Source: a virus
Length of the DNA: 64,000 bases
IMG/VR virus record: IMGVR_UViG_3300001533_002283
Coordinates: 64,001-128,000 of that record
Reading direction: 5' to 3' (one strand)
Shown here: positions 1-64,000 of the stretch, one piece after another
Layout: each line of letters begins with the position of its first letter
How positions within the stretch are numbered: position 1 is the first letter of the stretch
Translations under genes and position numbers: made by a program
Notes under the pieces: model-generated
The model's input: the letters and a program-made list of their open reading frames with translations, nothing else
What the model was told of the DNA's origin: nothing
The model's database searches: none

Positions 1-594
1 TAAATCTCCCGCGTCAAAATCCTCGTAAGCGTCTGAGGTGAAAGTTTCTAAAATGCTATCCAAATCTAGGTTCACCACCGGCTTCTCATCATCCACCGCC
101 CAAATATAATCGGGAAGCTCCTCGTCTTCATCCTCTCTCGCGTCAATAAAATCATCTACTGATTCAAAATACTCATCATTCCAGAATACCCGCCCTGACC
201 AATCCTCTGGTTTAACCTTTCGCGCTTCCTCAAACAGTTTTTTATCCTGCGCGCGAGAAAACGCCTCGTTGGCTCGCTTGTTGATTAATTCAATCTCAGC
301 GTCCGACAAATAATGTTCCAAAACTCTGGTGAGCACAAAACTTTTACCCGCGCCCCTCCAAAAGTAATTCTCGCCCCACATTTGCCCCGTCTCAAGGTGA
401 CAAATCCAACCGGGGATTTCCTTGTTGTTTTGCAAATGAACCGGGCCAAACTTATCATCAGAAATAAAATCTCTAATCTCTGCCATTCTCTCGGGCGAGA
501 ATAATTCAGTTTTTTCCAAGTTCTCAGGTTTCTCCAAAATATTAGAAAAACAAGAAATGCGCGGGCGTTCAATTTTTTGTTCAATATTACTCAT
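1..594 (-). CDS. hypothetical acidic protein, runs off the window end (not in the ORF track)
   Basis: Manual translation: ATG at 594, MSNIEQKIERPRIS...EEARKVKPEDWSGRVFWNDEYFESVDDFIDAREDEDEELPDYIW..., open to base 1; preceded by a TTGACG promoter. Confidence 0.75.
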   Translation of the reverse strand, partial: MSNIEQKIERPRISCFSNILEKPENLEKTELFSPERMAEIRDFISDDKFGPVHLQNNKEIPGWICHLETGQMWGENYFWRGAGKSFVLTRVLEHYLSDAEIELINKRANEAFSRAQDKKLFEEARKVKPEDWSGRVFWNDEYFESVDDFIDAREDEDEELPDYIWAVDDEKPVVNLDLDSILETFTSDAYEDFDAGDL

Positions 595-624
595 AATTAG
601 TTGTTCAAATTCCTCTCTCCCCCC

Positions 625-653
625 ACTCTCCTTCTTTCCCGCGCTCTCGTCAA
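625..653 (-). promoter_or_regulatory. sigma70-type promoter TTGACG-N17-GAGAGT
   Basis: Matches the recurrent TTGAC-N17-nAnnnT motif; intergenic. Confidence 0.5.
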
Positions 654-696
654 GCTTTTTCTCCAAATTTCGCCGGTTAAAATCGGGAATTTTACC

Positions 697-1056
697 TCAA
701 TCAAATTTCAACTCCTCGTGATTAGGATACGCCATAGACACCACAAAGGCAATTGGCGAACTTGCCGCGCGCCACAGTTTTTGGTCATCAAGGGTTGCGC
801 CTGAGACATCGGTGAATCCTTCCTTTTCTAGATAAGCAAATTTTGCCATGTCTGCGATTAATCCGTAGAAGTTGCCCTCATTATTTAACCCTATGATTCC
901 TAATGACTTACGATTTTTATATTCGCAGGAGTAAGTGAAAGTGGTGTTGCCTTCTGAGTCTAAACCCGGCTCCATTTCTACCTTGAAATTATTTAAGACT
1001 AATAAATAATTAACTTCTTTTAGATATTTCCTTATTTTGTTTTGAGTTGAAGTCAT
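697..1056 (-). CDS. hypothetical protein
   Basis: Co-oriented, tightly packed ORF. Confidence 0.65.
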   Translation of the reverse strand: MTSTQNKIRKYLKEVNYLLVLNNFKVEMEPGLDSEGNTTFTYSCEYKNRKSLGIIGLNNEGNFYGLIADMAKFAYLEKEGFTDVSGATLDDQKLWRAASSPIAFVVSMAYPNHEELKFD

Positions 1057-1059
1057 AAA

Positions 1060-1578
1060 TTAATTTTTGTCTAGTCTAACATAGATTCCGTCAATTTTTT
1101 TGATTCGCCGATAAGCTTCTTCGCCCCAAGCAATTAGACAAGAAGGAGCATTGCCATTAGATTTTTCCACCCCTTCACTATTAAGAAATTTGATACGTTT
1201 AGTGATAAAATTAATGCCCGTGGCAGATTTGACGAACTGAGCCCAAGCGCGGGTTTCTGTTCTGGCAAAGCATAAGACAATAATCTCAACACCCTTTGCT
1301 GCCTCCTCATTACATTTTTTTAACCATTCATAGCTATCCGAATAGGGAAAATTACAAAAAACTGTTTTATATTTGTTCCAGTCTTGAATCAACCCATTTT
1401 CTTTTTCCGTGAAATAATGGTGCGCGGTTTGAACAATTGGCTTTCCGTCTGGTAAGTGTCCGCATGGGTCTAGGTCGGAAACGCCGATTGAGTTGATAAT
1501 CCAAGGGGGCGTAAGCCAACAATTTGTAAGTGTGTGTTCTGGGCCGAGTTGCGTTGCATTATGGAAGTTTTTACTCAT
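1060..1578 (-). CDS. phage N6-adenine DNA methyltransferase (Dam-like)
   Basis: WLTPPWI, DLDPC, VFCNFPYS (variant of NPPY), ARTETRAW, RIKF motifs. Confidence 0.8.
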   Translation of the reverse strand: MSKNFHNATQLGPEHTLTNCWLTPPWIINSIGVSDLDPCGHLPDGKPIVQTAHHYFTEKENGLIQDWNKYKTVFCNFPYSDSYEWLKKCNEEAAKGVEIIVLCFARTETRAWAQFVKSATGINFITKRIKFLNSEGVEKSNGNAPSCLIAWGEEAYRRIKKIDGIYVRLDKN

Positions 1579-1582
1579 ATTT

Positions 1583-2035
1583 TTATTTAATTAATTTAAC
1601 TCCGACCTTCATCACATCTTTTTGCCCCGCCCAATGTTGTTCGTCACTGATTCTATCCAAATAAGTTGTTTCGTGAATTATGTTTGTAACTCTCACTTCT
1701 TTTAACGAAATATCACCAGTCCGCCCCTGAGAATCCGAGTATGAATAAACTTCATCAATAACGCTATTTAACATCCTCTGGAACAAACCAAATACAAAAA
1801 TCAGCGTGCCATCATGGGTAGATTCGCGCGTGATATAAAAATCTGGTTTAATAGAGTCATCAATAATGAATGTCTTCAACCATTGCTCTGCCGCCTCTTT
1901 TTCAATCAGGGGCTTTTTCTCCATCTCAATCCACCCCGGACTTTTATAACAAAATCGGGAGTCGGATTGAGGTTCAGGCTCAAGCGGCTTTGAATATTGA
2001 TCTAGCCAGCTTTTAATATCTATGGTTGTTGTCAT
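1583..2035 (-). CDS. hypothetical protein
   Basis: Co-oriented, tightly packed ORF. Confidence 0.65.
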   Translation of the reverse strand: MTTTIDIKSWLDQYSKPLEPEPQSDSRFCYKSPGWIEMEKKPLIEKEAAEQWLKTFIIDDSIKPDFYITRESTHDGTLIFVFGLFQRMLNSVIDEVYSYSDSQGRTGDISLKEVRVTNIIHETTYLDRISDEQHWAGQKDVMKVGVKLIK

Positions 2036-2037
2036 AT

Positions 2038-2394
2038 TTATTTTTTAATATCTTCTAAATCTACAAATTCTATCAAGTGATAAGAACTTTGAATCTTCAA
2101 GTGTCTTACCAAATACGGTGATACTTTTCCGCTTTTGAGCATCCATGTCCAGTATAAATCGCGGAGGCTAATAAGTTTACCTTGTTTTTTTGCGGCTTTT
2201 CCTAGTCGGGAAATAATTCTTGATGAAACATTAGTATGAAGAAGAATTAAAGTCATCCAATTAACATCGCCGAAAATACCCCGAAATTGGAGCCAATTGG
2301 AGATATACTCGCCATCATCTTTCTGCCCCCTTTCAAAATTTTTCAACATTTGTTTAAACTCTCGCCGGATGTTGTTATGATTATTGCGGGGCAT
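2038..2394 (-). CDS. hypothetical protein
   Basis: Co-oriented, tightly packed ORF. Confidence 0.65.
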   Translation of the reverse strand: MPRNNHNNIRREFKQMLKNFERGQKDDGEYISNWLQFRGIFGDVNWMTLILLHTNVSSRIISRLGKAAKKQGKLISLRDLYWTWMLKSGKVSPYLVRHLKIQSSYHLIEFVDLEDIKK

Positions 2395-2396
2395 AA

Positions 2397-2648
2397 TTAA
2401 ACTCTCTCAAAACTATAATCCCATTCATTTATTAAAAATTGTAAATATTTTAATTCCACGTCGGTTAAAACCCTATCTTTTTTCACAAAAAAAATTCCGT
2501 GCCCATGATCGGTGATCCCGCTCTTTTCTAAGAAATTAAGCGCGTTATAAAATTCGTCGTTATCTTCCTCTAAGGATTTTTTACTAAAAATTTCTTCTTT
2601 GAAAAATTTGGCTAAATCTTGCTCTTGGCACTCATTTGAATTATTCAT
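2397..2648 (-). CDS. hypothetical protein
   Basis: Co-oriented, overlaps the upstream stop. Confidence 0.6.
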   Translation of the reverse strand: MNNSNECQEQDLAKFFKEEIFSKKSLEEDNDEFYNALNFLEKSGITDHGHGIFFVKKDRVLTDVELKYLQFLINEWDYSFERV

Positions 2649-3012
2649 CGGGGGTGGCGTAAGGTTTTAATATTTCTTCAATTTTGTTTTTGATAATTTC
2701 GGCATGACAAGGTTTGAACAATGGTGGACCCGCACACCAACACATTAAGGCGATATTTTCCCCCTTGTAAACTCTTCGTGCGATTTTCTTCGTCTCTTCC
2801 AGCATGGGTCCATTATTGGTACAATCTTGCTGAAAGTCAATTTTATATTTTTCAATTACTTGCGCACGTTCGTTATCGTCTAAATGATTGTGAAGTATAT
2901 GGGGATTTCCCAAAATTGGATTTTTCCTATCAACATCAATTAAAAGAAACGAATCATCAAACTTTTCCCCGTCTTTGCGTTTTGAACCGATTTTGACAGA
3001 ACCGAATTTCAT
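2641..3012 (-). CDS. DUF4326-like protein
   Basis: VDR..PILGNP and LMCWC..P.PCHAEII motifs. Confidence 0.75.
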   Translation of the reverse strand: MKFGSVKIGSKRKDGEKFDDSFLLIDVDRKNPILGNPHILHNHLDDNERAQVIEKYKIDFQQDCTNNGPMLEETKKIARRVYKGENIALMCWCAGPPLFKPCHAEIIKNKIEEILKPYATPDE

Positions 3013-3287
3013 TTTTTCGCCTTTATTATTTTCCCTTCGTGGGTATAATTCTGCCGATAAGATTCCTCGTTATTATGGCGCGACCAATCTGCCCATCTGG
3101 AGTATGGCTCCCAGCCCATTTTGTCATACCAGCGAAGCATATCGCGGCAACATCTACCAATGTCTGACTTTTCTAAACAAAAAGTTTCGTCGTGGATTTT
3201 ACCCAATCTGAATAAACGGCAATGGTATTGCTTGCCGATTTTAGTAACTTTGATTGACAAGGGCTCTATATAATTTTCTTCACTCAT
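3009..3287 (-). CDS. hypothetical protein
   Basis: Start moved to MSEEN, just after the upstream stop. Confidence 0.6.
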   Translation of the reverse strand: MSEENYIEPLSIKVTKIGKQYHCRLFRLGKIHDETFCLEKSDIGRCCRDMLRWYDKMGWEPYSRWADWSRHNNEESYRQNYTHEGKIIKAKK

Positions 3288-3289
3288 AG

Positions 3290-3727
3290 TCAATCCCCCT
3301 CTTTTGCGTCCAGAGTTAGAAAATAATCTCGTATCATTTGCCACTCCGCGTTCCGATAACCCGACTCAACGTAAATGCGCGGTTCGTTCATATTATGTTC
3401 GTTCCCATCAATGTATTCCTGCGCGGCGACACGAGTAAAAAAGGGTTGTTTGTTATGCCAAATATCTTTATAGGGAACTTTGTGCCAGCCCTCTTGCACG
3501 TTTTCATAACTTAGCTGCCATTCATCTTGCTCGTCCAACTCTCTGTATTTTTCATCATCCGCCTCATTATAATCCCTGTCCATCCAAATGTAATCGCCCG
3601 AACAATCATCGCAGTAATAAATCCGCTCTTTGGTCTGAACGATATACTGAGGCAAGTGGGTTGCAAGATTATCTTGTTCGCGCAAGTTTTTAATTAGTTT
3701 TTGAATATTCTCTGGGATGTTATTCAT
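3290..3727 (-). CDS. Ead/Ea22-like phage protein
   Basis: QDNLAT..P.YIVQ...FFTR.AAQEYI..N.HN..EPRIYVES.YRN.EW pattern. Confidence 0.6.
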   Translation of the reverse strand: MNNIPENIQKLIKNLREQDNLATHLPQYIVQTKERIYYCDDCSGDYIWMDRDYNEADDEKYRELDEQDEWQLSYENVQEGWHKVPYKDIWHNKQPFFTRVAAQEYIDGNEHNMNEPRIYVESGYRNAEWQMIRDYFLTLDAKEGD

Positions 3728-3882
3728 TGGGTTTCGCCTTTTGTGGTTAATTCTAACTCCATCTTTTTAACAACCTGATCCCAACGGATAAAAATCTCAG
3801 CGGGTTTTCCATTCTCTCTTACAATCCACCCAGTTTTTGCTGCCTCGATGGTCAAAGTTTTATATTGTTCTTTGGTTTTCAT
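3724..3882 (-). CDS. small hypothetical protein (52 aa, below track cutoff)
   Basis: MKTKEQYKTLTIEAAKTGWIVRENGK...; ATGA overlaps at both ends. Confidence 0.65.
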   Translation of the reverse strand: MKTKEQYKTLTIEAAKTGWIVRENGKPAEIFIRWDQVVKKMELELTTKGETQ

Positions 3883-4217
3883 AAGTTTGGATACTGCTTC
3901 CCCGTCAGTCTCAGGTTTTCCAGTCGTTCAGTCAAGGAGGAAATATGGGAAAGTAACGCGCGCTCCTGTTCTTCCCGCCCAACACAAATGATTCCACCTT
4001 CAACATAACCAATCTCGTCATGCAAACCATGTGCAAATTCACTCGCTTCTTTTTTGGTCAAAAACCCATGTTCAAAACTTGCGGGCTCGTAATAGTCCGC
4101 ACTCAAACTACCGTGCCACACGAACCACTCATCGCCCCACGGCATAATAAAAATTGCATTGTCCGCGCTTATGTTAACTTCCTCCTTTTTGAGATTTTTG
4201 AAAACGGCGATAATCAT
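3879..4217 (-). CDS. hypothetical protein (true start possibly ATA at 4172)
   Basis: ORF; SADNAIFI segment begins right after the upstream small ORF stop. Confidence 0.6.
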   Translation of the reverse strand: MIIAVFKNLKKEEVNISADNAIFIMPWGDEWFVWHGSLSADYYEPASFEHGFLTKKEASEFAHGLHDEIGYVEGGIICVGREEQERALLSHISSLTERLENLRLTGKQYPNL

Positions 4218-4317
4218 TCTTTAGCGAGACCTTTTCTTTTTCGGTCAATTCTTCTTTAGTAAATAATACTTTCACCAAAGCTTTTGCCGCCGCCTTCGTC
4301 ACGTCATTTCTTTTCAT
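4174..4317 (-). CDS. small basic hypothetical protein (47 aa)
   Basis: MKRNDVTKAAAKALVKVLF...QKGGS*; fills the gap between neighbours. Confidence 0.5.
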   Translation of the reverse strand: MKRNDVTKAAAKALVKVLFTKEELTEKEKVSLKNDYRRFQKSQKGGS

Positions 4318-4325
4318 AATTAAAA

Positions 4326-4514
4326 TTATAAAACAACCTCTCGTTTAAAATAAAATTGAACGATCACCGGCCAATTCGAAGAAGTGTTGGAAAGATTATC
4401 TACGCATGAAACGGTTGAGCATAACTCCCAACCGTTCTCACCAAGTTTGTTAAGAAGCTCGTTAGAAAGAGTCCCGTTTTTGCCATATTCTATACAGTAT
4501 TCCCATGTTTTCAC
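4326..4514 (-). CDS. DUF4177-like protein
   Basis: WEY...LNKLGENGWEL...YFKRE signature. Confidence 0.75.
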   Translation of the reverse strand: MKTWEYCIEYGKNGTLSNELLNKLGENGWELCSTVSCVDNLSNTSSNWPVIVQFYFKREVVL

Positions 4515-4780
4515 AGAAATTCGCCCTCCCGAACAATCTCATAATGGTGATTCATTTTTAACCCGGTCTCCCATGACTTTAACTGCTCGTTCCAGATATC
4601 TTGAACGGAATCATCGGGACACTTCTCCATTTCGTGGAGGGCGTCTTTGATAGCATTGGTTAGTTTAATCCAATCTTGATTTGTTTTCATTCGTTTGTCT
4701 CCTCCCAAAAAGTATAGCTTCCAATTCCATAAGGGGCGCGTTCCATCTTTATGCTGGATAATTTTTAAATTCTTGCTCAC
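4511..4780 (-). CDS. hypothetical protein
   Basis: GTGA overlaps with both neighbours. Confidence 0.55.
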   Translation of the reverse strand: MSKNLKIIQHKDGTRPLWNWKLYFLGGDKRMKTNQDWIKLTNAIKDALHEMEKCPDDSVQDIWNEQLKSWETGLKMNHHYEIVREGEFL

Positions 4781-7398
4781 GTTTTATCACTTTCCTTCTC
4801 CAATTCTTTCCTAATCTCAGAAACTTTCAACACCGTTGGAACATCCTGAATAACAACGTCTTGCACGAAATGGATACTGTCGGTGTGATTGCCCGCGTCA
4901 TCATCCCCTTTACATTTTTTAGTCACATGCCAGACTGCAATATCATTGGGTTTTATCATTCTCCCGTTATTCTGAATTATTGCCTCCCGCGAGTCAAGAG
5001 AAAAGGAGAGAGCAGACACACTCCCCACGTCATCCTTGATGTCATACTTTACATAGGTTTTCTTACTGGTTTTACTCACTCGTTCTTCTAACTCTACCAG
5101 TTGGGCCACCACCTTATAATCACCGGCTGGGGCGAGGCTTAACTGTTTTAAGTCGTAGAGGTCGTGTATATGTTTACTGTAGATGGATTTGAGGGAGTGG
5201 GAATAAGAGAAGCCGAGATAGTGGTTTTCCATTATATAGTCAGTCAATTCATTAAGTCTGGAATTTCGCATGAACTTTTCTTTCATTGGCTGATAATGTT
5301 TTTTAATAGTCGCCATTCTTGATTCTTTTATCAACTCCTTTCCTTTTTCATTTTTAATAACGCCCATCTCTTTAACAATAACGAATAAATCATTATTGAA
5401 TTTGCTAGATAGAGAATGAACAACGATTCGCTCCCTGTCTGTCAATAATCCATATAATTCAGACTCAAGCGCCATTTTAGAACGAGTATAATTATCTGGG
5501 CGGCAAGAATCTAAGCATCCAGAAAGAATTAAAGCCCCAAGAACATTTTGAGGGATTTTTGATTGAAGAGCTGATTCGTAAATCTCCAAACGATTCTTAT
5601 ACTCTTTTTGAAAAGCTATTAACTTTTCCATATTTTTATCCGAGAGAGACTTCACCATTGATAGACCAAACCGAATGGTGTTGCCCTCTATTTTAAAATC
5701 TTGCTTAGATTTAAGTAGATCGGGCGGTAGAATAGCGATATTAAAATACTTTAACTCTTTTTGAATAATACGAATTTCACCAATAGGATCGGGCTCGTCC
5801 TTCGCTAAATTCAATAAAGCCTCAAAAAATTGGAGTGGATACTTGAATTTTAAATAAATCGTCGCCGCACACATACTCGCATAAGCGCAGGCATGGGAAA
5901 AATTGAACGAATAACTTGCGGAAGCATCAAGAAGAGACCATAATATATCGCCTGCCTTCGGGTCTAAATTATTCTCGGCAATTTTGTCCTTAATTTTTTG
6001 CTGCCAAACAGCTACCTCGTCCTTTTTTTTCTTCCCGCAAATACGGCGCAAAATTTCTGCCTCCTCCAAAGTAAAACCGATCTTGTTTGCACAACGCATT
6101 AAAGATTCCTGATAAATAGGAATACCTGCACTTTCTTTTAAAACGTCATCAAATAGTGGATGAACAGACTGAAATTCTCCCGATTCCGTATATTTCTGAT
6201 AAATGGGAACGAGCTGCAATGCGCCGGGCCGGGCCAAACTGACCACTGCGGCTAAATCATTGAGATTTCGTGGTTTGATCTTCCTTAAAACATTGTAATT
6301 TGTTTCTGCCTCAATCTGAAATAAACCGTGAGGGGTTTTAAGATCTTGAAGCGGGTAATAAAGTTCGGGGGACTCTAAATCTATTTTATTAGCATCAATA
6401 CCGACAGATTTGCAAATAGTGTCGATCAGCGTCGCGCAACGCAATCCGAGGAGATCCACCTTCGGCACGATGTTCAACACATCATTCATGGAGTAGCCGG
6501 TAACGATATCACCCTCTGCATTAAGTTCAAGGGGGAACAATTGAGAGAGGGGTTCTGCCGCGACTGTCCAAGCTGATGCGTGACAGCCCGCGTGCAAGAA
6601 TAATTCATGAAGCGATAAACAGATTTTAGTAAATTCTTTATTGTTGTCACAAAAAGTTTTAAACTGTTCGCTAGCTTCAATAGACTCACTGATTGTTTTG
6701 ACCACTCCGAATTGCTTGGGAATCAAATCAGATAAAATCTTTGCCTCGGTTTCATTTGATTCCAAAAAACTCTTGGCAACATCTTTAACGAGGATTTTCG
6801 TTGATAAAACAGAGGTCGTGAGGACTTTGCAGACTTTTCCCTTAAATTTATTTTCTAAGTAATTAGACACCAACGACCTCTCTCTGAACGAGATATCAAT
6901 GTCGATATCCATGAGGAGATCGCCTTGATAATAACGTATCCCGTTGATTTCTTTAAACTTAGCTCTTGTTTTTGATAAAAATCGTTCAAAGAACAAATTA
7001 TGGCGGATACTATCCACCTTTGTTACGCCGATTAAATTTAAAACCAAACTGCCACAACAAGAGCCGCGCCCGTATCCAACAGCTATATTGTTTTCGTGGC
7101 AAAAATTTAGAATATCCCATGTAACCAAGAGATATGAGCAAAAACCAAGTTCTTTGAAAATCCCTAGTTCTTTTTTGATGCGCTCTACATAGGTGTTATA
7201 TCTCTGGCTACCTTTTTCTAGGTTTAGCTTATAGAAGCCATCGAGGGTCAAGGCGTGCAAAAAATCATAATCTGTTGCGCCATCTTTTAATTTAAATTTT
7301 TCTTTAAATCTAGGCTCGATCTCGAAATCGGGTAACTTAACACCGTCTTTCAACAAGTTCAGTTGATAAACGGTAAAATTATTTTTAAAATTATTCAT
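4777..7398 (-). CDS. dnaE: DNA polymerase III alpha catalytic core (family C), lacking the N-terminal PHP domain
   Basis: GYGRGSCCGSLV, LFFERFL, DIDIDIS, KVDLLGL, GLFQIE, IYQE, YSFNFSHA.AY, IRFGL, C-terminal OB-like region. Confidence 0.95.
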   Translation of the reverse strand: MNNFKNNFTVYQLNLLKDGVKLPDFEIEPRFKEKFKLKDGATDYDFLHALTLDGFYKLNLEKGSQRYNTYVERIKKELGIFKELGFCSYLLVTWDILNFCHENNIAVGYGRGSCCGSLVLNLIGVTKVDSIRHNLFFERFLSKTRAKFKEINGIRYYQGDLLMDIDIDISFRERSLVSNYLENKFKGKVCKVLTTSVLSTKILVKDVAKSFLESNETEAKILSDLIPKQFGVVKTISESIEASEQFKTFCDNNKEFTKICLSLHELFLHAGCHASAWTVAAEPLSQLFPLELNAEGDIVTGYSMNDVLNIVPKVDLLGLRCATLIDTICKSVGIDANKIDLESPELYYPLQDLKTPHGLFQIEAETNYNVLRKIKPRNLNDLAAVVSLARPGALQLVPIYQKYTESGEFQSVHPLFDDVLKESAGIPIYQESLMRCANKIGFTLEEAEILRRICGKKKKDEVAVWQQKIKDKIAENNLDPKAGDILWSLLDASASYSFNFSHACAYASMCAATIYLKFKYPLQFFEALLNLAKDEPDPIGEIRIIQKELKYFNIAILPPDLLKSKQDFKIEGNTIRFGLSMVKSLSDKNMEKLIAFQKEYKNRLEIYESALQSKIPQNVLGALILSGCLDSCRPDNYTRSKMALESELYGLLTDRERIVVHSLSSKFNNDLFVIVKEMGVIKNEKGKELIKESRMATIKKHYQPMKEKFMRNSRLNELTDYIMENHYLGFSYSHSLKSIYSKHIHDLYDLKQLSLAPAGDYKVVAQLVELEERVSKTSKKTYVKYDIKDDVGSVSALSFSLDSREAIIQNNGRMIKPNDIAVWHVTKKCKGDDDAGNHTDSIHFVQDVVIQDVPTVLKVSEIRKELEKESDKT

Positions 7399-8590
7399 TT
7401 GGAAAATTTAGAATAGCCTTGTCGCCAAATACTTGTTTCGCTAGTTTATCATATTCCCTAGCTGCTAGAATTTCTCCTTCTGGACTTTTACCGTAATATT
7501 TACATTTTTTAAGTTTTTTCGTCCTTATCTCCAACACCCAATATCCACGTCTGAGGCCAACGCCCCTATAGCGAGATGTTTGCTTTTGTCTCTTTTCTTC
7601 CAAATGATTATTTATATATTCAATATATTTTTTATACTTATCGTGTTTTCTGCTCAAGCCAAATGATTCACCCTGTAGAATATATTCCATAAATTTAATA
7701 ACGGATATCCGCCCAGAAATCAAAAGATTGGAACTCCCGGAATTTTCTTTATTTTTGACCCTATGATAGAGGATGGAGCATTCAATACTTATTTTTTTAA
7801 GAAAGTCCTTAAAACTCCAATCTTGAAGAAGACAACTCGTTATTTTAGCATAAACACCAACCGATCTTTGTGGATAAAAACAAAAACACCCATCTCCATC
7901 AAAATACCCACGCCACCAATAATGACGGAGGTTTTCGGGGATTGCGTTGAGAATTTTATGGGCCGATGCGCCAGATTTGATTTTGTAATCAAAAGATTCT
8001 AAAAATGAGTGCAAATGGTAATTCGTCGTTACCGCAGTGATTTGAACTTTATGTTTTGGGTTTTTTGGCAATCTTTGTTTTATACTCCAATTTGGAAAAG
8101 TCTTTTTAAATCTATCAGAGATGGCGTCAAAATCATATTTCGCAATAGTTAAAGTGGCATTATGATTTACTTTCCCCAAGTGACCATCTGCCCAGAAAAA
8201 TCCCCAAAAATAAACTACAAAAGGATCGTTAAAGTCACATTCTTTAGAAATATCATTTTTATTCCACGAATCTTGACATCTAATTAAGTGATTCACTCGA
8301 AGCCCCATTGTGCTTGCCTTATGACTTAAGTTGGCCTTTGTTACGCCTATTTTCTCTGCCACTTTCTTTGGCCCTAATTCATAATAATTATTTCTAATAA
8401 AATCTAATTCTTCTTGAGTATACTCTTTGATCCATTTAGGGAAAAGTTTATAGTGATAAACTATATTTTTTACTTTTACTTTAGTGTAACCCAAAAAATC
8501 AGCGCAACCTTTTGGCCCTATCTTTTTATAATTCTCCTTGATGAAGGAGATAGCTTCCAAAGGAGCTTTTACATTGTGAAATTTATTCAT
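7391..8590 (-). CDS. free-standing LAGLIDADG homing endonuclease with C-terminal AP2 domain
   Basis: YFWGFFWADG and WWRGYFDGDG motifs; TSRYRGV...AAREYDKLAKQVFGDKAILNFP (AP2). Confidence 0.85.
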   Translation of the reverse strand: MNKFHNVKAPLEAISFIKENYKKIGPKGCADFLGYTKVKVKNIVYHYKLFPKWIKEYTQEELDFIRNNYYELGPKKVAEKIGVTKANLSHKASTMGLRVNHLIRCQDSWNKNDISKECDFNDPFVVYFWGFFWADGHLGKVNHNATLTIAKYDFDAISDRFKKTFPNWSIKQRLPKNPKHKVQITAVTTNYHLHSFLESFDYKIKSGASAHKILNAIPENLRHYWWRGYFDGDGCFCFYPQRSVGVYAKITSCLLQDWSFKDFLKKISIECSILYHRVKNKENSGSSNLLISGRISVIKFMEYILQGESFGLSRKHDKYKKYIEYINNHLEEKRQKQTSRYRGVGLRRGYWVLEIRTKKLKKCKYYGKSPEGEILAAREYDKLAKQVFGDKAILNFPNE

Positions 8591-9240
8591 ACTTCCATCA
8601 TCCATAAAATTTTATCTAAAACCATTTTGTTTAAAACAATATCGTTGTTACCTCTGTGTAAACTCTCATAGTCAAACTCTATACCCATTTCCTTGCCTGT
8701 CAATGCCAAATTGGTCTTTAAATTCCTCTCGTGAAAATTGGACATCCTGAAGTTAAAAGTCAAAAACTCTTTTGAGCCCACTGTCGGAATTATTATTCCC
8801 TTTTTATGGGCCTTCATTAAATTATTTGTGTCAATGAATACGTGCTTTTTAAAAATCTCCATATTCGTTGATAAACCAAGCGCCCGCCGAAAAGTAAAAT
8901 AAACAGGTATATCTAGCGAATAAATATTATGGCCTACTTTAATAATATCTTCATTCAAAAAGTCTTTTTCAAACCTCTCCAAGACCTCCATGGAATCAAT
9001 AGCTTTGGCTTTGTATTCATCAAAAGAAAAACGGGTCTTAATCGCCGCACCTTTTGAAAGCCGTAAATCAGAAAAATAAGGGTAAAAATCCTGAATCTCT
9101 CCCATTTCTCCAATTTTACCGACTAGCCAAGAAATTTCCCAAGGTCTGGAGTAAAAAAGATTGAGTCCCTCAGTTTCTTTATCAAAAACCATATACTTCT
9201 GATCTTTAGAATACCTTAATAAATGACTCCCGATACTCAT
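8587..9240 (-). CDS. DEDDh 3'-5' exonuclease (Pol III epsilon-like)
   Basis: VFDKETEG, VGHN..SLD, IDT, LHRGNND. Confidence 0.85.
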   Translation of the reverse strand: MSIGSHLLRYSKDQKYMVFDKETEGLNLFYSRPWEISWLVGKIGEMGEIQDFYPYFSDLRLSKGAAIKTRFSFDEYKAKAIDSMEVLERFEKDFLNEDIIKVGHNIYSLDIPVYFTFRRALGLSTNMEIFKKHVFIDTNNLMKAHKKGIIIPTVGSKEFLTFNFRMSNFHERNLKTNLALTGKEMGIEFDYESLHRGNNDIVLNKMVLDKILWMMEV

Positions 9241-10004
9241 GATTTTATTTTAAGATAATCTTCTAGGCAAAATTGGTTTGACATACAAAAATTCATTTCT
9301 GGATTACTAAAATTTGAACGGAAGTGTATCGACCGATAAACCTGCCAAGCTCGAAAATCTTGATAATTATTATAGTAAATGGTCTTCACTCTTACCACTT
9401 CATATTCACCTTTTGTAAAATTGTTAAGAGACTCATAAAGAATGTCTTCAAACGGCAGGCCAGAATTTACTTCTTTTAGAAAAATTGGTTTATCGGGAAA
9501 GTCGGGGATAATAGAAGATCCGTAATTTAGAGTGTTTCTCGCGTAAAAGCCATCAAAAAAAGAAATAGCTAAAAGTAGATTCGGGGTCCAACACTCTTTG
9601 AGTATAGACCAAGATGCCCTCATTTTATAATACTTATTCTTAATATTTCCGTAAACTCTGGAATATAGCTTAATTATATCAAAATAAGCATCAGAATTTT
9701 TCATAAAAACAATAACTTTTGATTCATCTGCTACGGATGCTTCGCTATGCTCTTCTGAATTTGAACACACCCACAACTCAAGGCCGAAAATTAATTGCAG
9801 ATTATTTTGTTCGCATAATTTTAGGGCGGCGGGGAAGTCATACATTCTTGTGGAAACAAAATAAACCTCCTTTAGTCCCGTTTTTTTGGCTAAAGTGATG
9901 ATAGATTGGGGGCCATCGGGAGATTCACAATCCTTTTCTGGCCACCAGACATTGGTTGCCCGCTGGGATGAATCCGAGTAAAAAATAGGAATAATATCAC
10001 TCAT
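9237..10004 (-). CDS. stand-alone PHP domain of Pol III alpha (metal ligands degenerate)
   Basis: IITLAKK.GL, LIFGLEL, IVFMKN..AY.DIIKLYS resemble the DnaE N-terminus; adjacent to exonuclease and dnaE core. Confidence 0.8.
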   Translation of the reverse strand: MSDIIPIFYSDSSQRATNVWWPEKDCESPDGPQSIITLAKKTGLKEVYFVSTRMYDFPAALKLCEQNNLQLIFGLELWVCSNSEEHSEASVADESKVIVFMKNSDAYFDIIKLYSRVYGNIKNKYYKMRASWSILKECWTPNLLLAISFFDGFYARNTLNYGSSIIPDFPDKPIFLKEVNSGLPFEDILYESLNNFTKGEYEVVRVKTIYYNNYQDFRAWQVYRSIHFRSNFSNPEMNFCMSNQFCLEDYLKIKS

Positions 10005-10028
10005 TTTATTCAACTTCCAAACCAAAAT

Positions 10029-10436
10029 TCAAAAATCTGAACGCCATTTTTCTTCCCCCTTTGGTTCGACCAGTTCCAAAAACACATGGTCCCAACCATC
10101 CAACTGATTCTTCTTCATCCCGTAAAGAATTGACTCATTTGCAAACCAAACAACGTCGGCCCAAGTTGGATTGGAAACAATCTTGCTTTTAAAACCATGC
10201 CGAGGCTCAACAAATCGGACTTTTGCCTTCACAAAAGTTAATTCAAAATCAGGATGCAGCACCGGCCATTTCTCCGAATTGTATTTCTCATCAGGATTCG
10301 CGTCTTCAAAAATACTAAAAGTCAGCACGTTTTCCTTCGCTCCGCGTTCAGTTAAAATTTTACTCACAGCTTTTTGCAAGTCCGAGTAGTCAGAATTAAC
10401 GGTGCATTGATCTTTGTAGGTTTTCATGGTGTTCAA
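10029..10436 (-). CDS. hypothetical protein, possible +1 frameshift near the C-terminus
   Basis: NPTWADV...DHVFLE; alternative frame continues ENGVQIFEFWFGS* to 10010. Confidence 0.6.
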   Translation of the reverse strand: MNTMKTYKDQCTVNSDYSDLQKAVSKILTERGAKENVLTFSIFEDANPDEKYNSEKWPVLHPDFELTFVKAKVRFVEPRHGFKSKIVSNPTWADVVWFANESILYGMKKNQLDGWDHVFLELVEPKGEEKWRSDF

Positions 10437-10837
10437 ATAAGAGTCTCCCCCAATTCCCGCGCCGAGTCAAGTTGTTTTTCCAAATCTAAGGGAAGAAGCG
10501 TGCTGTATAATTTGGTTTTAATCTCCCCTGCTTTTTCCCTGCTCAAATCCAATGCGTCTTCGTGGTTTTCTAGCGCATGACTCACTTCACGGAGAATCCC
10601 GTAAGTGAGTAAGGTTACTAAATAATTTTCTGCCTCCTCCAAAGTCTTAAACGTGGTGAATGTTGGCAAACGATGGAGAATATACCCGTGGTGCTCAACC
10701 GTATAATCAATATCTTGATAAGTGCAATAATTGATATTAATGGTAAAGCGGCAATCGCGGTCTTTGTGGTGGGCGGGACCAATGCACTGATACCAAAGGT
10801 CTAAGAGTTGAGTTACAACGGTATTTTTATTCATCAT
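10433..10837 (-). CDS. hypothetical protein
   Basis: HHKDRDC motif; tightly packed. Confidence 0.65.
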   Translation of the reverse strand: MMNKNTVVTQLLDLWYQCIGPAHHKDRDCRFTININYCTYQDIDYTVEHHGYILHRLPTFTTFKTLEEAENYLVTLLTYGILREVSHALENHEDALDLSREKAGEIKTKLYSTLLPLDLEKQLDSARELGETLI

Positions 10838-10843
10838 TTGTAT

Positions 10844-11056
10844 TTACTTTTTAAACCCGCCGAATATCTCACCAAATATATCCGCGCCGTTTTGTCCCGC
10901 CGCCACCTTCTTCCCCTCCTCAAAACCATCCCCTCGCGCATATTTACACGCAGTCAAAACAATCTTTTGCAACTGATTTGCGGTTAATTTAATTTCTCCA
11001 TCTTTCCAAGCGGGATTCACCCCCACGAACTTTTCCCAAATTTCTTTATCCGACAT
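10844..11056 (-). CDS. hypothetical protein
   Basis: Tightly packed ORF. Confidence 0.6.
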   Translation of the reverse strand: MSDKEIWEKFVGVNPAWKDGEIKLTANQLQKIVLTACKYARGDGFEEGKKVAAGQNGADIFGEIFGGFKK

Positions 11057-11261
11057 GTTTTGATTCCTCCTTGATTAATTGTTCCCCGTCGATCTTATCC
11101 CAATTTTCTTTCCAATCGGCAGTTTTAAAAAAATCTAAGATCTGAAATTTATTCATTCTCGGCGATTTAAACTCCAAAACATATTCTCCACACAAAATAG
11201 AGTAATAATCAGAAAAGCGCCAGCCCAGTCTTTCATATTTTCTAACTTCTTCTTTAGTCAT
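11046..11261 (-). CDS. hypothetical protein
   Basis: Start moved to MTKEE. Confidence 0.55.
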   Translation of the reverse strand: MTKEEVRKYERLGWRFSDYYSILCGEYVLEFKSPRMNKFQILDFFKTADWKENWDKIDGEQLIKEESKHVG

Positions 11262-11535
11262 AAACTTGTTTTCCCAGCATCTTTTCAACCTGTCCATCAG
11301 TTAGTTCAATTGGAGAATTATCCTTTAATAATTCAACCCATTCATTCCCCACTTTAATCTCCATAAAACCAATCTCCGTGCGAATCACCTCTCTCATTCC
11401 GAATTCGTGACAAAAGGAGTGATCGACTGGGATAGTTTCAACACGATATTCCACTTCATCAAGGTCGAAACTGGGATAAAGCCGCATTAGTTGAACTTTT
11501 TGGGAGAGGGTAAGTTCAAGGGTTGGAGTTCTCAT
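11254..11535 (-). CDS. hypothetical protein
   Basis: Directly behind a promoter motif. Confidence 0.65.
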   Translation of the reverse strand: MRTPTLELTLSQKVQLMRLYPSFDLDEVEYRVETIPVDHSFCHEFGMREVIRTEIGFMEIKVGNEWVELLKDNSPIELTDGQVEKMLGKQVYD

Positions 11536-11542
11536 AGGTGAG

Positions 11543-11571
11543 AGTAAAACACGTTATCGTTATTTGGTCAA
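11543..11571 (-). promoter_or_regulatory. promoter TTGACC-N17-TTTACT, ATG 7 nt downstream
   Basis: Motif and spacing. Confidence 0.5.
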
Positions 11572-12461
11572 GCCAATTCCTCTGCAAATTTCCTCAACTG
11601 TTCCTCATTGCAATCTAACCAGTCTTTCTCATCGGGCAGGCGAATGGCGATTTTCTCCTCGTTGAAGAATTGCAAGAGTTTTGCACGAATCTTTTCAGAA
11701 GCCATCAATCCGATTTTGCTCTTCTCGTTATTTAAGCTAATGATGATTTTCCCCGGATTCCACGATATTAGCTTTCCTAATAGGTGGGAGGATGGGGAGG
11801 TTCCAAAGATGGGAAGGGCGTAGGCGATGCCAGTTTTGCGAAGGGCGAGAACACACCCGATACCTTCAACGAGAATGATTTTACCGTGTTTTTTAACTGC
11901 CGCCTCAACATTTTTCCTGTCAAATAAAAATTTACTTTTGTCACCGAGTTTCTTCCAGCGGGGCGTCTCTTTAAAATCGCCCGAGGCTTCCCTGATCTTA
12001 TAAATATACCTTCCATCAAACCCATGAATCTGTCCATTATCATTGCGCAAGACAAAACAATAACGATTCTTCATCTTGCCTTTTAAAGCTACCCCACCTT
12101 CAAATTGAGAGATAATTTCTTGTGGGATGCCACGGTTAGTCCAGTAAGTGTAATCTTTTAATAGACCAGTTAGGATGGAGTCGGGATAAATCTCTTCTTG
12201 TTGAAGGACGGGCTCAGGAGAAGGGGCAACATAAGCGGATACTACCCCATCTGATTCAGTGCCGACTAGTTGCAAAATACCTGCGTTATGGCTTTTGTCT
12301 CCGGGAGCTACTACGCACGAGAACTTGCCGGAGCGATAAATCTTTAAGTGATTTCCTGAGCGGTCCCGATTTTCAACCTGTCGGCAAAAAGGGCAAGCAG
12401 CGGTCCAACCATCACTATCGGTTTTTAAATTTTCGAGTTTTTCTAGGTCAATTACGTTCAT
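11568..12461 (-). CDS. DnaG-like DNA primase (Zn finger + TOPRIM) with degenerate acidic motifs
   Basis: CPFC..H..C, GFDGR, PRWK, ILVEGIGC, SLNNE, KDWLD; downstream of dnaB. Confidence 0.8.
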   Translation of the reverse strand: MNVIDLEKLENLKTDSDGWTAACPFCRQVENRDRSGNHLKIYRSGKFSCVVAPGDKSHNAGILQLVGTESDGVVSAYVAPSPEPVLQQEEIYPDSILTGLLKDYTYWTNRGIPQEIISQFEGGVALKGKMKNRYCFVLRNDNGQIHGFDGRYIYKIREASGDFKETPRWKKLGDKSKFLFDRKNVEAAVKKHGKIILVEGIGCVLALRKTGIAYALPIFGTSPSSHLLGKLISWNPGKIIISLNNEKSKIGLMASEKIRAKLLQFFNEEKIAIRLPDEKDWLDCNEEQLRKFAEELA

Positions 12462-13840
12462 TCTATTTTCGTTTTATCTTCGGCGAATGGCTGAAATTTT
12501 TCACCAGATTCAGAACTTGGACCAGTCCATTCTTGGGTTTTGTATGGCAAATTATTTTCAACAATATATTTGTTGTATCCCGACAATGCCTCAAATTCCG
12601 TTAAATAGCAACCAATTTCCTTGAAAGGTTTCCCGTTTGGTCGCAAATAAGCATACCATCGACCATTATCTTTTCTACGAGAAATCCACTTGTATTTTGA
12701 ATGTTTTTTCTTCTCGGACAAAAATTTAACAAATTCTTCCCTATCCATATAAATATCTACGGGGTTAGGATAAAAAATCTCCCCGTAAGTTTCCCTGCCG
12801 TAATAATTATAGGCATTTATCGCCGCATCTCTGTTTGAATAATTACCGAAGTATTCCGTTCCTACAACACACGCCCAGCCGCGCCCGTTCTTTTTTACCC
12901 CTCTGACCAAATTCTTTCTTTTTCTATCGGGGTGAAAGTTAGCTTTGATTCCTGCTTCTTTTAATTGCTCTGTGCGGTTTTCATATTTATTGTCTTCCGC
13001 CCTCTGTAAAAAATCAAGATAACGGTTATATTTTCTATCCAGTCCAATTTTGTCGTTTTCTCTATTTTGATAGACGTAAGAAAGAAATTTAAAAACATTG
13101 TCTCTTGCGTCCAAGCTGATACTAGACGCCCTTCCTAGCTCTGTAACTCTTTTGCTAATTGAGTGTTTTGTAATGCCTAATTTTTCAAATAGTTTAACGG
13201 CAGAAAGCCAGTCATAGTTGTATGTTGACGCTATACTAACGTGATAGCCATTCTGCTCATGTCCAACACACCCATCCCCATCCAAAAGCCCGCGCCACCA
13301 ATAGTGTTTTAGATGATCGGGAATTTTAGATAAAATCTTGTCTGAATTAACATGAGACTTGATGTGGTGGTCAGTGCCGATTAAAAATTCTTTAATTGTG
13401 CTGTTGTGGACCCTCAACTGCGTGCATTCTTTATATTTTTTATGATTTTTCTTTATTTTAGATGCGGGCCAATAACCCATTTTATCTAAAACACGCTCTT
13501 TAATGTTCAAATAATCTTCTGTAGCTATACAGATAGAAAAACACCAACCTCTATCTCTAGCGCACCCATCCGCCCAAAAATAACCGAGAAAATAGGCAAC
13601 TTCCGGGGTTTGTATATCAAGAAATTGGGGAGACTTTACAGTTACTTGATCTTCACTATATCTCCGACCCATAGAAGCAACTAACCACTTTTCTTCTTTC
13701 GTTAGGATTAAATTATTTTTCTTAAAAAAGCTAGAAATATAACTTTTAGATTTGTTGGTGTATTTAGCACAATGAGTTATACCTTTTTGATAATTTTCAA
13801 AACAATATTCTGATTGTTCTTTTGTAAGCGAGGCTAACAT
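12458..13840 (-). CDS. free-standing LAGLIDADG homing endonuclease with AP2-like C-terminal domains
   Basis: AYFLGYFWADG and WWRGLLDGDG; YFGNY..RDAAINAYN and SKYKWIS...IGCY.TE.EA. Confidence 0.85.
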   Translation of the reverse strand: MLASLTKEQSEYCFENYQKGITHCAKYTNKSKSYISSFFKKNNLILTKEEKWLVASMGRRYSEDQVTVKSPQFLDIQTPEVAYFLGYFWADGCARDRGWCFSICIATEDYLNIKERVLDKMGYWPASKIKKNHKKYKECTQLRVHNSTIKEFLIGTDHHIKSHVNSDKILSKIPDHLKHYWWRGLLDGDGCVGHEQNGYHVSIASTYNYDWLSAVKLFEKLGITKHSISKRVTELGRASSISLDARDNVFKFLSYVYQNRENDKIGLDRKYNRYLDFLQRAEDNKYENRTEQLKEAGIKANFHPDRKRKNLVRGVKKNGRGWACVVGTEYFGNYSNRDAAINAYNYYGRETYGEIFYPNPVDIYMDREEFVKFLSEKKKHSKYKWISRRKDNGRWYAYLRPNGKPFKEIGCYLTEFEALSGYNKYIVENNLPYKTQEWTGPSSESGEKFQPFAEDKTKIE

Positions 13841-13841
13841 A

Positions 13842-15353
13842 TTAAAATGCCGGAGCATCCTCCCGTTGTTTTCCTAGTGGGATTTTCGAGCGGCCTGTTA
13901 GTTCCAATTGCTGAGAAAACGTGCCTTTATCGACCACCGAAAAGTTGGAAATATCAAAGTTAATAAAATTAGGTTTGTAACTAATCTGATTACCATCTTT
14001 AACCTTAATATAATCTAGGAATCCCGGTCCCTTTTCACCAAGATAACGGGTTTTAGTAGTAATTAGTTTATGACTTGCGGCCTTATACTCCGGTGTTGTA
14101 TCCGCCTGCATCTCGTCATGTGTTCGTTTTCTTAGAATGCCCATGTAAGAAACGAGCCAGTTCAAGCGATCCGACATGGACAAAACATTTTCGGAGTCAT
14201 CTATGGAACTTGCTGATTTACCGTTAGTTATACCAGAACGGTTAGTTTGAACCGCTGATAAAATGGGGCAATCGCAATATTCGGCCAACTCCTTCAAAAT
14301 TTGCGTTTTTTCATACGCCGCCACAAATTCTTGGGTGTTTTTATCAGTCTTATCCGCGCTAGTAATCTTTAGATAGTCGTAAATAACGACAAATGGGTTC
14401 CCTCTTCCCACTCTGTTTAAATAAAAACGCTTAACGTATTTTTCTAATTCCGAACCACTCTTGTTTCCGATAGATTCAAAATAAAGATTCTTTTGCTTCA
14501 TATTTCGAATCACATCCAACTCCTTTCTTATACGTGGAGCCCAAAGCGCGTCATAGCGCCATTTACGAGAATCAATTAACCAATATGGAACCCCAATTTT
14601 ACCTGCGATATAGCGTAAAACCGCATCTTCTTTAAACATCTCGGAATCCAGATAGAGTATGTTTAAATTCTCTTTTTCGGGATTCGCCGCAGGGAATTGC
14701 CGCATCAAATCAAGAAGAAATGTGCTTTTATTTCCGCCCGATCTAGCGGCAAAAAGCATCAGGTGCTTCGCTCTGGCGCAACCGATGTTTTCTTGAAAAG
14801 ATTTATGAGGCATGATTAAATCATTATTATTTATTGCCTCGTTACCATACTCCTCAATGATATCAGGCAAGACCTCTAGTAGGTTGGTTGGTTCTTGTTC
14901 ATCCCCGGACAAACTCACTAAACTATTGCCTAAATACTTATCCGTAATGCTAATTAAGTCCTTCGCCGATTTATCCTCGTTCTCCAACACCTCTTTCTTA
15001 ACCAACTCCGCATTATTGCAAATAGTTCTAACCAACGTCTTTTTCTTTAACGCCTTCGCCAAATCTACCAAATTGCGTTTGTCCACAGGCCGAATCTTTA
15101 ACGCCGCGCAATAATCGCCAACTTCAATTCCATCAAGTGTAATCCCCACTGATTTCAACTTCTCCGCTACAATAATCTCATCCGGCCTTCCTTTATTCTC
15201 CACAATGTTTGAAATCATGGCGAAGATGGAGGAATGTTGTCGGGAAAAATCCTTAGAATTAATAAAGGGGATTTCTACATAAGTTTCGGGATGTTGAAGG
15301 AGGATGGCGAGAATAGAGAGTTCAATTTCCGGTGAATATAACGATTTTGACAT
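13842..15353 (-). CDS. dnaB: replicative DNA helicase
   Basis: N-terminal E.SILA.LL, AARSGGNKST (Walker A variant), LDSEM, IYDYL, LKELA, SAVQTNR. Confidence 0.9.
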   Translation of the reverse strand: MSKSLYSPEIELSILAILLQHPETYVEIPFINSKDFSRQHSSIFAMISNIVENKGRPDEIIVAEKLKSVGITLDGIEVGDYCAALKIRPVDKRNLVDLAKALKKKTLVRTICNNAELVKKEVLENEDKSAKDLISITDKYLGNSLVSLSGDEQEPTNLLEVLPDIIEEYGNEAINNNDLIMPHKSFQENIGCARAKHLMLFAARSGGNKSTFLLDLMRQFPAANPEKENLNILYLDSEMFKEDAVLRYIAGKIGVPYWLIDSRKWRYDALWAPRIRKELDVIRNMKQKNLYFESIGNKSGSELEKYVKRFYLNRVGRGNPFVVIYDYLKITSADKTDKNTQEFVAAYEKTQILKELAEYCDCPILSAVQTNRSGITNGKSASSIDDSENVLSMSDRLNWLVSYMGILRKRTHDEMQADTTPEYKAASHKLITTKTRYLGEKGPGFLDYIKVKDGNQISYKPNFINFDISNFSVVDKGTFSQQLELTGRSKIPLGKQREDAPAF

Positions 15354-15395
15354 AGTTTTAAAAATGAAACTGGTAGAAGCGGGGCGAGAAAAGTA

Positions 15396-15424
15396 AATTT
15401 ACCTTATTTCCCCCGCCCCGTCAA
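15396..15424 (-). promoter_or_regulatory. promoter TTGACG-N17-TAAATT upstream of dnaB
   Basis: Near-consensus sigma70 elements immediately after a terminator. Confidence 0.75.
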
Positions 15425-15436
15425 TCTTAAAAAAGG

Positions 15437-15464
15437 AAAAAGCGCAAGGTGTGTTGCCCCGCGC
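15437..15464 (-). terminator. intrinsic terminator
   Basis: GCGCGGGG-caacaca-CCTTGCGC hairpin followed by TTTTT. Confidence 0.7.
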
Positions 15465-15500
15465 CTTGAGTTAACTAGTTGGGGTGTAACATCTAACACC

Positions 15501-15698
15501 TTACCATGCAATAATCGCCCCGAGCACGAGAGCAGAGAGAAGGGAGATTACGAAAACTCCCAACTTCATGGAGACTTTGCGGGACCAAAAATAGGTCTTA
15601 AAACCCTTTTCTTGGATCGCGGCGGTTTCGGACTGTGCTTTGTCAACAGTTTTGTTGATTTGGGTGAGGACTTGTTGTGTTTTGTTTGTGTTTGACAT
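15501..15698 (-). CDS. small protein with C-terminal transmembrane helix
   Basis: LGVFVISLLSALVLGAIIAW. Confidence 0.65.
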   Translation of the reverse strand: MSNTNKTQQVLTQINKTVDKAQSETAAIQEKGFKTYFWSRKVSMKLGVFVISLLSALVLGAIIAW

Positions 15699-15716
15699 AA
15701 AATAGTTTTATAAAAT

Positions 15717-17054
15717 TTACCTTACTTTTTCAGGAGGTTTAGAATAAATAATTTGTTGCAGTCCCCAATCAGAGAATAAAAGACCTTGCGCCGATTGAAC
15801 ATTTCCAATATAACCATTCGCGGAATGAAATTTATCGGGTGGGCACAACGCGGGACACACCAAAACGCGCACGCCCTTATGATCGGTTAGCTTGTCGGTG
15901 TGCCGATGACCGGTCAGAAAGGTAAATTGTTCATACTTAGAAACTTCTGATTGGCACTCCCTCATCATAATCAAAGGAAGGTCTTGGATTTTAGTATTCT
16001 CGGAATGTGTAAAGCCTATCAAATTTTTTCCAAAACCAAAATACTTTCTATCTAACGGCTCATTATTAACCTTTACATTTTCATGGTGACGAAAAAAGGC
16101 TTTAACATAACTTCCAAGGGCATATTCACTTAAACGACTGTGATTACCGCAAACAACCATAACCTCTACCTTGAATTGAGAGGCGAGTTTTTCCACTACC
16201 TCGGTAATCATCTGGCATCCCTCATTATAAACCTTAGACCATCTTGAGTCCGAATCCAATCTCGTTCCGGATGTGGTCGTGACTGATTCTGTGTCGAAAT
16301 GGAGGAGGTCCGAGCCACAAATAAGCATAACGGTTTCAATTTCCTCTGTAGGGGCGTTTTTAAGTAAATCGTCAACGGCTTCTTTATACACTTTTTTAGC
16401 AATATTAAGATCGAACGACCCCCAATTTGTTTCGGAATTAGCCGCCAACTTACCCAAGTGAGTATCCTGTAGGTTTAAAATATAAAGTTTTCCATTTTCC
16501 TTCGGACGACTATAAACAAAGTTTGAGGGCGAGAAATTGTCCGCTTCCTCTATGAATTGTTCCAATAGTTTTTGAACATGTTTCTCATCCTTCTTCTTCA
16601 CAAACTCCGCCTTGGCTTGAAAATTATCCCCGTATGAATTTGCGGTAAAGCGACTGACACTCCATTCATCCATATTAATACCGCAAACCTCGATAAGTTC
16701 ATCAAGGGTATAAATAACCTTACTATTTTTTACATCCACCACCGCCTTATCCCCTTTAACCTCAACTTTTGGCGCGGAAAATTTGGTGTTTTTAATACCT
16801 TCCATTTTATAAACCTTCCCATCTCCACCCACTACAGAGGTAGCACTAAAATCTTTTTCTCCCTTTTTTGCCTTATCAATCCCGATTTGATACCCACCCC
16901 CAAATATCTTCCGCCATTTGTTATTCCGCGCGGTCTTCTTCAACCCCCAAATTTTCCCAATTTCTTTTCTAACAGTAGTAGAATCTACGTTTTTTGCCAA
17001 CTCCTTGATGTGTTTTACCTTATCTTGTTCTGTCTTTAGGGTGTTGTTACTCAT
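15717..17054 (-). CDS. calcineurin-like metallophosphoesterase with N-terminal extension
   Basis: DTHLG, GSDLLH, GNHS, FTHS, GHRH. Confidence 0.85.
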   Translation of the reverse strand: MSNNTLKTEQDKVKHIKELAKNVDSTTVRKEIGKIWGLKKTARNNKWRKIFGGGYQIGIDKAKKGEKDFSATSVVGGDGKVYKMEGIKNTKFSAPKVEVKGDKAVVDVKNSKVIYTLDELIEVCGINMDEWSVSRFTANSYGDNFQAKAEFVKKKDEKHVQKLLEQFIEEADNFSPSNFVYSRPKENGKLYILNLQDTHLGKLAANSETNWGSFDLNIAKKVYKEAVDDLLKNAPTEEIETVMLICGSDLLHFDTESVTTTSGTRLDSDSRWSKVYNEGCQMITEVVEKLASQFKVEVMVVCGNHSRLSEYALGSYVKAFFRHHENVKVNNEPLDRKYFGFGKNLIGFTHSENTKIQDLPLIMMRECQSEVSKYEQFTFLTGHRHTDKLTDHKGVRVLVCPALCPPDKFHSANGYIGNVQSAQGLLFSDWGLQQIIYSKPPEKVR

Positions 17055-17070
17055 ATTAGGTTATAATTAA

Positions 17071-17099
17071 AATTTGTTTGGTTTAGGTTAGCTTGTCAA
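17071..17099 (-). promoter_or_regulatory. promoter TTGACA-N17-CAAATT
   Basis: Motif and spacing. Confidence 0.6.
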
Positions 17100-17159
17100 G
17101 GGTAGAATCTGCCCCTTTGTATTGTTTCTCTCTTACAGGTTTTCTCGCCATTTTGGAAA

Positions 17160-18179
17160 TCACTGAAATGATAGTTGTTGGGGTTTCCCCTCCTTGTTAA
17201 AGAAAAACGAGCAACCTGAATAAAACCTCTTCTCCACCTTAATCCCTTCCGGTTTCTCATTTTCAAAATAACTCTTCTTAATCTCCCTCTTCTCATCCAA
17301 CTCTACCCAATACCACATTGGTTTTCTTGCGGGACAAATCCAGAGCGGGGTTCCGTCCTTTTTCAACCCTTCCTTTTCGGTTCCGCATAAACGAAATTTG
17401 GTTGGGTCAAGGTAGGCAATTACATCATTCGTATTGGCTAGAGAGAAATTTTCAATTTGAGTTTGAATATCGGTCAGATAATGTTCAAATCCATTTAATA
17501 ATTCTTGAGAATAAATACCTGTTGATTGGATAGGATTTTTACGAAACTTTAAAAAGAGAAAATCAAATGAAAGTAATTCGTGCTCGGGGAACAAATATCG
17601 CGCAACTAATTGATAGATTATTGATTGCACATTATTTTCTAATTTTTCTTTTTTAAAAAAATCCTTGCTCGACTTATAATCGACTATCTTTACATATTTT
17701 TTACCATCCCTAATGATTAAATACGCCTTATCAATAAACCCAAGTAATTTGTATCTGATCCCGCGCTCTTTGTCAATCACTTCAAAATTAAACTCTTTTT
17801 CAATGAGAGTTTCGACTGTTCCTTCGGGTTCTTGGTCCCAGATTAAACCAGTGAGGACAAAAAAATCAATTAGGCCCAAGTTGGCTTGGTCGCCGACATT
17901 GTGTTTGTTTGCATAAGTTTTTAACAATCGCCAAAGAGAAGGAAAAGGTTTTATTGAATCTTTTTCTATAATCTTGGGGATTAAATGTTTTCTTTTGGGG
18001 GAACTTAGCAGCTCTAACATTAAGTGGGCGCTACTGCCTCTGCTAGAACCCGGATTGCCCGAGTCGGGAAGTTTATATAAATATGACGCCGCATACTTGG
18101 CGGAACAAAAACAAAAAGCGTCTAATCGGCTTGCACTAATATGTTTTTTTAACTCAAAATTTGGACCAAAATTAATCAT
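17160..18179 (-). CDS. PD-(D/E)XK exonuclease (RecB/Cas4-like)
   Basis: ISASRL...C, RGS.AH, GFIDK, IVDYKS, Q..IY, C-terminal cysteines. Confidence 0.85.
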   Translation of the reverse strand: MINFGPNFELKKHISASRLDAFCFCSAKYAASYLYKLPDSGNPGSSRGSSAHLMLELLSSPKRKHLIPKIIEKDSIKPFPSLWRLLKTYANKHNVGDQANLGLIDFFVLTGLIWDQEPEGTVETLIEKEFNFEVIDKERGIRYKLLGFIDKAYLIIRDGKKYVKIVDYKSSKDFFKKEKLENNVQSIIYQLVARYLFPEHELLSFDFLFLKFRKNPIQSTGIYSQELLNGFEHYLTDIQTQIENFSLANTNDVIAYLDPTKFRLCGTEKEGLKKDGTPLWICPARKPMWYWVELDEKREIKKSYFENEKPEGIKVEKRFYSGCSFFFNKEGKPQQLSFQ

Positions 18180-19114
18180 TATGAAGATTTCAGTCCTTTG
18201 AAAATATGTTCAATGACGGCGACTGTCCAACCGTTTCCAATTGCGCGATACCTATTTGTCTTAGCTATAGCATTTGTGTAATTATCGGGCAGAGTTTGCA
18301 ACCTCTCACATTCTAGCGGAGTAAGCGTTCTGTAGTGCTCGCCACAAACTAACTTATGTTTCGTTCCTGGAGATTGAGCACAAAGAGTTGGATACTTTTC
18401 AACAAAGTAATAATCTTCTGTTATATATCCGTGAGGCAACCGATATAAAAGCATTTGGTTAACCCGTTTTTCCTTATAGTGTTTGAATGGAACGGACCTA
18501 TAAGAAGCGTTTAAAGATAAACTCTTTTCGCGATCAACCTCTACTAATTCGGGATTTTCCAAAATATCTTTAAGTAAAATTCCTTTATCTTCTGGCTGGG
18601 TTACATTCGGAATATTAGTCCAATACAAACGGTTTCTTTTTTGCGCGGAAACGAGAGCTGAATTTATCTTAATTGGTTGAACGCCAAGTGCTTCCGAAAT
18701 AACATTTTGATATTCCTCCTTCATCTTTACATTTTCAAGAAGAAATTTAATGTCAGGGTTTTTTACTTTAAGTTGTTTTAAAATATCAACAAAAACAAAA
18801 AATAATTTACTGCGTTCGTCGTTAAAATTAAGTTGTTTTCCACAAAAACTGAAACCTTGGCAAGGTGAACCCGCCGCGATTAGGTCAACTTTGGGCAGAT
18901 CATCTAAGTTGATTTTAGTTACATCACCTAATTGGATTGTCTCGGGCCAATTATGTTGAGTAACTTTAATTGCGTGTTTATCAATTTCAGAGGCAAAGTA
19001 TTTATTAACTTTGATTCCTGCGCGGTCAAGGGCAATTCTCGCGCAGGAAATCCCGTCGAAAAGACTCAGAACGTTGATTCCATCATTTTTGTCAGCATTT
19101 TCAGTATTGTTCAT
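18179..19114 (-). CDS. DNA cytosine-C5 methyltransferase
   Basis: LSLFDG, GSPCQGFS, ENV, QKRNRLYW, ECERLQ, IGNGW. Confidence 0.95.
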   Translation of the reverse strand: MNNTENADKNDGINVLSLFDGISCARIALDRAGIKVNKYFASEIDKHAIKVTQHNWPETIQLGDVTKINLDDLPKVDLIAAGSPCQGFSFCGKQLNFNDERSKLFFVFVDILKQLKVKNPDIKFLLENVKMKEEYQNVISEALGVQPIKINSALVSAQKRNRLYWTNIPNVTQPEDKGILLKDILENPELVEVDREKSLSLNASYRSVPFKHYKEKRVNQMLLYRLPHGYITEDYYFVEKYPTLCAQSPGTKHKLVCGEHYRTLTPLECERLQTLPDNYTNAIAKTNRYRAIGNGWTVAVIEHIFKGLKSS

Positions 19115-19154
19115 ATTTTTATTTTTATTATAAAGTTTATTCTATGTCAATTTA

Positions 19155-19571
19155 TCACAAATCCAAATCAAACTCTCTCTTAAACATTTCCTTGGTCAGT
19201 TCTTTTAAGTGTCGATTATTCAACTCTATAAACTTAAACCCATTTAACTCCGCAATCTCCATCTTCTCATAATCCGATTTTAATTTTTTCAAGTAACCAG
19301 CGCGACTACCATGCATAAATTGGTTGAATTGTAGGTGGACTTCATCGGGGGAGATTTCTAAAAAAATGCCCAAATTTAAGTTTACCAAATCTGCTCTGTA
19401 TAAAGTTTTTGGAAACCTGAATTCTGAAAGAACAACATGGTTTTTCCAAAATGGGTATAAGAATTTCCTTACCGCCGTTTCAGGTTTTGATCTTCCGTCT
19501 TTTGACCAGTCAATTTTATATTTGGCAGGATTAACATTAACTTGCTTGCCCGATTTAGTTTTCCACTTCAT
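19155..19571 (-). CDS. Vsr/DUF559-like endonuclease
   Basis: RSKPE, SEF, RADL, LEI...H, D..K...AELNG; coupled to recA. Confidence 0.65.
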   Translation of the reverse strand: MKWKTKSGKQVNVNPAKYKIDWSKDGRSKPETAVRKFLYPFWKNHVVLSEFRFPKTLYRADLVNLNLGIFLEISPDEVHLQFNQFMHGSRAGYLKKLKSDYEKMEIAELNGFKFIELNNRHLKELTKEMFKREFDLDL

Positions 19572-20707
19572 TAAATAAGAGATTTAAACTTATTCAGCAA
19601 CCAAGAGAACACCTCTTTGTTTTCACCTACATATTCGAACACCCCATTTAACCCTTGATGAAGAACTTTAATCTCTACCCCGTCTTTCTTCGCCTCCTCA
19701 ACCAAACTATCAGAGAATGAATACCATGCGCCTTTACGAGTTAGTTGCCCAAACTGCATGGCCATATCCACCACTTCTTTTTCTACCCAAATAGCGGAAC
19801 CAACGCGATTGCGTGAAATTGGAATCTTCACTTTCGTCCCGGTGACATCCGTTCCGGACTTGCGGATTTCGATGGTAGAATACACTCCTAATGTTTTGTT
19901 TTTTACGGGATCGGGCTTTTCGTCCGGTTTTTCTAGAATGTAGTCGCCTTGGTAGCGCGGGCAATAGTAAAGAACATAATCGCTTTGGTGTCCAATGGCT
20001 GAACCGCCGCTGCCCTCTACTTGGCGGGGAACGTCCTTAGCGTAAGGGTCAATCTTGATATTTGCGCTATATTGACTGGTAACAATCATTAGAGCATCAT
20101 AATGGGTAAGAGGGAGGGCAAAGCGTTTGAATAAAAGTTTAGATAACAAAGGGACGCCCGCCACCTTCACTGATTCAGTTCCCCATACGTTCTTCTGGGC
20201 GTCAGATTTAAGAATTGTTCCATCAAGTGAATCCCAAATGATACAAAGTTGCTCGCCCAATTCATGCATTGTTTTAAGCAAATCTTCTAGCGCGGAAGCG
20301 ATAGTCTCAAAATAATTCACCGCCCACACAAAAACGGTTCCATACTCCCATTGCTTGGGGTCGGTTACAAATTTGTGACCACTACGTTTTTGAATGTCGG
20401 GAGACAAACGGGCTTCGGCTTTAATATAGATTGTTTTACCCTTGGGAAACGCTTTGTGAAAATTATCCGCAAGAACAAATGCTTCTGAGGTTTTCCCAAG
20501 TTCGGCCCCCGCACCACAAAGACGAATGATAGAGCCACTACGAATAGTGATTAAAGAGTCGAGGATAAGACTGCCGGTAGAAATAGGGAGATTTTGTGCG
20601 ACTACGTTATTGTAGTGGTCCCCTTTATTTAGAGTCAGGAGAGCGCCAAGAGCGTCATTGCTTGAGGGTTGTTCGTTGTTACCTTCTTCTTTTTTAGATT
20701 TTGCCAT
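19571..20707 (-). CDS. recA: RecA recombinase
   Basis: ISTGSLILD, GKTS, IIWDSL, GGSAI, GAWYS. Confidence 0.9.
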   Translation of the reverse strand: MAKSKKEEGNNEQPSSNDALGALLTLNKGDHYNNVVAQNLPISTGSLILDSLITIRSGSIIRLCGAGAELGKTSEAFVLADNFHKAFPKGKTIYIKAEARLSPDIQKRSGHKFVTDPKQWEYGTVFVWAVNYFETIASALEDLLKTMHELGEQLCIIWDSLDGTILKSDAQKNVWGTESVKVAGVPLLSKLLFKRFALPLTHYDALMIVTSQYSANIKIDPYAKDVPRQVEGSGGSAIGHQSDYVLYYCPRYQGDYILEKPDEKPDPVKNKTLGVYSTIEIRKSGTDVTGTKVKIPISRNRVGSAIWVEKEVVDMAMQFGQLTRKGAWYSFSDSLVEEAKKDGVEIKVLHQGLNGVFEYVGENKEVFSWLLNKFKSLI

Positions 20708-20763
20708 GATGTTATATGTTTTTATTATATTGTATTGTTCTAATTAAAGTTAATTTACTTCAT

Positions 20764-21324
20764 TCACCCCAACAAGTCAAGAAGATTCTTCGCTTTCTTT
20801 TTCTGAACGGGCAAGTCTTCTACAACTTTTTCGGCCTCAAGTGAAATGGTCTGGACCGGCTTGGTCAAATCCACCGCCCAATTTTTATACAATTGCTCAA
20901 CTTCGGGTCTGTTCAACCAATAAAACACGGTGTTGGCTTTAATGACAGGTTTAAATCCCTCAAGAAGAAACTCTACATGAGGAAATTTCTTAACAAGTTT
21001 TGCCACCCCAATAATCTCTCGTTTAAAATTATCCCTAATACTATCTTCCGTTACCAAATTCTTCAAGATTTCCCCACGCTGTTTCGCTGTAATCTTGAAC
21101 TTTGTTCTATCGTCAACCTTCTCTGGTTTAACCACTGCCTCTTCCTCTACCTTCTCCACCTCACTCATTTCCACCACCCGTTTCTCCCGTTCCCCGCGCC
21201 CGCGACGAGACTCTAGGAGGGATAACTGGGTGAAGAAAATAGACTCGATTTTATACAGCTTATTAGGGTCGCTAATATCGGTCTTTAGCTTTACTTTATC
21301 ACCAATTTTAAAATTTTCGAGCAT
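20764..21324 (-). CDS. hypothetical protein
   Basis: Tightly packed ORF. Confidence 0.65.
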   Translation of the reverse strand: MLENFKIGDKVKLKTDISDPNKLYKIESIFFTQLSLLESRRGRGEREKRVVEMSEVEKVEEEAVVKPEKVDDRTKFKITAKQRGEILKNLVTEDSIRDNFKREIIGVAKLVKKFPHVEFLLEGFKPVIKANTVFYWLNRPEVEQLYKNWAVDLTKPVQTISLEAEKVVEDLPVQKKKAKNLLDLLG

Positions 21325-21337
21325 CGGTATAAATTAT

Positions 21338-22453
21338 TTATTCTTTCACACAGTTATTATAATCAACTCTAGCATAATTTGGTATTCCGAGTCCCGTTAA
21401 TCCCATATAAAGAAATGTTACTTTTTTACCAATCCATTGCTTTTTATTTTTCAAAAACTCCACGCCCTCTTCGTAAGTTCCTTTAAAAGTAGCATCAAAT
21501 ATTTTCCCATTCCAATTAAGAGTAATCCTCTTTCCTGTTCCCGCCCAATCGCCGACCCCTTCCGTAATGTCAAGAATAACTGCCTCGCTGTCATCTTCTG
21601 ATTTTAATTTTAATAAGTTGGAACTTCGTTTGTTCTCATAGGGTGAATCGGGAACTCTGATGATTGCGCCCTCTTCTTGGTTTTCGATGAGCTTGTTAAA
21701 ATGCTTATAAACCTCCTCTTCGTTATTGCAAACGATTGTATTTACCTCTTTATAATAAGGATTTCCAGTCAAATTTTTTGCAATAGTTTTAACTCGCTCG
21801 GAATAAGGAGATTCTTTTGTCAAACCATCAAAATTATACCCGTCGTAAACGTGATATTTTACCAATTCTTTACTTTTTAATAAATCATCATCGCTGATAT
21901 GAACCGTCTTGCGGATTAACTTCATCGTTTCGTTCAATCTAGTTTTCATTCCGTCCCCCATCAACTCGCCATCAAGAACCGCGTCGGGGTATTTTTGAAA
22001 AAAATCAATTAAAGACCCCTCGATGTGTGGCGCGCTAATGAATCGCTCGCCTTTTCTAGAAAATAATCCGCTTCTTGTTGCGACGCAGCGACTTCCATTG
22101 TATTTTAATTGGAGGTAAAGAGGGTATTTAAGTTTGCCCTTCCTGTCTTCAAACTTTTTCGCTAACATCGGACTGACATACAACTCTTTATCAATATCTT
22201 TAACACTCTCGAAATAACCGGCTTTTAGTTGTTTGAGGTATAAAGAGGAAATTTCTTTCTCCACTTGTTCTACGCTTGTGGTTTCATTTGTGCGACCAAC
22301 ATTTTTCCCATCGCAGTAAACCCATCCGGTTTGGACTAATTTACCATCAAGCAACCCGTAAGATTGGCGATAGGCGCTTTCTTCCTGTTCAACATACCAG
22401 ATTCGAGTGCCGCCATTTGAGTCGCGGGAGTAAAGAGTTTTGTGAGTTATCAT
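21338..22453 (-). CDS. ATP-dependent DNA ligase
   Basis: PMLA, KYNGSR (KxDG variant), LDGEL, YHVYD, EGAIIR, LLKLK. Confidence 0.92.
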   Translation of the reverse strand: MITHKTLYSRDSNGGTRIWYVEQEESAYRQSYGLLDGKLVQTGWVYCDGKNVGRTNETTSVEQVEKEISSLYLKQLKAGYFESVKDIDKELYVSPMLAKKFEDRKGKLKYPLYLQLKYNGSRCVATRSGLFSRKGERFISAPHIEGSLIDFFQKYPDAVLDGELMGDGMKTRLNETMKLIRKTVHISDDDLLKSKELVKYHVYDGYNFDGLTKESPYSERVKTIAKNLTGNPYYKEVNTIVCNNEEEVYKHFNKLIENQEEGAIIRVPDSPYENKRSSNLLKLKSEDDSEAVILDITEGVGDWAGTGKRITLNWNGKIFDATFKGTYEEGVEFLKNKKQWIGKKVTFLYMGLTGLGIPNYARVDYNNCVKE

Positions 22454-22470
22454 TTTTTGTTGTTTTAAAA

Positions 22471-23004
22471 TTATTTCATTAGCATCTCGGGATTTATAAA
22501 CACGTTCCCCACTACCTCATACTCATAATGGTTTTTAACTAGCGCTGTGGAAGCCACCCCACTCTCTTTCCACGCATCGCAAACCCAAGTGTATATCACC
22601 TTATATTGGCAAAAATCAACATCATAACCGACAATTCCCCGCGCGTAAATTATATCGGGGGAGGGAAGAGGTTTGGAAGTATCCAAATGGTAAATCCCCT
22701 CACCCATTTTCGTCCGCTCGAATTTGATGGGGTATAGAGCTATTACGTCGCCGTCGTAAATCTCCTTTCTATTTTTGTCTAGAAGTCCGGTGAATTGTTG
22801 AACAGTGTATCCAATACGGGGTCCGGGCCAAGAAACATGATGTGCGAATTGCTGTTGATTCTTTCCTTTGTTTACAAACCATTGCCCATTAAGAGTTAAA
22901 ACGGAAGGTTCGTATGCTTCGGCAACAATATAGGGATTGTCTCGTGGATAAACAAAGATTTTGTTTAAATTATCCCAAACACGAAATTTAATAGGTTGGC
23001 TCAT
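22471..23004 (-). CDS. YopX family protein
   Basis: IKFRVWD, QFTGLLDKNRKEIYDGD, EVVGNVF.NPE. Confidence 0.85.
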   Translation of the reverse strand: MSQPIKFRVWDNLNKIFVYPRDNPYIVAEAYEPSVLTLNGQWFVNKGKNQQQFAHHVSWPGPRIGYTVQQFTGLLDKNRKEIYDGDVIALYPIKFERTKMGEGIYHLDTSKPLPSPDIIYARGIVGYDVDFCQYKVIYTWVCDAWKESGVASTALVKNHYEYEVVGNVFINPEMLMK

Positions 23005-23010
23005 GGGGTG

Positions 23011-23529
23011 TTACTTGATATTTATTTTGCACCATTTCCTTAATTTTGTCAATCCCGTTTTACTCCCGATGTTAAACAAAACTATCTTCTCCTTCTTACT
23101 AATCTCTATTCCAGTGGCAGAACCCCCAACCACCTCGCCTTCGGGCGTCCAGCACACGGCCAAATGGCTAAGTGTTTGGTTATCGGAACCTAGTAAAATT
23201 CCCACGTTTCGAGCGTGAAAGATTTTATGATTAAGTTTTAAATTATCCCAGTGTTTGACATATTGGGAAGCAATTTTCCAGTTTTCTTCGGTGTGTAAAA
23301 TACCATTATAATGATTGTTATAACCTTGCCAAGGTAAATAAAGTTGGATGTTAGACTCTTTCTCTGCCTTAACAAACCCAAGTCTCGCCGCCTCGTCACA
23401 ACCAATCGCTCCGCCCGTTCTGAGAACCCATCCTTTCTTTGCGAAAAACTCGGCGATTTTAGTTAAGTTTCCCAAGACTTCGGGAGGTGCGTCACGGGAG
23501 CCCCATATTGAGATGATTTTACTTTTCAT
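23011..23529 (-). CDS. SLOG/DprA-like nucleotide-binding protein
   Basis: GSRDAP, LRTGGAIGCD, YLPW, ARN, CWTP.G...GGSA. Confidence 0.75.
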   Translation of the reverse strand: MKSKIISIWGSRDAPPEVLGNLTKIAEFFAKKGWVLRTGGAIGCDEAARLGFVKAEKESNIQLYLPWQGYNNHYNGILHTEENWKIASQYVKHWDNLKLNHKIFHARNVGILLGSDNQTLSHLAVCWTPEGEVVGGSATGIEISKKEKIVLFNIGSKTGLTKLRKWCKINIK

Positions 23530-23532
23530 ATT

Positions 23533-23823
23533 TTAACCGGGATTACCACCAGAACAAATAGCAATATTTAAATTATCTTCTCGTTTAATTATTTCTACCG
23601 CTACCGCGAATAACTCGTTCGGGTTATTACCTCCATCTACCAAAATCTTTCCTAACTTCAATGCCGCCGCAAGAACATTGCAATTATCCTCCTTCATGTG
23701 AAACCTGATATATTTTTCGTAATCTGCAACAATACCCTGCCATTTATTCCCGCGCAAATCACGATAAAACTCCCAGCGTTTTTCAAGATCAAAAAGCAAA
23801 TTAATTTCTTTTTGAGTTAGCAT
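23533..23823 (-). CDS. hypothetical protein
   Basis: Tightly packed ORF. Confidence 0.6.
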   Translation of the reverse strand: MLTQKEINLLFDLEKRWEFYRDLRGNKWQGIVADYEKYIRFHMKEDNCNVLAAALKLGKILVDGGNNPNELFAVAVEIIKREDNLNIAICSGGNPG

Positions 23824-23824
23824 T

Positions 23825-23995
23825 TTAAACAGCGTCTCGCAAATTCATTAGCCGCATTCTTTCTTCTAATAGCTCATCAACTCTTTTATACCACTTAGCC
23901 TTATCTTCATTCGTCCGCGCGTCAATCCAAAATGTGCGGGTCATAGAAATGGTTTTATCCAATTCTTCAATTAGTTTAATATATTGGTTGGTCAT
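23825..23995 (-). CDS. small hypothetical protein (56 aa)
   Basis: MTNQYIKLIEELDK...LRDAV*; exactly fills the gap. Confidence 0.6.
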   Translation of the reverse strand: MTNQYIKLIEELDKTISMTRTFWIDARTNEDKAKWYKRVDELLEERMRLMNLRDAV

Positions 23996-24000
23996 AAGTG

Positions 24001-24399
24001 TTATGCCTTTTTGTTCTTCAACGACTCTAGTTTCTCCTTAGCTTCTTTCAAATTCCGTTCTGCCCGCTCTAAATCGTATTTCGCCTGACGGGCTTTTCTC
24101 AACTCTTCTTTCTTATCTCGTTTGATTTTTTGTTCGGCTTGCAGGCCCGCACCGTCGATTACCGACTCACCACGAACGAACTTACTAATTTGAATAAGTG
24201 GTTTAATTTGTTCGGGAATGTGGCCGAACCCGGATTTGGCGGTGCCGAGGGTGTAATAAATCTTTTTGGGCGGTTTCCAACCTTGAAGGCAGTTGCCCCC
24301 ATAACCTTTCCAATATTTTTTAAAAGAATCTGGGGTTAAAATTTCGCCGGAGTTTTTAAAAGTTAGAGCGAACAGTTCGGTGTAGATTTTAGGTTTCAT
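24001..24399 (-). CDS. hypothetical protein with C-terminal coiled coil
   Basis: Tightly packed ORF. Confidence 0.65.
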   Translation of the reverse strand: MKPKIYTELFALTFKNSGEILTPDSFKKYWKGYGGNCLQGWKPPKKIYYTLGTAKSGFGHIPEQIKPLIQISKFVRGESVIDGAGLQAEQKIKRDKKEELRKARQAKYDLERAERNLKEAKEKLESLKNKKA

Positions 24400-25037
24400 T
24401 AGTAATTCAACGATTCCGAAATAACAGGAAATTGGGTTTTAAAAAGTTCACGAATTGCCAACGCAATATCCCGATGTTCTTTTTGTGTGTGCGTATCGCA
24501 ACGCACCTCAAAGTAATGAAGCCAACTACGAACAGTTCCAGACATATAAAGCGTTGTAGTCGTATTTAAGGGGAGAATCATACGAGCACATTCTTTGGCA
24601 ATTCCCTCCCCGATTAGTTGGTTATATGCCATTTCAGCAGATTTTTGCGCAAGTTCGACCATTGCCGCTGCTTTGTCACTCAATAATACATCGGAGTCGC
24701 CTACTTGACGATTAGTTTTGCCTTGCGCCCGCCACTCAAGTTGCTCGGCTCCGGATACTTGCGCATATCGTTGGGATAATTCCTGAAACGAAAAAGATTT
24801 GTGGCGAAGAATTTGGGCCGCTATTGCGCGAGAGGTTTTAATTTCTACGCAAAGGGAAGCTTGTTCAAAGATTGACCAATGTTTATTATTAATACAATAT
24901 TTGATAAGTTTCGCGCCAGTCTCCACGTTTAGTTGATTAGAGGGATTTGAAACGCGGGCGTTATGAACAATTAGCTCTTCGGCTGTTTTAATGCCCTCAA
25001 CGAGGGGCTGTGTGATTGAAATTAGTTTAACTTTCAT
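24399..25037 (-). CDS. thyX: FAD-dependent thymidylate synthase
   Basis: HWSIFE, QILRHKSFSFQELSQRY, KECARMILP, TQKEHR. Confidence 0.95.
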   Translation of the reverse strand: MKVKLISITQPLVEGIKTAEELIVHNARVSNPSNQLNVETGAKLIKYCINNKHWSIFEQASLCVEIKTSRAIAAQILRHKSFSFQELSQRYAQVSGAEQLEWRAQGKTNRQVGDSDVLLSDKAAAMVELAQKSAEMAYNQLIGEGIAKECARMILPLNTTTTLYMSGTVRSWLHYFEVRCDTHTQKEHRDIALAIRELFKTQFPVISESLNY

Positions 25038-25042
25038 AAATT

Positions 25043-25630
25043 TTAAATTTCTATATGTCTCCAAGTTTTATTATGTTTTATTGCCCATACCAAAGATTTT
25101 GACACCCCTCTGTTTTTTGCGACTTCGGATTGCCTTTCCCCATTCGCCAGATCAATTTTAATTAATTTCGCCAATTCATTGGAAATGCTTGCCAAATTAC
25201 TTTCCTCGCCCAAAGGCATCGTTCCATGAGTGAATTTATCATGTATATTTTCTTTTTGGGTTTTATACTCTAAATTATCTGCACAGTCGTTGTTTTTATT
25301 GCCGTCTTTATGCGTTATAACCAAACCCTTTGGCTTCGGTCCAATCCAATAAAAAGATACCAATTCATAGAACTTTATACTCTTCACTGTTCTTGTCCCA
25401 TTTTCATTTTTGCATAAAAGAAACCTTCTGTATCCATCCTTATCAAGACCCCCTTTCAAAATACGAAAATCATCCAATCGGAATCTTTCTTTTTGTCTTC
25501 CCCCGATTGGAGTAAAGGAGCGGACTCTCCCAAAACTACTGATGTCGTAATTCGGAAAATCTACTATGCGCTTCCACTCCTCACCATCCAATTGTTTTTC
25601 AGTAGATAGGCTTATAGTGTTTACTTCCAT
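25043..25630 (-). CDS. NUMOD4-HNH homing endonuclease with C-terminal HTH
   Basis: EEWK.I.DFPNYDISSFGRVRS; HKDGNKNND..DNLEY.T..EN. Confidence 0.85.
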   Translation of the reverse strand: MEVNTISLSTEKQLDGEEWKRIVDFPNYDISSFGRVRSFTPIGGRQKERFRLDDFRILKGGLDKDGYRRFLLCKNENGTRTVKSIKFYELVSFYWIGPKPKGLVITHKDGNKNNDCADNLEYKTQKENIHDKFTHGTMPLGEESNLASISNELAKLIKIDLANGERQSEVAKNRGVSKSLVWAIKHNKTWRHIEI

Positions 25631-26328
25631 AAAGTTACAATATTTGTTGATATATTTGTCCCAGACTCTTTAAAAACACGCTCGGGAACAGACTCAAATT
25701 CCCATTTTTTATCCGAAATAAAATTTACAAATTTCTTGTCAGTCAAAGAATTTGGCGTAATGCAAACAACCTTACCACCCATTTTTACAAAATCGTAGGC
25801 GTGAATAAGATGGCTGATCCATTGCCGCTTACAAAAGGGAGGGTTCATTATCGCCACATCTACTTGATTATCAGGGCTTACCTTTAAAAAATCCGCTTTA
25901 ACAACATTGAGCCCATCACAATTTTCGGGTAAAATATCAACTCCGGTAACTTCCCTCGCCCCTTGCTTAACACACTCGCGCATAACCCGCCCGTCTCCGC
26001 AACTTGGTTCTAAAACCGTTTTGCCTTTTACATCGGCCAGAGAAACAATTTTTTCAACCAACCATTGGGGAGTATAAAACTTTTGTGTTAATTTCTTTTC
26101 ATCAACCGCCACTCCCTCCTCAATGGCGAACAAAAGTTTGTTGGGGTCGCTCTTGAAGATGTGACAACCTTCCTTTCGGGACCATTCCGCATTAACATTT
26201 AAGAGGAAATCCTTAACTTTTTTATACGTCTTGGGATCAAGTTGCCCAGTGAGAAACAACTTGTTCCCTTCAATTCGCGCGGCGCGTAATACTGATTCAA
26301 TTTCTGGTGTTAGTTTTTGGTTAGCCAT
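25621..26328 (-). CDS. N6-adenine-type DNA methyltransferase
   Basis: FYTP, VLEPSCGDG, MNPPF, FKESGT; start moved to MANQK. Confidence 0.85.
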   Translation of the reverse strand: MANQKLTPEIESVLRAARIEGNKLFLTGQLDPKTYKKVKDFLLNVNAEWSRKEGCHIFKSDPNKLLFAIEEGVAVDEKKLTQKFYTPQWLVEKIVSLADVKGKTVLEPSCGDGRVMRECVKQGAREVTGVDILPENCDGLNVVKADFLKVSPDNQVDVAIMNPPFCKRQWISHLIHAYDFVKMGGKVVCITPNSLTDKKFVNFISDKKWEFESVPERVFKESGTNISTNIVTLWK

Positions 26329-26332
26329 AGTA

Positions 26333-26605
26333 TCACTTATAGAGGCCGAACAAAGAACCAAGTTTCTTGCACTCTTCGTTAAACTTTTCCTGACTAGTTT
26401 CAAGATGTTTGGCGTTCAACAAACCAATTGCATTACCCATGATTTTAACAAGAAGCACTTCGTTGGCATCACGGTCAGAGTCAAACACAGAGTTAGTCTC
26501 AAATGTTCTGGGTTTGACTTTTCGTGGAAGCTGTCCCGCCCCATTAACGGAATATGTAGAGCCATCGGCGTCTGTTGATGATAGTAGTAGTTTTATTGAT
26601 TTCAT
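26333..26605 (-). CDS. hypothetical protein
   Basis: Tightly packed ORF. Confidence 0.55.
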   Translation of the reverse strand: MKSIKLLLSSTDADGSTYSVNGAGQLPRKVKPRTFETNSVFDSDRDANEVLLVKIMGNAIGLLNAKHLETSQEKFNEECKKLGSLFGLYK

Positions 26606-26640
26606 ATTATTTTTATATTTTTTGTTACCGTATAAACTTT

Positions 26641-26886
26641 TTAATTGCTTAATTTTTGAATATCTCTTTCGATTCTCTCTCGCTGAATCAACAAGTCATT
26701 TAGCTTTTTCTGTCGTTCCTTATCGCTCTTTTTTCTGACCTCACCAATCTGAATATCAATCAAGTCGCGGCCCCAGTTTGAGCAAACTTCCGGGGAAACA
26801 CATGCCAAGTTACTCGTCCCGCCAGCGTTCAATAACATCAGGATAAAATTTAGGCGGTCGGTATCGGTGGGGGTGGTATCACTCAT
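26641..26886 (-). CDS. hypothetical protein
   Basis: Tightly packed ORF. Confidence 0.6.
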   Translation of the reverse strand: MSDTTPTDTDRLNFILMLLNAGGTSNLACVSPEVCSNWGRDLIDIQIGEVRKKSDKERQKKLNDLLIQRERIERDIQKLSN

Positions 26887-26888
26887 GG

Positions 26889-27098
26889 TTAGTCTCTGTG
26901 GCGAGCATTCACCTTTTCCGCGATCTCGTCAAGTTCTTTTTCAGCAAGAAGTTTCTTGTATGAAGCGACGACCCAACGGGTGGCTTCAAGGGTTGTCATT
27001 TCGTCGTCTTGACAAAACTCTTCAACATATCCCGCGATTTGACCAAGCATGGCGGAGTGGGATTCTAATTCTTTAATTCGTTCGGGAGTGGGGTCCAT
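26889..27098 (-). CDS. hypothetical protein
   Basis: Tightly packed ORF. Confidence 0.6.
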   Translation of the reverse strand: MDPTPERIKELESHSAMLGQIAGYVEEFCQDDEMTTLEATRWVVASYKKLLAEKELDEIAEKVNARHRD

Positions 27099-27101
27099 GA
27101 G

Positions 27102-28208
27102 TTATTCTTTATAATTCTTAATATCGTGTTGAACCATTCTCCACACCAAATCTTTAAACTTAACCTTTGGCTCCCAACCTAAGTCCTCTTTAATTTTCTT
27201 TGGTGTTCCATGCAAATAAACAACATCGGCAGGACGATAAAACTTTTCGTCAATTTGCACGGCCAAAACCTGACCATTTAAAATATAACCCTTTTCGTCT
27301 TTGCCCTCCCCTTGCCAAGATAAAGAAAAACCAGCGGCAAAAAATGCAAGTTCAATTAGTTCTTTAACCGTGTGGGTTTCTCCAGATGCCAAAACATACT
27401 CTCTAAGAAAAGAAACGGCGTATTCAGAATAATTTCCTTCTGTATAAAATTTTGGATTTAAATCTTTACGATAATTCTCTTGGTTCATCATCATCCAGAT
27501 TGCTTCCATGAAATCAGGGGCGTAACTCCAATCGCGCTTTGACTCAATATTACCAACGGAAATAGGAGCAGGAATTTTACCTAACTGATTTGTCTCGTGA
27601 TAAATTCTTGCAACTTCACTACTAATTTTTCGGGGCAGAAATGCCTTGGACCTGCGTTCGGACTCATGATTAAATAAAATCCCATGAATTGCATATAGAT
27701 TATAACTCTTTCTGTAACAATTAACTAGGTGACACGCGGCAATCTTCGACGCGGCGTATGGACTTTTAGCGGATTGAATGTGAAGTTCATCCATTGGAAG
27801 ATAGACCGGTTCAGAAAATTGCTCAGAAGTTCCAGCCGAGTAGAAACGGCAAGATGGTTGATAGAGTCGAATTGCTTCAAGACAGTTAAGAACCCCTACT
27901 GCATTAGTTTGAAAAGTAGCGGCAGGAATTAACCAACTTTCGGCAACGTGACTTTGGGCGCAAAAATTAAAAAAATATGCAGGTTTGTGGTCCTGAATTA
28001 GCTTATTGACCGCGACAGGATCGGTAATATCGGCAGAAGCAACTTTAAACCGAGGGTTATTCAAAAGGTGTTTGTAATTTACTTCATTAGGATTACTTTG
28101 TCGGCGTAATACTCCCACAATATTCATATCAGTATTTTCCAAGAGATAATCTGCCATGTGAGGAGCGTCCATTCCTGACATGCCCGTAATGATTGCAATT
28201 TTTGACAT
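27102..28208 (-). CDS. gmd: GDP-mannose 4,6-dehydratase
   Basis: ITGMSGMD, AQSHV.ES, AGTSE, SPYAASK, GILFNHESERR, KRDW, YRPADV..L.G. Confidence 0.92.
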   Translation of the reverse strand: MSKIAIITGMSGMDAPHMADYLLENTDMNIVGVLRRQSNPNEVNYKHLLNNPRFKVASADITDPVAVNKLIQDHKPAYFFNFCAQSHVAESWLIPAATFQTNAVGVLNCLEAIRLYQPSCRFYSAGTSEQFSEPVYLPMDELHIQSAKSPYAASKIAACHLVNCYRKSYNLYAIHGILFNHESERRSKAFLPRKISSEVARIYHETNQLGKIPAPISVGNIESKRDWSYAPDFMEAIWMMMNQENYRKDLNPKFYTEGNYSEYAVSFLREYVLASGETHTVKELIELAFFAAGFSLSWQGEGKDEKGYILNGQVLAVQIDEKFYRPADVVYLHGTPKKIKEDLGWEPKVKFKDLVWRMVQHDIKNYKE

Positions 28209-28240
28209 AATGTTATTATTGTTTATTTCCCCCAATTAAG

Positions 28241-29314
28241 TCAAGCGGAAACTACTCGCCACTCAACATCTTTGAAACAACTAAGGTCTCGCCCGCCCGC
28301 ATAAGAAATTTGTGACTGAACAGCTTGTGTTAATTCACTATAATACTCCGCATATGTTTTGCCATTACAGGGAATTTCAATGGTTTTACCCTCAATATGT
28401 TTAATCTCTTGGCCGGTTTTTTGCTTTGACTCGGCTGACGCGCTTCCATAATATCGCTTATGAGTAATCCTGCCTTTTGATTCGTGGATTCCAGTGTCAC
28501 TGTAATAAACCTTGGCATTGCCATAAATATTTTCCCCCGGCGCATCAACGCACGAGGCAAACAAACTTCCAATCATAACCATAGGGATGTTTAAATTTTT
28601 ATAAACTTTTCCGGCTCTACCTCCATAAGTATACTCTCCTTGAACACTGGTAAACCCAATAATCGCCCGCGCGATGTCCCCCGCCTCGCGAACCCCGCCG
28701 TCTAAAATAACGGGAATTTTTGCCCATTTACCCGCTTCTAGTGCCGCGCTGAACATAGGAGAACCGAATGACGTGGTGGGAAAAGTTAGGCATGCCCTCC
28801 CCGTTGAAAGCCCCACCTTCAAGCAGTCTGCGCCAGCATTTTGCAAAAACTCAACCGAATCTTTATCGCCCCAAATATTTCCCGCAATCACCTTAGTATC
28901 GGGGAGATTTTCTTTAATAAATTCAATCATATCGGCGACCGAATCACTAAACCCGTGAGCAACATCAATGCACGCGAAATTCACCCGACACTTACTTTCA
29001 GAAATATCTTTAATCAACTCTTTATCGCTCTCTTGAACGCCTACAGAGATTGAAATTAACGGCCACGCCTCCGCCCGCGCACGTTGAAGGAATTTTCGAG
29101 TATCACCAAAGCGATGATAAATGTAAAAATGATTATTAAACGCCAACCATTTACAAATATCTTCATTCACAACACTTGCCATATTACTTGGCGTTATCGG
29201 CAGGGCAAATCTATACCCACAAAAGTCAATGGATGTATCGCATTCCGAGCGAGATTTAACCACGCATTTGCGGGGAATTGAAGTGATTTGATTATAATGT
29301 AAGGCTTGAGTCAT
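28241..29314 (-). CDS. guaC: GMP reductase
   Basis: SRSECDTS, PSNM, IDVAHG, IAGN, KVG...G.AC.T, DGG, YYGSAS, IEG, ISYAGG; no CBS domains. Confidence 0.85.
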   Translation of the reverse strand: MTQALHYNQITSIPRKCVVKSRSECDTSIDFCGYRFALPITPSNMASVVNEDICKWLAFNNHFYIYHRFGDTRKFLQRARAEAWPLISISVGVQESDKELIKDISESKCRVNFACIDVAHGFSDSVADMIEFIKENLPDTKVIAGNIWGDKDSVEFLQNAGADCLKVGLSTGRACLTFPTTSFGSPMFSAALEAGKWAKIPVILDGGVREAGDIARAIIGFTSVQGEYTYGGRAGKVYKNLNIPMVMIGSLFASCVDAPGENIYGNAKVYYSDTGIHESKGRITHKRYYGSASAESKQKTGQEIKHIEGKTIEIPCNGKTYAEYYSELTQAVQSQISYAGGRDLSCFKDVEWRVVSA

Positions 29315-29331
29315 GGTTATGTCTATAATTT

Positions 29332-29661
29332 TTATTTTTCGTTCAAAACTTTAGCTATATTTAATTCCATCCGCGCGTTTTCCAACTTTTTAGTTAAAAT
29401 CTCAACAAGTTTCTTCTTCCTCGCTAATAAAGACTTTGCCGCCTCTTCCTTGGTTGGCCAAGCGTATTTTTTACGAGCGTTTTTTCTAACCAGTTTGGTG
29501 TATTTTAGATTAGTGTCCCAATTATAGGTAATTCGCCAACACTTGGGGGTTTCTTTCGCGAGGAAAAATTCGGTTAGTTCTAACTTTGGATAAGCACGAC
29601 CAACGTTTTCGTATTCGTCTAGATCGGCGTAATACTTTGTTTCGTAACGGTAGAACTTCAT
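29332..29661 (-). CDS. hypothetical phage protein
   Basis: KETPKCW...ARKKYAWPTKEEA..S...RK. Confidence 0.65.
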   Translation of the reverse strand: MKFYRYETKYYADLDEYENVGRAYPKLELTEFFLAKETPKCWRITYNWDTNLKYTKLVRKNARKKYAWPTKEEAAKSLLARKKKLVEILTKKLENARMELNIAKVLNEK

Positions 29662-29664
29662 ATT

Positions 29665-30075
29665 TCAATCCTCTTTCTCAAACACACTCCCAACAACCTC
29701 AACAGTTTTCCAATCTATTTCGTCAAAAAAAGAATGTCCCCAGCGGTCTCCGGTTTTCGTGTAATTCTTCCCGATTAAAAACGAGGCAGTATCCGCATCG
29801 TAATAAACTTCTTGATTTTTATACTCCTCGCGCTCTCTACCATGCGCCGCCCCGTGAATAAAAAACGAGATTTCATCCCCTTCGTAAATTTCTATCCCGT
29901 TTTTATCCAAAAGACCGGTGAATTGCTGAATTTCAGCAGAGCAATCCGCCCAAGGGCAGTTATTTAACTGACCCAAAATAACGGGATCGCCCTCAACGGA
30001 GTTTGAGATTGAAAGGGGACTGGAGTAATAATATTTATCTCCATCTCTGATTCTAAATTTAATTTCTCGACTCAT
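29665..30075 (-). CDS. YopX family protein
   Basis: REIKFR, QFTGLLDKNGIEIYEGD, EVVG. Confidence 0.85.
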   Translation of the reverse strand: MSREIKFRIRDGDKYYYSSPLSISNSVEGDPVILGQLNNCPWADCSAEIQQFTGLLDKNGIEIYEGDEISFFIHGAAHGREREEYKNQEVYYDADTASFLIGKNYTKTGDRWGHSFFDEIDWKTVEVVGSVFEKED

Positions 30076-30078
30076 ATT

Positions 30079-30372
30079 TTAATTCTCCTTAAACGATTCA
30101 AATTTAAATCCATCGGGAAACACTAAAGAGTTGCCCAACACTTTTTTAAACAATTCGTCATCCGCGCTCCCATCATAGTCATCACCAATTTTTTCTCGGA
30201 ATGTGTAAGGATGCGGGACGATTTCACCTTTGTTGAGGAAACCCCAAGAGAGATAACCACCGCGATAACGGAGGTAAATTTTTCGATTGTCTTCGGTAAG
30301 GGCTTCTAGTTGGTAGGGCGCGGCTCCGCCTTCTTCAAGAATTTTTTTGATTTTGACGGGAGTGACTGACAT
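30079..30372 (-). CDS. hypothetical protein
   Basis: APYQ.E...D.R.IYLRYRGG.L; own promoter. Confidence 0.65.
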   Translation of the reverse strand: MSVTPVKIKKILEEGGAAPYQLEALTEDNRKIYLRYRGGYLSWGFLNKGEIVPHPYTFREKIGDDYDGSADDELFKKVLGNSLVFPDGFKFESFKEN

Positions 30373-30378
30373 AGGGCG

Positions 30379-30407
30379 AAACTAACCGATTGCCGCGCCC
30401 CTGTCAA
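30379..30407 (-). promoter_or_regulatory. promoter TTGACA-N17-TAGTTT, ATG 6 nt downstream (leaderless)
   Basis: Near-consensus sigma70 elements. Confidence 0.7.
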
Positions 30408-30416
30408 TAATTTTCG

Positions 30417-31007
30417 TCACCCAACCCAATTTTTCTCAAAAAACCGCGCGCACAAGTAAAGATAGTCGCTCAGTCTATTAAAATATTTCATGGTGAGTTC
30501 CATGTTGTCTAATCGCCTAGTGAGAACATGCGTCCATAGCACCCTCTCAACTCTGCGACAAATTTTTGAAGAAATGTCAAAATGGGTGGAAACTCGGTTG
30601 TGGCCGTAAATCACCCAATCAGCGGGAATGAGTGATTTATCTTCCTCAAAAACATTCACCCTTCTTTCTAACTCCTCTAGGTTTTTCAAAGTGAGTGTAG
30701 GAAAACTTTTCACATAACGTTCCACTTTATCACTCTCACAGATGATTTCCCCCATAATGGTAATAAGAAGTTTTTGAATATCCTCTAAGTGGCCCGCCAC
30801 GTCATAAGCCACGGGACAATCCTCAACAGAAAGATATAAACTCTTGTGGGATAAAAACTCGCGGGTTTCTAATTTTGATAATCCAAGATAGGAACTTAAC
30901 TCGTCAATTACTCCAACCATTTCAATTCGATAGTCTGATTTTGCCACGCGGGTTCCGTAGAGGAGTGATGTGGTGCCGCTGTCACCGGTTTTAGTTGCGA
31001 TTTTCAT
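30417..31007 (-). CDS. ATP:cob(I)alamin adenosyltransferase, PduO type
   Basis: TKTGDSGTTSL..G.RV.K...RIE..G.IDEL.S, CRR.ER, YFNRLSDYL. Confidence 0.92.
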   Translation of the reverse strand: MKIATKTGDSGTTSLLYGTRVAKSDYRIEMVGVIDELSSYLGLSKLETREFLSHKSLYLSVEDCPVAYDVAGHLEDIQKLLITIMGEIICESDKVERYVKSFPTLTLKNLEELERRVNVFEEDKSLIPADWVIYGHNRVSTHFDISSKICRRVERVLWTHVLTRRLDNMELTMKYFNRLSDYLYLCARFFEKNWVG

Positions 31008-31176
31008 AGGTGTGAGTGTTGTTTGTGGGGGTGTTAACTAATTGATGAATATAGGGAATACACAATTTGCATTTTGTTGCGCAAATTTTATTTTGTTGTA
31101 GGTTAGAGAGGGTTTCCCCTTGGCGAATCATTTTGGCGATTTCTTCCAAGGGGATGTTGTGGCAAATACAGAACAT
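30991..31176 (-). CDS. BFD-like [2Fe-2S] ferredoxin
   Basis: C-X-C-X30-C-X2-C in a 61-aa protein. Confidence 0.8.
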   Translation of the reverse strand: MFCICHNIPLEEIAKMIRQGETLSNLQQNKICATKCKLCIPYIHQLVNTPTNNTHTYENRN

Positions 31177-32228
31177 TAGATTTTCCTCCCAATATCCTCT
31201 ATCAAGTCATAAAAATCTCCCAAATTAAAATCTTCTCCCTCTGCGTATTTATGCATATTAATGTAATTCATGTAGTGGTTCATATCCCCATCATGAGGAA
31301 AATAAACGGCCTCCTTATATCCAAAATCTCTGCTTTCTTTTGACTTAAAATTACTCTCCCATTTTTCGACATATTTGTAACCCGCTGATTTTATTTTCTC
31401 TCTAATATCATTGGTTTTACTGTATAATTCGCCAAACTTTTTGCCAGAAACGGCGTTTACCCAATGAGGTTTATAAAACTTAGGATTCCCGTGAAAATAA
31501 TCCCCATGAAATTGATAAACCGTCCTAGTTTTGGAGTCGAAACCATCAACAACGTATGTTTTTTCTCCAATTTTAAGTCTGTATTGCCGGATTAAACCAT
31601 CTATTGCCAAACTTTCTAACCATTCGTTCTCCTTTTTTGAGGAATTCGCGACACATCGTTTACAGCCATAGCCGGCCAAATGAGCGTGTGCGGTTTGTTG
31701 AAAAACTCCGTGTTTTTTACACACGATATCAACTAATATATCCGTCCCTTTATAATCCACGAGGGAATAGTCATATTTATCCCCGTGTTTTTCTTTCGCA
31801 GCTTCTATAAACGTTTCAGTTGTCTTTTTGAAATTAGGTTTACATTTTGGGCAACCAGAGCCATTTATATGCTCTTTAATTCCTTGGTTAAATTCACCGT
31901 GTTTCTTACAAACTATTTTTATCTTTTGTTTATTATTTTTATACTCAAAAGGGGGATATTCGTAGGTTTCCCCATGAACGGATTTAATTTCGCCGAGAAC
32001 CTCTTCTAAGGTTTTAATAAAACGATTTCCGCATCTTGGACACCCCTGCTCTTGGTAGATATGACCCGCCATAGCTTGTTCAAATTTTCCGTGAACCGAA
32101 CAAATTATAGTGGTTTTGTCATGTAATCTATATATGGGATGAGCTAAGGAGTAATCATATTTTTCTCCATGAATCTCCTTGGCTTTGCCAATATAATATT
32201 CAGATTTTTCTACTTTCGGAGTCGGCAT
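31176..32228 (-). CDS. endonuclease with three Zn-ribbon repeats (DUF723-like) and Vsr-like nuclease domain
   Basis: 3x (HG..Y.Y...C..HG.F.Q....H...GC..C); VDG...QFHGDYFHG. Confidence 0.8.
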   Translation of the reverse strand: MPTPKVEKSEYYIGKAKEIHGEKYDYSLAHPIYRLHDKTTIICSVHGKFEQAMAGHIYQEQGCPRCGNRFIKTLEEVLGEIKSVHGETYEYPPFEYKNNKQKIKIVCKKHGEFNQGIKEHINGSGCPKCKPNFKKTTETFIEAAKEKHGDKYDYSLVDYKGTDILVDIVCKKHGVFQQTAHAHLAGYGCKRCVANSSKKENEWLESLAIDGLIRQYRLKIGEKTYVVDGFDSKTRTVYQFHGDYFHGNPKFYKPHWVNAVSGKKFGELYSKTNDIREKIKSAGYKYVEKWESNFKSKESRDFGYKEAVYFPHDGDMNHYMNYINMHKYAEGEDFNLGDFYDLIEDIGRKI

Positions 32229-32231
32229 ATT

Positions 32232-34805
32232 TTACCCACACTTTGATGTTCCGCAGTCATTACAAACGATGCATCCTTCAGCACGGCTCAGATTATGACT
32301 TCCACAGTTTGAGCAAGTTTCCCCATGAACAACGGTCCCATCCTTGATACATTTTTTAAGAACTCGACTTAGGGACCGAGCGAAACAAGTCATATCTCCC
32401 TCCGTTTTCTCTAATTGATGAACAATAAAAGAAATATCCGCACCGTGTCTAAGAGCGGTCGAAATCATACGGGTGAGAGCGTCCGCATTAGAATCGGAAT
32501 GCCCGTTGGTTAGATTATATTTATCTTCTCCGTTAACTAGAGAATAATTGCCACGAGAATTCTTGGTTATTTTGCCTGATGTTATAGACTTAGGAATAAA
32601 AACAACTCCATCCGGGTTTTCGTTGGTGCCGGTAAATACCTCGTAAGGCTCACCATCCATTAGCCCCACGATTCCATAGTATTTTACTCCTTTAGAAGTT
32701 AAATGTTCAACCTTGCAGTCAAGTTCCTTGGGTCGCTTGGGGGCGGTTGTTTTCTTAATTGATGCGACCACCTCTTCTTTCTTTTCTTCCTTTGAAGATA
32801 AAACGGTTGTCATTGTGCCAGCCCGATAAGTAGTAATTCCTTTTAGATAACCTGTTTTATAGGCATCTAGATAAAGGTTTTCAAATGAATCATAAGGATA
32901 ATCAGCGGGGCAATTAACCGTTTTGCTCATTGAAGAGTCAATCCATTTACCCCAGCCAGCCATATCCACAACATGTTCTTCCACCTTTAAAGAAAGAGCA
33001 GTTTTAGCCCACTCGGCGGACTGATTCCATTCGTTGCGCTCTTTGAGAAATCTAACCCCATAATCAATACACGGAACTTCCTTGGTTAATCCGCGATTGC
33101 GATCTATTTTATAAATAATCCCGTTATATTCCGCACGAAGAACATCATCAGACCCCTCCTTTGTCATTTTAAACAAGGCGGTTTCTTTGAATTCTCCCTC
33201 CCAATATTTAGGAACTAGTGGTTTTAAATTATCGGGACAAATTGGGACAATGACAGTTCTGATGTATTCTGGCATGAAGATAGGCTCTAGTCCGCCAGAG
33301 CAAATGTTGGCCAGAATGGAGGTATTACCCGTAGGCTGAATAGAAAAAAGGGCAGAATTTCTAATTCCATAGGTTTTAATTTCAGAAATCAAATCACTTG
33401 GCAACCCAATCTGTTTAAAATAATAAGAATCGGCGTGTTTTTCGGGGTCACAATCTTTGAACATCCCTTTTTCTTTAGCGAGATTAATCGACGTTTTGAT
33501 TGCGGTTTCCGTGAAAACTTTCATCAAGTCAGCCTTAATCACCTCTGCCTTTTCAGAAGCAAAGGGAATTTTCATCATGTATAGGGCCGAACCCCAGCCC
33601 ATAACACCAATTCCGATACGCCGACGATTACGAATGGATTCGGAGTATTGTTCTAGAGGGGCGTTGGTATAATCATTAACGTTATCCAAGAAACGAACCG
33701 CATAAGACACGTATTTTTTTACCTTCTCATAATCAAAGTTCGTATAATCTCCATTTAAAAGTTGGGTAAGATTAATTGAAGAAAGGTTACATACACTTGC
33801 GAAGGGCAGCATTTGCTCGCCGCAGGGGTTGCTGGCATGAATCTTGCTCTTTTGTCCTGCATAATTCCAACAGTGTGTTTTGTTGGCCTTGTCCAAAAAC
33901 AAAATTCCGGGGTCATTTCTAGTGTAAGTGGAGGACATTAGTTTGTCCCACAAGCCAAGCAAAGAAACTGTTTTATGAACAACGACGGAATAGCCCCTGC
34001 TCTTCCAGTATTCAATATCTCCATCCCACTCCTCTTTATACTTCGGGTGCTTTGTGTCAGGAAAAACTAATTCCCACCCATCATTATTTTTAACAAATTC
34101 ACTATCTCCGCTCTTTTTAGCCTCTTTTAAAGCAAGAACTCTATCCATAAACTCATCTGAAACGCCAACAGAAATATTGAACTTTGCTAGACGGCCCTCG
34201 GTAAGTTTAGCGTCAATAAACTCTTCTACGTCCGGATGCCAACACCACAAGACACCCATCATTGCGCCCTTTCGAATTTTCCCTTTCGCTTTTGAGTTTT
34301 TTGATTTAACGCCGGAACCAGAGGTGATAATTTCCGAGGACTTATCAAAAAGTTCCATATATTTTACTGCGCCGGGGGTTTCTACGCCGATACCATGAAT
34401 AAAAGAACCACGAGGACGAATAAAGGAAAAATTCATGCCCCATCCACCCTCTGATTTAAGGGTCTTTGCTTGATATAAAAGAGTTTCGATAATACCCTCT
34501 AAAGAATCTTGATCGTAAGTTGATTTCGGACCAACGAAACAATTCATTAGAGTAGTTCCTTGCCATTCAGCCCCAGCATTAGAATAAATGCGCCCACCAC
34601 AAGTTACTCTAAAATCATAAAGCGTTTCATAAAACTTTTCAGACCACTCTTTTTTAAGCTCTTCTGTTTTTTCCACGGAAGCCACGGCGTTTGCCACTCT
34701 ACGAAAAGTATCGTCAACCGATTGGTCCTTATGGTCTTTGTAAGTGCTTTTCCACACTTCTTCAGAAAACTCATCCTTAAAAATCTCAGCGTTTGTTTTG
34801 CTCAT
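32232..34805 (-). CDS. nrdJ: adenosylcobalamin-dependent (class II) ribonucleotide reductase
   Basis: NCFV, GG.G, RKGA.M, FNISV, DPG..F.D, NPCGEQ, CNL, QPTG, SKTVN, KGITTYR, C-terminal Zn ribbon; no beta subunit nearby. Confidence 0.93.
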   Translation of the reverse strand: MSKTNAEIFKDEFSEEVWKSTYKDHKDQSVDDTFRRVANAVASVEKTEELKKEWSEKFYETLYDFRVTCGGRIYSNAGAEWQGTTLMNCFVGPKSTYDQDSLEGIIETLLYQAKTLKSEGGWGMNFSFIRPRGSFIHGIGVETPGAVKYMELFDKSSEIITSGSGVKSKNSKAKGKIRKGAMMGVLWCWHPDVEEFIDAKLTEGRLAKFNISVGVSDEFMDRVLALKEAKKSGDSEFVKNNDGWELVFPDTKHPKYKEEWDGDIEYWKSRGYSVVVHKTVSLLGLWDKLMSSTYTRNDPGILFLDKANKTHCWNYAGQKSKIHASNPCGEQMLPFASVCNLSSINLTQLLNGDYTNFDYEKVKKYVSYAVRFLDNVNDYTNAPLEQYSESIRNRRRIGIGVMGWGSALYMMKIPFASEKAEVIKADLMKVFTETAIKTSINLAKEKGMFKDCDPEKHADSYYFKQIGLPSDLISEIKTYGIRNSALFSIQPTGNTSILANICSGGLEPIFMPEYIRTVIVPICPDNLKPLVPKYWEGEFKETALFKMTKEGSDDVLRAEYNGIIYKIDRNRGLTKEVPCIDYGVRFLKERNEWNQSAEWAKTALSLKVEEHVVDMAGWGKWIDSSMSKTVNCPADYPYDSFENLYLDAYKTGYLKGITTYRAGTMTTVLSSKEEKKEEVVASIKKTTAPKRPKELDCKVEHLTSKGVKYYGIVGLMDGEPYEVFTGTNENPDGVVFIPKSITSGKITKNSRGNYSLVNGEDKYNLTNGHSDSNADALTRMISTALRHGADISFIVHQLEKTEGDMTCFARSLSRVLKKCIKDGTVVHGETCSNCGSHNLSRAEGCIVCNDCGTSKCG

Positions 34806-34853
34806 AATAATATATTAAAAATAGGTATAATTTGTTATCTAACTTAGGGTCTC

Positions 34854-34882
34854 TATTTACAGGTATTAACCCGCCGAGTCAA
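34854..34882 (-). promoter_or_regulatory. nrdJ promoter TTGACT-N17-TAAATA
   Basis: Motif in the intergenic region after a terminator. Confidence 0.55.
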
Positions 34883-34944
34883 GAAAAAGTTGGGAAAAGT
34901 TTGTGTGATTTCACAATTCGTAAAGTGTTCAACCGTAATAAATT

Positions 34945-34975
34945 AAAAACCCGCCGAGGCTAAACCTCTAGCGGG
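34945..34975 (-). terminator. intrinsic terminator
   Basis: CCCGCT.GAGG-loop-CCTC.GGCGGG followed by TTTTT. Confidence 0.75.
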
Positions 34976-35001
34976 GTGGGAATTGTATAAACGACTTTTA
35001 A

Positions 35002-35400
35002 TTAAAACCCAATAATTCTAAAAAAGAAGCCTCTTGACTCTTCGTTGGCTAACACCTTAATCGCCCCGAAAACAAATAAAAATAAAGCGCCCAAAACATA
35101 ACGGTTAAAAAGATATTTTTGTGCAAAGACTTTTATAGAAACTATTTGTTTTAATTCTTTATTGGTGTCTTTATCTAAAGGGTTCATCTCCTCTAATTTA
35201 TTTACCCTGCCATTGGTTTTAAAAGTTTGATTCTCAATGCTTTCCAATTTTTCGCTTTGTTTTACGGTTTCATCAATAAGCCAATTGCTTGTTTGAGAAA
35301 TAACGTTAAGATGCTCCAAGATATATCTATCCTTATCGGATGCATCTTTTAACAAGTATTCTGGCAAATTTGATTGAAATGAAGGTTTTTTTAAAGACAT
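35002..35400 (-). CDS. membrane-anchored coiled-coil protein (possibly holin-like)
   Basis: TNGRV.KLE coiled coil, C-terminal hydrophobic helix. Confidence 0.5.
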   Translation of the reverse strand: MSLKKPSFQSNLPEYLLKDASDKDRYILEHLNVISQTSNWLIDETVKQSEKLESIENQTFKTNGRVNKLEEMNPLDKDTNKELKQIVSIKVFAQKYLFNRYVLGALFLFVFGAIKVLANEESRGFFFRIIGF

Positions 35401-35440
35401 GACTAAAGTTGTGGAAAGCATGGTAGGGTGGGGAGCGACA

Positions 35441-36184
35441 TTATTCCGTAACAATTTCCGTAACGGCTGCCAAATCGGGATTCATGGCAATCATTTCTTC
35501 TGCCGTTATTTTTGAAACAGGTTTAGACGACCACATCCGGCACGACCAATAACGCGCTTTCCATTTTGGTCCGGGATTATCGCAATTATGTCTAGCTCTA
35601 AAAGATTTTCTGCGTTCTGGATTATCCCTCTTAATACTCATGTTAGGGTCTCCAAAATTAACCTTAACAACATTACCCTTGTCATTTTTTACATAAACGG
35701 AAAATTTCTTAGGTCCGTTAGGGGTTCTAAAAGGTTTATTGAGAGTCTTTTTTTCTTTTTCAGCGTAAGCGGCATACCCCTCTTCAATATCCTCAATATC
35801 ATCTAAAAAGTCTTCTATTGACTCATAATCAGAAACGTTCTCTTGAAAATAAGCATAAACCGACTTCATTTCCTCGTCCTCGCACTCCTCTTTCGCCGCT
35901 TCCTCCACATCTACTTCCTCCACCTCAAATAACTCCGGCCATTTTTCCGCTTTGGTGGCCAACCAATCTTTCATTGCAACGGCGAACCCCACCGCTTCCT
36001 CAATTTTCTTCTTGCCCGGTTTTTCGCCCTCATAGGAAACCCGCCCACCACGCTTTTTGTAAGTCCTTAATACCCAAAGGTTTTTGGTATAAGCATTTTT
36101 ATCACCAAATTTTTCATCAGCTTCTTTACGGACTTTTTGAAGCAAATCTTTAGAGTGGTAAATTACCTTGGCGATTGATTTCAT
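35441..36184 (-). CDS. conserved viral protein (DUF6321-like C-terminal domain)
   Basis: KKFSVYV...VKVNFGDP.M...RRKSFRARH.C...ARYWSC..W; N-terminal AY...W...YKKRGG. Confidence 0.7.
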   Translation of the reverse strand: MKSIAKVIYHSKDLLQKVRKEADEKFGDKNAYTKNLWVLRTYKKRGGRVSYEGEKPGKKKIEEAVGFAVAMKDWLATKAEKWPELFEVEEVDVEEAAKEECEDEEMKSVYAYFQENVSDYESIEDFLDDIEDIEEGYAAYAEKEKKTLNKPFRTPNGPKKFSVYVKNDKGNVVKVNFGDPNMSIKRDNPERRKSFRARHNCDNPGPKWKARYWSCRMWSSKPVSKITAEEMIAMNPDLAAVTEIVTE

Positions 36185-36259
36185 AGAGTGTTATAAGAAA
36201 ACTAAATTACGTGATAAGTATTACAGAAAATTTAAGGGGAATAGAAAAGGGATTTTTAC

Positions 36260-37039
36260 TTAATCCGATAAAACTTCTGGGATAGGTTTTCCAACCATAT
36301 TATAATAATCAGGATTAAATTCCAATTTATTTTCCGCTTCGTTCCATCTAAACGAACAATATTGCTGTCCCCACCGTTGAGCCTGATATCTTTGCTTAAG
36401 TTTCCCCCTCTCATCGGAAGGCCAAGTGTGGTGCGCCACGAGGCTTATTGTGGGTGGAATATTTCTATTGGAAAACTCTTTAAAGTCTTTTTGTTCACCG
36501 GTAACTTTGTGTTCGTAATATGGCTCGTTATCATGATAGAAGAAACCCATTTTATATACACCAGAGCTAACCCGAAAGGCGCGCGGCGGAGTGAACGGGG
36601 TGGCCAAATATTTATGATTGTCGAAAATATAATTCTTATAAGAGAAGCTGAACCAAGCAGTTAGGGAATCTCTGGCGATAAATCTGGCGATGTTGGAGAT
36701 GTTATCCAAGGTATAAAACTCATCGCTGTCCGCTAGGAAAACCCAATCACACCCTTGTTCCAATAAATAAAACAATGCCTTATTCCGCGCTTCCGCTTCT
36801 GATACAAATTTTGGCTCAGTTACCAGATAATCCAACGGTAACGTCTTCAAATATTCCGTCGCACATTCGTCATTCGCGAACTCTGTATCCTTATATTCCT
36901 TAAAGGGAACTGAAACCGCCGAGATAATCCAAGTGTTACCACCAGTTTTCTGTTCACGGGCTTTTAGCCAAACGGGAATGCTTTCTTTAACATATTCAAT
37001 ATTGCCGAAACCACAGTAGATCAATCCAATTTTAGCCAT
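36260..37039 (-). CDS. GT-A fold glycosyltransferase (GT2-like)
   Basis: EAEARN.AL, DWVFLADSDEFY. Confidence 0.75.
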   Translation of the reverse strand: MAKIGLIYCGFGNIEYVKESIPVWLKAREQKTGGNTWIISAVSVPFKEYKDTEFANDECATEYLKTLPLDYLVTEPKFVSEAEARNKALFYLLEQGCDWVFLADSDEFYTLDNISNIARFIARDSLTAWFSFSYKNYIFDNHKYLATPFTPPRAFRVSSGVYKMGFFYHDNEPYYEHKVTGEQKDFKEFSNRNIPPTISLVAHHTWPSDERGKLKQRYQAQRWGQQYCSFRWNEAENKLEFNPDYYNMVGKPIPEVLSD

Positions 37040-37065
37040 AATAATTTAGAGTAAAAGTTTTTACC

Positions 37066-37977
37066 TTACAATTTCTTCGCCCCACGTTCTTCCGCAAACC
37101 CCAACAACCAGAACATCTTATGTAATTCGCAAATCATGGAAATGAAGTTTGGCGCGGCGGCATAACCAGCAGAGTTCCAAAGCAGAAGATTCTTCACCGG
37201 ATTAAGCGTCACCAACTCTCGATTCAACTCTTTGGGATTAACCCCTTCAAAAATCTCCTTCTTCTCCGTCCCCCAATAAAATTCGTTTAACACACTCATC
37301 ATTTCAAACTTGCTTACACTTCCGCTCGGCACGAGATGGTGACACCCCGCAGAGAATAAATCGTTTTTAATAACGCCTTTGATAATTTGAGCAAGGTGAT
37401 AAGTTGTTACCCCGTTCCATTCGGTGTTGGTCCACCCAATATGCTTATCCGCTTCAATAAAACGCTCAAGAAATGAGTTTTTGGTGAATCGCTCTGGGCC
37501 GAGAATAGAACAGCGCAAATTCATCACGTTAGGAGAGATCACCTCCCCTAAGTGCTTACTCTTTGCGTAGTAATCACGAGAGCGATCAGCCGACATTTCA
37601 TCATTTTGGGGGAGTTTACTTTCGTCAAAAACGCAATCGGTTGTCAAGTGAATAATCTTAGACTCTTTGCAATTTTTGGCCAACTCAATAGGGAAAAGGG
37701 TGTTTAGTCTAACATATTCTTCGGGCGTGGGTTTTGCATTAGGAATCGCCCCGATGCAGTTAACGATGTAATCATAATTCTTGGCGAAAAACGGAGTGTC
37801 TTTAATCGCATCGAATTTATACACGTCGTAGCCTTTCCCTCGGAATAACTCTTCGCGGGAACGAGTGGTGACTCCAAGGTGGAGTGAATCATCCGCGCCT
37901 AACACCTTTTCTATCATACTCCCGGCCATGCCTGTTGCGCCGAGGATTAAAACTTTAGTTTTTTGATTGTTTGTCAT
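37066..37977 (-). CDS. RmlD-like NDP-4-keto-sugar reductase (SDR)
   Basis: LGATGMAG, VNCIG, HLTTDCVF, YAKSKHLGE, R.SI.G.E. Confidence 0.85.
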   Translation of the reverse strand: MTNNQKTKVLILGATGMAGSMIEKVLGADDSLHLGVTTRSREELFRGKGYDVYKFDAIKDTPFFAKNYDYIVNCIGAIPNAKPTPEEYVRLNTLFPIELAKNCKESKIIHLTTDCVFDESKLPQNDEMSADRSRDYYAKSKHLGEVISPNVMNLRCSILGPERFTKNSFLERFIEADKHIGWTNTEWNGVTTYHLAQIIKGVIKNDLFSAGCHHLVPSGSVSKFEMMSVLNEFYWGTEKKEIFEGVNPKELNRELVTLNPVKNLLLWNSAGYAAAPNFISMICELHKMFWLLGFAEERGAKKL

Positions 37978-37979
37978 TT

Positions 37980-38420
37980 TTAATTTAAAAGATTTTTATT
38001 TTCGAAATTATTTCCAACAACTTCATAGCTAAATACACTTCCGTTTTTGGGGCAGAACTCCCATTCTGAAACTGGGTAATAATTGTATTTAATAAAAGTC
38101 TCTTTATTTTCGTTAACACCGATTTCTGTTTTATATCTAGCGATAACTCCATTTCCTAGATGATAACATACTTCACAAAAGCAATTTCCCCTGCTTCCAG
38201 AAAAAACAAGAATATCTCCGATAAAAACTTTTTTGTTGTTTTTGTCAATACAATTCGTGGATGGTTGAACGACAAATCGACGATCTTTGTTTTTAATCGG
38301 TAAAAAATATCTACCATCAGACTCAAGAATGTTTCCCTCAACGTCCAACGCCAACTCATTATCATATCGTTTAGTCTGAGTATCCCATATTCTAAAAAAT
38401 TTTTGATATTGATTTGTCAT
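37980..38420 (-). CDS. YopX family protein
   Basis: FRIWD, T...DKN.K..F.GDI, EVVGN.FEN..LL. Confidence 0.75.
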   Translation of the reverse strand: MTNQYQKFFRIWDTQTKRYDNELALDVEGNILESDGRYFLPIKNKDRRFVVQPSTNCIDKNNKKVFIGDILVFSGSRGNCFCEVCYHLGNGVIARYKTEIGVNENKETFIKYNYYPVSEWEFCPKNGSVFSYEVVGNNFENKNLLN

Positions 38421-39295
38421 AATTTATTGTTAGTTTTTTCTAAAATTTTGGCTAGAACTTGATCTTGAGGGATGTTGTCGGTGCCGTGAAAAGAATAAAA
38501 AGAAAAGTTATTTGGATTATCGACAGATAGCGCAGAGGGATTGTTTTCATTACCCCAATGAATAGGAATAAGAGAAATTTGTGGAATAGAATACGCGCCG
38601 AGAACCAAGGCCGAACCAGAATCCGTTCCAATAACTAAATCACATTCCAAAGCCTCTTTAATCTGGTCGAAAAACGGAAGAGAATTTAAACGTAATACAG
38701 ATTGGTTTTTACCCCCAAATAATTCCCAATCTTTTTCGCCGCCAAATTGATAAATAAAATAACCACGAGCAATTAATGGTTCTAATAAAGACTCCCAATA
38801 GTGTAAACTTGGGTTACGAACGTTTTGTGCAGAGTATCCCGCCTGAATAAATGCCCCTATAATCTTCTTGGAGAAGTCTTTACGAGTTGAGGGCCAATAT
38901 TTTTTAAGTTGCGGACGACGCTCTTCCTCTGTCAATTTTTCCCACATGTCCATACTTAAACTAGCCATCCGCCACGTCTCAGAATATATCGAAAAGTGTC
39001 GCGGATAAAGATCATCCGGATGTTGGGGATTTATTTCCATGATATAGCTTGCTGAACGCATTTTCTCATAATCGCGTTTAGACTCAATCCCTTCCTTCCC
39101 ATCCGTGATATAAATCTCGTCAATCCATTCGCAATTGTAATAGATTGGGGCGATTTGCCTAACCTTATTTGCTGTTGGCCAAATCAGGTGTGATGATGGG
39201 AATAATTTCTTGAAATGACGGGCAATCGGTAGGGCTGCTACCTGATCTCCAATCATTTGCGCTCGGCCAATCCACAGAACGGGGCTTTCTTTCAT
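38417..39295 (-). CDS. GT9 (heptosyltransferase-like) glycosyltransferase
   Basis: IGD.VAALP..R..K..FP, CDLVIGTDSG. Confidence 0.8.
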   Translation of the reverse strand: MKESPVLWIGRAQMIGDQVAALPIARHFKKLFPSSHLIWPTANKVRQIAPIYYNCEWIDEIYITDGKEGIESKRDYEKMRSASYIMEINPQHPDDLYPRHFSIYSETWRMASLSMDMWEKLTEEERRPQLKKYWPSTRKDFSKKIIGAFIQAGYSAQNVRNPSLHYWESLLEPLIARGYFIYQFGGEKDWELFGGKNQSVLRLNSLPFFDQIKEALECDLVIGTDSGSALVLGAYSIPQISLIPIHWGNENNPSALSVDNPNNFSFYSFHGTDNIPQDQVLAKILEKTNNKL

Positions 39296-39382
39296 AGGTT
39301 TTTGTTTTTATTGTAAGCTCTCTGTTGTCCTTATCAAATACTTGGAGTAAGAAAAATCCATTTGAGTGTCTTTCTCCGCGCG

Positions 39383-40279
39383 TTACGAGACGTGATATAT
39401 ATTGTTTCTTGAGCAGAAGAGCTTGACTTCTTCTAATCCTTTTATATCAAAAATTTTATTTTCTTTTTTAAAAATTATCCTAGAATAAACATAATTTTTA
39501 TTTTTGGGTTTTATTTTTCTAGGGTTTAAAACCGTGAAGCCTCGATGGGATACCATCTTTTCTTTGAATAAGCATCCTACCGCTCCAGTGCTCAAGTCGT
39601 GCTCTCTACAAAATGCGGCTATGTTATCTACTTCATAAACTACATCGTCTTTTTTTAGAAATCTTGTTTTTGTTTTTCTATTCCTAGCCTTCATGTTGGC
39701 ATCTTTCAAATGAAATCCTTTTATTGACTTCATCTTATCAGCCAAAACCATAGATACTGCACTCCTGTATCTTTGCGGCCAGCCCATCTCCTCCACGAAC
39801 CCAGCTATCGAATTAAACTTATACTCAATCCCATCCTTATACAAGGAATAATCACCCAAAAACCTAGCCCTTTGTGATTTTCGCGCCCTTTCTCTAGTCT
39901 GTTCAGATAAAATCCGATTAGTCTTCCCTCCTCCGTTTAAGTTATATCCATTTGGACTTATGGTTTTATATTTTTCTATATAAAATTCCTCTAAAACATC
40001 AAGATCCTCTTTATTTTTAGAGTGTTCTAAAAGATAAATATAAAAGCTAGATTTTCCGTATTTTTTAACGGCTCTATAAAGCCTTGGGGCATCATGTTTA
40101 TTTGGCTTGAATCCTTTGTATCTTTTAGAGAAAGTTTTTGCCGTTTGACCTATATACATCATTCCATTTAGGCGATTCAAAATCAAATAAATGATATTCA
40201 ATTTGGTTTTAATATCCTCTTCGGAAGCAGAAATTAAATCTTTAATGCTCTCTGGAATTATGTCTATCGCCCTCTCCAT
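39383..40279 (-). CDS. GIY-YIG homing endonuclease with C-terminal repeats, last repeat frameshifted
   Basis: IIYLI.N..NG..YIGQT, LEEFYI, GYNL..GG. Confidence 0.85.
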   Translation of the reverse strand: MERAIDIIPESIKDLISASEEDIKTKLNIIYLILNRLNGMMYIGQTAKTFSKRYKGFKPNKHDAPRLYRAVKKYGKSSFYIYLLEHSKNKEDLDVLEEFYIEKYKTISPNGYNLNGGGKTNRILSEQTRERARKSQRARFLGDYSLYKDGIEYKFNSIAGFVEEMGWPQRYRSAVSMVLADKMKSIKGFHLKDANMKARNRKTKTRFLKKDDVVYEVDNIAAFCREHDLSTGAVGCLFKEKMVSHRGFTVLNPRKIKPKNKNYVYSRIIFKKENKIFDIKGLEEVKLFCSRNNIYHVS

Positions 40280-40281
40280 AT

Positions 40282-40818
40282 TTATACCCGAATAAATTTC
40301 TCCCCTGCCTTTACACCCCAACCATATAAGGCCATCTTATGGCCATTAGAAAAACGAAACAACAATTTCTCTGGATACTTCTCATCAACTAAAACTCCCT
40401 TGGTGTGAAAATCATCCATGAGAACAATTTGAGTTTTTAAATCACACTTTTCAAATTGAAATAATGCCTCATGGGGGCAAACCCCACCATCCAGATAAAC
40501 AAAATCGTAGGAATTATTAACGTGATTCTCTCCTTTGTCGCAAATAAAAGCGGCATCAGCGGCAAAATTATTCACAAGTTCCCTGCACAAATCAAGAGAT
40601 TCCTGATTAATGTCTATAACGGTCAAGTGTCCACCGTTTTTCTCCACATAATTCGCCCAATGAAGAGTGCTCCAACCATCGCCCGCGCGCCCGTTCAAAT
40701 CGCGGAGACAGCCCACTTCGATAAAAGTTGCTGGTTCGCCCTTTAGGTAAGTCAGCGCGGTTTTAAATACTTCATCGCGGGCGGAAGTTTCTGTTTTTAG
40801 TTTAGTTTTAATATCCAT
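40282..40818 (-). CDS. class I SAM-dependent methyltransferase
   Basis: IEVG, G.ST, VIDIN, DFVYLDG, MDD. Confidence 0.8.
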   Translation of the reverse strand: MDIKTKLKTETSARDEVFKTALTYLKGEPATFIEVGCLRDLNGRAGDGWSTLHWANYVEKNGGHLTVIDINQESLDLCRELVNNFAADAAFICDKGENHVNNSYDFVYLDGGVCPHEALFQFEKCDLKTQIVLMDDFHTKGVLVDEKYPEKLLFRFSNGHKMALYGWGVKAGEKFIRV

Positions 40819-40823
40819 GAGTG

Positions 40824-40976
40824 TTACCAAAATTTAGAGATAAAATGAAAAGCTACATAGCCGATTGCACCAATAAGTCCTAGTCCACCGATAAAGGTGA
40901 CTGACCATGTGACGATTAAAAACTTCTCAAAAGAAGTATGTTTGCGAAGAGAGGGCGGGTTTGAGATAGAATCCAT
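40824..40976 (-). CDS. small membrane protein (50 aa)
   Basis: MDSISNPP...FLIVTWSVTFIGGLGLIGAIGYVAFHFISKFW*. Confidence 0.6.
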   Translation of the reverse strand: MDSISNPPSLRKHTSFEKFLIVTWSVTFIGGLGLIGAIGYVAFHFISKFW

Positions 40977-40988
40977 AGGTTTTATTTG

Positions 40989-41576
40989 TTAAAGTTTAAT
41001 GTCACCGCGAAGATACCAAGAGTCGGTAACATCCATGTTAATTAACCTATAGTTATTTTCCTTAAACCAGTCAACCAATTTCTCATAATCCGGCGTGCGA
41101 TATTCCTCATTGTGCGTTTCCACACTTACGAACATCGGGCGGCTCACCATACGGGAAATGATCTTATACTCACATCCTTCCGTATCAATCAGCGCCACGT
41201 CAATATCACCCGTATCAATCTCGGCCATATCCCTCACATTCATTCTCACCCGTGGTTTTGCCGCAACCCACCCCTTCCCCATCTTCTGAGTCCCCAAAAC
41301 GAATGTCGGGGCAGCAACCTCGGCGGAACAGGTGGAGTCACCATCTTCTAAGAACTCGATAGTGTCGTTCTTATCGTATAGTCCAAAATTGTTAATTTCA
41401 ACATTGGGGATACTACCATAATGGGCGACCAAATCAGAATAAGTTTTGGGGTTCACTTCAAATAGTTTTAGCCGAATAGGGGTGTTGAAATAAGGTTGAG
41501 AGCGGGAGATATAGGGGTTGCCCACTCCGATTTCCCAAATATTTTTGGGGTTAAGTTGTTGGATGATTTCTTGCAT
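40989..41576 (-). CDS. FkbM family methyltransferase
   Basis: EIGVG, FEVNP, IDTEGCEY.I, VETH. Confidence 0.8.
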   Translation of the reverse strand: MQEIIQQLNPKNIWEIGVGNPYISRSQPYFNTPIRLKLFEVNPKTYSDLVAHYGSIPNVEINNFGLYDKNDTIEFLEDGDSTCSAEVAAPTFVLGTQKMGKGWVAAKPRVRMNVRDMAEIDTGDIDVALIDTEGCEYKIISRMVSRPMFVSVETHNEEYRTPDYEKLVDWFKENNYRLINMDVTDSWYLRGDIKL

Positions 41577-41585
41577 AGTATTATA

Positions 41586-42848
41586 TTAGAGTTTGTTAAG
41601 TTCGCGCGCCAAGTCAACCGCCATTTTAGGTGTGACCCCAGCATGTAAGCCAATGTAGATTGAGTTTTTGTGTAGATAATCCGCATTAGGATAATCCCTT
41701 GGGTTCCCAAGTCCCTTAAACGCCGTATGATAAAGCAAATTTGAACCAACTAATCCGCGATATCCAACGCCGACTGCTCCTAAATAGCCCTTTACCCGCT
41801 CGATTAAACCCTCATCAGGATAATCTGGGTTTTTCACAATGGGCAGGGCAAGTGGAACAAATTTATGAGATAAAAACCAATAAGAAGATAAATTTAAGAA
41901 TTTTTCCTTTGTCTCATTCAGGTCATAAATGCCACAGCCTTGAGAATCAAGCTCTGAATAAAAAAGATAGCTAATTTTTTGACGATATTTCTCCGACCAC
42001 TCTAAAGAACGATCAAAATCCAGAGAGTGCATATAAGCAATCAAGTTGGTCGTTCTGTAATTAGAGCCCATCACACAAAAATCAAAAGAGGGGTCAACGG
42101 AAAAATTCTTATACTTCTCTGGCATCCCCCGTGTCATCCCATGATTTCTCGCCATTTTTAACCAGTTGTAGGTTTCCTCGTCTTGGACAAAGCATAAGCC
42201 TGATTCCTGCATGCCGCTCGTAAAATGAGATGCATAAACTGATGTAGAAGAAAGAGTTATATTACAAAAATGTTTTTTGTAAAACTTGGTTGATAACCCA
42301 TCTCCATACGACGCCCAAGAAAAGGATGATTCACAATTGTCCAAATAAAGTGTTACACCTCTTTCTTTACAAATTTTTTCAATCTCCTCTAAATTACCAG
42401 ATTGACCAAGTAGAGTTGTGTAAAAAACGGTTTTGATTTCAGGGTCTTTATCTAACGTTTTTTGTATTTGTTCAGCAGAGGGGTTTAAATTACTTAACTC
42501 AACATCAACAAATACAGGTTTGAAAGAAAAATTAACAAAAACTGAGACTGAACTAATCCAATTCACCACATTAAAAAGAACTTTGTTTTCTCCGCATTTC
42601 CATAAACCTTGTTTTTTAAGTTCCTCTTTCCGATATAATGCAATCAATTCGTTCGCCGCGCTACCAGAGCCAACCATTACCACATAGGGACACCCCGTAT
42701 AATCACTCCATTTTTTTTCATACTTTTCGATTTCTGGTCCGACTGTCCACTTATCATTCGTCAGGAGAAATTTACTAATTTTTAGTTTGTCTAGTAGCGT
42801 CATGCTAGAATGACCTAATGGCCAATTAAACTTTTTCTTTTTGCTCAT
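41586..42848 (-). CDS. DegT/DnrJ-family PLP enzyme, ColD-like (GDP-4-keto-6-deoxymannose 3-dehydratase)
   Basis: SGS.AN, PVFVDV, LDNCES, SVYASH (His at the catalytic Lys position), RNHG, G.NYR. Confidence 0.78.
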   Translation of the reverse strand: MSKKKKFNWPLGHSSMTLLDKLKISKFLLTNDKWTVGPEIEKYEKKWSDYTGCPYVVMVGSGSAANELIALYRKEELKKQGLWKCGENKVLFNVVNWISSVSVFVNFSFKPVFVDVELSNLNPSAEQIQKTLDKDPEIKTVFYTTLLGQSGNLEEIEKICKERGVTLYLDNCESSFSWASYGDGLSTKFYKKHFCNITLSSTSVYASHFTSGMQESGLCFVQDEETYNWLKMARNHGMTRGMPEKYKNFSVDPSFDFCVMGSNYRTTNLIAYMHSLDFDRSLEWSEKYRQKISYLFYSELDSQGCGIYDLNETKEKFLNLSSYWFLSHKFVPLALPIVKNPDYPDEGLIERVKGYLGAVGVGYRGLVGSNLLYHTAFKGLGNPRDYPNADYLHKNSIYIGLHAGVTPKMAVDLARELNKL

Positions 42849-42853
42849 AAAAA

Positions 42854-43213
42854 TTATTCTTTGTTGTATCCTACCTTAATCTCTGCCGAGCCCCCACCGA
42901 AAAACTCGTCTTGAATTTTCTGTTTTGCTAAAAAGCGATTCCAGTTTAGGCCGTCAACCACAAGGGCGTCAACCCCACCTTTTTTAATCTCATCAACCAT
43001 CCTAAACACATCTAAATTAGCTTGAAGCAATTCTAAATACAAATCAGAACGATATGCGGCTAAAAACTTTTCCCCACCCTGCTCTTTTAAGTGTAAATAG
43101 CACTCGTCAAAAAGCCGTTGAGATTCCTCTGTTTTTGTTTGTAGACTTTTGATGCGCAAGATCGAAAGAAAGTCCAAAGCATAAGACTCTGATACTTTTA
43201 AATTATAGGGCAT
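42854..43213 (-). CDS. DUF6165-like protein (glycosyltransferase-associated)
   Basis: D.LSIL.IK ... AN..V...VD ... N..R..AK..I....G....EIK. Confidence 0.55.
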   Translation of the reverse strand: MPYNLKVSESYALDFLSILRIKSLQTKTEESQRLFDECYLHLKEQGGEKFLAAYRSDLYLELLQANLDVFRMVDEIKKGGVDALVVDGLNWNRFLAKQKIQDEFFGGGSAEIKVGYNKE

Positions 43214-44087
43214 TGACCACCTCCAAGATTTTACCCGCAACGCCAACTGGTGATGTTTTTTCTTTTAGGTTTTTCACGTAATGGTTATAAAGCCGATCTT
43301 TTAAATCTTGATTTTTTGCATTTTTCATCATAAAAGAAATAATCGTTTCCGGCTTATCAACATCATAATCATATTCAGGGAATAGCTCGCTTGGGATTAA
43401 CTCTTCCCTTGTCGTGAGTCGCGGATGAATTAGGGGGATACACCCACAGGCCATTGCTTCTATAGGTATCAACGAAAGTCCCTCCCATTCCCCGAAAGAG
43501 AAAGAAAAAGAAGCGGAGGAATAAAGATAAGAAAGTGTTTCGCTGTCAACTATTCCCAAGCTAATACCAACACCTCCGTATTCCGGACCCACATCAACAA
43601 CAACCTCTGAGTTTAAACCTATAGAAATCAAATCTTGAACGATTCTCGCGTTTTTATTCGGATCGTGCTTCCTCCCCACATTAATACAGAGGAATTTAAA
43701 GCTGCATTTTTCCATTAGCTGGATATTTGAAATTGGCTGATAGATGACGGCAGAATTAATATTGAAAAACTTAACTAATTGTCTTTGAACATGTAGCGAA
43801 ATTGAAGTAACCGCATCCGCATGGGACAATAATTTTTTACAATTATCTAACGAATACCCATTGGGTAGTAAAAACTCTGGTATGTCTAAAATATTCAGAA
43901 TCAACTTTGCATTTGGGCTCCGCGCCTTACATTCAATCGCCGCAGGGTGACTCCCCTCATCATTTGAATAAATAAAATCAGGGTTATTATCCGACTCGGT
44001 TAAGCCTAGCGCAAGAAACCCCGCCTTGATACGCTGAATCTGCCCCGTTTCTCCACCCCAGCCGAAACATTTAAAGGTTTTGATCAT
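43203..44087 (-). CDS. GT4 glycosyltransferase
   Basis: L..LYS.A, EGLSL.PIEAMACG. Confidence 0.85.
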   Translation of the reverse strand: MIKTFKCFGWGGETGQIQRIKAGFLALGLTESDNNPDFIYSNDEGSHPAAIECKARSPNAKLILNILDIPEFLLPNGYSLDNCKKLLSHADAVTSISLHVQRQLVKFFNINSAVIYQPISNIQLMEKCSFKFLCINVGRKHDPNKNARIVQDLISIGLNSEVVVDVGPEYGGVGISLGIVDSETLSYLYSSASFSFSFGEWEGLSLIPIEAMACGCIPLIHPRLTTREELIPSELFPEYDYDVDKPETIISFMMKNAKNQDLKDRLYNHYVKNLKEKTSPVGVAGKILEVVNAL

Positions 44088-44604
44088 CTTGATTTCTAAT
44101 TGGACTGAACTTGTTAAACTGATCATCCATCATAGAGAAGATAAACTGATCATCCGTCATAGAGAAAACGTCCTTTAGTTTTATGGGTGTAGGTAAATCA
44201 CCCGTAATTCTATCTGGCCCTTTGATTGTAATTTTCTTTTTAACTTGAAATGGGACACGAAAAAAGAAAAAGTTTAGATATTTGGTTTTGTAAATAACTT
44301 CTTCCCGCTCAAAAATAAAAGAAGCCGATATTTTTTCATCCCACGAAAAAACTCCATTAGAGTAAGAAATTCCGTAATTAGCTATAGTGACTTTAATATC
44401 ATCGGGAATCTGTGCCCATATTAAACGCGGCATTGACACGCTGTATTTACCCTTGATATAAGCCCCTTTAATTGCCTCAAATATAAATCCAAAATCTTTC
44501 ATTTCAGTCCGACCGACCCTAGTAACATACCATCCGTGCGGCCACTCGTTGGTAATTATCTTTTGTTTTTTACCTTTAAAAAGATTTTTTATTAGTTTTT
44601 TCAT
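44071..44604 (-). CDS. hypothetical protein
   Basis: Tightly packed ORF. Confidence 0.6.
   Translation of the reverse strand: MKKLIKNLFKGKKQKIITNEWPHGWYVTRVGRTEMKDFGFIFEAIKGAYIKGKYSVSMPRLIWAQIPDDIKVTIANYGISYSNGVFSWDEKISASFIFEREEVIYKTKYLNFFFFRVPFQVKKKITIKGPDRITGDLPTPIKLKDVFSMTDDQFIFSMMDDQFNKFSPIRNQDDQNL
44115..44166. repeat. 27-bp-period tandem duplication
   Basis: TAAACTGATCATCCRTCATAGAGAA twice; encodes FSMTDDQF / FSMMDDQF. Confidence 0.85.
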
Positions 44605-44605
44605 A

Positions 44606-45418
44606 TTATTTTATAATTAAATTATGCTTAAACATTTCCCGTTTTTCTAACTTACTTAACTCTGTCGCCACCTCAACCTCACGCCCCGCCTCCGCGCCCC
44701 ATTGTTTCCGCCAAAAATTCCGATTGATTTCGACTCTCCGCTCAAGATCAATCCATCCGTAGTGAACTACATAGGGTAAGTTTTGTTCGCGGAGAAAATT
44801 CGCAGCGGTTTCCTTAGTGGAAAAACTTGGTTCGTCAAAGTAGAGAAACGCGGGGACTAAATCCCCATAGGTGTTAAGAAGTTCGCAAGAGTCTGATTTG
44901 TTGGTGTCATGCGTCCCGTCCGCGTTCTTGGAGAAGTTAACCACTCCCCGCTTTAGCCCGCGCTTGTGCAAATACCACTTGGAGGTAAACGATGAAAAAT
45001 GTTCTTTGTCACTGTATAGATTTACCGAAGGGATAAACGCAGCTTGAAAAATATCACTCTCTAAAACAATCTCAGAAAGTTTATCCCAATATTCCAAATT
45101 ATGCAACGACATCTTTTCATCAAAGTCCAGTTGCAACAAAATGTCACCCCCGCACGCCTGTAATGCGGCGTTTTTCAAATCACCGTCAAAGGTGGGAGTA
45201 AATTGTTTTAACTCTGTCTTAATTACCCGCAATTTTGGATAATCCTTGGCTTTACCCAATAAATACTCGTAAGTCCTATCTGCATCCTCAATCGTCGCCA
45301 CTACCACCTCATCCGCCCAGACGGAAAAATTATCTAGGTGTTCATCAATATTGAACTTATTAGTTTTATAATTAAAAAGTGTGGTATAAATAGACTTCTT
45401 AAAAGTGGGAATTGACAT
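44606..45418 (-). CDS. GT-A fold glycosyltransferase (GT2-like)
   Basis: DEVVV, D.T, KNAALQAC.GD..LQLDFDE, HYGW. Confidence 0.8.
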   Translation of the reverse strand: MSIPTFKKSIYTTLFNYKTNKFNIDEHLDNFSVWADEVVVATIEDADRTYEYLLGKAKDYPKLRVIKTELKQFTPTFDGDLKNAALQACGGDILLQLDFDEKMSLHNLEYWDKLSEIVLESDIFQAAFIPSVNLYSDKEHFSSFTSKWYLHKRGLKRGVVNFSKNADGTHDTNKSDSCELLNTYGDLVPAFLYFDEPSFSTKETAANFLREQNLPYVVHYGWIDLERRVEINRNFWRKQWGAEAGREVEVATELSKLEKREMFKHNLIIK

Positions 45419-45426
45419 GATTGGTT

Positions 45427-45456
45427 AGTATTAACCTTTTTAATGAAACCCGTCAA
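45427..45456 (-). promoter_or_regulatory. promoter TTGACG-N18-AATACT heading the glycan cluster
   Basis: Motif 8 nt upstream of the GT2 start. Confidence 0.55.
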
Positions 45457-45974
45457 GAGAAATCTTTACGGGGCAATTCTTCCTCGCTAACAATTTTTAG
45501 TTCAAAATGATTATTGGTAACTACATCACCAGAGTATAATAAATAACCGTCTTTAATTTCGTGAATTTTATACCCATTGGTTTTAACTTTGTATGCGACG
45601 AACTCATTCATTTTATAGGTAAAAACCGATTCATACCTACAAAGTTCCACGTTAAGAATGAAATCCCTTAGTTTGTGGGGGTCTAATCTCTTATTACCAC
45701 CTACCAAAACAATCAAATCACATTGAGAATGAATTGCAGAGTCGATGGCCATTTGTTCTGGTTCGTAAGGATTAGAAGAATAAAAAACTTGATCTAGCCG
45801 GTAATCCATAAAATATTTTTCCGCCTCTTCGTCTTCTTTTTCCGTATGTGTTACTCCAATTATAACATACTTAAAGTTTAACAAATTATGTCGGCGAAAA
45901 AGTCTCAATTCGGCGCAATTTTTACGATAAAATTCCCCAAGGGGAGAATCAATGATAAAACAAATTTTTTTCAT
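45453..45974 (-). CDS. hypothetical protein, possibly a degenerate GT-A fold
   Basis: AI..A...CD.IV.VGG..R.D resembles the GT2 DxD strand without acids. Confidence 0.5.
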   Translation of the reverse strand: MKKICFIIDSPLGEFYRKNCAELRLFRRHNLLNFKYVIIGVTHTEKEDEEAEKYFMDYRLDQVFYSSNPYEPEQMAIDSAIHSQCDLIVLVGGNKRLDPHKLRDFILNVELCRYESVFTYKMNEFVAYKVKTNGYKIHEIKDGYLLYSGDVVTNNHFELKIVSEEELPRKDFS

Positions 45975-45978
45975 AATG

Positions 45979-46206
45979 TTATTTTAGGCCGCGTAGTTTT
46001 TTGAAGTCAGATATTCCTTCTAGTAGGGTTTCGTCCTCAACATGATACTTATCTTTCTTCGCGTAATCCCGTTCAAAAAGAGAGATAACTTGATAAAACC
46101 TCATATCAGGATATTTCTGCCAGACCGATTCAATCTGACCTAAAACCTCCTTGATTCGGGCCGGGTCGCGGGGCGGGGCGTTGAATAGTTTTCCGGTAAA
46201 GGGCAT
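45979..46206 (-). CDS. conserved hypothetical phage protein
   Basis: RDP.RI...L..I...W..YPD.RF.Q...ED. Confidence 0.65.
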   Translation of the reverse strand: MPFTGKLFNAPPRDPARIKEVLGQIESVWQKYPDMRFYQVISLFERDYAKKDKYHVEDETLLEGISDFKKLRGLK

Positions 46207-46211
46207 GAGTG

Positions 46212-46397
46212 TTATAATTTATTTTCCTTTTCTAATTCTTCCGCGAGTAAACCGTTGACTTTTTCTTGGGATGGTTCATCCAAGTCTGATATAAGCATGT
46301 GAGTTTTTCTATCCTCCCAAACGACCCACACCACGCCCTTATTGCGAGATAATCCCTCAAATTTAATTTTGCTTCCACTTGTCGTTCTTAAGTCCAT
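46212..46397 (-). CDS. hypothetical protein
   Basis: First gene of the leftward operon. Confidence 0.6.
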   Translation of the reverse strand: MDLRTTSGSKIKFEGLSRNKGVVWVVWEDRKTHMLISDLDEPSQEKVNGLLAEELEKENKL

Positions 46398-46405
46398 TGC
46401 GGAAG

Positions 46406-46471
46406 ATAGTCACTATTTTAACTCGCCTCGTCAAGAAAAAACTTGACTTTTTGCCCTAAAAGTTTAAAGAT
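46406..46471. promoter_or_regulatory. back-to-back divergent promoters (left TTGACG-N17-GACTAT; right TTGACT-N17-AAAGAT)
   Basis: GTCAAG-A6-CTTGAC palindrome at the point where the coding strand switches. Confidence 0.65.
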
Positions 46472-46477
46472 TCCTTT

Positions 46478-46581
46478 TGTTAGCCGAGATTTCATATAAA
46501 ATTCCCTATTAGCCCACCTGTCTCGGCATCCTAAAAACATTGAAAATCTCCCTTGGTTGACTCCTCGGGAGATTTTCTTTT
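46478..46581 (+). ncRNA. candidate ~100-nt small RNA
   Basis: Promoter, GCCGAGA/TCTCGGC stem with a large loop, then an 11-bp terminator stem; no ORF. Confidence 0.4.
46542..46581 (+). terminator. intrinsic terminator
   Basis: GAAAATCTCCC / GGGAGATTTTC perfect stem followed by TTTT. Confidence 0.7.
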
Positions 46582-46748
46582 GCCTAATTCAGTCCAACTT
46601 GAAGCCCTTTTTTGACGCAAAAATCCAACAAAACCTTGACATTCGGCCCAAATTCCAAAATACCTTACCTATGAAGATCGGAAAATTACATTACTTAGTA
46701 GGTGGTTATACCGGAAGGTATGGTGGTTGTATTTAGTATGTATTTAGT

Positions 46749-48044
46749 ATGCATGTTTCTAAGTATAGTCTTTATCAGCTTAGGGGTTCTTCTATTCCTA
46801 ATCTGTCTTACTCTTCTGACCTTTCTTTCTTTAAGAGGTCTATTTGTGTTTATTGTTTTATATCGGAATCTAATCTTATTCGCATAACCGAATTTAATTG
46901 TTCTGATTTGGTAAAAATTAAATGCTTGGGTCTTTTAATGGAATTAAAGAAAAGGTCTCAGATTTACAGGGGAAATGCCGATGCGTTAAACCGGAACGAG
47001 GGTTGGGTTACTCTGAACTCGCAAATTCTTATTGAAAATTATGGATCGAGAGATTATCCGGCGGCTATTCGGGTGTTGCTTGAACTTGGTCTAATTGAGG
47101 AAGATATTAGGTATAAAATCAGAAAAAGAAGTGAGGGAATAGAGGGTTTTTCAAAATCCTACCGCCTAACGGAAAAGGCAAAAGAGGGCCGCGCCGCTTT
47201 TTATGTAAAATACACGGGGAAAATCACCGATTACTTGAATGGCCAGAAAAAGAAAAAGGGCGGCTCAGAGGATAAAAATCTTCTAGTTGATGTTTTGATG
47301 GAAAATTTACGCTCCGTTTCTCTTTGTGATACCCCCGCAAACATTACCGAAAAATATCCTTCAATAAAAACTCACGAAAGCGCCTGTTCGTTTGATACCC
47401 TTTGCGATATTCAAAACAAAGAGTTTTACATGATTGAATGCAAGAAAAGCGGGCGGCGATTCCACAACCTGTTAGGAGTGTCCAGAAATTCGCGCAGGGC
47501 GATACTTATAGATGGTGAAAAATGCGCCGAAGTTGACTACTCGGCATGTCACCCTTGGTTATGCTATAGTTTTTACGAAAAAACCGATTCTGATGAAAAA
47601 AAGGAATATCTGGCGGCTTTGAATTATGGGTTTTATAAATATATCGGGGATGGAATCTGCGCCGACATTTCAAACGATCAAAAATACCAAGATTTCAAAA
47701 TTTCTTGTATCGCGCAAATTTTTTACGATTGCCCGAGAGAAGAAGATGGGTTAAAGTTAAGATTTTTCAAATCGCGTTTTCCGAATTTGTATCACGTTAT
47801 TCAGTCAGAGAAACACAAGAGCAATAGTGATTTTGCATATAAGTTGCAAAAGATGGAGGCAAATGTTATGTTTGATGGCGCATTTTTCGGGCTTTTTAAG
47901 GAAAATATCAAAGCGGTTCCGATTCATGATGGGTTGATCTGTAAAAAAACAGATGCAGAGAGAGTTAAGTCTATCATGGAGAAAGAATTTTTCGCCATTT
48001 ATCAATATTTCCCAAAGGTAGGAATAAAGGACTTGACATACTAG
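46749..48044 (+). CDS. wHTH + PolA-superfamily palm protein (TV-Pol-like); start uncertain
   Basis: GRRFH, EVDYSACHP (motif A), K......FY (motif B), LQKMEA, PIHDGL (motif C). Confidence 0.65.
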   Translation: MHVSKYSLYQLRGSSIPNLSYSSDLSFFKRSICVYCFISESNLIRITEFNCSDLVKIKCLGLLMELKKRSQIYRGNADALNRNEGWVTLNSQILIENYGSRDYPAAIRVLLELGLIEEDIRYKIRKRSEGIEGFSKSYRLTEKAKEGRAAFYVKYTGKITDYLNGQKKKKGGSEDKNLLVDVLMENLRSVSLCDTPANITEKYPSIKTHESACSFDTLCDIQNKEFYMIECKKSGRRFHNLLGVSRNSRRAILIDGEKCAEVDYSACHPWLCYSFYEKTDSDEKKEYLAALNYGFYKYIGDGICADISNDQKYQDFKISCIAQIFYDCPREEDGLKLRFFKSRFPNLYHVIQSEKHKSNSDFAYKLQKMEANVMFDGAFFGLFKENIKAVPIHDGLICKKTDAERVKSIMEKEFFAIYQYFPKVGIKDLTY

Positions 48045-48061
48045 TGTTAATTGGCAAGCAT
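48033..48061 (+). promoter_or_regulatory. promoter TTGACA-N17-AAGCAT
   Basis: Motif 9 nt before the ATG at 48071. Confidence 0.55.
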
Positions 48062-48070
48062 ACTCTCACA

Positions 48071-48505
48071 ATGAGTTTCCAGACATATTCAATCCCAACC
48101 AAAATCGGAAGCATTGAGTTCTATCCGATTGGGTTCTTTTGGGAGAATAAAGAGGCGGCAAGCAGGCTTTCCATTTGCTCTTATTTTAGGGACGGTTCAA
48201 TTCGTCAACCAAAACCAAAAGATGATCCTGATGATTTTTTCCGCGCAGAGGCTCAATTGTATATTGATAATGTTATAAAAACACTAAAGCGTGAAAAAAG
48301 AGTCATTTACGTTAGTTTGATTGACTCAAAGTTTGTCGCGTTTTTTGATGAAACTCTTGGCAATCCAGACTCATTTATCAACGGAATTGGCCGTTTTATC
48401 TCTACAGGCGATATTCGCAAGTTTTGTTGTAACAATGATTTTGCCGAGTATTGTAAGATTTTGCGGCGGGAGAATGGGATCGAGATAGATTTTAAAAAAG
48501 AATAA
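48071..48505 (+). CDS. hypothetical protein
   Basis: Start moved to MSFQTY behind the promoter. Confidence 0.6.
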   Translation: MSFQTYSIPTKIGSIEFYPIGFFWENKEAASRLSICSYFRDGSIRQPKPKDDPDDFFRAEAQLYIDNVIKTLKREKRVIYVSLIDSKFVAFFDETLGNPDSFINGIGRFISTGDIRKFCCNNDFAEYCKILRRENGIEIDFKKE

Positions 48506-48506
48506 T

Positions 48507-48908
48507 ATGAAAGATACAAAAGAGAGTTCTTCTATTTTTTACGTGCCAAGTATTAAGTTTGGGTATTTTTATGTCTGCCCTTTGCGGGAAGAATCCTTCA
48601 ACCTTGAAGACTCGGTAGAATGCCTCTTAACACCAGACATTGAGCGCATTTTGTCGCCCGCTGATTCACGGAAAACCATTGCACGAATTTTAGTAGCGAA
48701 TATCATCAAGCATGCGAGAACAGTAATTAAGGACAAGAAGTTCTATATTCACTCTTATTTTAACAAAAATTTTGTATTTTATTCCGTTGGGGAAGTAGCT
48801 TCCGAAGCTCAGGCAACAAAACTTGTTAAAGAAATTGATTCCCACCCTTCAACTTTCCCCGCAAACGAGCTGTTTTTTGAGAAAATTAAAAAATTTTCTA
48901 GTGAATAA
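48507..48908 (+). CDS. hypothetical protein
   Basis: Tightly packed ORF. Confidence 0.6.
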   Translation: MKDTKESSSIFYVPSIKFGYFYVCPLREESFNLEDSVECLLTPDIERILSPADSRKTIARILVANIIKHARTVIKDKKFYIHSYFNKNFVFYSVGEVASEAQATKLVKEIDSHPSTFPANELFFEKIKKFSSE

Positions 48909-48913
48909 TTCCC

Positions 48914-49174
48914 ATGCCTCCCGAACTCCAATTAGCCTTCACACTTTTCTTCCTCTTCTGGTTATTGAACCATAGTTTGATTCTCGCAAGTTTTAAGGAA
49001 AAACTTTTTGGTGTTTTACCGGAGAAAGTGAAATATGCTTTAGAGTGCCCAATTTGTATCTCATTTTGGATTTTGCTACCCATCAACTACTTACAAAACA
49101 ACCCGCTCCACTACCAACTAAGCATCCCCGCGATTGTCATGTTCCTTGAGTTGATTCGGGCAAAATTAGCTTAA
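48914..49174 (+). CDS. small membrane protein (DUF1360-like)
   Basis: Hydrophobic, L.CP.C.SFW. Confidence 0.55.
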   Translation: MPPELQLAFTLFFLFWLLNHSLILASFKEKLFGVLPEKVKYALECPICISFWILLPINYLQNNPLHYQLSIPAIVMFLELIRAKLA

Positions 49175-49180
49175 CCCCTT

Positions 49181-49705
49181 ATGAGCAACACGATGTTTGA
49201 CAAAGTGAAAATCGAAGGAAAACCCTACACGAAAGGCGATTGGCGAAAATATGCAGTTCACACGGACACCGAAATAAAAGGTTTCTTTGGCGATTATCGT
49301 TTTCTTTCAAATATGTGGCCGGTTAACGTCTATGGTTTTCCCTCGGTCGAGAACGCATACATGGCCGCGAAAATTGTTAAAGAGGAAAGGGATTATTTCA
49401 AGACTTGTTCGCCCTATGAAGCAAAGAAAAATTGGCGGAAGTTTAAACTGATTGATTCCACCCCTGCCGATTGGGATAATAGAAAGTTTGACGTAATGAG
49501 CAGGTTAGTTTTTGAAAAGTTTTTAGTCGATAAGGCGTTACGGGCAAAATTGCTTGAAACAGAGGATAAATACTTGGAGGAAAAAAATTTTTGGAACGAC
49601 TCCTACTGGGGGTGCGACATTAAAAGGGGCGGATTTAACCACTTGGGGGAAATCCTCATGGGTGTTCGCGCGTTTTGGCAAACTCAAACCGATATAAAAC
49701 TATGA
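49181..49705 (+). CDS. NADAR (YbiA-like) family protein
   Basis: F...YRFLSN, SVENAYMAAK, W...K..VM.....KF, LLET, W.DSYWG, G.N.LGEILM.VR. Confidence 0.9.
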   Translation: MSNTMFDKVKIEGKPYTKGDWRKYAVHTDTEIKGFFGDYRFLSNMWPVNVYGFPSVENAYMAAKIVKEERDYFKTCSPYEAKKNWRKFKLIDSTPADWDNRKFDVMSRLVFEKFLVDKALRAKLLETEDKYLEEKNFWNDSYWGCDIKRGGFNHLGEILMGVRAFWQTQTDIKL

Positions 49706-50307
49706 CCAATATTTCCACCTCCTCCCTCTCCTCCCTCTCCGACCTAGACTTAATCCAAGAGGTCAAAATCAACAACAATTCCACCGCAATTTCCATCCTG
49801 ACCGACCGCCACAGTGGAGTTTACCACACGATTGCTAATCAATATAAGTTTAACCCCTATGTATGTTATCCCGATGTGATAAAAAATAAGGATTTTGTGG
49901 TATGGCAAGCAGCGATAAAATACGATGCGGGGAAAGGTAGTTTTGCCAATCTCGTTGCCAACATGGCGCGTTATGAGTGTTACTCCATGATTAACGAGAG
50001 TAAAAAATATCGGGTGAACCAACGGGCGGGACTAGAAGACGCGGCGGAACTACCCCAAGAGAATGACAAAGGTGAACTCACCCATATGGTTAGCTACATC
50101 GAGGAGATTTTACCAGACGACCCGAAAACAAAAAAGATTATCATGGACCGTTTTGTTAATGGCGGGGCAAAACCGACCCCTTGGCGCGAAGTGGCGAAGA
50201 AGAACGGGATGAGCCATTGGGGGTGCGTGTTGCGGGCGCGGGATGCAATTAAGGAGATTCAGGGAAAGATGCGAAGTGAATTTAGAGATTTGCCAAAAAT
50301 TGATTAG
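49702..50307 (+). CDS. phage sigma70-like transcription factor
   Basis: SDL.LI, A...L..RH, AAIKYD..KG.F region 2; II..RF...W.EVA region 4 HTH. Confidence 0.7.
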   Translation: MTNISTSSLSSLSDLDLIQEVKINNNSTAISILTDRHSGVYHTIANQYKFNPYVCYPDVIKNKDFVVWQAAIKYDAGKGSFANLVANMARYECYSMINESKKYRVNQRAGLEDAAELPQENDKGELTHMVSYIEEILPDDPKTKKIIMDRFVNGGAKPTPWREVAKKNGMSHWGCVLRARDAIKEIQGKMRSEFRDLPKID

Positions 50308-50318
50308 TTTGAAAGTAT
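50290..50318 (+). promoter_or_regulatory. promoter TTGCCA-N17-AAGTAT
   Basis: Same hexamers as the promoter at 53606. Confidence 0.55.
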
Positions 50319-50327
50319 ATTTTCACA

Positions 50328-51410
50328 ATGATTAACGTTAATGTAGCGATCAATAATCTCTCGCTTGGCTATTGTGGTTATCAAATCACTTCGCAATTGC
50401 TCAAACAAGGCATCTCATTTAATTTTCAAAACCTTGGTAATGAGGTAGATACGTCGTGTTATAACAAACGTGCGTTCAACTACGACGCCACAATATCCTC
50501 AAAACTTCAATCTTTCCGCAAGAATTATTCCCGCCGCGACCCCACGTTAATGTGTTGGCATTTGAACGGAAGTCAAAACACCATCGGCACCGGTAACCAC
50601 CTCTTTACCTTTCACGAACTAGACTCCCTCACCCCCGCCGAAGTTAACGTCGCTAACAACCAAGAACAAATTTTTGTTTCCTCGCGCGAGTCGGTAGAAG
50701 TGTTTAAGGAATATGGGGTGACGGTCCCCGTTTCGTATATTCCCCTCGGTTACGACACCGACCATTTTTACCCCACGGGACGGAAATATCTTAAAGGTGC
50801 GACCGTCTTTGGCATTTTTGGCAAATTTGAGAAGAGAAAAAACACTGCGAAAACTATTCGTGCGTGGTTGAAAAAGTTTGGTAACAACCCTGCGTATCGC
50901 CTTCACTGTTTTATCTACAACCCGTTTTTTACCGCCGAACAGAATAAAGAAATTGCGTTGAAAATTGTTGAGGGTAAGGACTATAATAACATTAACTTCT
51001 TTGGTTACACCAAGACTCTCGTGGAACTTAACGATGCTTTTAACTGCTGCGATGTTGTCTTAGACATGAGTGGCGGGGAAGGATTTTCACTCGGTTCTTT
51101 TCATTGCGTAGGTATGGATAAACGCGCAGTAATCCATAATGTAACCGCCATGAAAGATTGGGCGATTGATTCGCCTAATGTAAAATTGGTAGAACCTTGT
51201 GAGAAAAATCCTGCCGCTGACGGGGTGTTTTTTGCAAAAGAGGGAGAGTTCAACATCGGCAATATCTACGGGTGGAATGAAGATGAATTTTTGGGCGCGC
51301 TGGATGAGATTGTAAAAATAGAGAGCGTTCCGGTTCGAGATGAATTTACCAAGAAATACTCATGGGAAAATACGGTGAATGAGATTTTAACAAAAATGGG
51401 AGTAAAATAA
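50328..51410 (+). CDS. GT4 glycosyltransferase
   Basis: IPLGYD...F.P, GKFEKRKN, S.GEGFSL, YSW. Confidence 0.85.
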   Translation: MINVNVAINNLSLGYCGYQITSQLLKQGISFNFQNLGNEVDTSCYNKRAFNYDATISSKLQSFRKNYSRRDPTLMCWHLNGSQNTIGTGNHLFTFHELDSLTPAEVNVANNQEQIFVSSRESVEVFKEYGVTVPVSYIPLGYDTDHFYPTGRKYLKGATVFGIFGKFEKRKNTAKTIRAWLKKFGNNPAYRLHCFIYNPFFTAEQNKEIALKIVEGKDYNNINFFGYTKTLVELNDAFNCCDVVLDMSGGEGFSLGSFHCVGMDKRAVIHNVTAMKDWAIDSPNVKLVEPCEKNPAADGVFFAKEGEFNIGNIYGWNEDEFLGALDEIVKIESVPVRDEFTKKYSWENTVNEILTKMGVK

Positions 51411-51415
51411 AATTT

Positions 51416-51802
51416 ATGAGACAGCTAACAGATCACAAACTAAACGGGCTGAATGACGCCCTAAATATCACCGTTATTGATGAACGCGGCGCGGGTAATG
51501 CCAATTATGTCTATGAAATCACTTTGCCTGATTGGACTAGAGACCCTGATGGAAATAATGCTCACAATATCTGGACGATCAACTTTCAGAACGGCCCGAT
51601 TAAAGAGGCTGGGTTTAACGGCGTGTCTGGTGAGGCACTATTAGCAATTCTTATAGACCAATTACGCGGATTTCAGTCGGGCGAATATGCCTGTCGGGAT
51701 AACGACATGGCGTTGGCACACCTTGAAGCGGCTCTGTTTTGGTTACAAAAACGCACAAGGGAGCGACTGAATCGCGGAGTCGAGGGAACAAGTGCTAAAT
51801 AA
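51416..51802 (+). CDS. tad1: Tad1-like anti-Thoeris/anti-CBASS signal sponge
   Basis: G.GNA...Y.I, I.FQ.GP.KE...NGV..E.LL.I..D.L..FQ.G..ACR.N..AL.HLE.AL.WL..RT..R..RGVEGT..K. Confidence 0.82.
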   Translation: MRQLTDHKLNGLNDALNITVIDERGAGNANYVYEITLPDWTRDPDGNNAHNIWTINFQNGPIKEAGFNGVSGEALLAILIDQLRGFQSGEYACRDNDMALAHLEAALFWLQKRTRERLNRGVEGTSAK

Positions 51803-51864
51803 TTCACTTTCTCCCTAAAAATCTGTATAAATTCTTTAAGGTAACTAGGTAAAATTAACACATC

Positions 51865-52299
51865 ATGGCCCTCTACATCTTCGAACACCCCCAAACTGGC
51901 GAAACTCGCGAGGTATATTTCAAGCTGGACGACAAAAAAGAGTATTTTGGCGAGGAAGATGAAGATAAAATCAAGTGGCACCGTCGTTTCACCATTCCTT
52001 ATGCCGCCTCTAACACGAAAATCTCCGACCCCTTTTCTCAAAAAGATTTTGTAAACTCTACCGATAAGAAAAATATTACCTTTGGCGAAATGTGGGATGC
52101 GAGCGCCGCCATGTCCGAAAAGCGTGCCAAAATCAATGGCGAAGACCCTGTTAAATCCCAATATTATGATAAATACGCGGAGAATCGCAACGGCTTAAAA
52201 CATTTAAGAGACGGGCGGGAAAAGAAAGCGGTTCAAGAAAAGTTTGGCAAAACCAAGAAACCAAAAGCTCCGCCACAACCCAAACGCGGGCGCGGGTAA
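51865..52299 (+). CDS. FmdB-like ribbon protein without cysteines
   Basis: M.LY.F....TGE..EV...W.R.F..P. Confidence 0.5.
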   Translation: MALYIFEHPQTGETREVYFKLDDKKEYFGEEDEDKIKWHRRFTIPYAASNTKISDPFSQKDFVNSTDKKNITFGEMWDASAAMSEKRAKINGEDPVKSQYYDKYAENRNGLKHLRDGREKKAVQEKFGKTKKPKAPPQPKRGRG

Positions 52300-52322
52300 A
52301 TTTAATAATATAACACCCTAAC

Positions 52323-52769
52323 ATGCCTTACTCACCCATTTCAGTTCGACAAATTAATCAAGGGGAACTTTCTGGTTTTACCGACCAATATGTTCAGGCG
52401 TTCGCGGTGGGCCTAACCGGCAATCAGGTAATCTCCGGTCAAAAGACTTTTATCAATGTATTAGTCCCGGCGGCGGGCTTCCTCTATAACAAAAACTACG
52501 TCAATGGTAGTTACACCGTCGATCAAAACGATTATTTTATCTGTGTAAATGCCAGCGGTTCGCAAAAAACCTTAACTTTCCCCCAAACTGGTTTTCTGAT
52601 GGGTAAAGAATATATTGTGAAAGACTTTCTTGGTTTGTCTCAAACTAATCCTATCACACTTACCGGAAGCGGCGTTACTTTCGATTATCAACCCTCTTTA
52701 ACAATTTCTGGAAATTTCGCCTCGCTCTATCTCGTTGGTGGTAGCGGGTTTAACTACGAAGTTAATTAA
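52323..52769 (+). CDS. small putative virion/fibre protein
   Basis: TGNQVISGQKTF fibre motif; YTV...D..I.VN......TLT.P...G..Y.VKD. Confidence 0.6.
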   Translation: MPYSPISVRQINQGELSGFTDQYVQAFAVGLTGNQVISGQKTFINVLVPAAGFLYNKNYVNGSYTVDQNDYFICVNASGSQKTLTFPQTGFLMGKEYIVKDFLGLSQTNPITLTGSGVTFDYQPSLTISGNFASLYLVGGSGFNYEVN

Positions 52770-52783
52770 CTCGAATTTTCATC

Positions 52784-52812
52784 TTGACTTTTTCTCTTAA
52801 CAGGGGAATACT
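52784..52812 (+). promoter_or_regulatory. promoter TTGACT-N17-AATACT
   Basis: Motif upstream of the SSB-like gene. Confidence 0.6.
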
Positions 52813-52870
52813 ACAAAACGTAAACTAAAATAAACACAAAACACAATACTAACCTAAATAAAATATCACT

Positions 52871-53545
52871 ATGCCTATTGGAAACCCAAATCGAAGCGAC
52901 AGTAACAAGAAAATGATTTTCGTGAATGTTATCACGAAAGACGAGAATGATATGGACGTAAAGCCCTACTTCTCTTTCAAAGCCGGAATCGGCGAAGATA
53001 AAGACGGTAAGAAACAATACGAGGAAATCGCCAAGGATAATTCCTTTAGCGGTTCGCTCGTCAAGGTTGAGCCTTACGAAAAGGAAATTAAGTCTAAGGG
53101 TATCAAGCAGCCCCGCGTTAAGGTTCTTTTTGAAGATGAAGATAGCGTCTACTATATGGATTTGAGTTATACGATTCTTTCGCGCTCTTTCTTTAACTCT
53201 CTCCTCTCCCTCAACTCTACCGAAGACCTTTCTCTTTCTATCTATCAGACTAAGCCTAATGATAAGGGCAAGGTTTATCCCCAGATGAGTCTGCGCCAAG
53301 GGGCCGCCAAGGACAACATGGTTCGTTGGCTCTATGAGCGTTCTGAACTGCCCGAGATTAAGAAAGTTAAGGTCAAGGGTCAGGAAATGAGCGATACCGA
53401 AGATGTTGATAATTTCTTCCGTGATAAGTTGAGTGAGAAGTTTGCCGAGATTAGCAAGCTGGGTGGTTCTGCACCCGCCCCAAAGGCAAAGAAGGAAAGT
53501 AAGGCTAGTGATGAATCTTTAGCAGATTCCGATCTGCCTTTTTAA
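52871..53545 (+). CDS. putative single-stranded DNA-binding protein
   Basis: Beta-rich body, flexible linker, acidic DSDLPF C-terminus; own promoter and terminator. Confidence 0.65.
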   Translation: MPIGNPNRSDSNKKMIFVNVITKDENDMDVKPYFSFKAGIGEDKDGKKQYEEIAKDNSFSGSLVKVEPYEKEIKSKGIKQPRVKVLFEDEDSVYYMDLSYTILSRSFFNSLLSLNSTEDLSLSIYQTKPNDKGKVYPQMSLRQGAAKDNMVRWLYERSELPEIKKVKVKGQEMSDTEDVDNFFRDKLSEKFAEISKLGGSAPAPKAKKESKASDESLADSDLPF

Positions 53546-53574
53546 AAAGTCTTAACCTTAAATAACAACTCAAA

Positions 53575-53604
53575 GCCGCATGGTGATAAACCTTGCGGTT
53601 TTTT
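53575..53604 (+). terminator. intrinsic terminator
   Basis: GCCGCA.GG-loop-CC.TGCGGT followed by a T-tract. Confidence 0.7.
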
Positions 53605-53605
53605 A

Positions 53606-53634
53606 TTGCCAAAAAGCACCTCACTTTCAAGTAT
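53606..53634 (+). promoter_or_regulatory. promoter TTGCCA-N17-AAGTAT, ATG 6 nt downstream
   Basis: Immediately after the terminator. Confidence 0.6.
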
Positions 53635-53640
53635 AACATC

Positions 53641-55545
53641 ATGGGTAAAAAAGTTATTGCGATTCAAACCGATGGACCAATGCGTAAAAGCGGATTAGGC
53701 AGAAATGGTAAAGCTCTCGCCAAGTATCTCCATAACACGGGTAAGTATGAAGTCGTTTACTTTGCCCAACAAGGTTACACTTATGACGACAACGAGTTAA
53801 AGAAACTACCTTTTCGCGCGCACGGGATTCTTCCTAATAATCAAAACGAACTAATTGCCGCGCAAAATGACCCGACAAAATTTCGTGATGCAACTTACGG
53901 GAATCTTTGCATCGACCAATTTGTAAAAGACGTTAAGCCCTTTGCCATGATTTTTTCCAATGATTCATGGGCTTTTCCTTATCAATCGCGCCCTTGGTGG
54001 AATAAATTTCATTGCTTGCCACACATTACCCTAGATTCTCTTCCTTTTCAAAAATCCCAAACAGAGTTTATTAAAAAGTCCAAAACCCACTACGTTTGGG
54101 CAAAGTTTGCGGAAGAAGAGGCTGTTAGAATCGGACTCAACAATGTTAAAACTATTCCCGCGATTATTGACGATGAGTATTTCAAACCGCTTGGTCGGGA
54201 AGCAAAATATCAGTTGAAAAAGAAACATGGTATCGACCAAGACACTTTCATAATCGGTTTTGTTTTTCGTAATCAGTTAAGAAAAGAGGTAAAGCCCCTT
54301 CTTGAAGGTTTCGCACAATTTAAGAAACTTCACCCAAAAGCAAAAGTTAAATTACTTCTCCATACTAATTTTAATGAAGGCTGGCGAATTTTTGATTTTC
54401 TTGAGGAGTTAAACATTCCCGCCTCTGACATTCTCACTACTTACTACTGCAAAGAGTGCGGCGAATACGAGATTAAGACCCCTGCCGGTTCAAATCTTCC
54501 CTGCAAATATTGTGGCGCGAAAAAATCTCAAGACTATTGCGGGATTCATGGCGGTGTTAATGAGGAACAGTTAAACGAGGTATATAATCTCATGGATGGT
54601 TATTGTCACCCTGCAAATGCTGGTGGGTGCGAAATGCCCATTATTGAGGCTCTTTATGCCGGTTTACCCATTTCTACTGTCAGTTACGCCTTTGGCAAGA
54701 CCTTTACTGACGAACCATTTTGTCACACTATTGAACATGCTTGGACTGTTCAAGATGGGACACAATTTAAGCGGGCATGCCCCCACCCCGAATCAATTCA
54801 AGATTTTATCTCATTTTTATACTTCACCCCGATTGACGAGAGGGAAGAAATTGGTGAAGAAGGTAGAGAGTTCGCCTTAAATACTTTTTCTCCCAAAGTG
54901 GTCGGCGCACAATGGGAAAAGGCGATTGATTCGCTTCCCGATTTTTCCTACGATTATGAGTTTGCCGAGAAGGAGAAAAATCCGAATTACCCTATGCCAG
55001 TTGGCGTGAGTGACGACGAGTTCGTAACACTTTTATACAACAATGTATTGTTCCAACCTGAACCAGAAGATGGGGATGGTCGCAAACACTGGCTAAAGAC
55101 TCTGGCGGGCGGTATTCCACGAGAGGAAGTTTATAAGTTTTTTATCAATGTAGCATTAAATGACAATGCGAAGAATAAAAAAGTAAAGTTAACCGACTTT
55201 TTTGACAAGGATGATGAAGGCAGGCGTGCATTGTTTTACGTGGAGGGAAATGCCGAGGATGTGTTTTTGACCACCGCGTTACTCCAAGATTTTAAGCAAA
55301 TTCACCCCAACTTTAACATTTACTTTTCTTGCGGGGAAGACCATAAGATTTTGTTGAAAGGTAATCCTTATATCCATAAACTGTTACCTCTAATACCGGA
55401 ATTTGGCGATGCTACAATTATGAAGGGGGTTGTGACGGGAGAAAAAATAATCAACTATCTTTATATTCCAAATTTACAAACGGCAAAAGTTCCCACCAGA
55501 CTTGGAGAAGATGCGGAAGAGTTAAATAAAACCCTTATTAAATAA
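53641..55545 (+). CDS. multidomain GT4 glycosyltransferase (Zn ribbon insert, DUF4214-like domain, GT9-like N-half at the C-terminus)
   Basis: SGLG, RNQLRK, CKEC..CKYC, GGCEMPIIEA, DDEFV..LY..VL...P...G..HW, EDV.LTT.LL...K..HP...GNPYI. Confidence 0.8.
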   Translation: MGKKVIAIQTDGPMRKSGLGRNGKALAKYLHNTGKYEVVYFAQQGYTYDDNELKKLPFRAHGILPNNQNELIAAQNDPTKFRDATYGNLCIDQFVKDVKPFAMIFSNDSWAFPYQSRPWWNKFHCLPHITLDSLPFQKSQTEFIKKSKTHYVWAKFAEEEAVRIGLNNVKTIPAIIDDEYFKPLGREAKYQLKKKHGIDQDTFIIGFVFRNQLRKEVKPLLEGFAQFKKLHPKAKVKLLLHTNFNEGWRIFDFLEELNIPASDILTTYYCKECGEYEIKTPAGSNLPCKYCGAKKSQDYCGIHGGVNEEQLNEVYNLMDGYCHPANAGGCEMPIIEALYAGLPISTVSYAFGKTFTDEPFCHTIEHAWTVQDGTQFKRACPHPESIQDFISFLYFTPIDEREEIGEEGREFALNTFSPKVVGAQWEKAIDSLPDFSYDYEFAEKEKNPNYPMPVGVSDDEFVTLLYNNVLFQPEPEDGDGRKHWLKTLAGGIPREEVYKFFINVALNDNAKNKKVKLTDFFDKDDEGRRALFYVEGNAEDVFLTTALLQDFKQIHPNFNIYFSCGEDHKILLKGNPYIHKLLPLIPEFGDATIMKGVVTGEKIINYLYIPNLQTAKVPTRLGEDAEELNKTLIK

Positions 55546-55551
55546 CACACT

Positions 55552-56739
55552 ATGAACACCTTAGAATCTTTTTCGCTTTCAACAAATCTCGCGCCCGCCA
55601 CCCCCCACCTTCAACGGGATTATTTCCCCCTAGACATCGACTTGTCCCGCGCTGTTTTAATCCTCAACACTTTTGAAGATCAGAGAAAAACCGCACGAGT
55701 CTATGATTACTTTCAAGACGTGATTGATTTTAGTGCGAACGAATTGGCAAAACACGGGTATTTTTTCTTTCAGCCTTTAACAGGGCGCGAGCCGGTTCTA
55801 CGTTGCGCAAATTCAACCTTCAATTTAACACCCAACCAAGTCGCTTACCTAATTGACGGTTGTGCCGCTGTAATCTCTAACGATGGGGTTTATTCTCATG
55901 TGGCAAATGAAGCTGGGGTTAAATGCCTCACCTTATTTGGTTCAAGCTCCCCTTCTGCCCACACTCCGAAATTTCACCCTGACATCTTTACCCCCATTAG
56001 AGAATCTAATAGTGCGCCTAGTTATCGCTCAAACGAATCTCCAAAGCAAGTAAACGAGAACAGGGTAGAAACCATAATTAAATCTCTCTTCTCCTTACTC
56101 TCACTTAAATGTCATTTACCACTCAAAACCGTCTATATGGGGCAGCATTATGGTCTTAAATTCTTAGAGGTGATCCCCGATTGCGTGTTAAGTCCAGATA
56201 ATTTTAAATCCGATTTGGTTACATTTCGTATGGATTATCTTCACGACGAGAGTGTGCTTTTTGCTAATCTTCAATATCGGAAGTGCAACATTATTGTTAA
56301 AAATCCCCTGGATTTAGATAAACTAAAAGTGTTTAAAACCAACATTGTTAATTTTAATTACGAGATTGATAAAAATGTTGATTTAAGTTACGTGAAAAAA
56401 CTAATCAAGACCGGTATAAAAGTCACCTTTTTCTCTGACGAGAAGGACGCCGATTTGTCGCTCGCCCGAATGAAAATGCTTGACGTTGGGATAGTTGAAT
56501 CGCTGGAAAAACCGGGAGTGGTTCCCGAGGTGTTGGCAAAAATCACGGAGGATACTCACTATCGTTCCAATAAATTCACCCTTTCTGACGGAAAGATTTA
56601 CTCGTCTTACAGTGCATATCTCAACAAAACCCCTATCCCTAGCTTTAATCACAACGTTGTTAAATTCAACAAAGATGACCCGCTTTTATGGGAAGATTTG
56701 CGATTCTCTTTCCTTTTTGATTTGACAAAGACAGGTTAA
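55552..56739 (+). CDS. GT9-like C-half plus unknown domain
   Basis: YDYFQDV, Q.AYLI......ISND....HVA...G.....LFG.S.P. Confidence 0.65.
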   Translation: MNTLESFSLSTNLAPATPHLQRDYFPLDIDLSRAVLILNTFEDQRKTARVYDYFQDVIDFSANELAKHGYFFFQPLTGREPVLRCANSTFNLTPNQVAYLIDGCAAVISNDGVYSHVANEAGVKCLTLFGSSSPSAHTPKFHPDIFTPIRESNSAPSYRSNESPKQVNENRVETIIKSLFSLLSLKCHLPLKTVYMGQHYGLKFLEVIPDCVLSPDNFKSDLVTFRMDYLHDESVLFANLQYRKCNIIVKNPLDLDKLKVFKTNIVNFNYEIDKNVDLSYVKKLIKTGIKVTFFSDEKDADLSLARMKMLDVGIVESLEKPGVVPEVLAKITEDTHYRSNKFTLSDGKIYSSYSAYLNKTPIPSFNHNVVKFNKDDPLLWEDLRFSFLFDLTKTG

Positions 56740-56750
56740 AAAGTCAAATT
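56722..56750 (+). promoter_or_regulatory. promoter TTGACA-N17-CAAATT
   Basis: Motif 9 nt before the ATG. Confidence 0.6.
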
Positions 56751-56759
56751 AACACCACT

Positions 56760-57593
56760 ATGGCACGACCTAAGAAAATTACCACTGAAACCTCACCCGT
56801 TACTGCTCCCGACCCGCTCCGTCCGGGCATGAAACTAGTTGAGCGAGATTCCTACGGATTACTCAAAAATACTGAATACGTCTTTGACGACAACGGAAAT
56901 GTAAATTGGCGCAAGATGGTGCCGGTAGAGTTTCTTTATGTAAATGGGGATGCTCGGCGAAAGGAAATGATTGAGCGGAAGTATAAAAAGAGTGTTAAGG
57001 AAATTGACGTTGTAGCTGATAATGTTGAAGACCGTGATTTAGTTATTACCTTGGCGGGCCTCAAACACCTGTTACGTTTACGTGGTTATTCTAGTGTCTC
57101 GTTTCACACCAACGAGTCTAGCGAAACTTTTGCGAGTGTAAACTGTTATATTGACTTTCTACCTAATTTTGAAACAGAGGGTGTCGCCCAATCTTATTCT
57201 GAGAATGGTTCTGCTCACCTCCGCTCAACCGATGGTTTCATGCGGGCGTATCTGGTAGAAGCTGCCACAAATCGTGCGTTTGCCCGTTGTATCAGAAATT
57301 ACCTCAATATTAATATCGTTAGTCGCGAGGAACTTTTTGACGAGAGTAAGGCGGCGCAAATTGACGGGGGTAATTCCCCGCTCCTTACTAATGGCTCCCC
57401 CCAGTCTATTCTTGAAAAAAAGTGTTCGGAAGCGGGGTTTGGATTCAATGCGTTGAAACTTGCGGCGATTAAATATAAAGATAAACTTGGTAACGCCCCC
57501 GAACCTTGGACAAAATTCTCTGATATTCCCGCGCAGGATTGCTATGTTTTACTGGAAATGATTAAGACAAAGGACGATAAACCTAAGTCTTAA
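56760..57593 (+). CDS. putative single-strand annealing protein (Rad52/RecT-like)
   Basis: I.LAGLK.L, G.A, A.NRAF.RC.R..LNI....EE. Confidence 0.55.
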   Translation: MARPKKITTETSPVTAPDPLRPGMKLVERDSYGLLKNTEYVFDDNGNVNWRKMVPVEFLYVNGDARRKEMIERKYKKSVKEIDVVADNVEDRDLVITLAGLKHLLRLRGYSSVSFHTNESSETFASVNCYIDFLPNFETEGVAQSYSENGSAHLRSTDGFMRAYLVEAATNRAFARCIRNYLNINIVSREELFDESKAAQIDGGNSPLLTNGSPQSILEKKCSEAGFGFNALKLAAIKYKDKLGNAPEPWTKFSDIPAQDCYVLLEMIKTKDDKPKS

Positions 57594-58612
57594 GCCATCT
57601 CCCTCCAAGGGCACGTTCTAACTCGCAAGTGCCCCACAAACTCCCCTTCAGTCTCATGATATACGTTATACAGCGTATATTTTTTTTCGTCGCCACCTTT
57701 TTTCTTTTCCCAGATAACATGGTCAGCAGGGCAGTGAGGCAGAACGGCCATTTTAATTCCATTTGGATACCAACGATTCCAACCGATATAAAGGTCTTCG
57801 GTGCCGTGTCCTTCATATCCTTCAAAGTAGGCCAGTTCTAAAGCCTTGGCATTCATTAGCGTGCAGCCAAACCCCACCCAATCGGTAGGGATTAAACTGC
57901 CCTTACCAATACCCGGAAAAGCGTTTTCTAACCACCCTCTTCGCCTCCATTTTTTCGCGTTTAACGCAAATACGTTACCAAAAGGAGGGCAGTTTTTAAT
58001 TCTTTCTTTTATTCTTTTTAGCCTATTAATCTCTTTCTCGGTCTCTTTTTCTTTTAGTCTTTTTTCATTCTCTCTCATAAGAATTTTTAACCTCTCTGGC
58101 AAATTACGTTCTTCTGGCAAAAAATCTTCGCAAATTTGATTTTGGGGCGTCCCGCGCCCTCCAAGAAAAGCAGTATTTGGATATGGGCACATTGCCACAC
58201 TATAATACCCATCGTCAAAATTTATCGCATCAACCATTACTCGAAGAGCGTTTGCATGGGGCAGAGTATCACTATCTAGACTCCAACAGTATTTTGCATT
58301 TAATTTAATTGCTGCGGAGTGAGCGGTTTGCCGCATATCTGCAATGAGAAGTTGAGCTTTTTGTTTGTAGTTTTCCCCTCCTTCAACGAATGCGGGGTTT
58401 TTAATCAGGTGAATACGCCATCCTTCGGGAAAAATATCGGTCCAGTATTTAGCGACCGATTTCAACTCTTCCGACTCGTCTCCAACAATTACCACGTCAC
58501 CGCCCATTACCTTTGCGTTTTTAATACATGTCGCAACACGACGCCCCTGAGAGTGCATTGCGTAAGTATATGATTTTGTCGCACAAACAGAAATAACTAG
58601 ATTTTCTATCAT
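57590..58612 (-). CDS. GT-A fold glycosyltransferase
   Basis: WSLDSD (DxD), DWVGFGCTL, EDLY, H. Confidence 0.78.
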   Translation of the reverse strand: MIENLVISVCATKSYTYAMHSQGRRVATCIKNAKVMGGDVVIVGDESEELKSVAKYWTDIFPEGWRIHLIKNPAFVEGGENYKQKAQLLIADMRQTAHSAAIKLNAKYCWSLDSDTLPHANALRVMVDAINFDDGYYSVAMCPYPNTAFLGGRGTPQNQICEDFLPEERNLPERLKILMRENEKRLKEKETEKEINRLKRIKERIKNCPPFGNVFALNAKKWRRRGWLENAFPGIGKGSLIPTDWVGFGCTLMNAKALELAYFEGYEGHGTEDLYIGWNRWYPNGIKMAVLPHCPADHVIWEKKKGGDEKKYTLYNVYHETEGEFVGHLRVRTCPWREMA

Positions 58613-58617
58613 GTTTT

Positions 58618-58646
58618 ATGGTTTGAAATAATTCCGCTTTCGTCAA
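58618..58646 (-). promoter_or_regulatory. promoter TTGACG-N17-AACCAT
   Basis: Motif 5 nt before the ATG. Confidence 0.5.
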
Positions 58647-58652
58647 CCTTGA

Positions 58653-60617
58653 TTATGTTATCTCATAATTAACGTTCGTTTGAGTGAAATAAACTTGAGA
58701 CGCAACGAAATCAGTGTTTTCTCTTCTAACTTGATTAACGTTTAATAAAACTAGGGGTTTGTCTATTGCAAGTTCAATTTGATTAATGTTAGAATTTTGA
58801 GATTCAAAAGAAGAATAAAGTGAACTGGTTGAATCAGAAGATATTCTTGTGGCTCTTAACAATCCGTCAAAAAATAAGTAAGCCGTGAGAGATTGTGAAG
58901 CCGCCCCCATTCCTGCAAAACTATCGTTACCGAATCCAAGTGAGATTGATTTTCTGCTAGATTGAAAAGTTTCTCCGTTTGAGTCTGTTAGGGTAAAAAA
59001 TGAAGGTCTCTGAGAAGCAAATCTGATTATATTTGCCGATGTAATTGCCCCCGTCCCAGCAGAATTACCATCTGGAATTAACACATCGGTATAAAGCCTC
59101 GTTTCTGAACTTTCAAAGTTGGTAGTTGAACCGCCCGTTGCGCCAAATCCATTCGTTAAGGTGCTGGTTGAAGAAGATGAAGTATTAGATACCGTTCTAT
59201 TGTCCAACAAATTTAACCATTCAGAAAACGTGCCTCTTCTTTGGCCCGTAAAAAACACAACCCCGGTGCCGGTGCTTGTGTCGCTTTGAAAAAGCGCACT
59301 TGAAGAGAATGTTGTTGAATGGCCATATCTACCAGTAATTGATATTCTTTCCCTTGCCGCCGTCTGAGTTGTTTCCTGCGTTTGCGGATTTTGCCAGTTC
59401 AAAGTTCTATTAGAGCTAGTGTGAATGACGTTTGTTCCAGAATTAAAAACGGTTAATGAGGGTAGCTGGCTACTTGTTGTTTGTAGTGATATTCCAGAAG
59501 ATGAAACGGTAAATGTGTTTCTCTGTGGCGCAGTATCGCCAACAGTTGTAAAATTAACTGTGAATCTTGTGCTAGGATTTGTTAAAAAATCTGAACCAGA
59601 AAAAGACGTGAGAATAGGGAAAAGAACTTCTGCGTTTTCTGCTTCGTAAACCGTTGCATTTGCAAAAGATGCGCTTCTTAATATTCCCGTTGTGGCATAT
59701 TCAGTTGTTGTTACTGGCCTTTCTGAGAAAACGCTAGACACCCTAGTTAGAGTGGTTGTTTCGAAAACCAAGGAAAAACTTGTTGAGTAAGTTTGAGTTT
59801 CTGTTGTTGTAAGGCTTACGCTTGTTGCTTTTGTTCGGGTAGAAGTAGTAAAAGTATCCTCTCCATTCCATGTTTGACTGTTTGAAAGGGAAGAAGTTAT
59901 TGTTGATGCTGTTAAAAAAGAATCGGAAGCCGTTGTTTCGGTTGAACTACTTGAAAGAATAGAACCAGTGGTTGAATTATTAGTTTTAAAAGTGCGAGAT
60001 ATCGCAATTAGGGCGGTATTAAAAAAAGAGGAAAATGTTTCCGTTGTTGAAAAAAAAGAAGAGGTTCTTCCTGTTTTATCAAAATAAACGTAAAACTCTC
60101 TTTTTGTTAGTGCGCTGGCCTGCCTTGTTAAACTTTGGCTTTGCACCAATGCATTTGCTCTACCTAGTATATCCCCTCCACCAGCTTGAGAAATAGAACT
60201 GGAAGACGAACTAAATGCAGAGTATGATCCTATTTCTGTAAATAAAAAACCGAGAGAAGAGCTAGTTTGAGAAAATGTAGTGCCCTGTGACGGCAAGAAA
60301 ATTGTCTCACTTAAGGACTCTGAATCTGTTTGACCTGCAATATCGTGTGAAAAAAATCTTGAAATACTATAAGAACTATCACGAAAATTTGATAAAGACG
60401 TTGATGAAACGCTATTATTTCTTGATGTTGTTATAGTTAGCAAAAAGGCATTTGATTCGTTTCTTGTGTATGTGAAAGAGGCCCCAAAAGCAATCCCCGT
60501 AACGCCCGCGACAGAAGAGGTAAATGTTCCATCCGTTCGACTGCTTATAAATACAGAAGAAAGACTTCTTGGATGATTTTCGCTGTTATCCGTAAGTATT
60601 ACCCAAGAAATAGCCAT
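58653..60617 (-). CDS. Ser/Thr-rich putative virion protein
   Basis: 35 of the first 100 residues are S/T and the bias persists; lies in the structural-type gene block. Confidence 0.65.
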   Translation of the reverse strand: MAISWVILTDNSENHPRSLSSVFISSRTDGTFTSSVAGVTGIAFGASFTYTRNESNAFLLTITTSRNNSVSSTSLSNFRDSSYSISRFFSHDIAGQTDSESLSETIFLPSQGTTFSQTSSSLGFLFTEIGSYSAFSSSSSSISQAGGGDILGRANALVQSQSLTRQASALTKREFYVYFDKTGRTSSFFSTTETFSSFFNTALIAISRTFKTNNSTTGSILSSSSTETTASDSFLTASTITSSLSNSQTWNGEDTFTTSTRTKATSVSLTTTETQTYSTSFSLVFETTTLTRVSSVFSERPVTTTEYATTGILRSASFANATVYEAENAEVLFPILTSFSGSDFLTNPSTRFTVNFTTVGDTAPQRNTFTVSSSGISLQTTSSQLPSLTVFNSGTNVIHTSSNRTLNWQNPQTQETTQTAARERISITGRYGHSTTFSSSALFQSDTSTGTGVVFFTGQRRGTFSEWLNLLDNRTVSNTSSSSTSTLTNGFGATGGSTTNFESSETRLYTDVLIPDGNSAGTGAITSANIIRFASQRPSFFTLTDSNGETFQSSRKSISLGFGNDSFAGMGAASQSLTAYLFFDGLLRATRISSDSTSSLYSSFESQNSNINQIELAIDKPLVLLNVNQVRRENTDFVASQVYFTQTNVNYEIT

Positions 60618-60621
60618 AACA

Positions 60622-61098
60622 TTAAACGGTATTTACCTCGTATCCATACCAAGAAATGAAAGGTCTCTCTCCCGCTGGAACGGGTGAGGTTTTATCTGTT
60701 CTGAATAACTCCACCGGATTTGCCCATAAAGAACCACATCCAATAGCACGTTCTGCAACCCTATCCTCAATAACATGAGTAAATATTTTTAACAAAGTTG
60801 GTGGACCACCTTCCGTTGCGGTAAACGGAGCCGGAATAGACGTTTCTAAGGTAAAATTAACCGAGGTCGCAACTCCCGTTGCCAACGTAACATTTGCAAT
60901 TAAATACACCGTTCCACTTGCGGGCGCACTCAACCCAGTCAAAACGGGCACAATCCCATTGATTGTTCCGGTTGTTTGGTAAGAAACATCGCCCGTTCCC
61001 GAGTTTACAGATATTTCTAAAGGACAGCTAACCCCCGCATCCGCCTTAATTACGGTATTAGGAAAATTAAAATATTTACTTGCGTTATTGACAGCCAT
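60622..61098 (-). CDS. putative virion protein
   Basis: Beta-rich, GTING.VP motif. Confidence 0.55.
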   Translation of the reverse strand: MAVNNASKYFNFPNTVIKADAGVSCPLEISVNSGTGDVSYQTTGTINGIVPVLTGLSAPASGTVYLIANVTLATGVATSVNFTLETSIPAPFTATEGGPPTLLKIFTHVIEDRVAERAIGCGSLWANPVELFRTDKTSPVPAGERPFISWYGYEVNTV

Positions 61099-61118
61099 AG
61101 TGTTATATATTTCTTTTA

Positions 61119-62207
61119 TTATCCCACACTTAATACATAATTATACCCAGTATTAAATCCCGAATAGTTAATACTCAACAGCATTGCGCTCCCCGTAATG
61201 TTTCTTCCCACCCTATAATTATACCCGCTATTCCCCAAGGTGTTAAAATCAAATTGGTAGCCGGTAACACTTGGAACATAATCTATGTTGCTAAAACTAC
61301 TACCCGTTGGCAAGTTGGCAACAGCGGCGGAGAAAATACTGTTGAATGAGTTTGCGCCGGTGGTTCCCGAAAGATAAGAAATGGTGAGGCGCGCTGGTAG
61401 AGATTCGTTATATGGAGTCGCCCCCTTAAAGTTACTCCAAGAAAAAGAAGAGGAGCCGGTTGAAACTCCCGATAACGATAAAATTTCTGAGAAATCCAAG
61501 GTTTGAATTATTGGAAACTGAGTCTCCACATTCACCCTCTCATTAAACACCCCAAAATTACTATAGATGGTAAAATCATAGGGGGTAACATTATCTGAGA
61601 GTTCGGCTTGTGTTAACAACGTGTAGTTTCTAATCAAATCGAAGTTTCTCACGCCCGTAACATCACTAGTGTTATTAACAAAAGAGAACAAACCTGATTG
61701 CGAAACCCCGCTATAAACCCGGAATAAAACGGGTGGGTTTAAGTTCGTGACTGTTCCCGTGCCAGAACCTCCCGCGCCGGAAAAACGGAATGATGAGAAC
61801 TGATAGGAAGGGGGTTTACCGCTTAGGGTAAAATCCAAAGAGCAAGTGCAATTTATTGGCTCTACTCCTATTTTATCAATGTATGGGGAGAACTCTTCTG
61901 TTCCGCTCGTATTTAGAACATACAAATCATTATAATAATAATTTTGATTTTCACCACTACGAATTATTTTAATAGAGTTGATTTCGTTACGGTTTGCCCC
62001 TCCAATGTATTTGTTATTTAAACTTTCAAGAACTCTTCCGTTTGCAACAGATACACTGTTAATAAACTCTTGTGATCTTCCGAATAAGTAGAAATGACAT
62101 TGACTCCCACTAGTGTTATCTAGTGAAAATTTAAATTCATAACTTCCCACGTCATTTAAAGATTGAGAGGAAAAAGTTTTTTCAGTATATCCGGTGATTA
62201 ATTTCAT
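61119..62207 (-). CDS. putative virion protein rich in SG/TG dipeptides
   Basis: Beta-rich, low charge; 21 of 34 Gly are preceded by S/T. Confidence 0.65.
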   Translation of the reverse strand: MKLITGYTEKTFSSQSLNDVGSYEFKFSLDNTSGSQCHFYLFGRSQEFINSVSVANGRVLESLNNKYIGGANRNEINSIKIIRSGENQNYYYNDLYVLNTSGTEEFSPYIDKIGVEPINCTCSLDFTLSGKPPSYQFSSFRFSGAGGSGTGTVTNLNPPVLFRVYSGVSQSGLFSFVNNTSDVTGVRNFDLIRNYTLLTQAELSDNVTPYDFTIYSNFGVFNERVNVETQFPIIQTLDFSEILSLSGVSTGSSSFSWSNFKGATPYNESLPARLTISYLSGTTGANSFNSIFSAAVANLPTGSSFSNIDYVPSVTGYQFDFNTLGNSGYNYRVGRNITGSAMLLSINYSGFNTGYNYVLSVG

Positions 62208-62211
62208 GGTG

Positions 62212-64000
62212 TTAAAAATACCTTACGGCCCTTCCTCTTCTGATAATTATACTAGGAACTTGTCCCAACTCTTGTTTTTTCTTTGCGGGGTCGTAAAAAT
62301 AACGATAAAATACATCGCTATTTCTTACCCTCATTTTTTCATTCCCAAAACGGTAAGTAGTTTGCACGCCATTTGCGCCGATTGAAACGGAGAAGCCGAG
62401 GAGGCCGGTTCCTAGACTAAGTGATGGCCCCTCTAAATCAATATTAGGAATGGTTAAAGTGGAGGAGAAAAACGGTTCAATTTGACTGGTTTTTGTGCTC
62501 TCCAAAACGTCATTCGCGGCAGATGTGAAAGCTGCTTGGTTTGCGGAAGAGTTTTTATAATAATAAGCGGACGCCCCCAACACTTGTTCTTCCGATAAAA
62601 TTTCGGATGAAAAATCATAGTAGTTTACATTAGCGGTTTCAGGGGGGGAATAAGTGGTTAATTCCGTTTTGGCCGCAACCCCTCCTTCGTTAATTCTAAT
62701 ACCACCGGTTTGTTGTGCGGTGAAAGTAATTGGTTGTTCTGATGGGTAACTTACTGGCTGCAAAGACTCTCCCGAAGTAACCCCAAAATAAAATATAGGC
62801 TTTCTAACTTCATCCTCTATTCTAAAAAAATCTGTATCGTCGTCACTTCCTTCTATAATCACGTATTTACCTATGTCAAAAAGAAACTCTGTTTTTTGTG
62901 GATTCCACACTGGATCAATTTCCATTATCAAATAACCATTTGTTGGCGCATCCAAAGAACTTCCCGTGGGGGGAGTCCCTTCGTTAAGCTCAATAAATTC
63001 CCTTAGAGTCAAAGTGTCATAATCTTCAATAAACTGTTGCAATGGAGACAAATAATCTCTAAAAATATCAACATTTTTTAGCAAAATATATTCGTCATAA
63101 AATTTACCTTCTTGTCCGAAAATAGACTGAGCCCGCTCTAGGGTTGGTAATTTTTTCCAATAAAATCTCCCATAGAAGTTAGCATAAGCAGAATATATAT
63201 TATATAATTGTTCAATATTTCTATTTTTACTTCCTATCTTTGCCGCTCTCCATTTGTAATTAGTCCTGCTATCATAAAAAGCCGTTCCGTCTGTAATTCT
63301 GTCTCTTACCGTGTCATTAATTTCTTCTGTGTCAATGATGTCCTTCACCTCGCTATTCACTCCGGGCGTTTCTAAGGCAAGATTTAACAAAAGCTGGGGA
63401 ACTCCATAATAGGCATATTTTGCACGTTTATCAAAGAGGGTAGTTTCCTCACCTAGTTTATAACTAGGGTCCATTGAAAATCTTATTCTAATATTAGAAA
63501 ACAAATAATCAGTAGTGTCATCATTTACGTTCGGCACGTCTTGTAACACTTCCCCGTCTTTCCCAAAAAATACTTCAACGCCTTTGGTGTAAGTGTCGCG
63601 CAACGAATGTCCATAAGAATTAGACTGGATATTGTTGGCCAGTTTTACTGATTCCGCCAAGGCTTCTACCGCGCTTAGATTTGCGGGATTTCTTAGGTCA
63701 ATAAAATTAAGTTTACGATTTTCCCAGTAGAAACCCAACCCTAAATCATTACACCACGCAGACAACACCTCGCGCAATTTCCCCGCGTAATCTCGGCGGT
63801 ATCTTGTGGCGGGGGCATCCAAGGCAGGAACGATATTAATAAATGTTGAAATTTTTTCCAATAATTCTGGAAAAGTATAATCTACGTCCGTAACTTCTAA
63901 TAAGTTAGATGCTTCCGCGCCGGTTGGACTCTCCCCCGGAAGAATGGTGCCCACGACCCCTTCGGTGACAGCGGCGTTTCGCGCACGTTCAGTTCCAACG
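62212..64000 (-). CDS. putative tail/baseplate protein, 5' end outside the window
   Basis: Frame stays open to the window edge; G.LREVL..WC.D.G..FYW and FSVSI...G.QTTY.F resemble tail-hub folds. Confidence 0.55.
   Translation of the reverse strand, partial: VGTERARNAAVTEGVVGTILPGESPTGAEASNLLEVTDVDYTFPELLEKISTFINIVPALDAPATRYRRDYAGKLREVLSAWCNDLGLGFYWENRKLNFIDLRNPANLSAVEALAESVKLANNIQSNSYGHSLRDTYTKGVEVFFGKDGEVLQDVPNVNDDTTDYLFSNIRIRFSMDPSYKLGEETTLFDKRAKYAYYGVPQLLLNLALETPGVNSEVKDIIDTEEINDTVRDRITDGTAFYDSRTNYKWRAAKIGSKNRNIEQLYNIYSAYANFYGRFYWKKLPTLERAQSIFGQEGKFYDEYILLKNVDIFRDYLSPLQQFIEDYDTLTLREFIELNEGTPPTGSSLDAPTNGYLIMEIDPVWNPQKTEFLFDIGKYVIIEGSDDDTDFFRIEDEVRKPIFYFGVTSGESLQPVSYPSEQPITFTAQQTGGIRINEGGVAAKTELTTYSPPETANVNYYDFSSEILSEEQVLGASAYYYKNSSANQAAFTSAANDVLESTKTSQIEPFFSSTLTIPNIDLEGPSLSLGTGLLGFSVSIGANGVQTTYRFGNEKMRVRNSDVFYRYFYDPAKKKQELGQVPSIIIRRGRAVRYF

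What the first reader, a model, noticed from the sequence alone, without database searches (positions are those of the whole stretch)
36260..45418. Complete phage-encoded glycan pathway, probably for virion glycosylation
Seen: this cluster has two GT2-like, one GT9 and one GT4 transferase, two methyltransferases, a ColD-like enzyme, an RmlD-like reductase and a DUF6165-like gene. Gmd (27102) and four more GT genes (50328, 53641, 55552, 57590) lie elsewhere in the window. No flippase, polymerase or membrane-bound GT for host surface conversion is visible, and no hydroxymethyl-pyrimidine synthase for DNA glycosylation. The S/T-rich structural genes offer acceptors. Known: virion glycosylation occurs in some mycobacteriophages and giant viruses. 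Inference: cytoplasmic stepwise assembly of a methylated deoxy-sugar glycan on virion proteins.
Basis: partly seen in the sequence, partly recalled or inferred. Interest (0 to 1): 0.82.

Follow-up and report, generated by a model that had tools for sequence, protein, structure and literature searches.

The report
Phage glycan island and glycosylated-fibre cassette
An uncultured 172-kb phage, probably of Verrucomicrobia-type bacteria, carries its own deoxy-sugar pathway and about ten soluble sugar-adding enzymes, one of them tied in many phages to an extremely serine/threonine-rich tail-fibre protein, so it probably sugar-coats its own particle, though this is untested.

Summary
Window 36260-45418 encodes two GT-A (GT2-like) transferases, a GT9-like and a GT4 transferase, an FkbM methyltransferase, a weaker second methyltransferase, a ColD-type 3-dehydratase, an RmlD-like reductase and a DUF6165-like protein. 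Gmd and the four other GTs are real. "Complete" overstates it, because GDP-mannose must come from the host.

- **Island.** It is not a one-off. About 70 uncultured phage contigs with the same PolIII-alpha/DnaB/RecA replication genes keep Gmd-GT2a-GT2b plus a variable sugar cassette at the same spot.
- **Fibre cassette.** The GT-A at 57590-58612 belongs to a tight Pfam-less family. In 23 of 32 distinct phage cassettes it lies directly downstream of a 27-43% Ser+Thr protein and an RBP-shoulder-like protein. In relatives it is also contiguous with island GTs.
- **Rivals.** No hydroxymethylase, TET, flippase, GtrA, initiating transferase or integrase was found in the whole genome.
- **Caveat.** Two near-complete relatives keep the island but lack the GT-A and any S/T-rich protein, so the island's general acceptor is open.

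Virion (fibre) glycosylation is the best reading, at about 0.5. First readers of this scan noted the same S/T-protein/GT-A pair here and in one other genome.

The parts
27102..28235 (-). GDP-mannose 4,6-dehydratase (Gmd), entry enzyme of the sugar branch
   Evidence: PF16363 1.1e-86; homologue present in 62 of 73 related loci
36260..37039 (-). GT2a, a GT-A/GT2-like glycosyltransferase and core gene of the island
   Evidence: Homologues carry PF00535; profile A1 hits TarS at 1.7e-3 with DxD aligned; found in 73 viral loci
37066..37977 (-). RmlD-like SDR, putative 4-ketoreductase
   Evidence: PF01370/PF04321 about 1e-11, TIGR01214 2e-13, PDB 2ggs 5.5e-5
37980..38420 (-). YopX-domain protein, role unknown, probably a passenger
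   Evidence: PF09643 1e-4, phrog_98 1e-12
38417..39295 (-). GT9-like (heptosyltransferase-fold) glycosyltransferase
   Evidence: Profile A3 hits 3tov GT9 at 1.4e-10 and 1psw at 4.8e-7
39383..40321 (-). GIY-YIG homing endonuclease inserted between the methyltransferase and the GT9-like gene
   Evidence: PF01541 7.5e-7, phrog_7168 4.6e-26; absent at this position in relatives L011 and L012
40282..40830 (-). Probable class I SAM methyltransferase (weak call)
   Evidence: Methyltransf_24 at 2.7e-4, below the cut-off; no PDB hit; 83% identical in L012
40989..41576 (-). FkbM-family methyltransferase
   Evidence: PF05050 2.4e-7, above the cut-off
41586..42848 (-). ColD-type PMP-dependent GDP-4-keto-6-deoxymannose 3-dehydratase
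   Evidence: PF01041 2e-30; ColD 2gms 7e-26; invariant His and no Lys at the His188 position in 20 homologues
42854..43246 (-). Small helical DUF6165-like protein that travels with Gmd and ColD
   Evidence: No Pfam hit; Atlas structure TM 0.74 to DUF6165 clusters; next to Gmd or ColD in 20 loci
43203..44126 (-). GT4 (GT-B) glycosyltransferase
   Evidence: Profile A7 hits WbaZ-1, WaaB and WbnH at about 1e-9; weak PF00534
44071..44604 (-). Orphan ORF of 177 aa, function unknown
   Evidence: No Pfam, PHROG or NCBIfam hit and no homologue in related loci
44606..45418 (-). GT2b, probable GT-A glycosyltransferase and core gene of the island
   Evidence: Profile A2 hits TarS at E 0.06 with DLDE on the DxD; present in 56 of 73 loci, usually next to GT2a
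45453..45974 (-). Orphan ORF of 173 aa, function unknown
   Evidence: No family hit
49675..50307 (+). Conserved 210-aa partner of the next GT, function unknown
   Evidence: Adjacent to the GT50328 homologue in 23 loci
50328..51410 (+). Glycosyltransferase (phage GT family)
   Evidence: phrog_2170 2.7e-15; present in 34 related loci
53593..55545 (+). GT1-family (GT-B) glycosyltransferase with a DUF4214 domain
   Evidence: PF00534 3.9e-7, PF13946 2e-7; phrog_2170 1.4e-15
55552..56739 (+). GT9 glycosyltransferase
   Evidence: PF01075 1.6e-7, above the cut-off
56760..57593 (+). Conserved 277-aa protein that always follows the two preceding GTs
   Evidence: The three genes are contiguous in L088, L118, L124, G001 and G003
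57590..58612 (-). Orphan-family GT-A glycosyltransferase, last gene of the tail operon
   Evidence: AF2 pLDDT 85.6; COLGALT1 at Foldseek 3e-9 and Z 19.5; invariant DSD; no Pfam hit; 136 representatives
58653..60617 (-). 654-aa protein with 35.5% Ser+Thr, in tail-fibre position; the proposed glycan acceptor
   Evidence: Composition; positional equivalents of 27-43% S+T lie upstream of the GT-A in 23 distinct cassettes
60622..61098 (-). 158-aa all-beta protein resembling the N-terminal shoulder of phage receptor-binding proteins
   Evidence: Homologues in 27 loci; AF2 pLDDT 87; best Z 6.5 to the A-1(L) tail fibre, then HFTV1 fibre, p2 RBP and TssK

Best explanation
The phage encodes a self-contained cytoplasmic glycosylation system.

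Sugar branch:
- Host GDP-mannose is dehydrated by the phage Gmd (shown by homology).
- The product is deoxygenated at C3 by a ColD-type, His-containing PMP enzyme (shown by its active-site signature).
- It is then reduced by the RmlD-like SDR to a GDP-3,6-dideoxyhexose of colitose type (inferred; stereochemistry unknown).

Assembly:
- About ten soluble GT-A and GT-B transferases build a short glycan stepwise, and one or two methyltransferases O-methylate it (inferred).

Acceptor:
- The acceptor is most likely the virion itself.
- In this phage the prime candidate is the 654-aa, 35% Ser/Thr protein at the distal end of the tail operon.
- The adjacent orphan-family GT-A would prime it, and the neighbouring GT1/GT9 enzymes and the island GTs would extend the glycan (inferred from synteny).

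The variable sugar cassette (ColD, methyltransferases, GT9, GT4, reductase) would diversify the outer sugars between related phages. The likely uses are shielding the fibre or tuning adhesion.
For: Enzyme identities are given under the observation check.

Soluble and autonomous:
- No ORF in the window has two or more hydrophobic spans.
- No Bac_transf, GtrA, Wzx or integrase was found in the whole genome.

The island is a conserved core trait, not a moron:
- 73 viral loci hold GT2a. Gmd is present in 62 of them and GT2b in 56.
- The order is fixed: RNR-GT2b-GT2a-(variable genes)-Gmd-RecA-DnaB-PolIII.

Link to a virion protein:
- In loci L086-L125, 23 of the 28 distinct ORFs of at least 300 aa with at least 27% S+T are the ORF immediately upstream of the GT-A, on the same strand.
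- In 13 of these 23 the two genes overlap by 4 nt.
- The pair is preceded in 27 loci by a homologue of the 158-aa protein.
- That protein's best structural matches are tail-fibre and RBP shoulder domains and TssK (Z 6.5 to 4.2).
- Baseplate-module homologues flank the cassette.

Link between the GT-A and the island:
- L088 has GT53593-GT9-o56760-p158-S/T protein-GT-A as one co-directional block.
- In L118 and L124 the GT-A directly follows that GT triad.
- In L121 it lies between the GT50328 homologue and Gmd.

Precedent:
- Chlorovirus PBCV-1 uses a viral GMD, soluble GTs expressed early, a GT-A plus methyltransferase protein and cytoplasmic assembly to glycosylate its capsid (PMC5408694).
- Mycobacteriophage capsid and tail-tube glycans are cited in PMC12619734.
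Against: - No experiment or proteomic data exists; the phage is uncultured.
- Relatives G003 (complete, 202.7 kb) and G001 (92% complete) keep the island. They have neither the GT-A nor any ORF with an S/T-dense segment.
- Only 1 of 8 long island-bearing relatives has the GT-A. The island must therefore have another acceptor there, and it is unidentified.
- The island lies in the replication/nucleotide block on the replication strand, not in the structural module.
- The nearest solved relatives of the GT4 and GT9 enzymes are LPS and O-antigen enzymes.
- The fold of the GT-A does not reveal its acceptor. Hyaluronan synthase, a mannosyltransferase and WrtF score within 1-2 Z of COLGALT1.
- The S/T protein is poor in Pro and rich in Phe/Leu, has no tandem repeats, and could not be modelled. 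High S/T could reflect a beta-rich fibre fold rather than glycosylation sites.
Confidence: 0.5

Rival explanations
1. Host envelope remodelling. The soluble GTs act at the inner face of the host membrane on lipid-linked LPS-core, O-antigen or capsule intermediates, and the host's own flippases and ligases export the product. The altered surface blocks superinfection or stops progeny from re-adsorbing to debris.
For: - The closest solved relatives of the GT4 and GT9-like enzymes are LPS and O-antigen transferases such as WaaB, WbaZ, WbnH, WaaC and WaaF.
- Such enzymes are peripheral and need no membrane span, so the lack of membrane proteins does not exclude this reading.
- This is the published reading of GT clusters beside the tail-fibre genes of pelagimyophages (PMC7029224).
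- It explains why the island persists in relatives without an S/T-rich protein.
- A receptor-modifying gene beside the receptor-binding gene has a precedent in T5 llp/oad (my own knowledge).
Against: - No initiating phosphoglycosyl transferase, GtrA, Wzx or other multi-span protein was found.
- There is no integrase, so the phage is presumably lytic and has little time for surface turnover.
- It does not explain the tight, often translationally coupled link of the GT-A to a protein whose only conserved property is extreme S/T content.
Confidence: 0.25
2. DNA hypermodification. The GTs add sugars to phage DNA bases to evade restriction, as in T-even phages and in TET-associated systems.
For: - The island sits among replication and nucleotide-metabolism genes (RNR, ThyX, RecA, DnaB) on the same strand.
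- Variable sugar cassettes are typical of arms races over DNA modification (Pyle 2024, cited in PMC12619734).
- An extra GT2-like gene lies next to a C5-cytosine methylase just upstream of the window.
Against: - No ThyA-type hydroxymethylase, TET/JBP or 2OG-Fe(II) oxygenase was found in the complete genome.
- The phage has C5 and N6/N4 DNA methylases, which suggests it protects its DNA by methylation.
- To my knowledge no GDP-deoxyhexose donors or GT9 or GT4 enzymes are known in DNA glycosylation.
Confidence: 0.06
3. A non-virion target. The glycan goes onto a host or phage cytoplasmic protein or a small molecule, for example to disarm a host factor. The S/T protein/GT-A adjacency would then reflect some other shared function.
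For: - The island's acceptor is unidentified in G001 and G003.
- The GT-A is sometimes found away from any S/T protein (L121, L124, G007).
Against: - Ten GTs plus a deoxy-sugar branch and methyltransferases point to an oligosaccharide, which is unusual for regulatory protein glycosylation.
- There is no positive evidence for any such target.
Confidence: 0.12

Closest known systems
Chlorovirus PBCV-1 autonomous capsid glycosylation (GMD/GMER, A064R and other soluble GTs; PMC5408694)
   Same: Both have a virus-encoded GDP-mannose 4,6-dehydratase branch. Both have several GT-A and GT4 transferases without membrane spans or signal peptides, sugar methylation, a gene set conserved across a virus group, and sugar decorations that vary between viruses.
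   Different: The host here is bacterial. The sugar branch runs through a ColD-type 3-dehydratase rather than GMER. GT9-like enzymes are present. The candidate acceptor is an S/T-rich tail protein, which implies O-linkage, rather than Asn sites on the capsid protein. Nothing has been shown biochemically.
Mycobacteriophage virion O-glycosylation (Freeman et al. 2023, as cited in PMC12619734)
   Same: Tailed phages in which phage-encoded GTs are linked to glycans on structural proteins.
   Different: Those phages have only a few GT genes and no nucleotide-sugar pathway of this size. Their acceptors are the C-termini of capsid and tail-tube subunits, not a dedicated fibre-position protein. No homologue of GT2a, the GT-A or the RecA-like protein was found in 50,697 GenBank phage records. 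I could not read the primary paper.
Bacterial serine-rich-repeat adhesins with dedicated cytoplasmic GTs (GspB/Fap1 with GtfA/GtfB), and autotransporter heptosyltransferases (TibC/Aah, a GT9-related family); from my own knowledge
   Same: A Ser/Thr-rich surface adhesin is encoded next to soluble transferases that glycosylate it in the cytoplasm before assembly or export. GT9-fold enzymes can be protein O-glycosyltransferases.
   Different: The phage protein has no tandem repeats. No GtfA/GtfB pair or accessory Sec system is present. The adjacent enzyme is an orphan GT-A family. TibC did not appear among the profile hits of the GT9-like gene.
E. coli O55 / Yersinia GDP-L-colitose pathway (Gmd, ColD, ColC)
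   Same: Gmd plus a DegT-fold enzyme whose best PDB match is ColD and which has His in place of the PLP-binding Lys.
   Different: The final enzyme is a distant RmlD-like reductase, not a ColC/GDP-fucose-synthase-type epimerase-reductase. The product may therefore be a D-series 3,6-dideoxyhexose. ManB and ManC are absent.
LPS-type gene clusters beside the tail-fibre region of pelagimyophages and cyanomyophages (PMC7029224)
   Same: Large aquatic phages with many GT and deoxy-sugar genes near the tail-fibre genes, of unknown target.
   Different: A different phage lineage: PolIII-alpha/DnaB/RecA replication rather than T4-like. Here the island is a syntenic core trait of the lineage, and one GT is locked to a specific structural-position gene.

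Membership tests
ColD-type GDP-4-keto-6-deoxy-D-mannose 3-dehydratase | DegT/DnrJ/EryC1 (fold-type I aminotransferase) domain | tested here: met
   PF01041 2e-30
ColD-type GDP-4-keto-6-deoxy-D-mannose 3-dehydratase | His replaces the PLP-binding Lys (His188 of E. coli ColD) | tested here: met
   The motif Y-x-x-H with no Lys is invariant in 20 phage homologues. The register puts this His on His188 of 2gms, as judged against the H188N and H188K mutant chains.
ColD-type GDP-4-keto-6-deoxy-D-mannose 3-dehydratase | Closest solved relative is ColD rather than an aminotransferase | tested here: met
   2gms/3gr9 ColD at 7e-26, against E1 dehydrase at 8.5e-12 and aminotransferases at 1e-9 or weaker
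ColD-type GDP-4-keto-6-deoxy-D-mannose 3-dehydratase | 3-deoxygenation activity on the Gmd product | not testable with these tools
   Needs an enzyme assay. Gmd is encoded in the same genome.
GT9 (heptosyltransferase family) for 38417-39295 | Sequence-profile similarity to GT9 over both Rossmann halves | tested here: met
   Profile A3: 3tov at 1.4e-10 in two stretches, 1psw at 4.8e-7, WaaC at 6.5e-4. The single sequence gives no PF01075 hit.
GT2 / GT-A for 36260-37039 and 44606-45418 | GT-A N-terminal Rossmann domain with a DxD motif | tested here: inconclusive
   GT2a: PF00535 on homologues, TarS at 1.7e-3, DSDE aligned. GT2b: only TarS at E 0.06, DLDE aligned. No structure was predicted for either.
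Virus-encoded autonomous virion glycosylation (chlorovirus or mycobacteriophage type) | Virus encodes nucleotide-sugar enzymes and several soluble GTs | tested here: met
Virus-encoded autonomous virion glycosylation (chlorovirus or mycobacteriophage type) | Glycan covalently attached to a virion protein | not testable with these tools
   Only synteny of the GT-A with a fibre-position S/T-rich protein is available.
Phage seroconversion / host O-antigen modification (Gtr, Wzy, Oac type) | Integral-membrane GtrA/GtrB/Gtr-type protein, Wzx/Wzy or an initiating transferase | tested here: not met
   No PF04138, PF01943 or PF02397 in the whole genome. No ORF in the window has two or more hydrophobic spans. 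Wzy and acyltransferase families were not searched.
Phage seroconversion / host O-antigen modification (Gtr, Wzy, Oac type) | Temperate lifestyle (integrase) | tested here: not met
   No PF00589. Serine integrases were not searched.
Phage DNA glycosylation (T-even or TET-associated) | A source of 5-hydroxymethyl-pyrimidine (ThyA-type hydroxymethylase or TET/JBP dioxygenase) | tested here: not met
   No PF00303, PF12851 or PF13640 at E up to 0.1-1 in the complete genome
Serine-rich-repeat glycoprotein systems (SRRP with GtfA/B) | Tandem serine-rich repeats in the acceptor | tested here: not met
   No tandem repeat at the DNA level in 57500-62300. There are 24 S/T runs of at least 3, but they are irregular.
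DUF6165 (PF19662) for 42854-43246 | Match to the Pfam model | tested here: inconclusive
   No hit in 17 family members at E up to 0.1. The Atlas model matches clusters that are 95-97% DUF6165 at TM 0.74.

The most novel reading that the evidence does not exclude
A whole lineage of uncultured large phages of Verrucomicrobiota/Planctomycetota builds its own variable, methylated dideoxy-sugar glycan. Many PVC-associated phages carry a three-gene module of baseplate adaptor, hyper-Ser/Thr fibre protein and dedicated orphan-family GT-A. That module would make a heavily O-glycosylated receptor-binding appendage. It would be the first glycoprotein tail fibre in bacteriophages, with sugar diversity rather than protein sequence tuning adhesion or shielding.
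Probability: 0.35. Interest if true: 0.8.

Novelty: new variant of a known kind. Interest (0 to 1): 0.62.

Why it matters
Virion glycosylation is established for giant algal and amoebal viruses and for a few mycobacteriophages, but it is not seen as a general phage trait. This work shows two things.
- A ten-enzyme glycan system is a conserved, syntenic feature of a whole uncultured phage lineage.
- A compact, testable module (adaptor, S/T-rich protein, GT-A) recurs in dozens of phages with no cultured representative.

The module offers a two-protein experiment that needs no host culture. If the fibre proves to be glycosylated, that would change how host range, particle stability and environmental stickiness of aquatic phages are modelled. 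It would also assign a function to a Pfam-less GT family and would describe what I believe is the first viral ColD-type dideoxy-sugar branch. If the glycan goes to the host surface instead, the same data would define a lytic-phage surface-remodelling system that works without any membrane component.

Tried and rejected
- **Nucleotide and protein searches of 50,697 GenBank phage records.** The cluster DNA, GT2a, the RecA-like protein and the GT-A gave nothing. The ColD-like protein found only ~27%-identical Synechococcus phage aminotransferases. No annotated relative could be used.
- **PHROG scan of ten structural proteins.** Almost no hits, so capsid, sheath and tube could not be named. I could not check them for acceptor tails beyond an S/T window scan.
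- **Timing of expression.** The sigma-70 and terminator scans found no more sites than shuffled sequence. A CTTGATTT promoter-like box is confined to genome 1-60 kb. A TATAACAC box just before start codons occurs in early, replication and tail genes alike. The temporal class of the GT genes is therefore unresolved. A TTGAC-N-GCCC-AAA pair in the divergent region 46398-46748 has only three copies in the genome.
- **The S/T protein.** No positional homology was found by phmmer or composition-corrected BLAST. The Atlas model has pLDDT 0.26 and gave no usable neighbours.
- **The 158-aa protein.** No sequence-profile hit to PDB. Foldseek found nothing significant against PDB or BFVD. Only VIA gave middling Z scores.
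- **GT-A profile against PDB sequences.** Nothing.
- **T4-like affiliation.**
- **Moraphage lineage (PMC12619734).** Considered and not pursued: those are phages of up to 307 kb assigned to Bacteroidota, and I made no sequence comparison.
- **Closed or missing resources.** Freeman et al. 2023 is not held.

Full report
**Setting.** The window is bases 64001-128000 of a 172,181-bp IMG/VR phage record that CheckV rates as complete.
- Replication genes are a DnaE-type PolIII alpha, DnaB and a RecA-like protein. LAGLIDADG ORFs sit beside the first two.
- TerL lies at genome 158031-159914. A long minus-strand structural array runs from there down to window 57590.
- Almost none of the structural proteins match PHROGs.
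- No GenBank phage record holds a relative of GT2a, the RecA-like protein or the GT-A. The lineage is uncultured.

**The observation.** ORFs at the stated coordinates are all on the minus strand. Single-sequence Pfam, PHROG and NCBIfam scans directly confirmed:
- the RmlD-like SDR;
- the FkbM methyltransferase;
- the DegT-fold enzyme;
- a weak GT1 signal.

The other calls needed profiles. I built these from homologues in related viral loci:
- GT2a homologues carry PF00535, and the profile aligns its DSDE motif to the DxD of TarS.
- The GT9-like gene hits GT9 structures at 1.4e-10.
- The GT4 gene hits WbaZ-1, WaaB and WbnH at about 1e-9.
- GT2b is only weakly GT-A-like (E 0.06).
- The second methyltransferase stays below Pfam's cut-off.
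- The DUF6165 label rests only on an Atlas structure match of TM 0.74.

The ColD call is the best supported.
- ColD is the top solved relative at 7e-26.
- The comparison with the deposited H188N and H188K mutant chains fixes the register.
- All 20 phage homologues have an invariant His and no Lys at that position.

Gmd (1e-86) and the four outlying GTs are confirmed.

The one at 57590-58612 has no Pfam hit. It folds with confidence (pLDDT 85.6) as a GT-A with an invariant DSD motif. Its best structural match is collagen galactosyltransferase COLGALT1 (Foldseek 3e-9; Z 19.5, rmsd 3.6 over 248 residues). Other GT-A enzymes score within 1-2 Z.

A further GT2/CAP59-like gene lies 4 kb before the window, next to a C5 DNA methylase. 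There is no nucleotidyltransferase, so GDP-mannose must come from the host, and "complete" is too strong.

**The island is a lineage trait.** A profile of GT2a recovered 73 viral loci. Mapping all proteins of this genome onto them gave these counts:

| Gene | Loci with a homologue (of 73) |
|---|---|
| Gmd | 62 |
| RecA-like | 57 |
| GT2b | 56 |
| GT at 50328 | 34 |
| GT4 | 32 |
| ColD-like | 20 |
| DUF6165-like | 20 |
| GT9-like | 15 |

- The order recurs. The GT50328 pair lies on the opposite strand. Then come RNR, GT2b, GT2a, a variable set (GT4, ColD, DUF6165-like, GT9-like, methyltransferases, reductase), Gmd, RecA, DnaB and PolIII.
- So there is a conserved core plus a diversifying sugar cassette, placed at the head of the replication block.
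- In the nearest relative (a 191-kb contig) ColD and the two methyltransferases are 71-83% identical, while the flanking GTs are 38-50% identical.
- The homing endonuclease is absent there.

**The fibre cassette.**
- The GT-A family is large and isolated. It has more than 470 clusters at 90% identity, with members 50-75% identical to the query.
- Among 1.84 billion representatives it has 136 hits and no distant relatives.
- In 40 viral loci, many from contigs of only 13-80 kb, it lies directly downstream of a 484-874-aa ORF with 27-43% Ser+Thr.
- Of the 28 distinct ORFs of at least 300 aa with at least 27% S+T in those loci, 23 occupy that position. In 13 of the 23 the two genes overlap by 4 nt.
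- These proteins share composition, position and a short N-terminal M-x-x-[S/T]-W-like motif. They have no alignable sequence.
- The window copy has 19.1% Ser and 16.4% Thr, which is 6.4 sd above the genome mean. It has 0.9% Lys and no Cys. It is also Phe/Leu-rich and Pro-poor, so it is not a classical mucin domain.
- A homologue of the 158-aa protein precedes the pair in 27 loci. Its model (pLDDT 87) best matches the N-terminal regions of the cyanophage A-1(L) and HFTV1 tail fibres, the phage p2 RBP, SPP1 gp22 and TssK (Z 6.5-4.2). The scores are middling but the theme is coherent.
- Upstream lie baseplate-module homologues.
- In genomes of cellular organisms the GT-A occurs only on MAG contigs of Verrucomicrobiota and Planctomycetota.

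**Bridging cassette and island.**

| Locus | Arrangement |
|---|---|
| L088 | GT53593, GT9, o56760, p158, S/T protein and GT-A form one co-directional block |
| L118 (closest relative) | the GT-A has switched strand and follows the GT triad, facing the S/T gene |
| L124 | the GT-A follows the triad with no S/T gene in view |
| L121 | the GT-A lies between the GT50328 homologue and Gmd |
| L117 | a Gmd-like SDR follows the GT-A |

The GT-A therefore belongs to the same gene neighbourhood as the island GTs, and separately to the fibre gene. This is the main support for a virion acceptor in this phage.

**The limit of that argument.** Of eight long island-bearing relatives searched whole, only one has the GT-A, and there it sits among GTs. 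G003 (complete) and G001 (92% complete) keep nearly the whole island. They have no GT-A and no S/T-dense segment in any real ORF. Island and cassette are separable modules. Where the S/T protein is absent, the island's acceptor is unknown.

**Rivals.**
- DNA glycosylation is unlikely. No ThyA-type hydroxymethylase, TET/JBP or 2OG oxygenase was found, and DNA methylases are present.
- Classical seroconversion machinery and an integrase are absent.
- Remodelling of host lipid-linked intermediates by peripheral GTs cannot be excluded. It is the usual published reading of such clusters.
- The position of the island among early or middle genes does not argue against virion glycosylation, because the PBCV-1 GTs are expressed early.
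- I could not assign temporal classes from promoter motifs.

**Verdict.**
- The best reading is a phage-encoded cytoplasmic glycan system whose product decorates the virion, with the S/T-rich fibre-position protein as the prime acceptor in this phage (about 0.5).
- Host-envelope remodelling comes next (about 0.25).
- It is a new variant of virus-encoded glycosylation rather than a new kind of system. The conserved adaptor / S/T protein / GT-A module is the most original and most testable part.
- First readers of this scan had already flagged that pair in this genome and in one other genome.

Noticed in passing
window 39383-40321: A free-standing GIY-YIG homing endonuclease is inserted between the methyltransferase and the GT9-like gene of the glycan operon. 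The closest relatives (L011, L012) have the two genes adjacent without it.
   Followed up: partly
window 7391-8605 and 12458-13858: LAGLIDADG-domain ORFs are wedged beside or overlapping the PolIII-alpha/PHP genes and the DnaB gene. They may be inteins or homing endonucleases that split replication genes.
   Followed up: no
window 57590-58612 and loci L086-L133: The GT-A belongs to a tight, Pfam-less family. It has 136 representatives at 50% identity and no distant relatives in 1.84 billion proteins. In cellular genomes it occurs only on Verrucomicrobiota and Planctomycetota MAG contigs.
   Followed up: yes
window 49181-49705: A NADAR-domain protein (PF08719 3e-18) lies in the plus-strand arm. 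It is a possible ADP-ribose-removing counter-defence enzyme.
   Followed up: no
window 28241-34805: A nucleotide-metabolism block lies between Gmd and the island. It holds a GMP-reductase/IMPDH-like protein, a cobalamin adenosyltransferase, a zinc-finger/DUF723 protein and an 857-aa RNR with a TSCPD domain.
   Followed up: no
genome 58985-61542 (2.5-5 kb before the window): A GT2/CAP59-like transferase lies next to a C5-cytosine DNA methylase. That layout recalls TET-type DNA hypermodification loci, but no TET/JBP gene was found in the genome.
   Followed up: partly
genome 62311-63453 (just before the window): A TnpB/Cas12f-like ORF (OrfB_IS605 plus TNB domain) sits in the phage genome. It has a 49%-identical copy in relative L010.
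   Followed up: no
genome-wide, e.g. window 36195, 46216, 61107, 64382: The motif TATAACAC lies 0-4 nt before start codons of early, replication and tail genes alike. CTTGATTT promoter-like boxes are confined to genome 1-60 kb.
   Followed up: partly
window 25043-25630: An HNH/NUMOD4 homing endonuclease lies next to ThyX (24399-25064). It is a third mobile endonuclease in the window.
   Followed up: no
window 42854-43246 and related loci: The small DUF6165-like protein sits almost always directly upstream of Gmd or next to ColD. The Atlas shows DUF6165 fused to GNAT acetyltransferases in giant viruses. It may be an unrecognised accessory of GDP-sugar pathways.
   Followed up: partly
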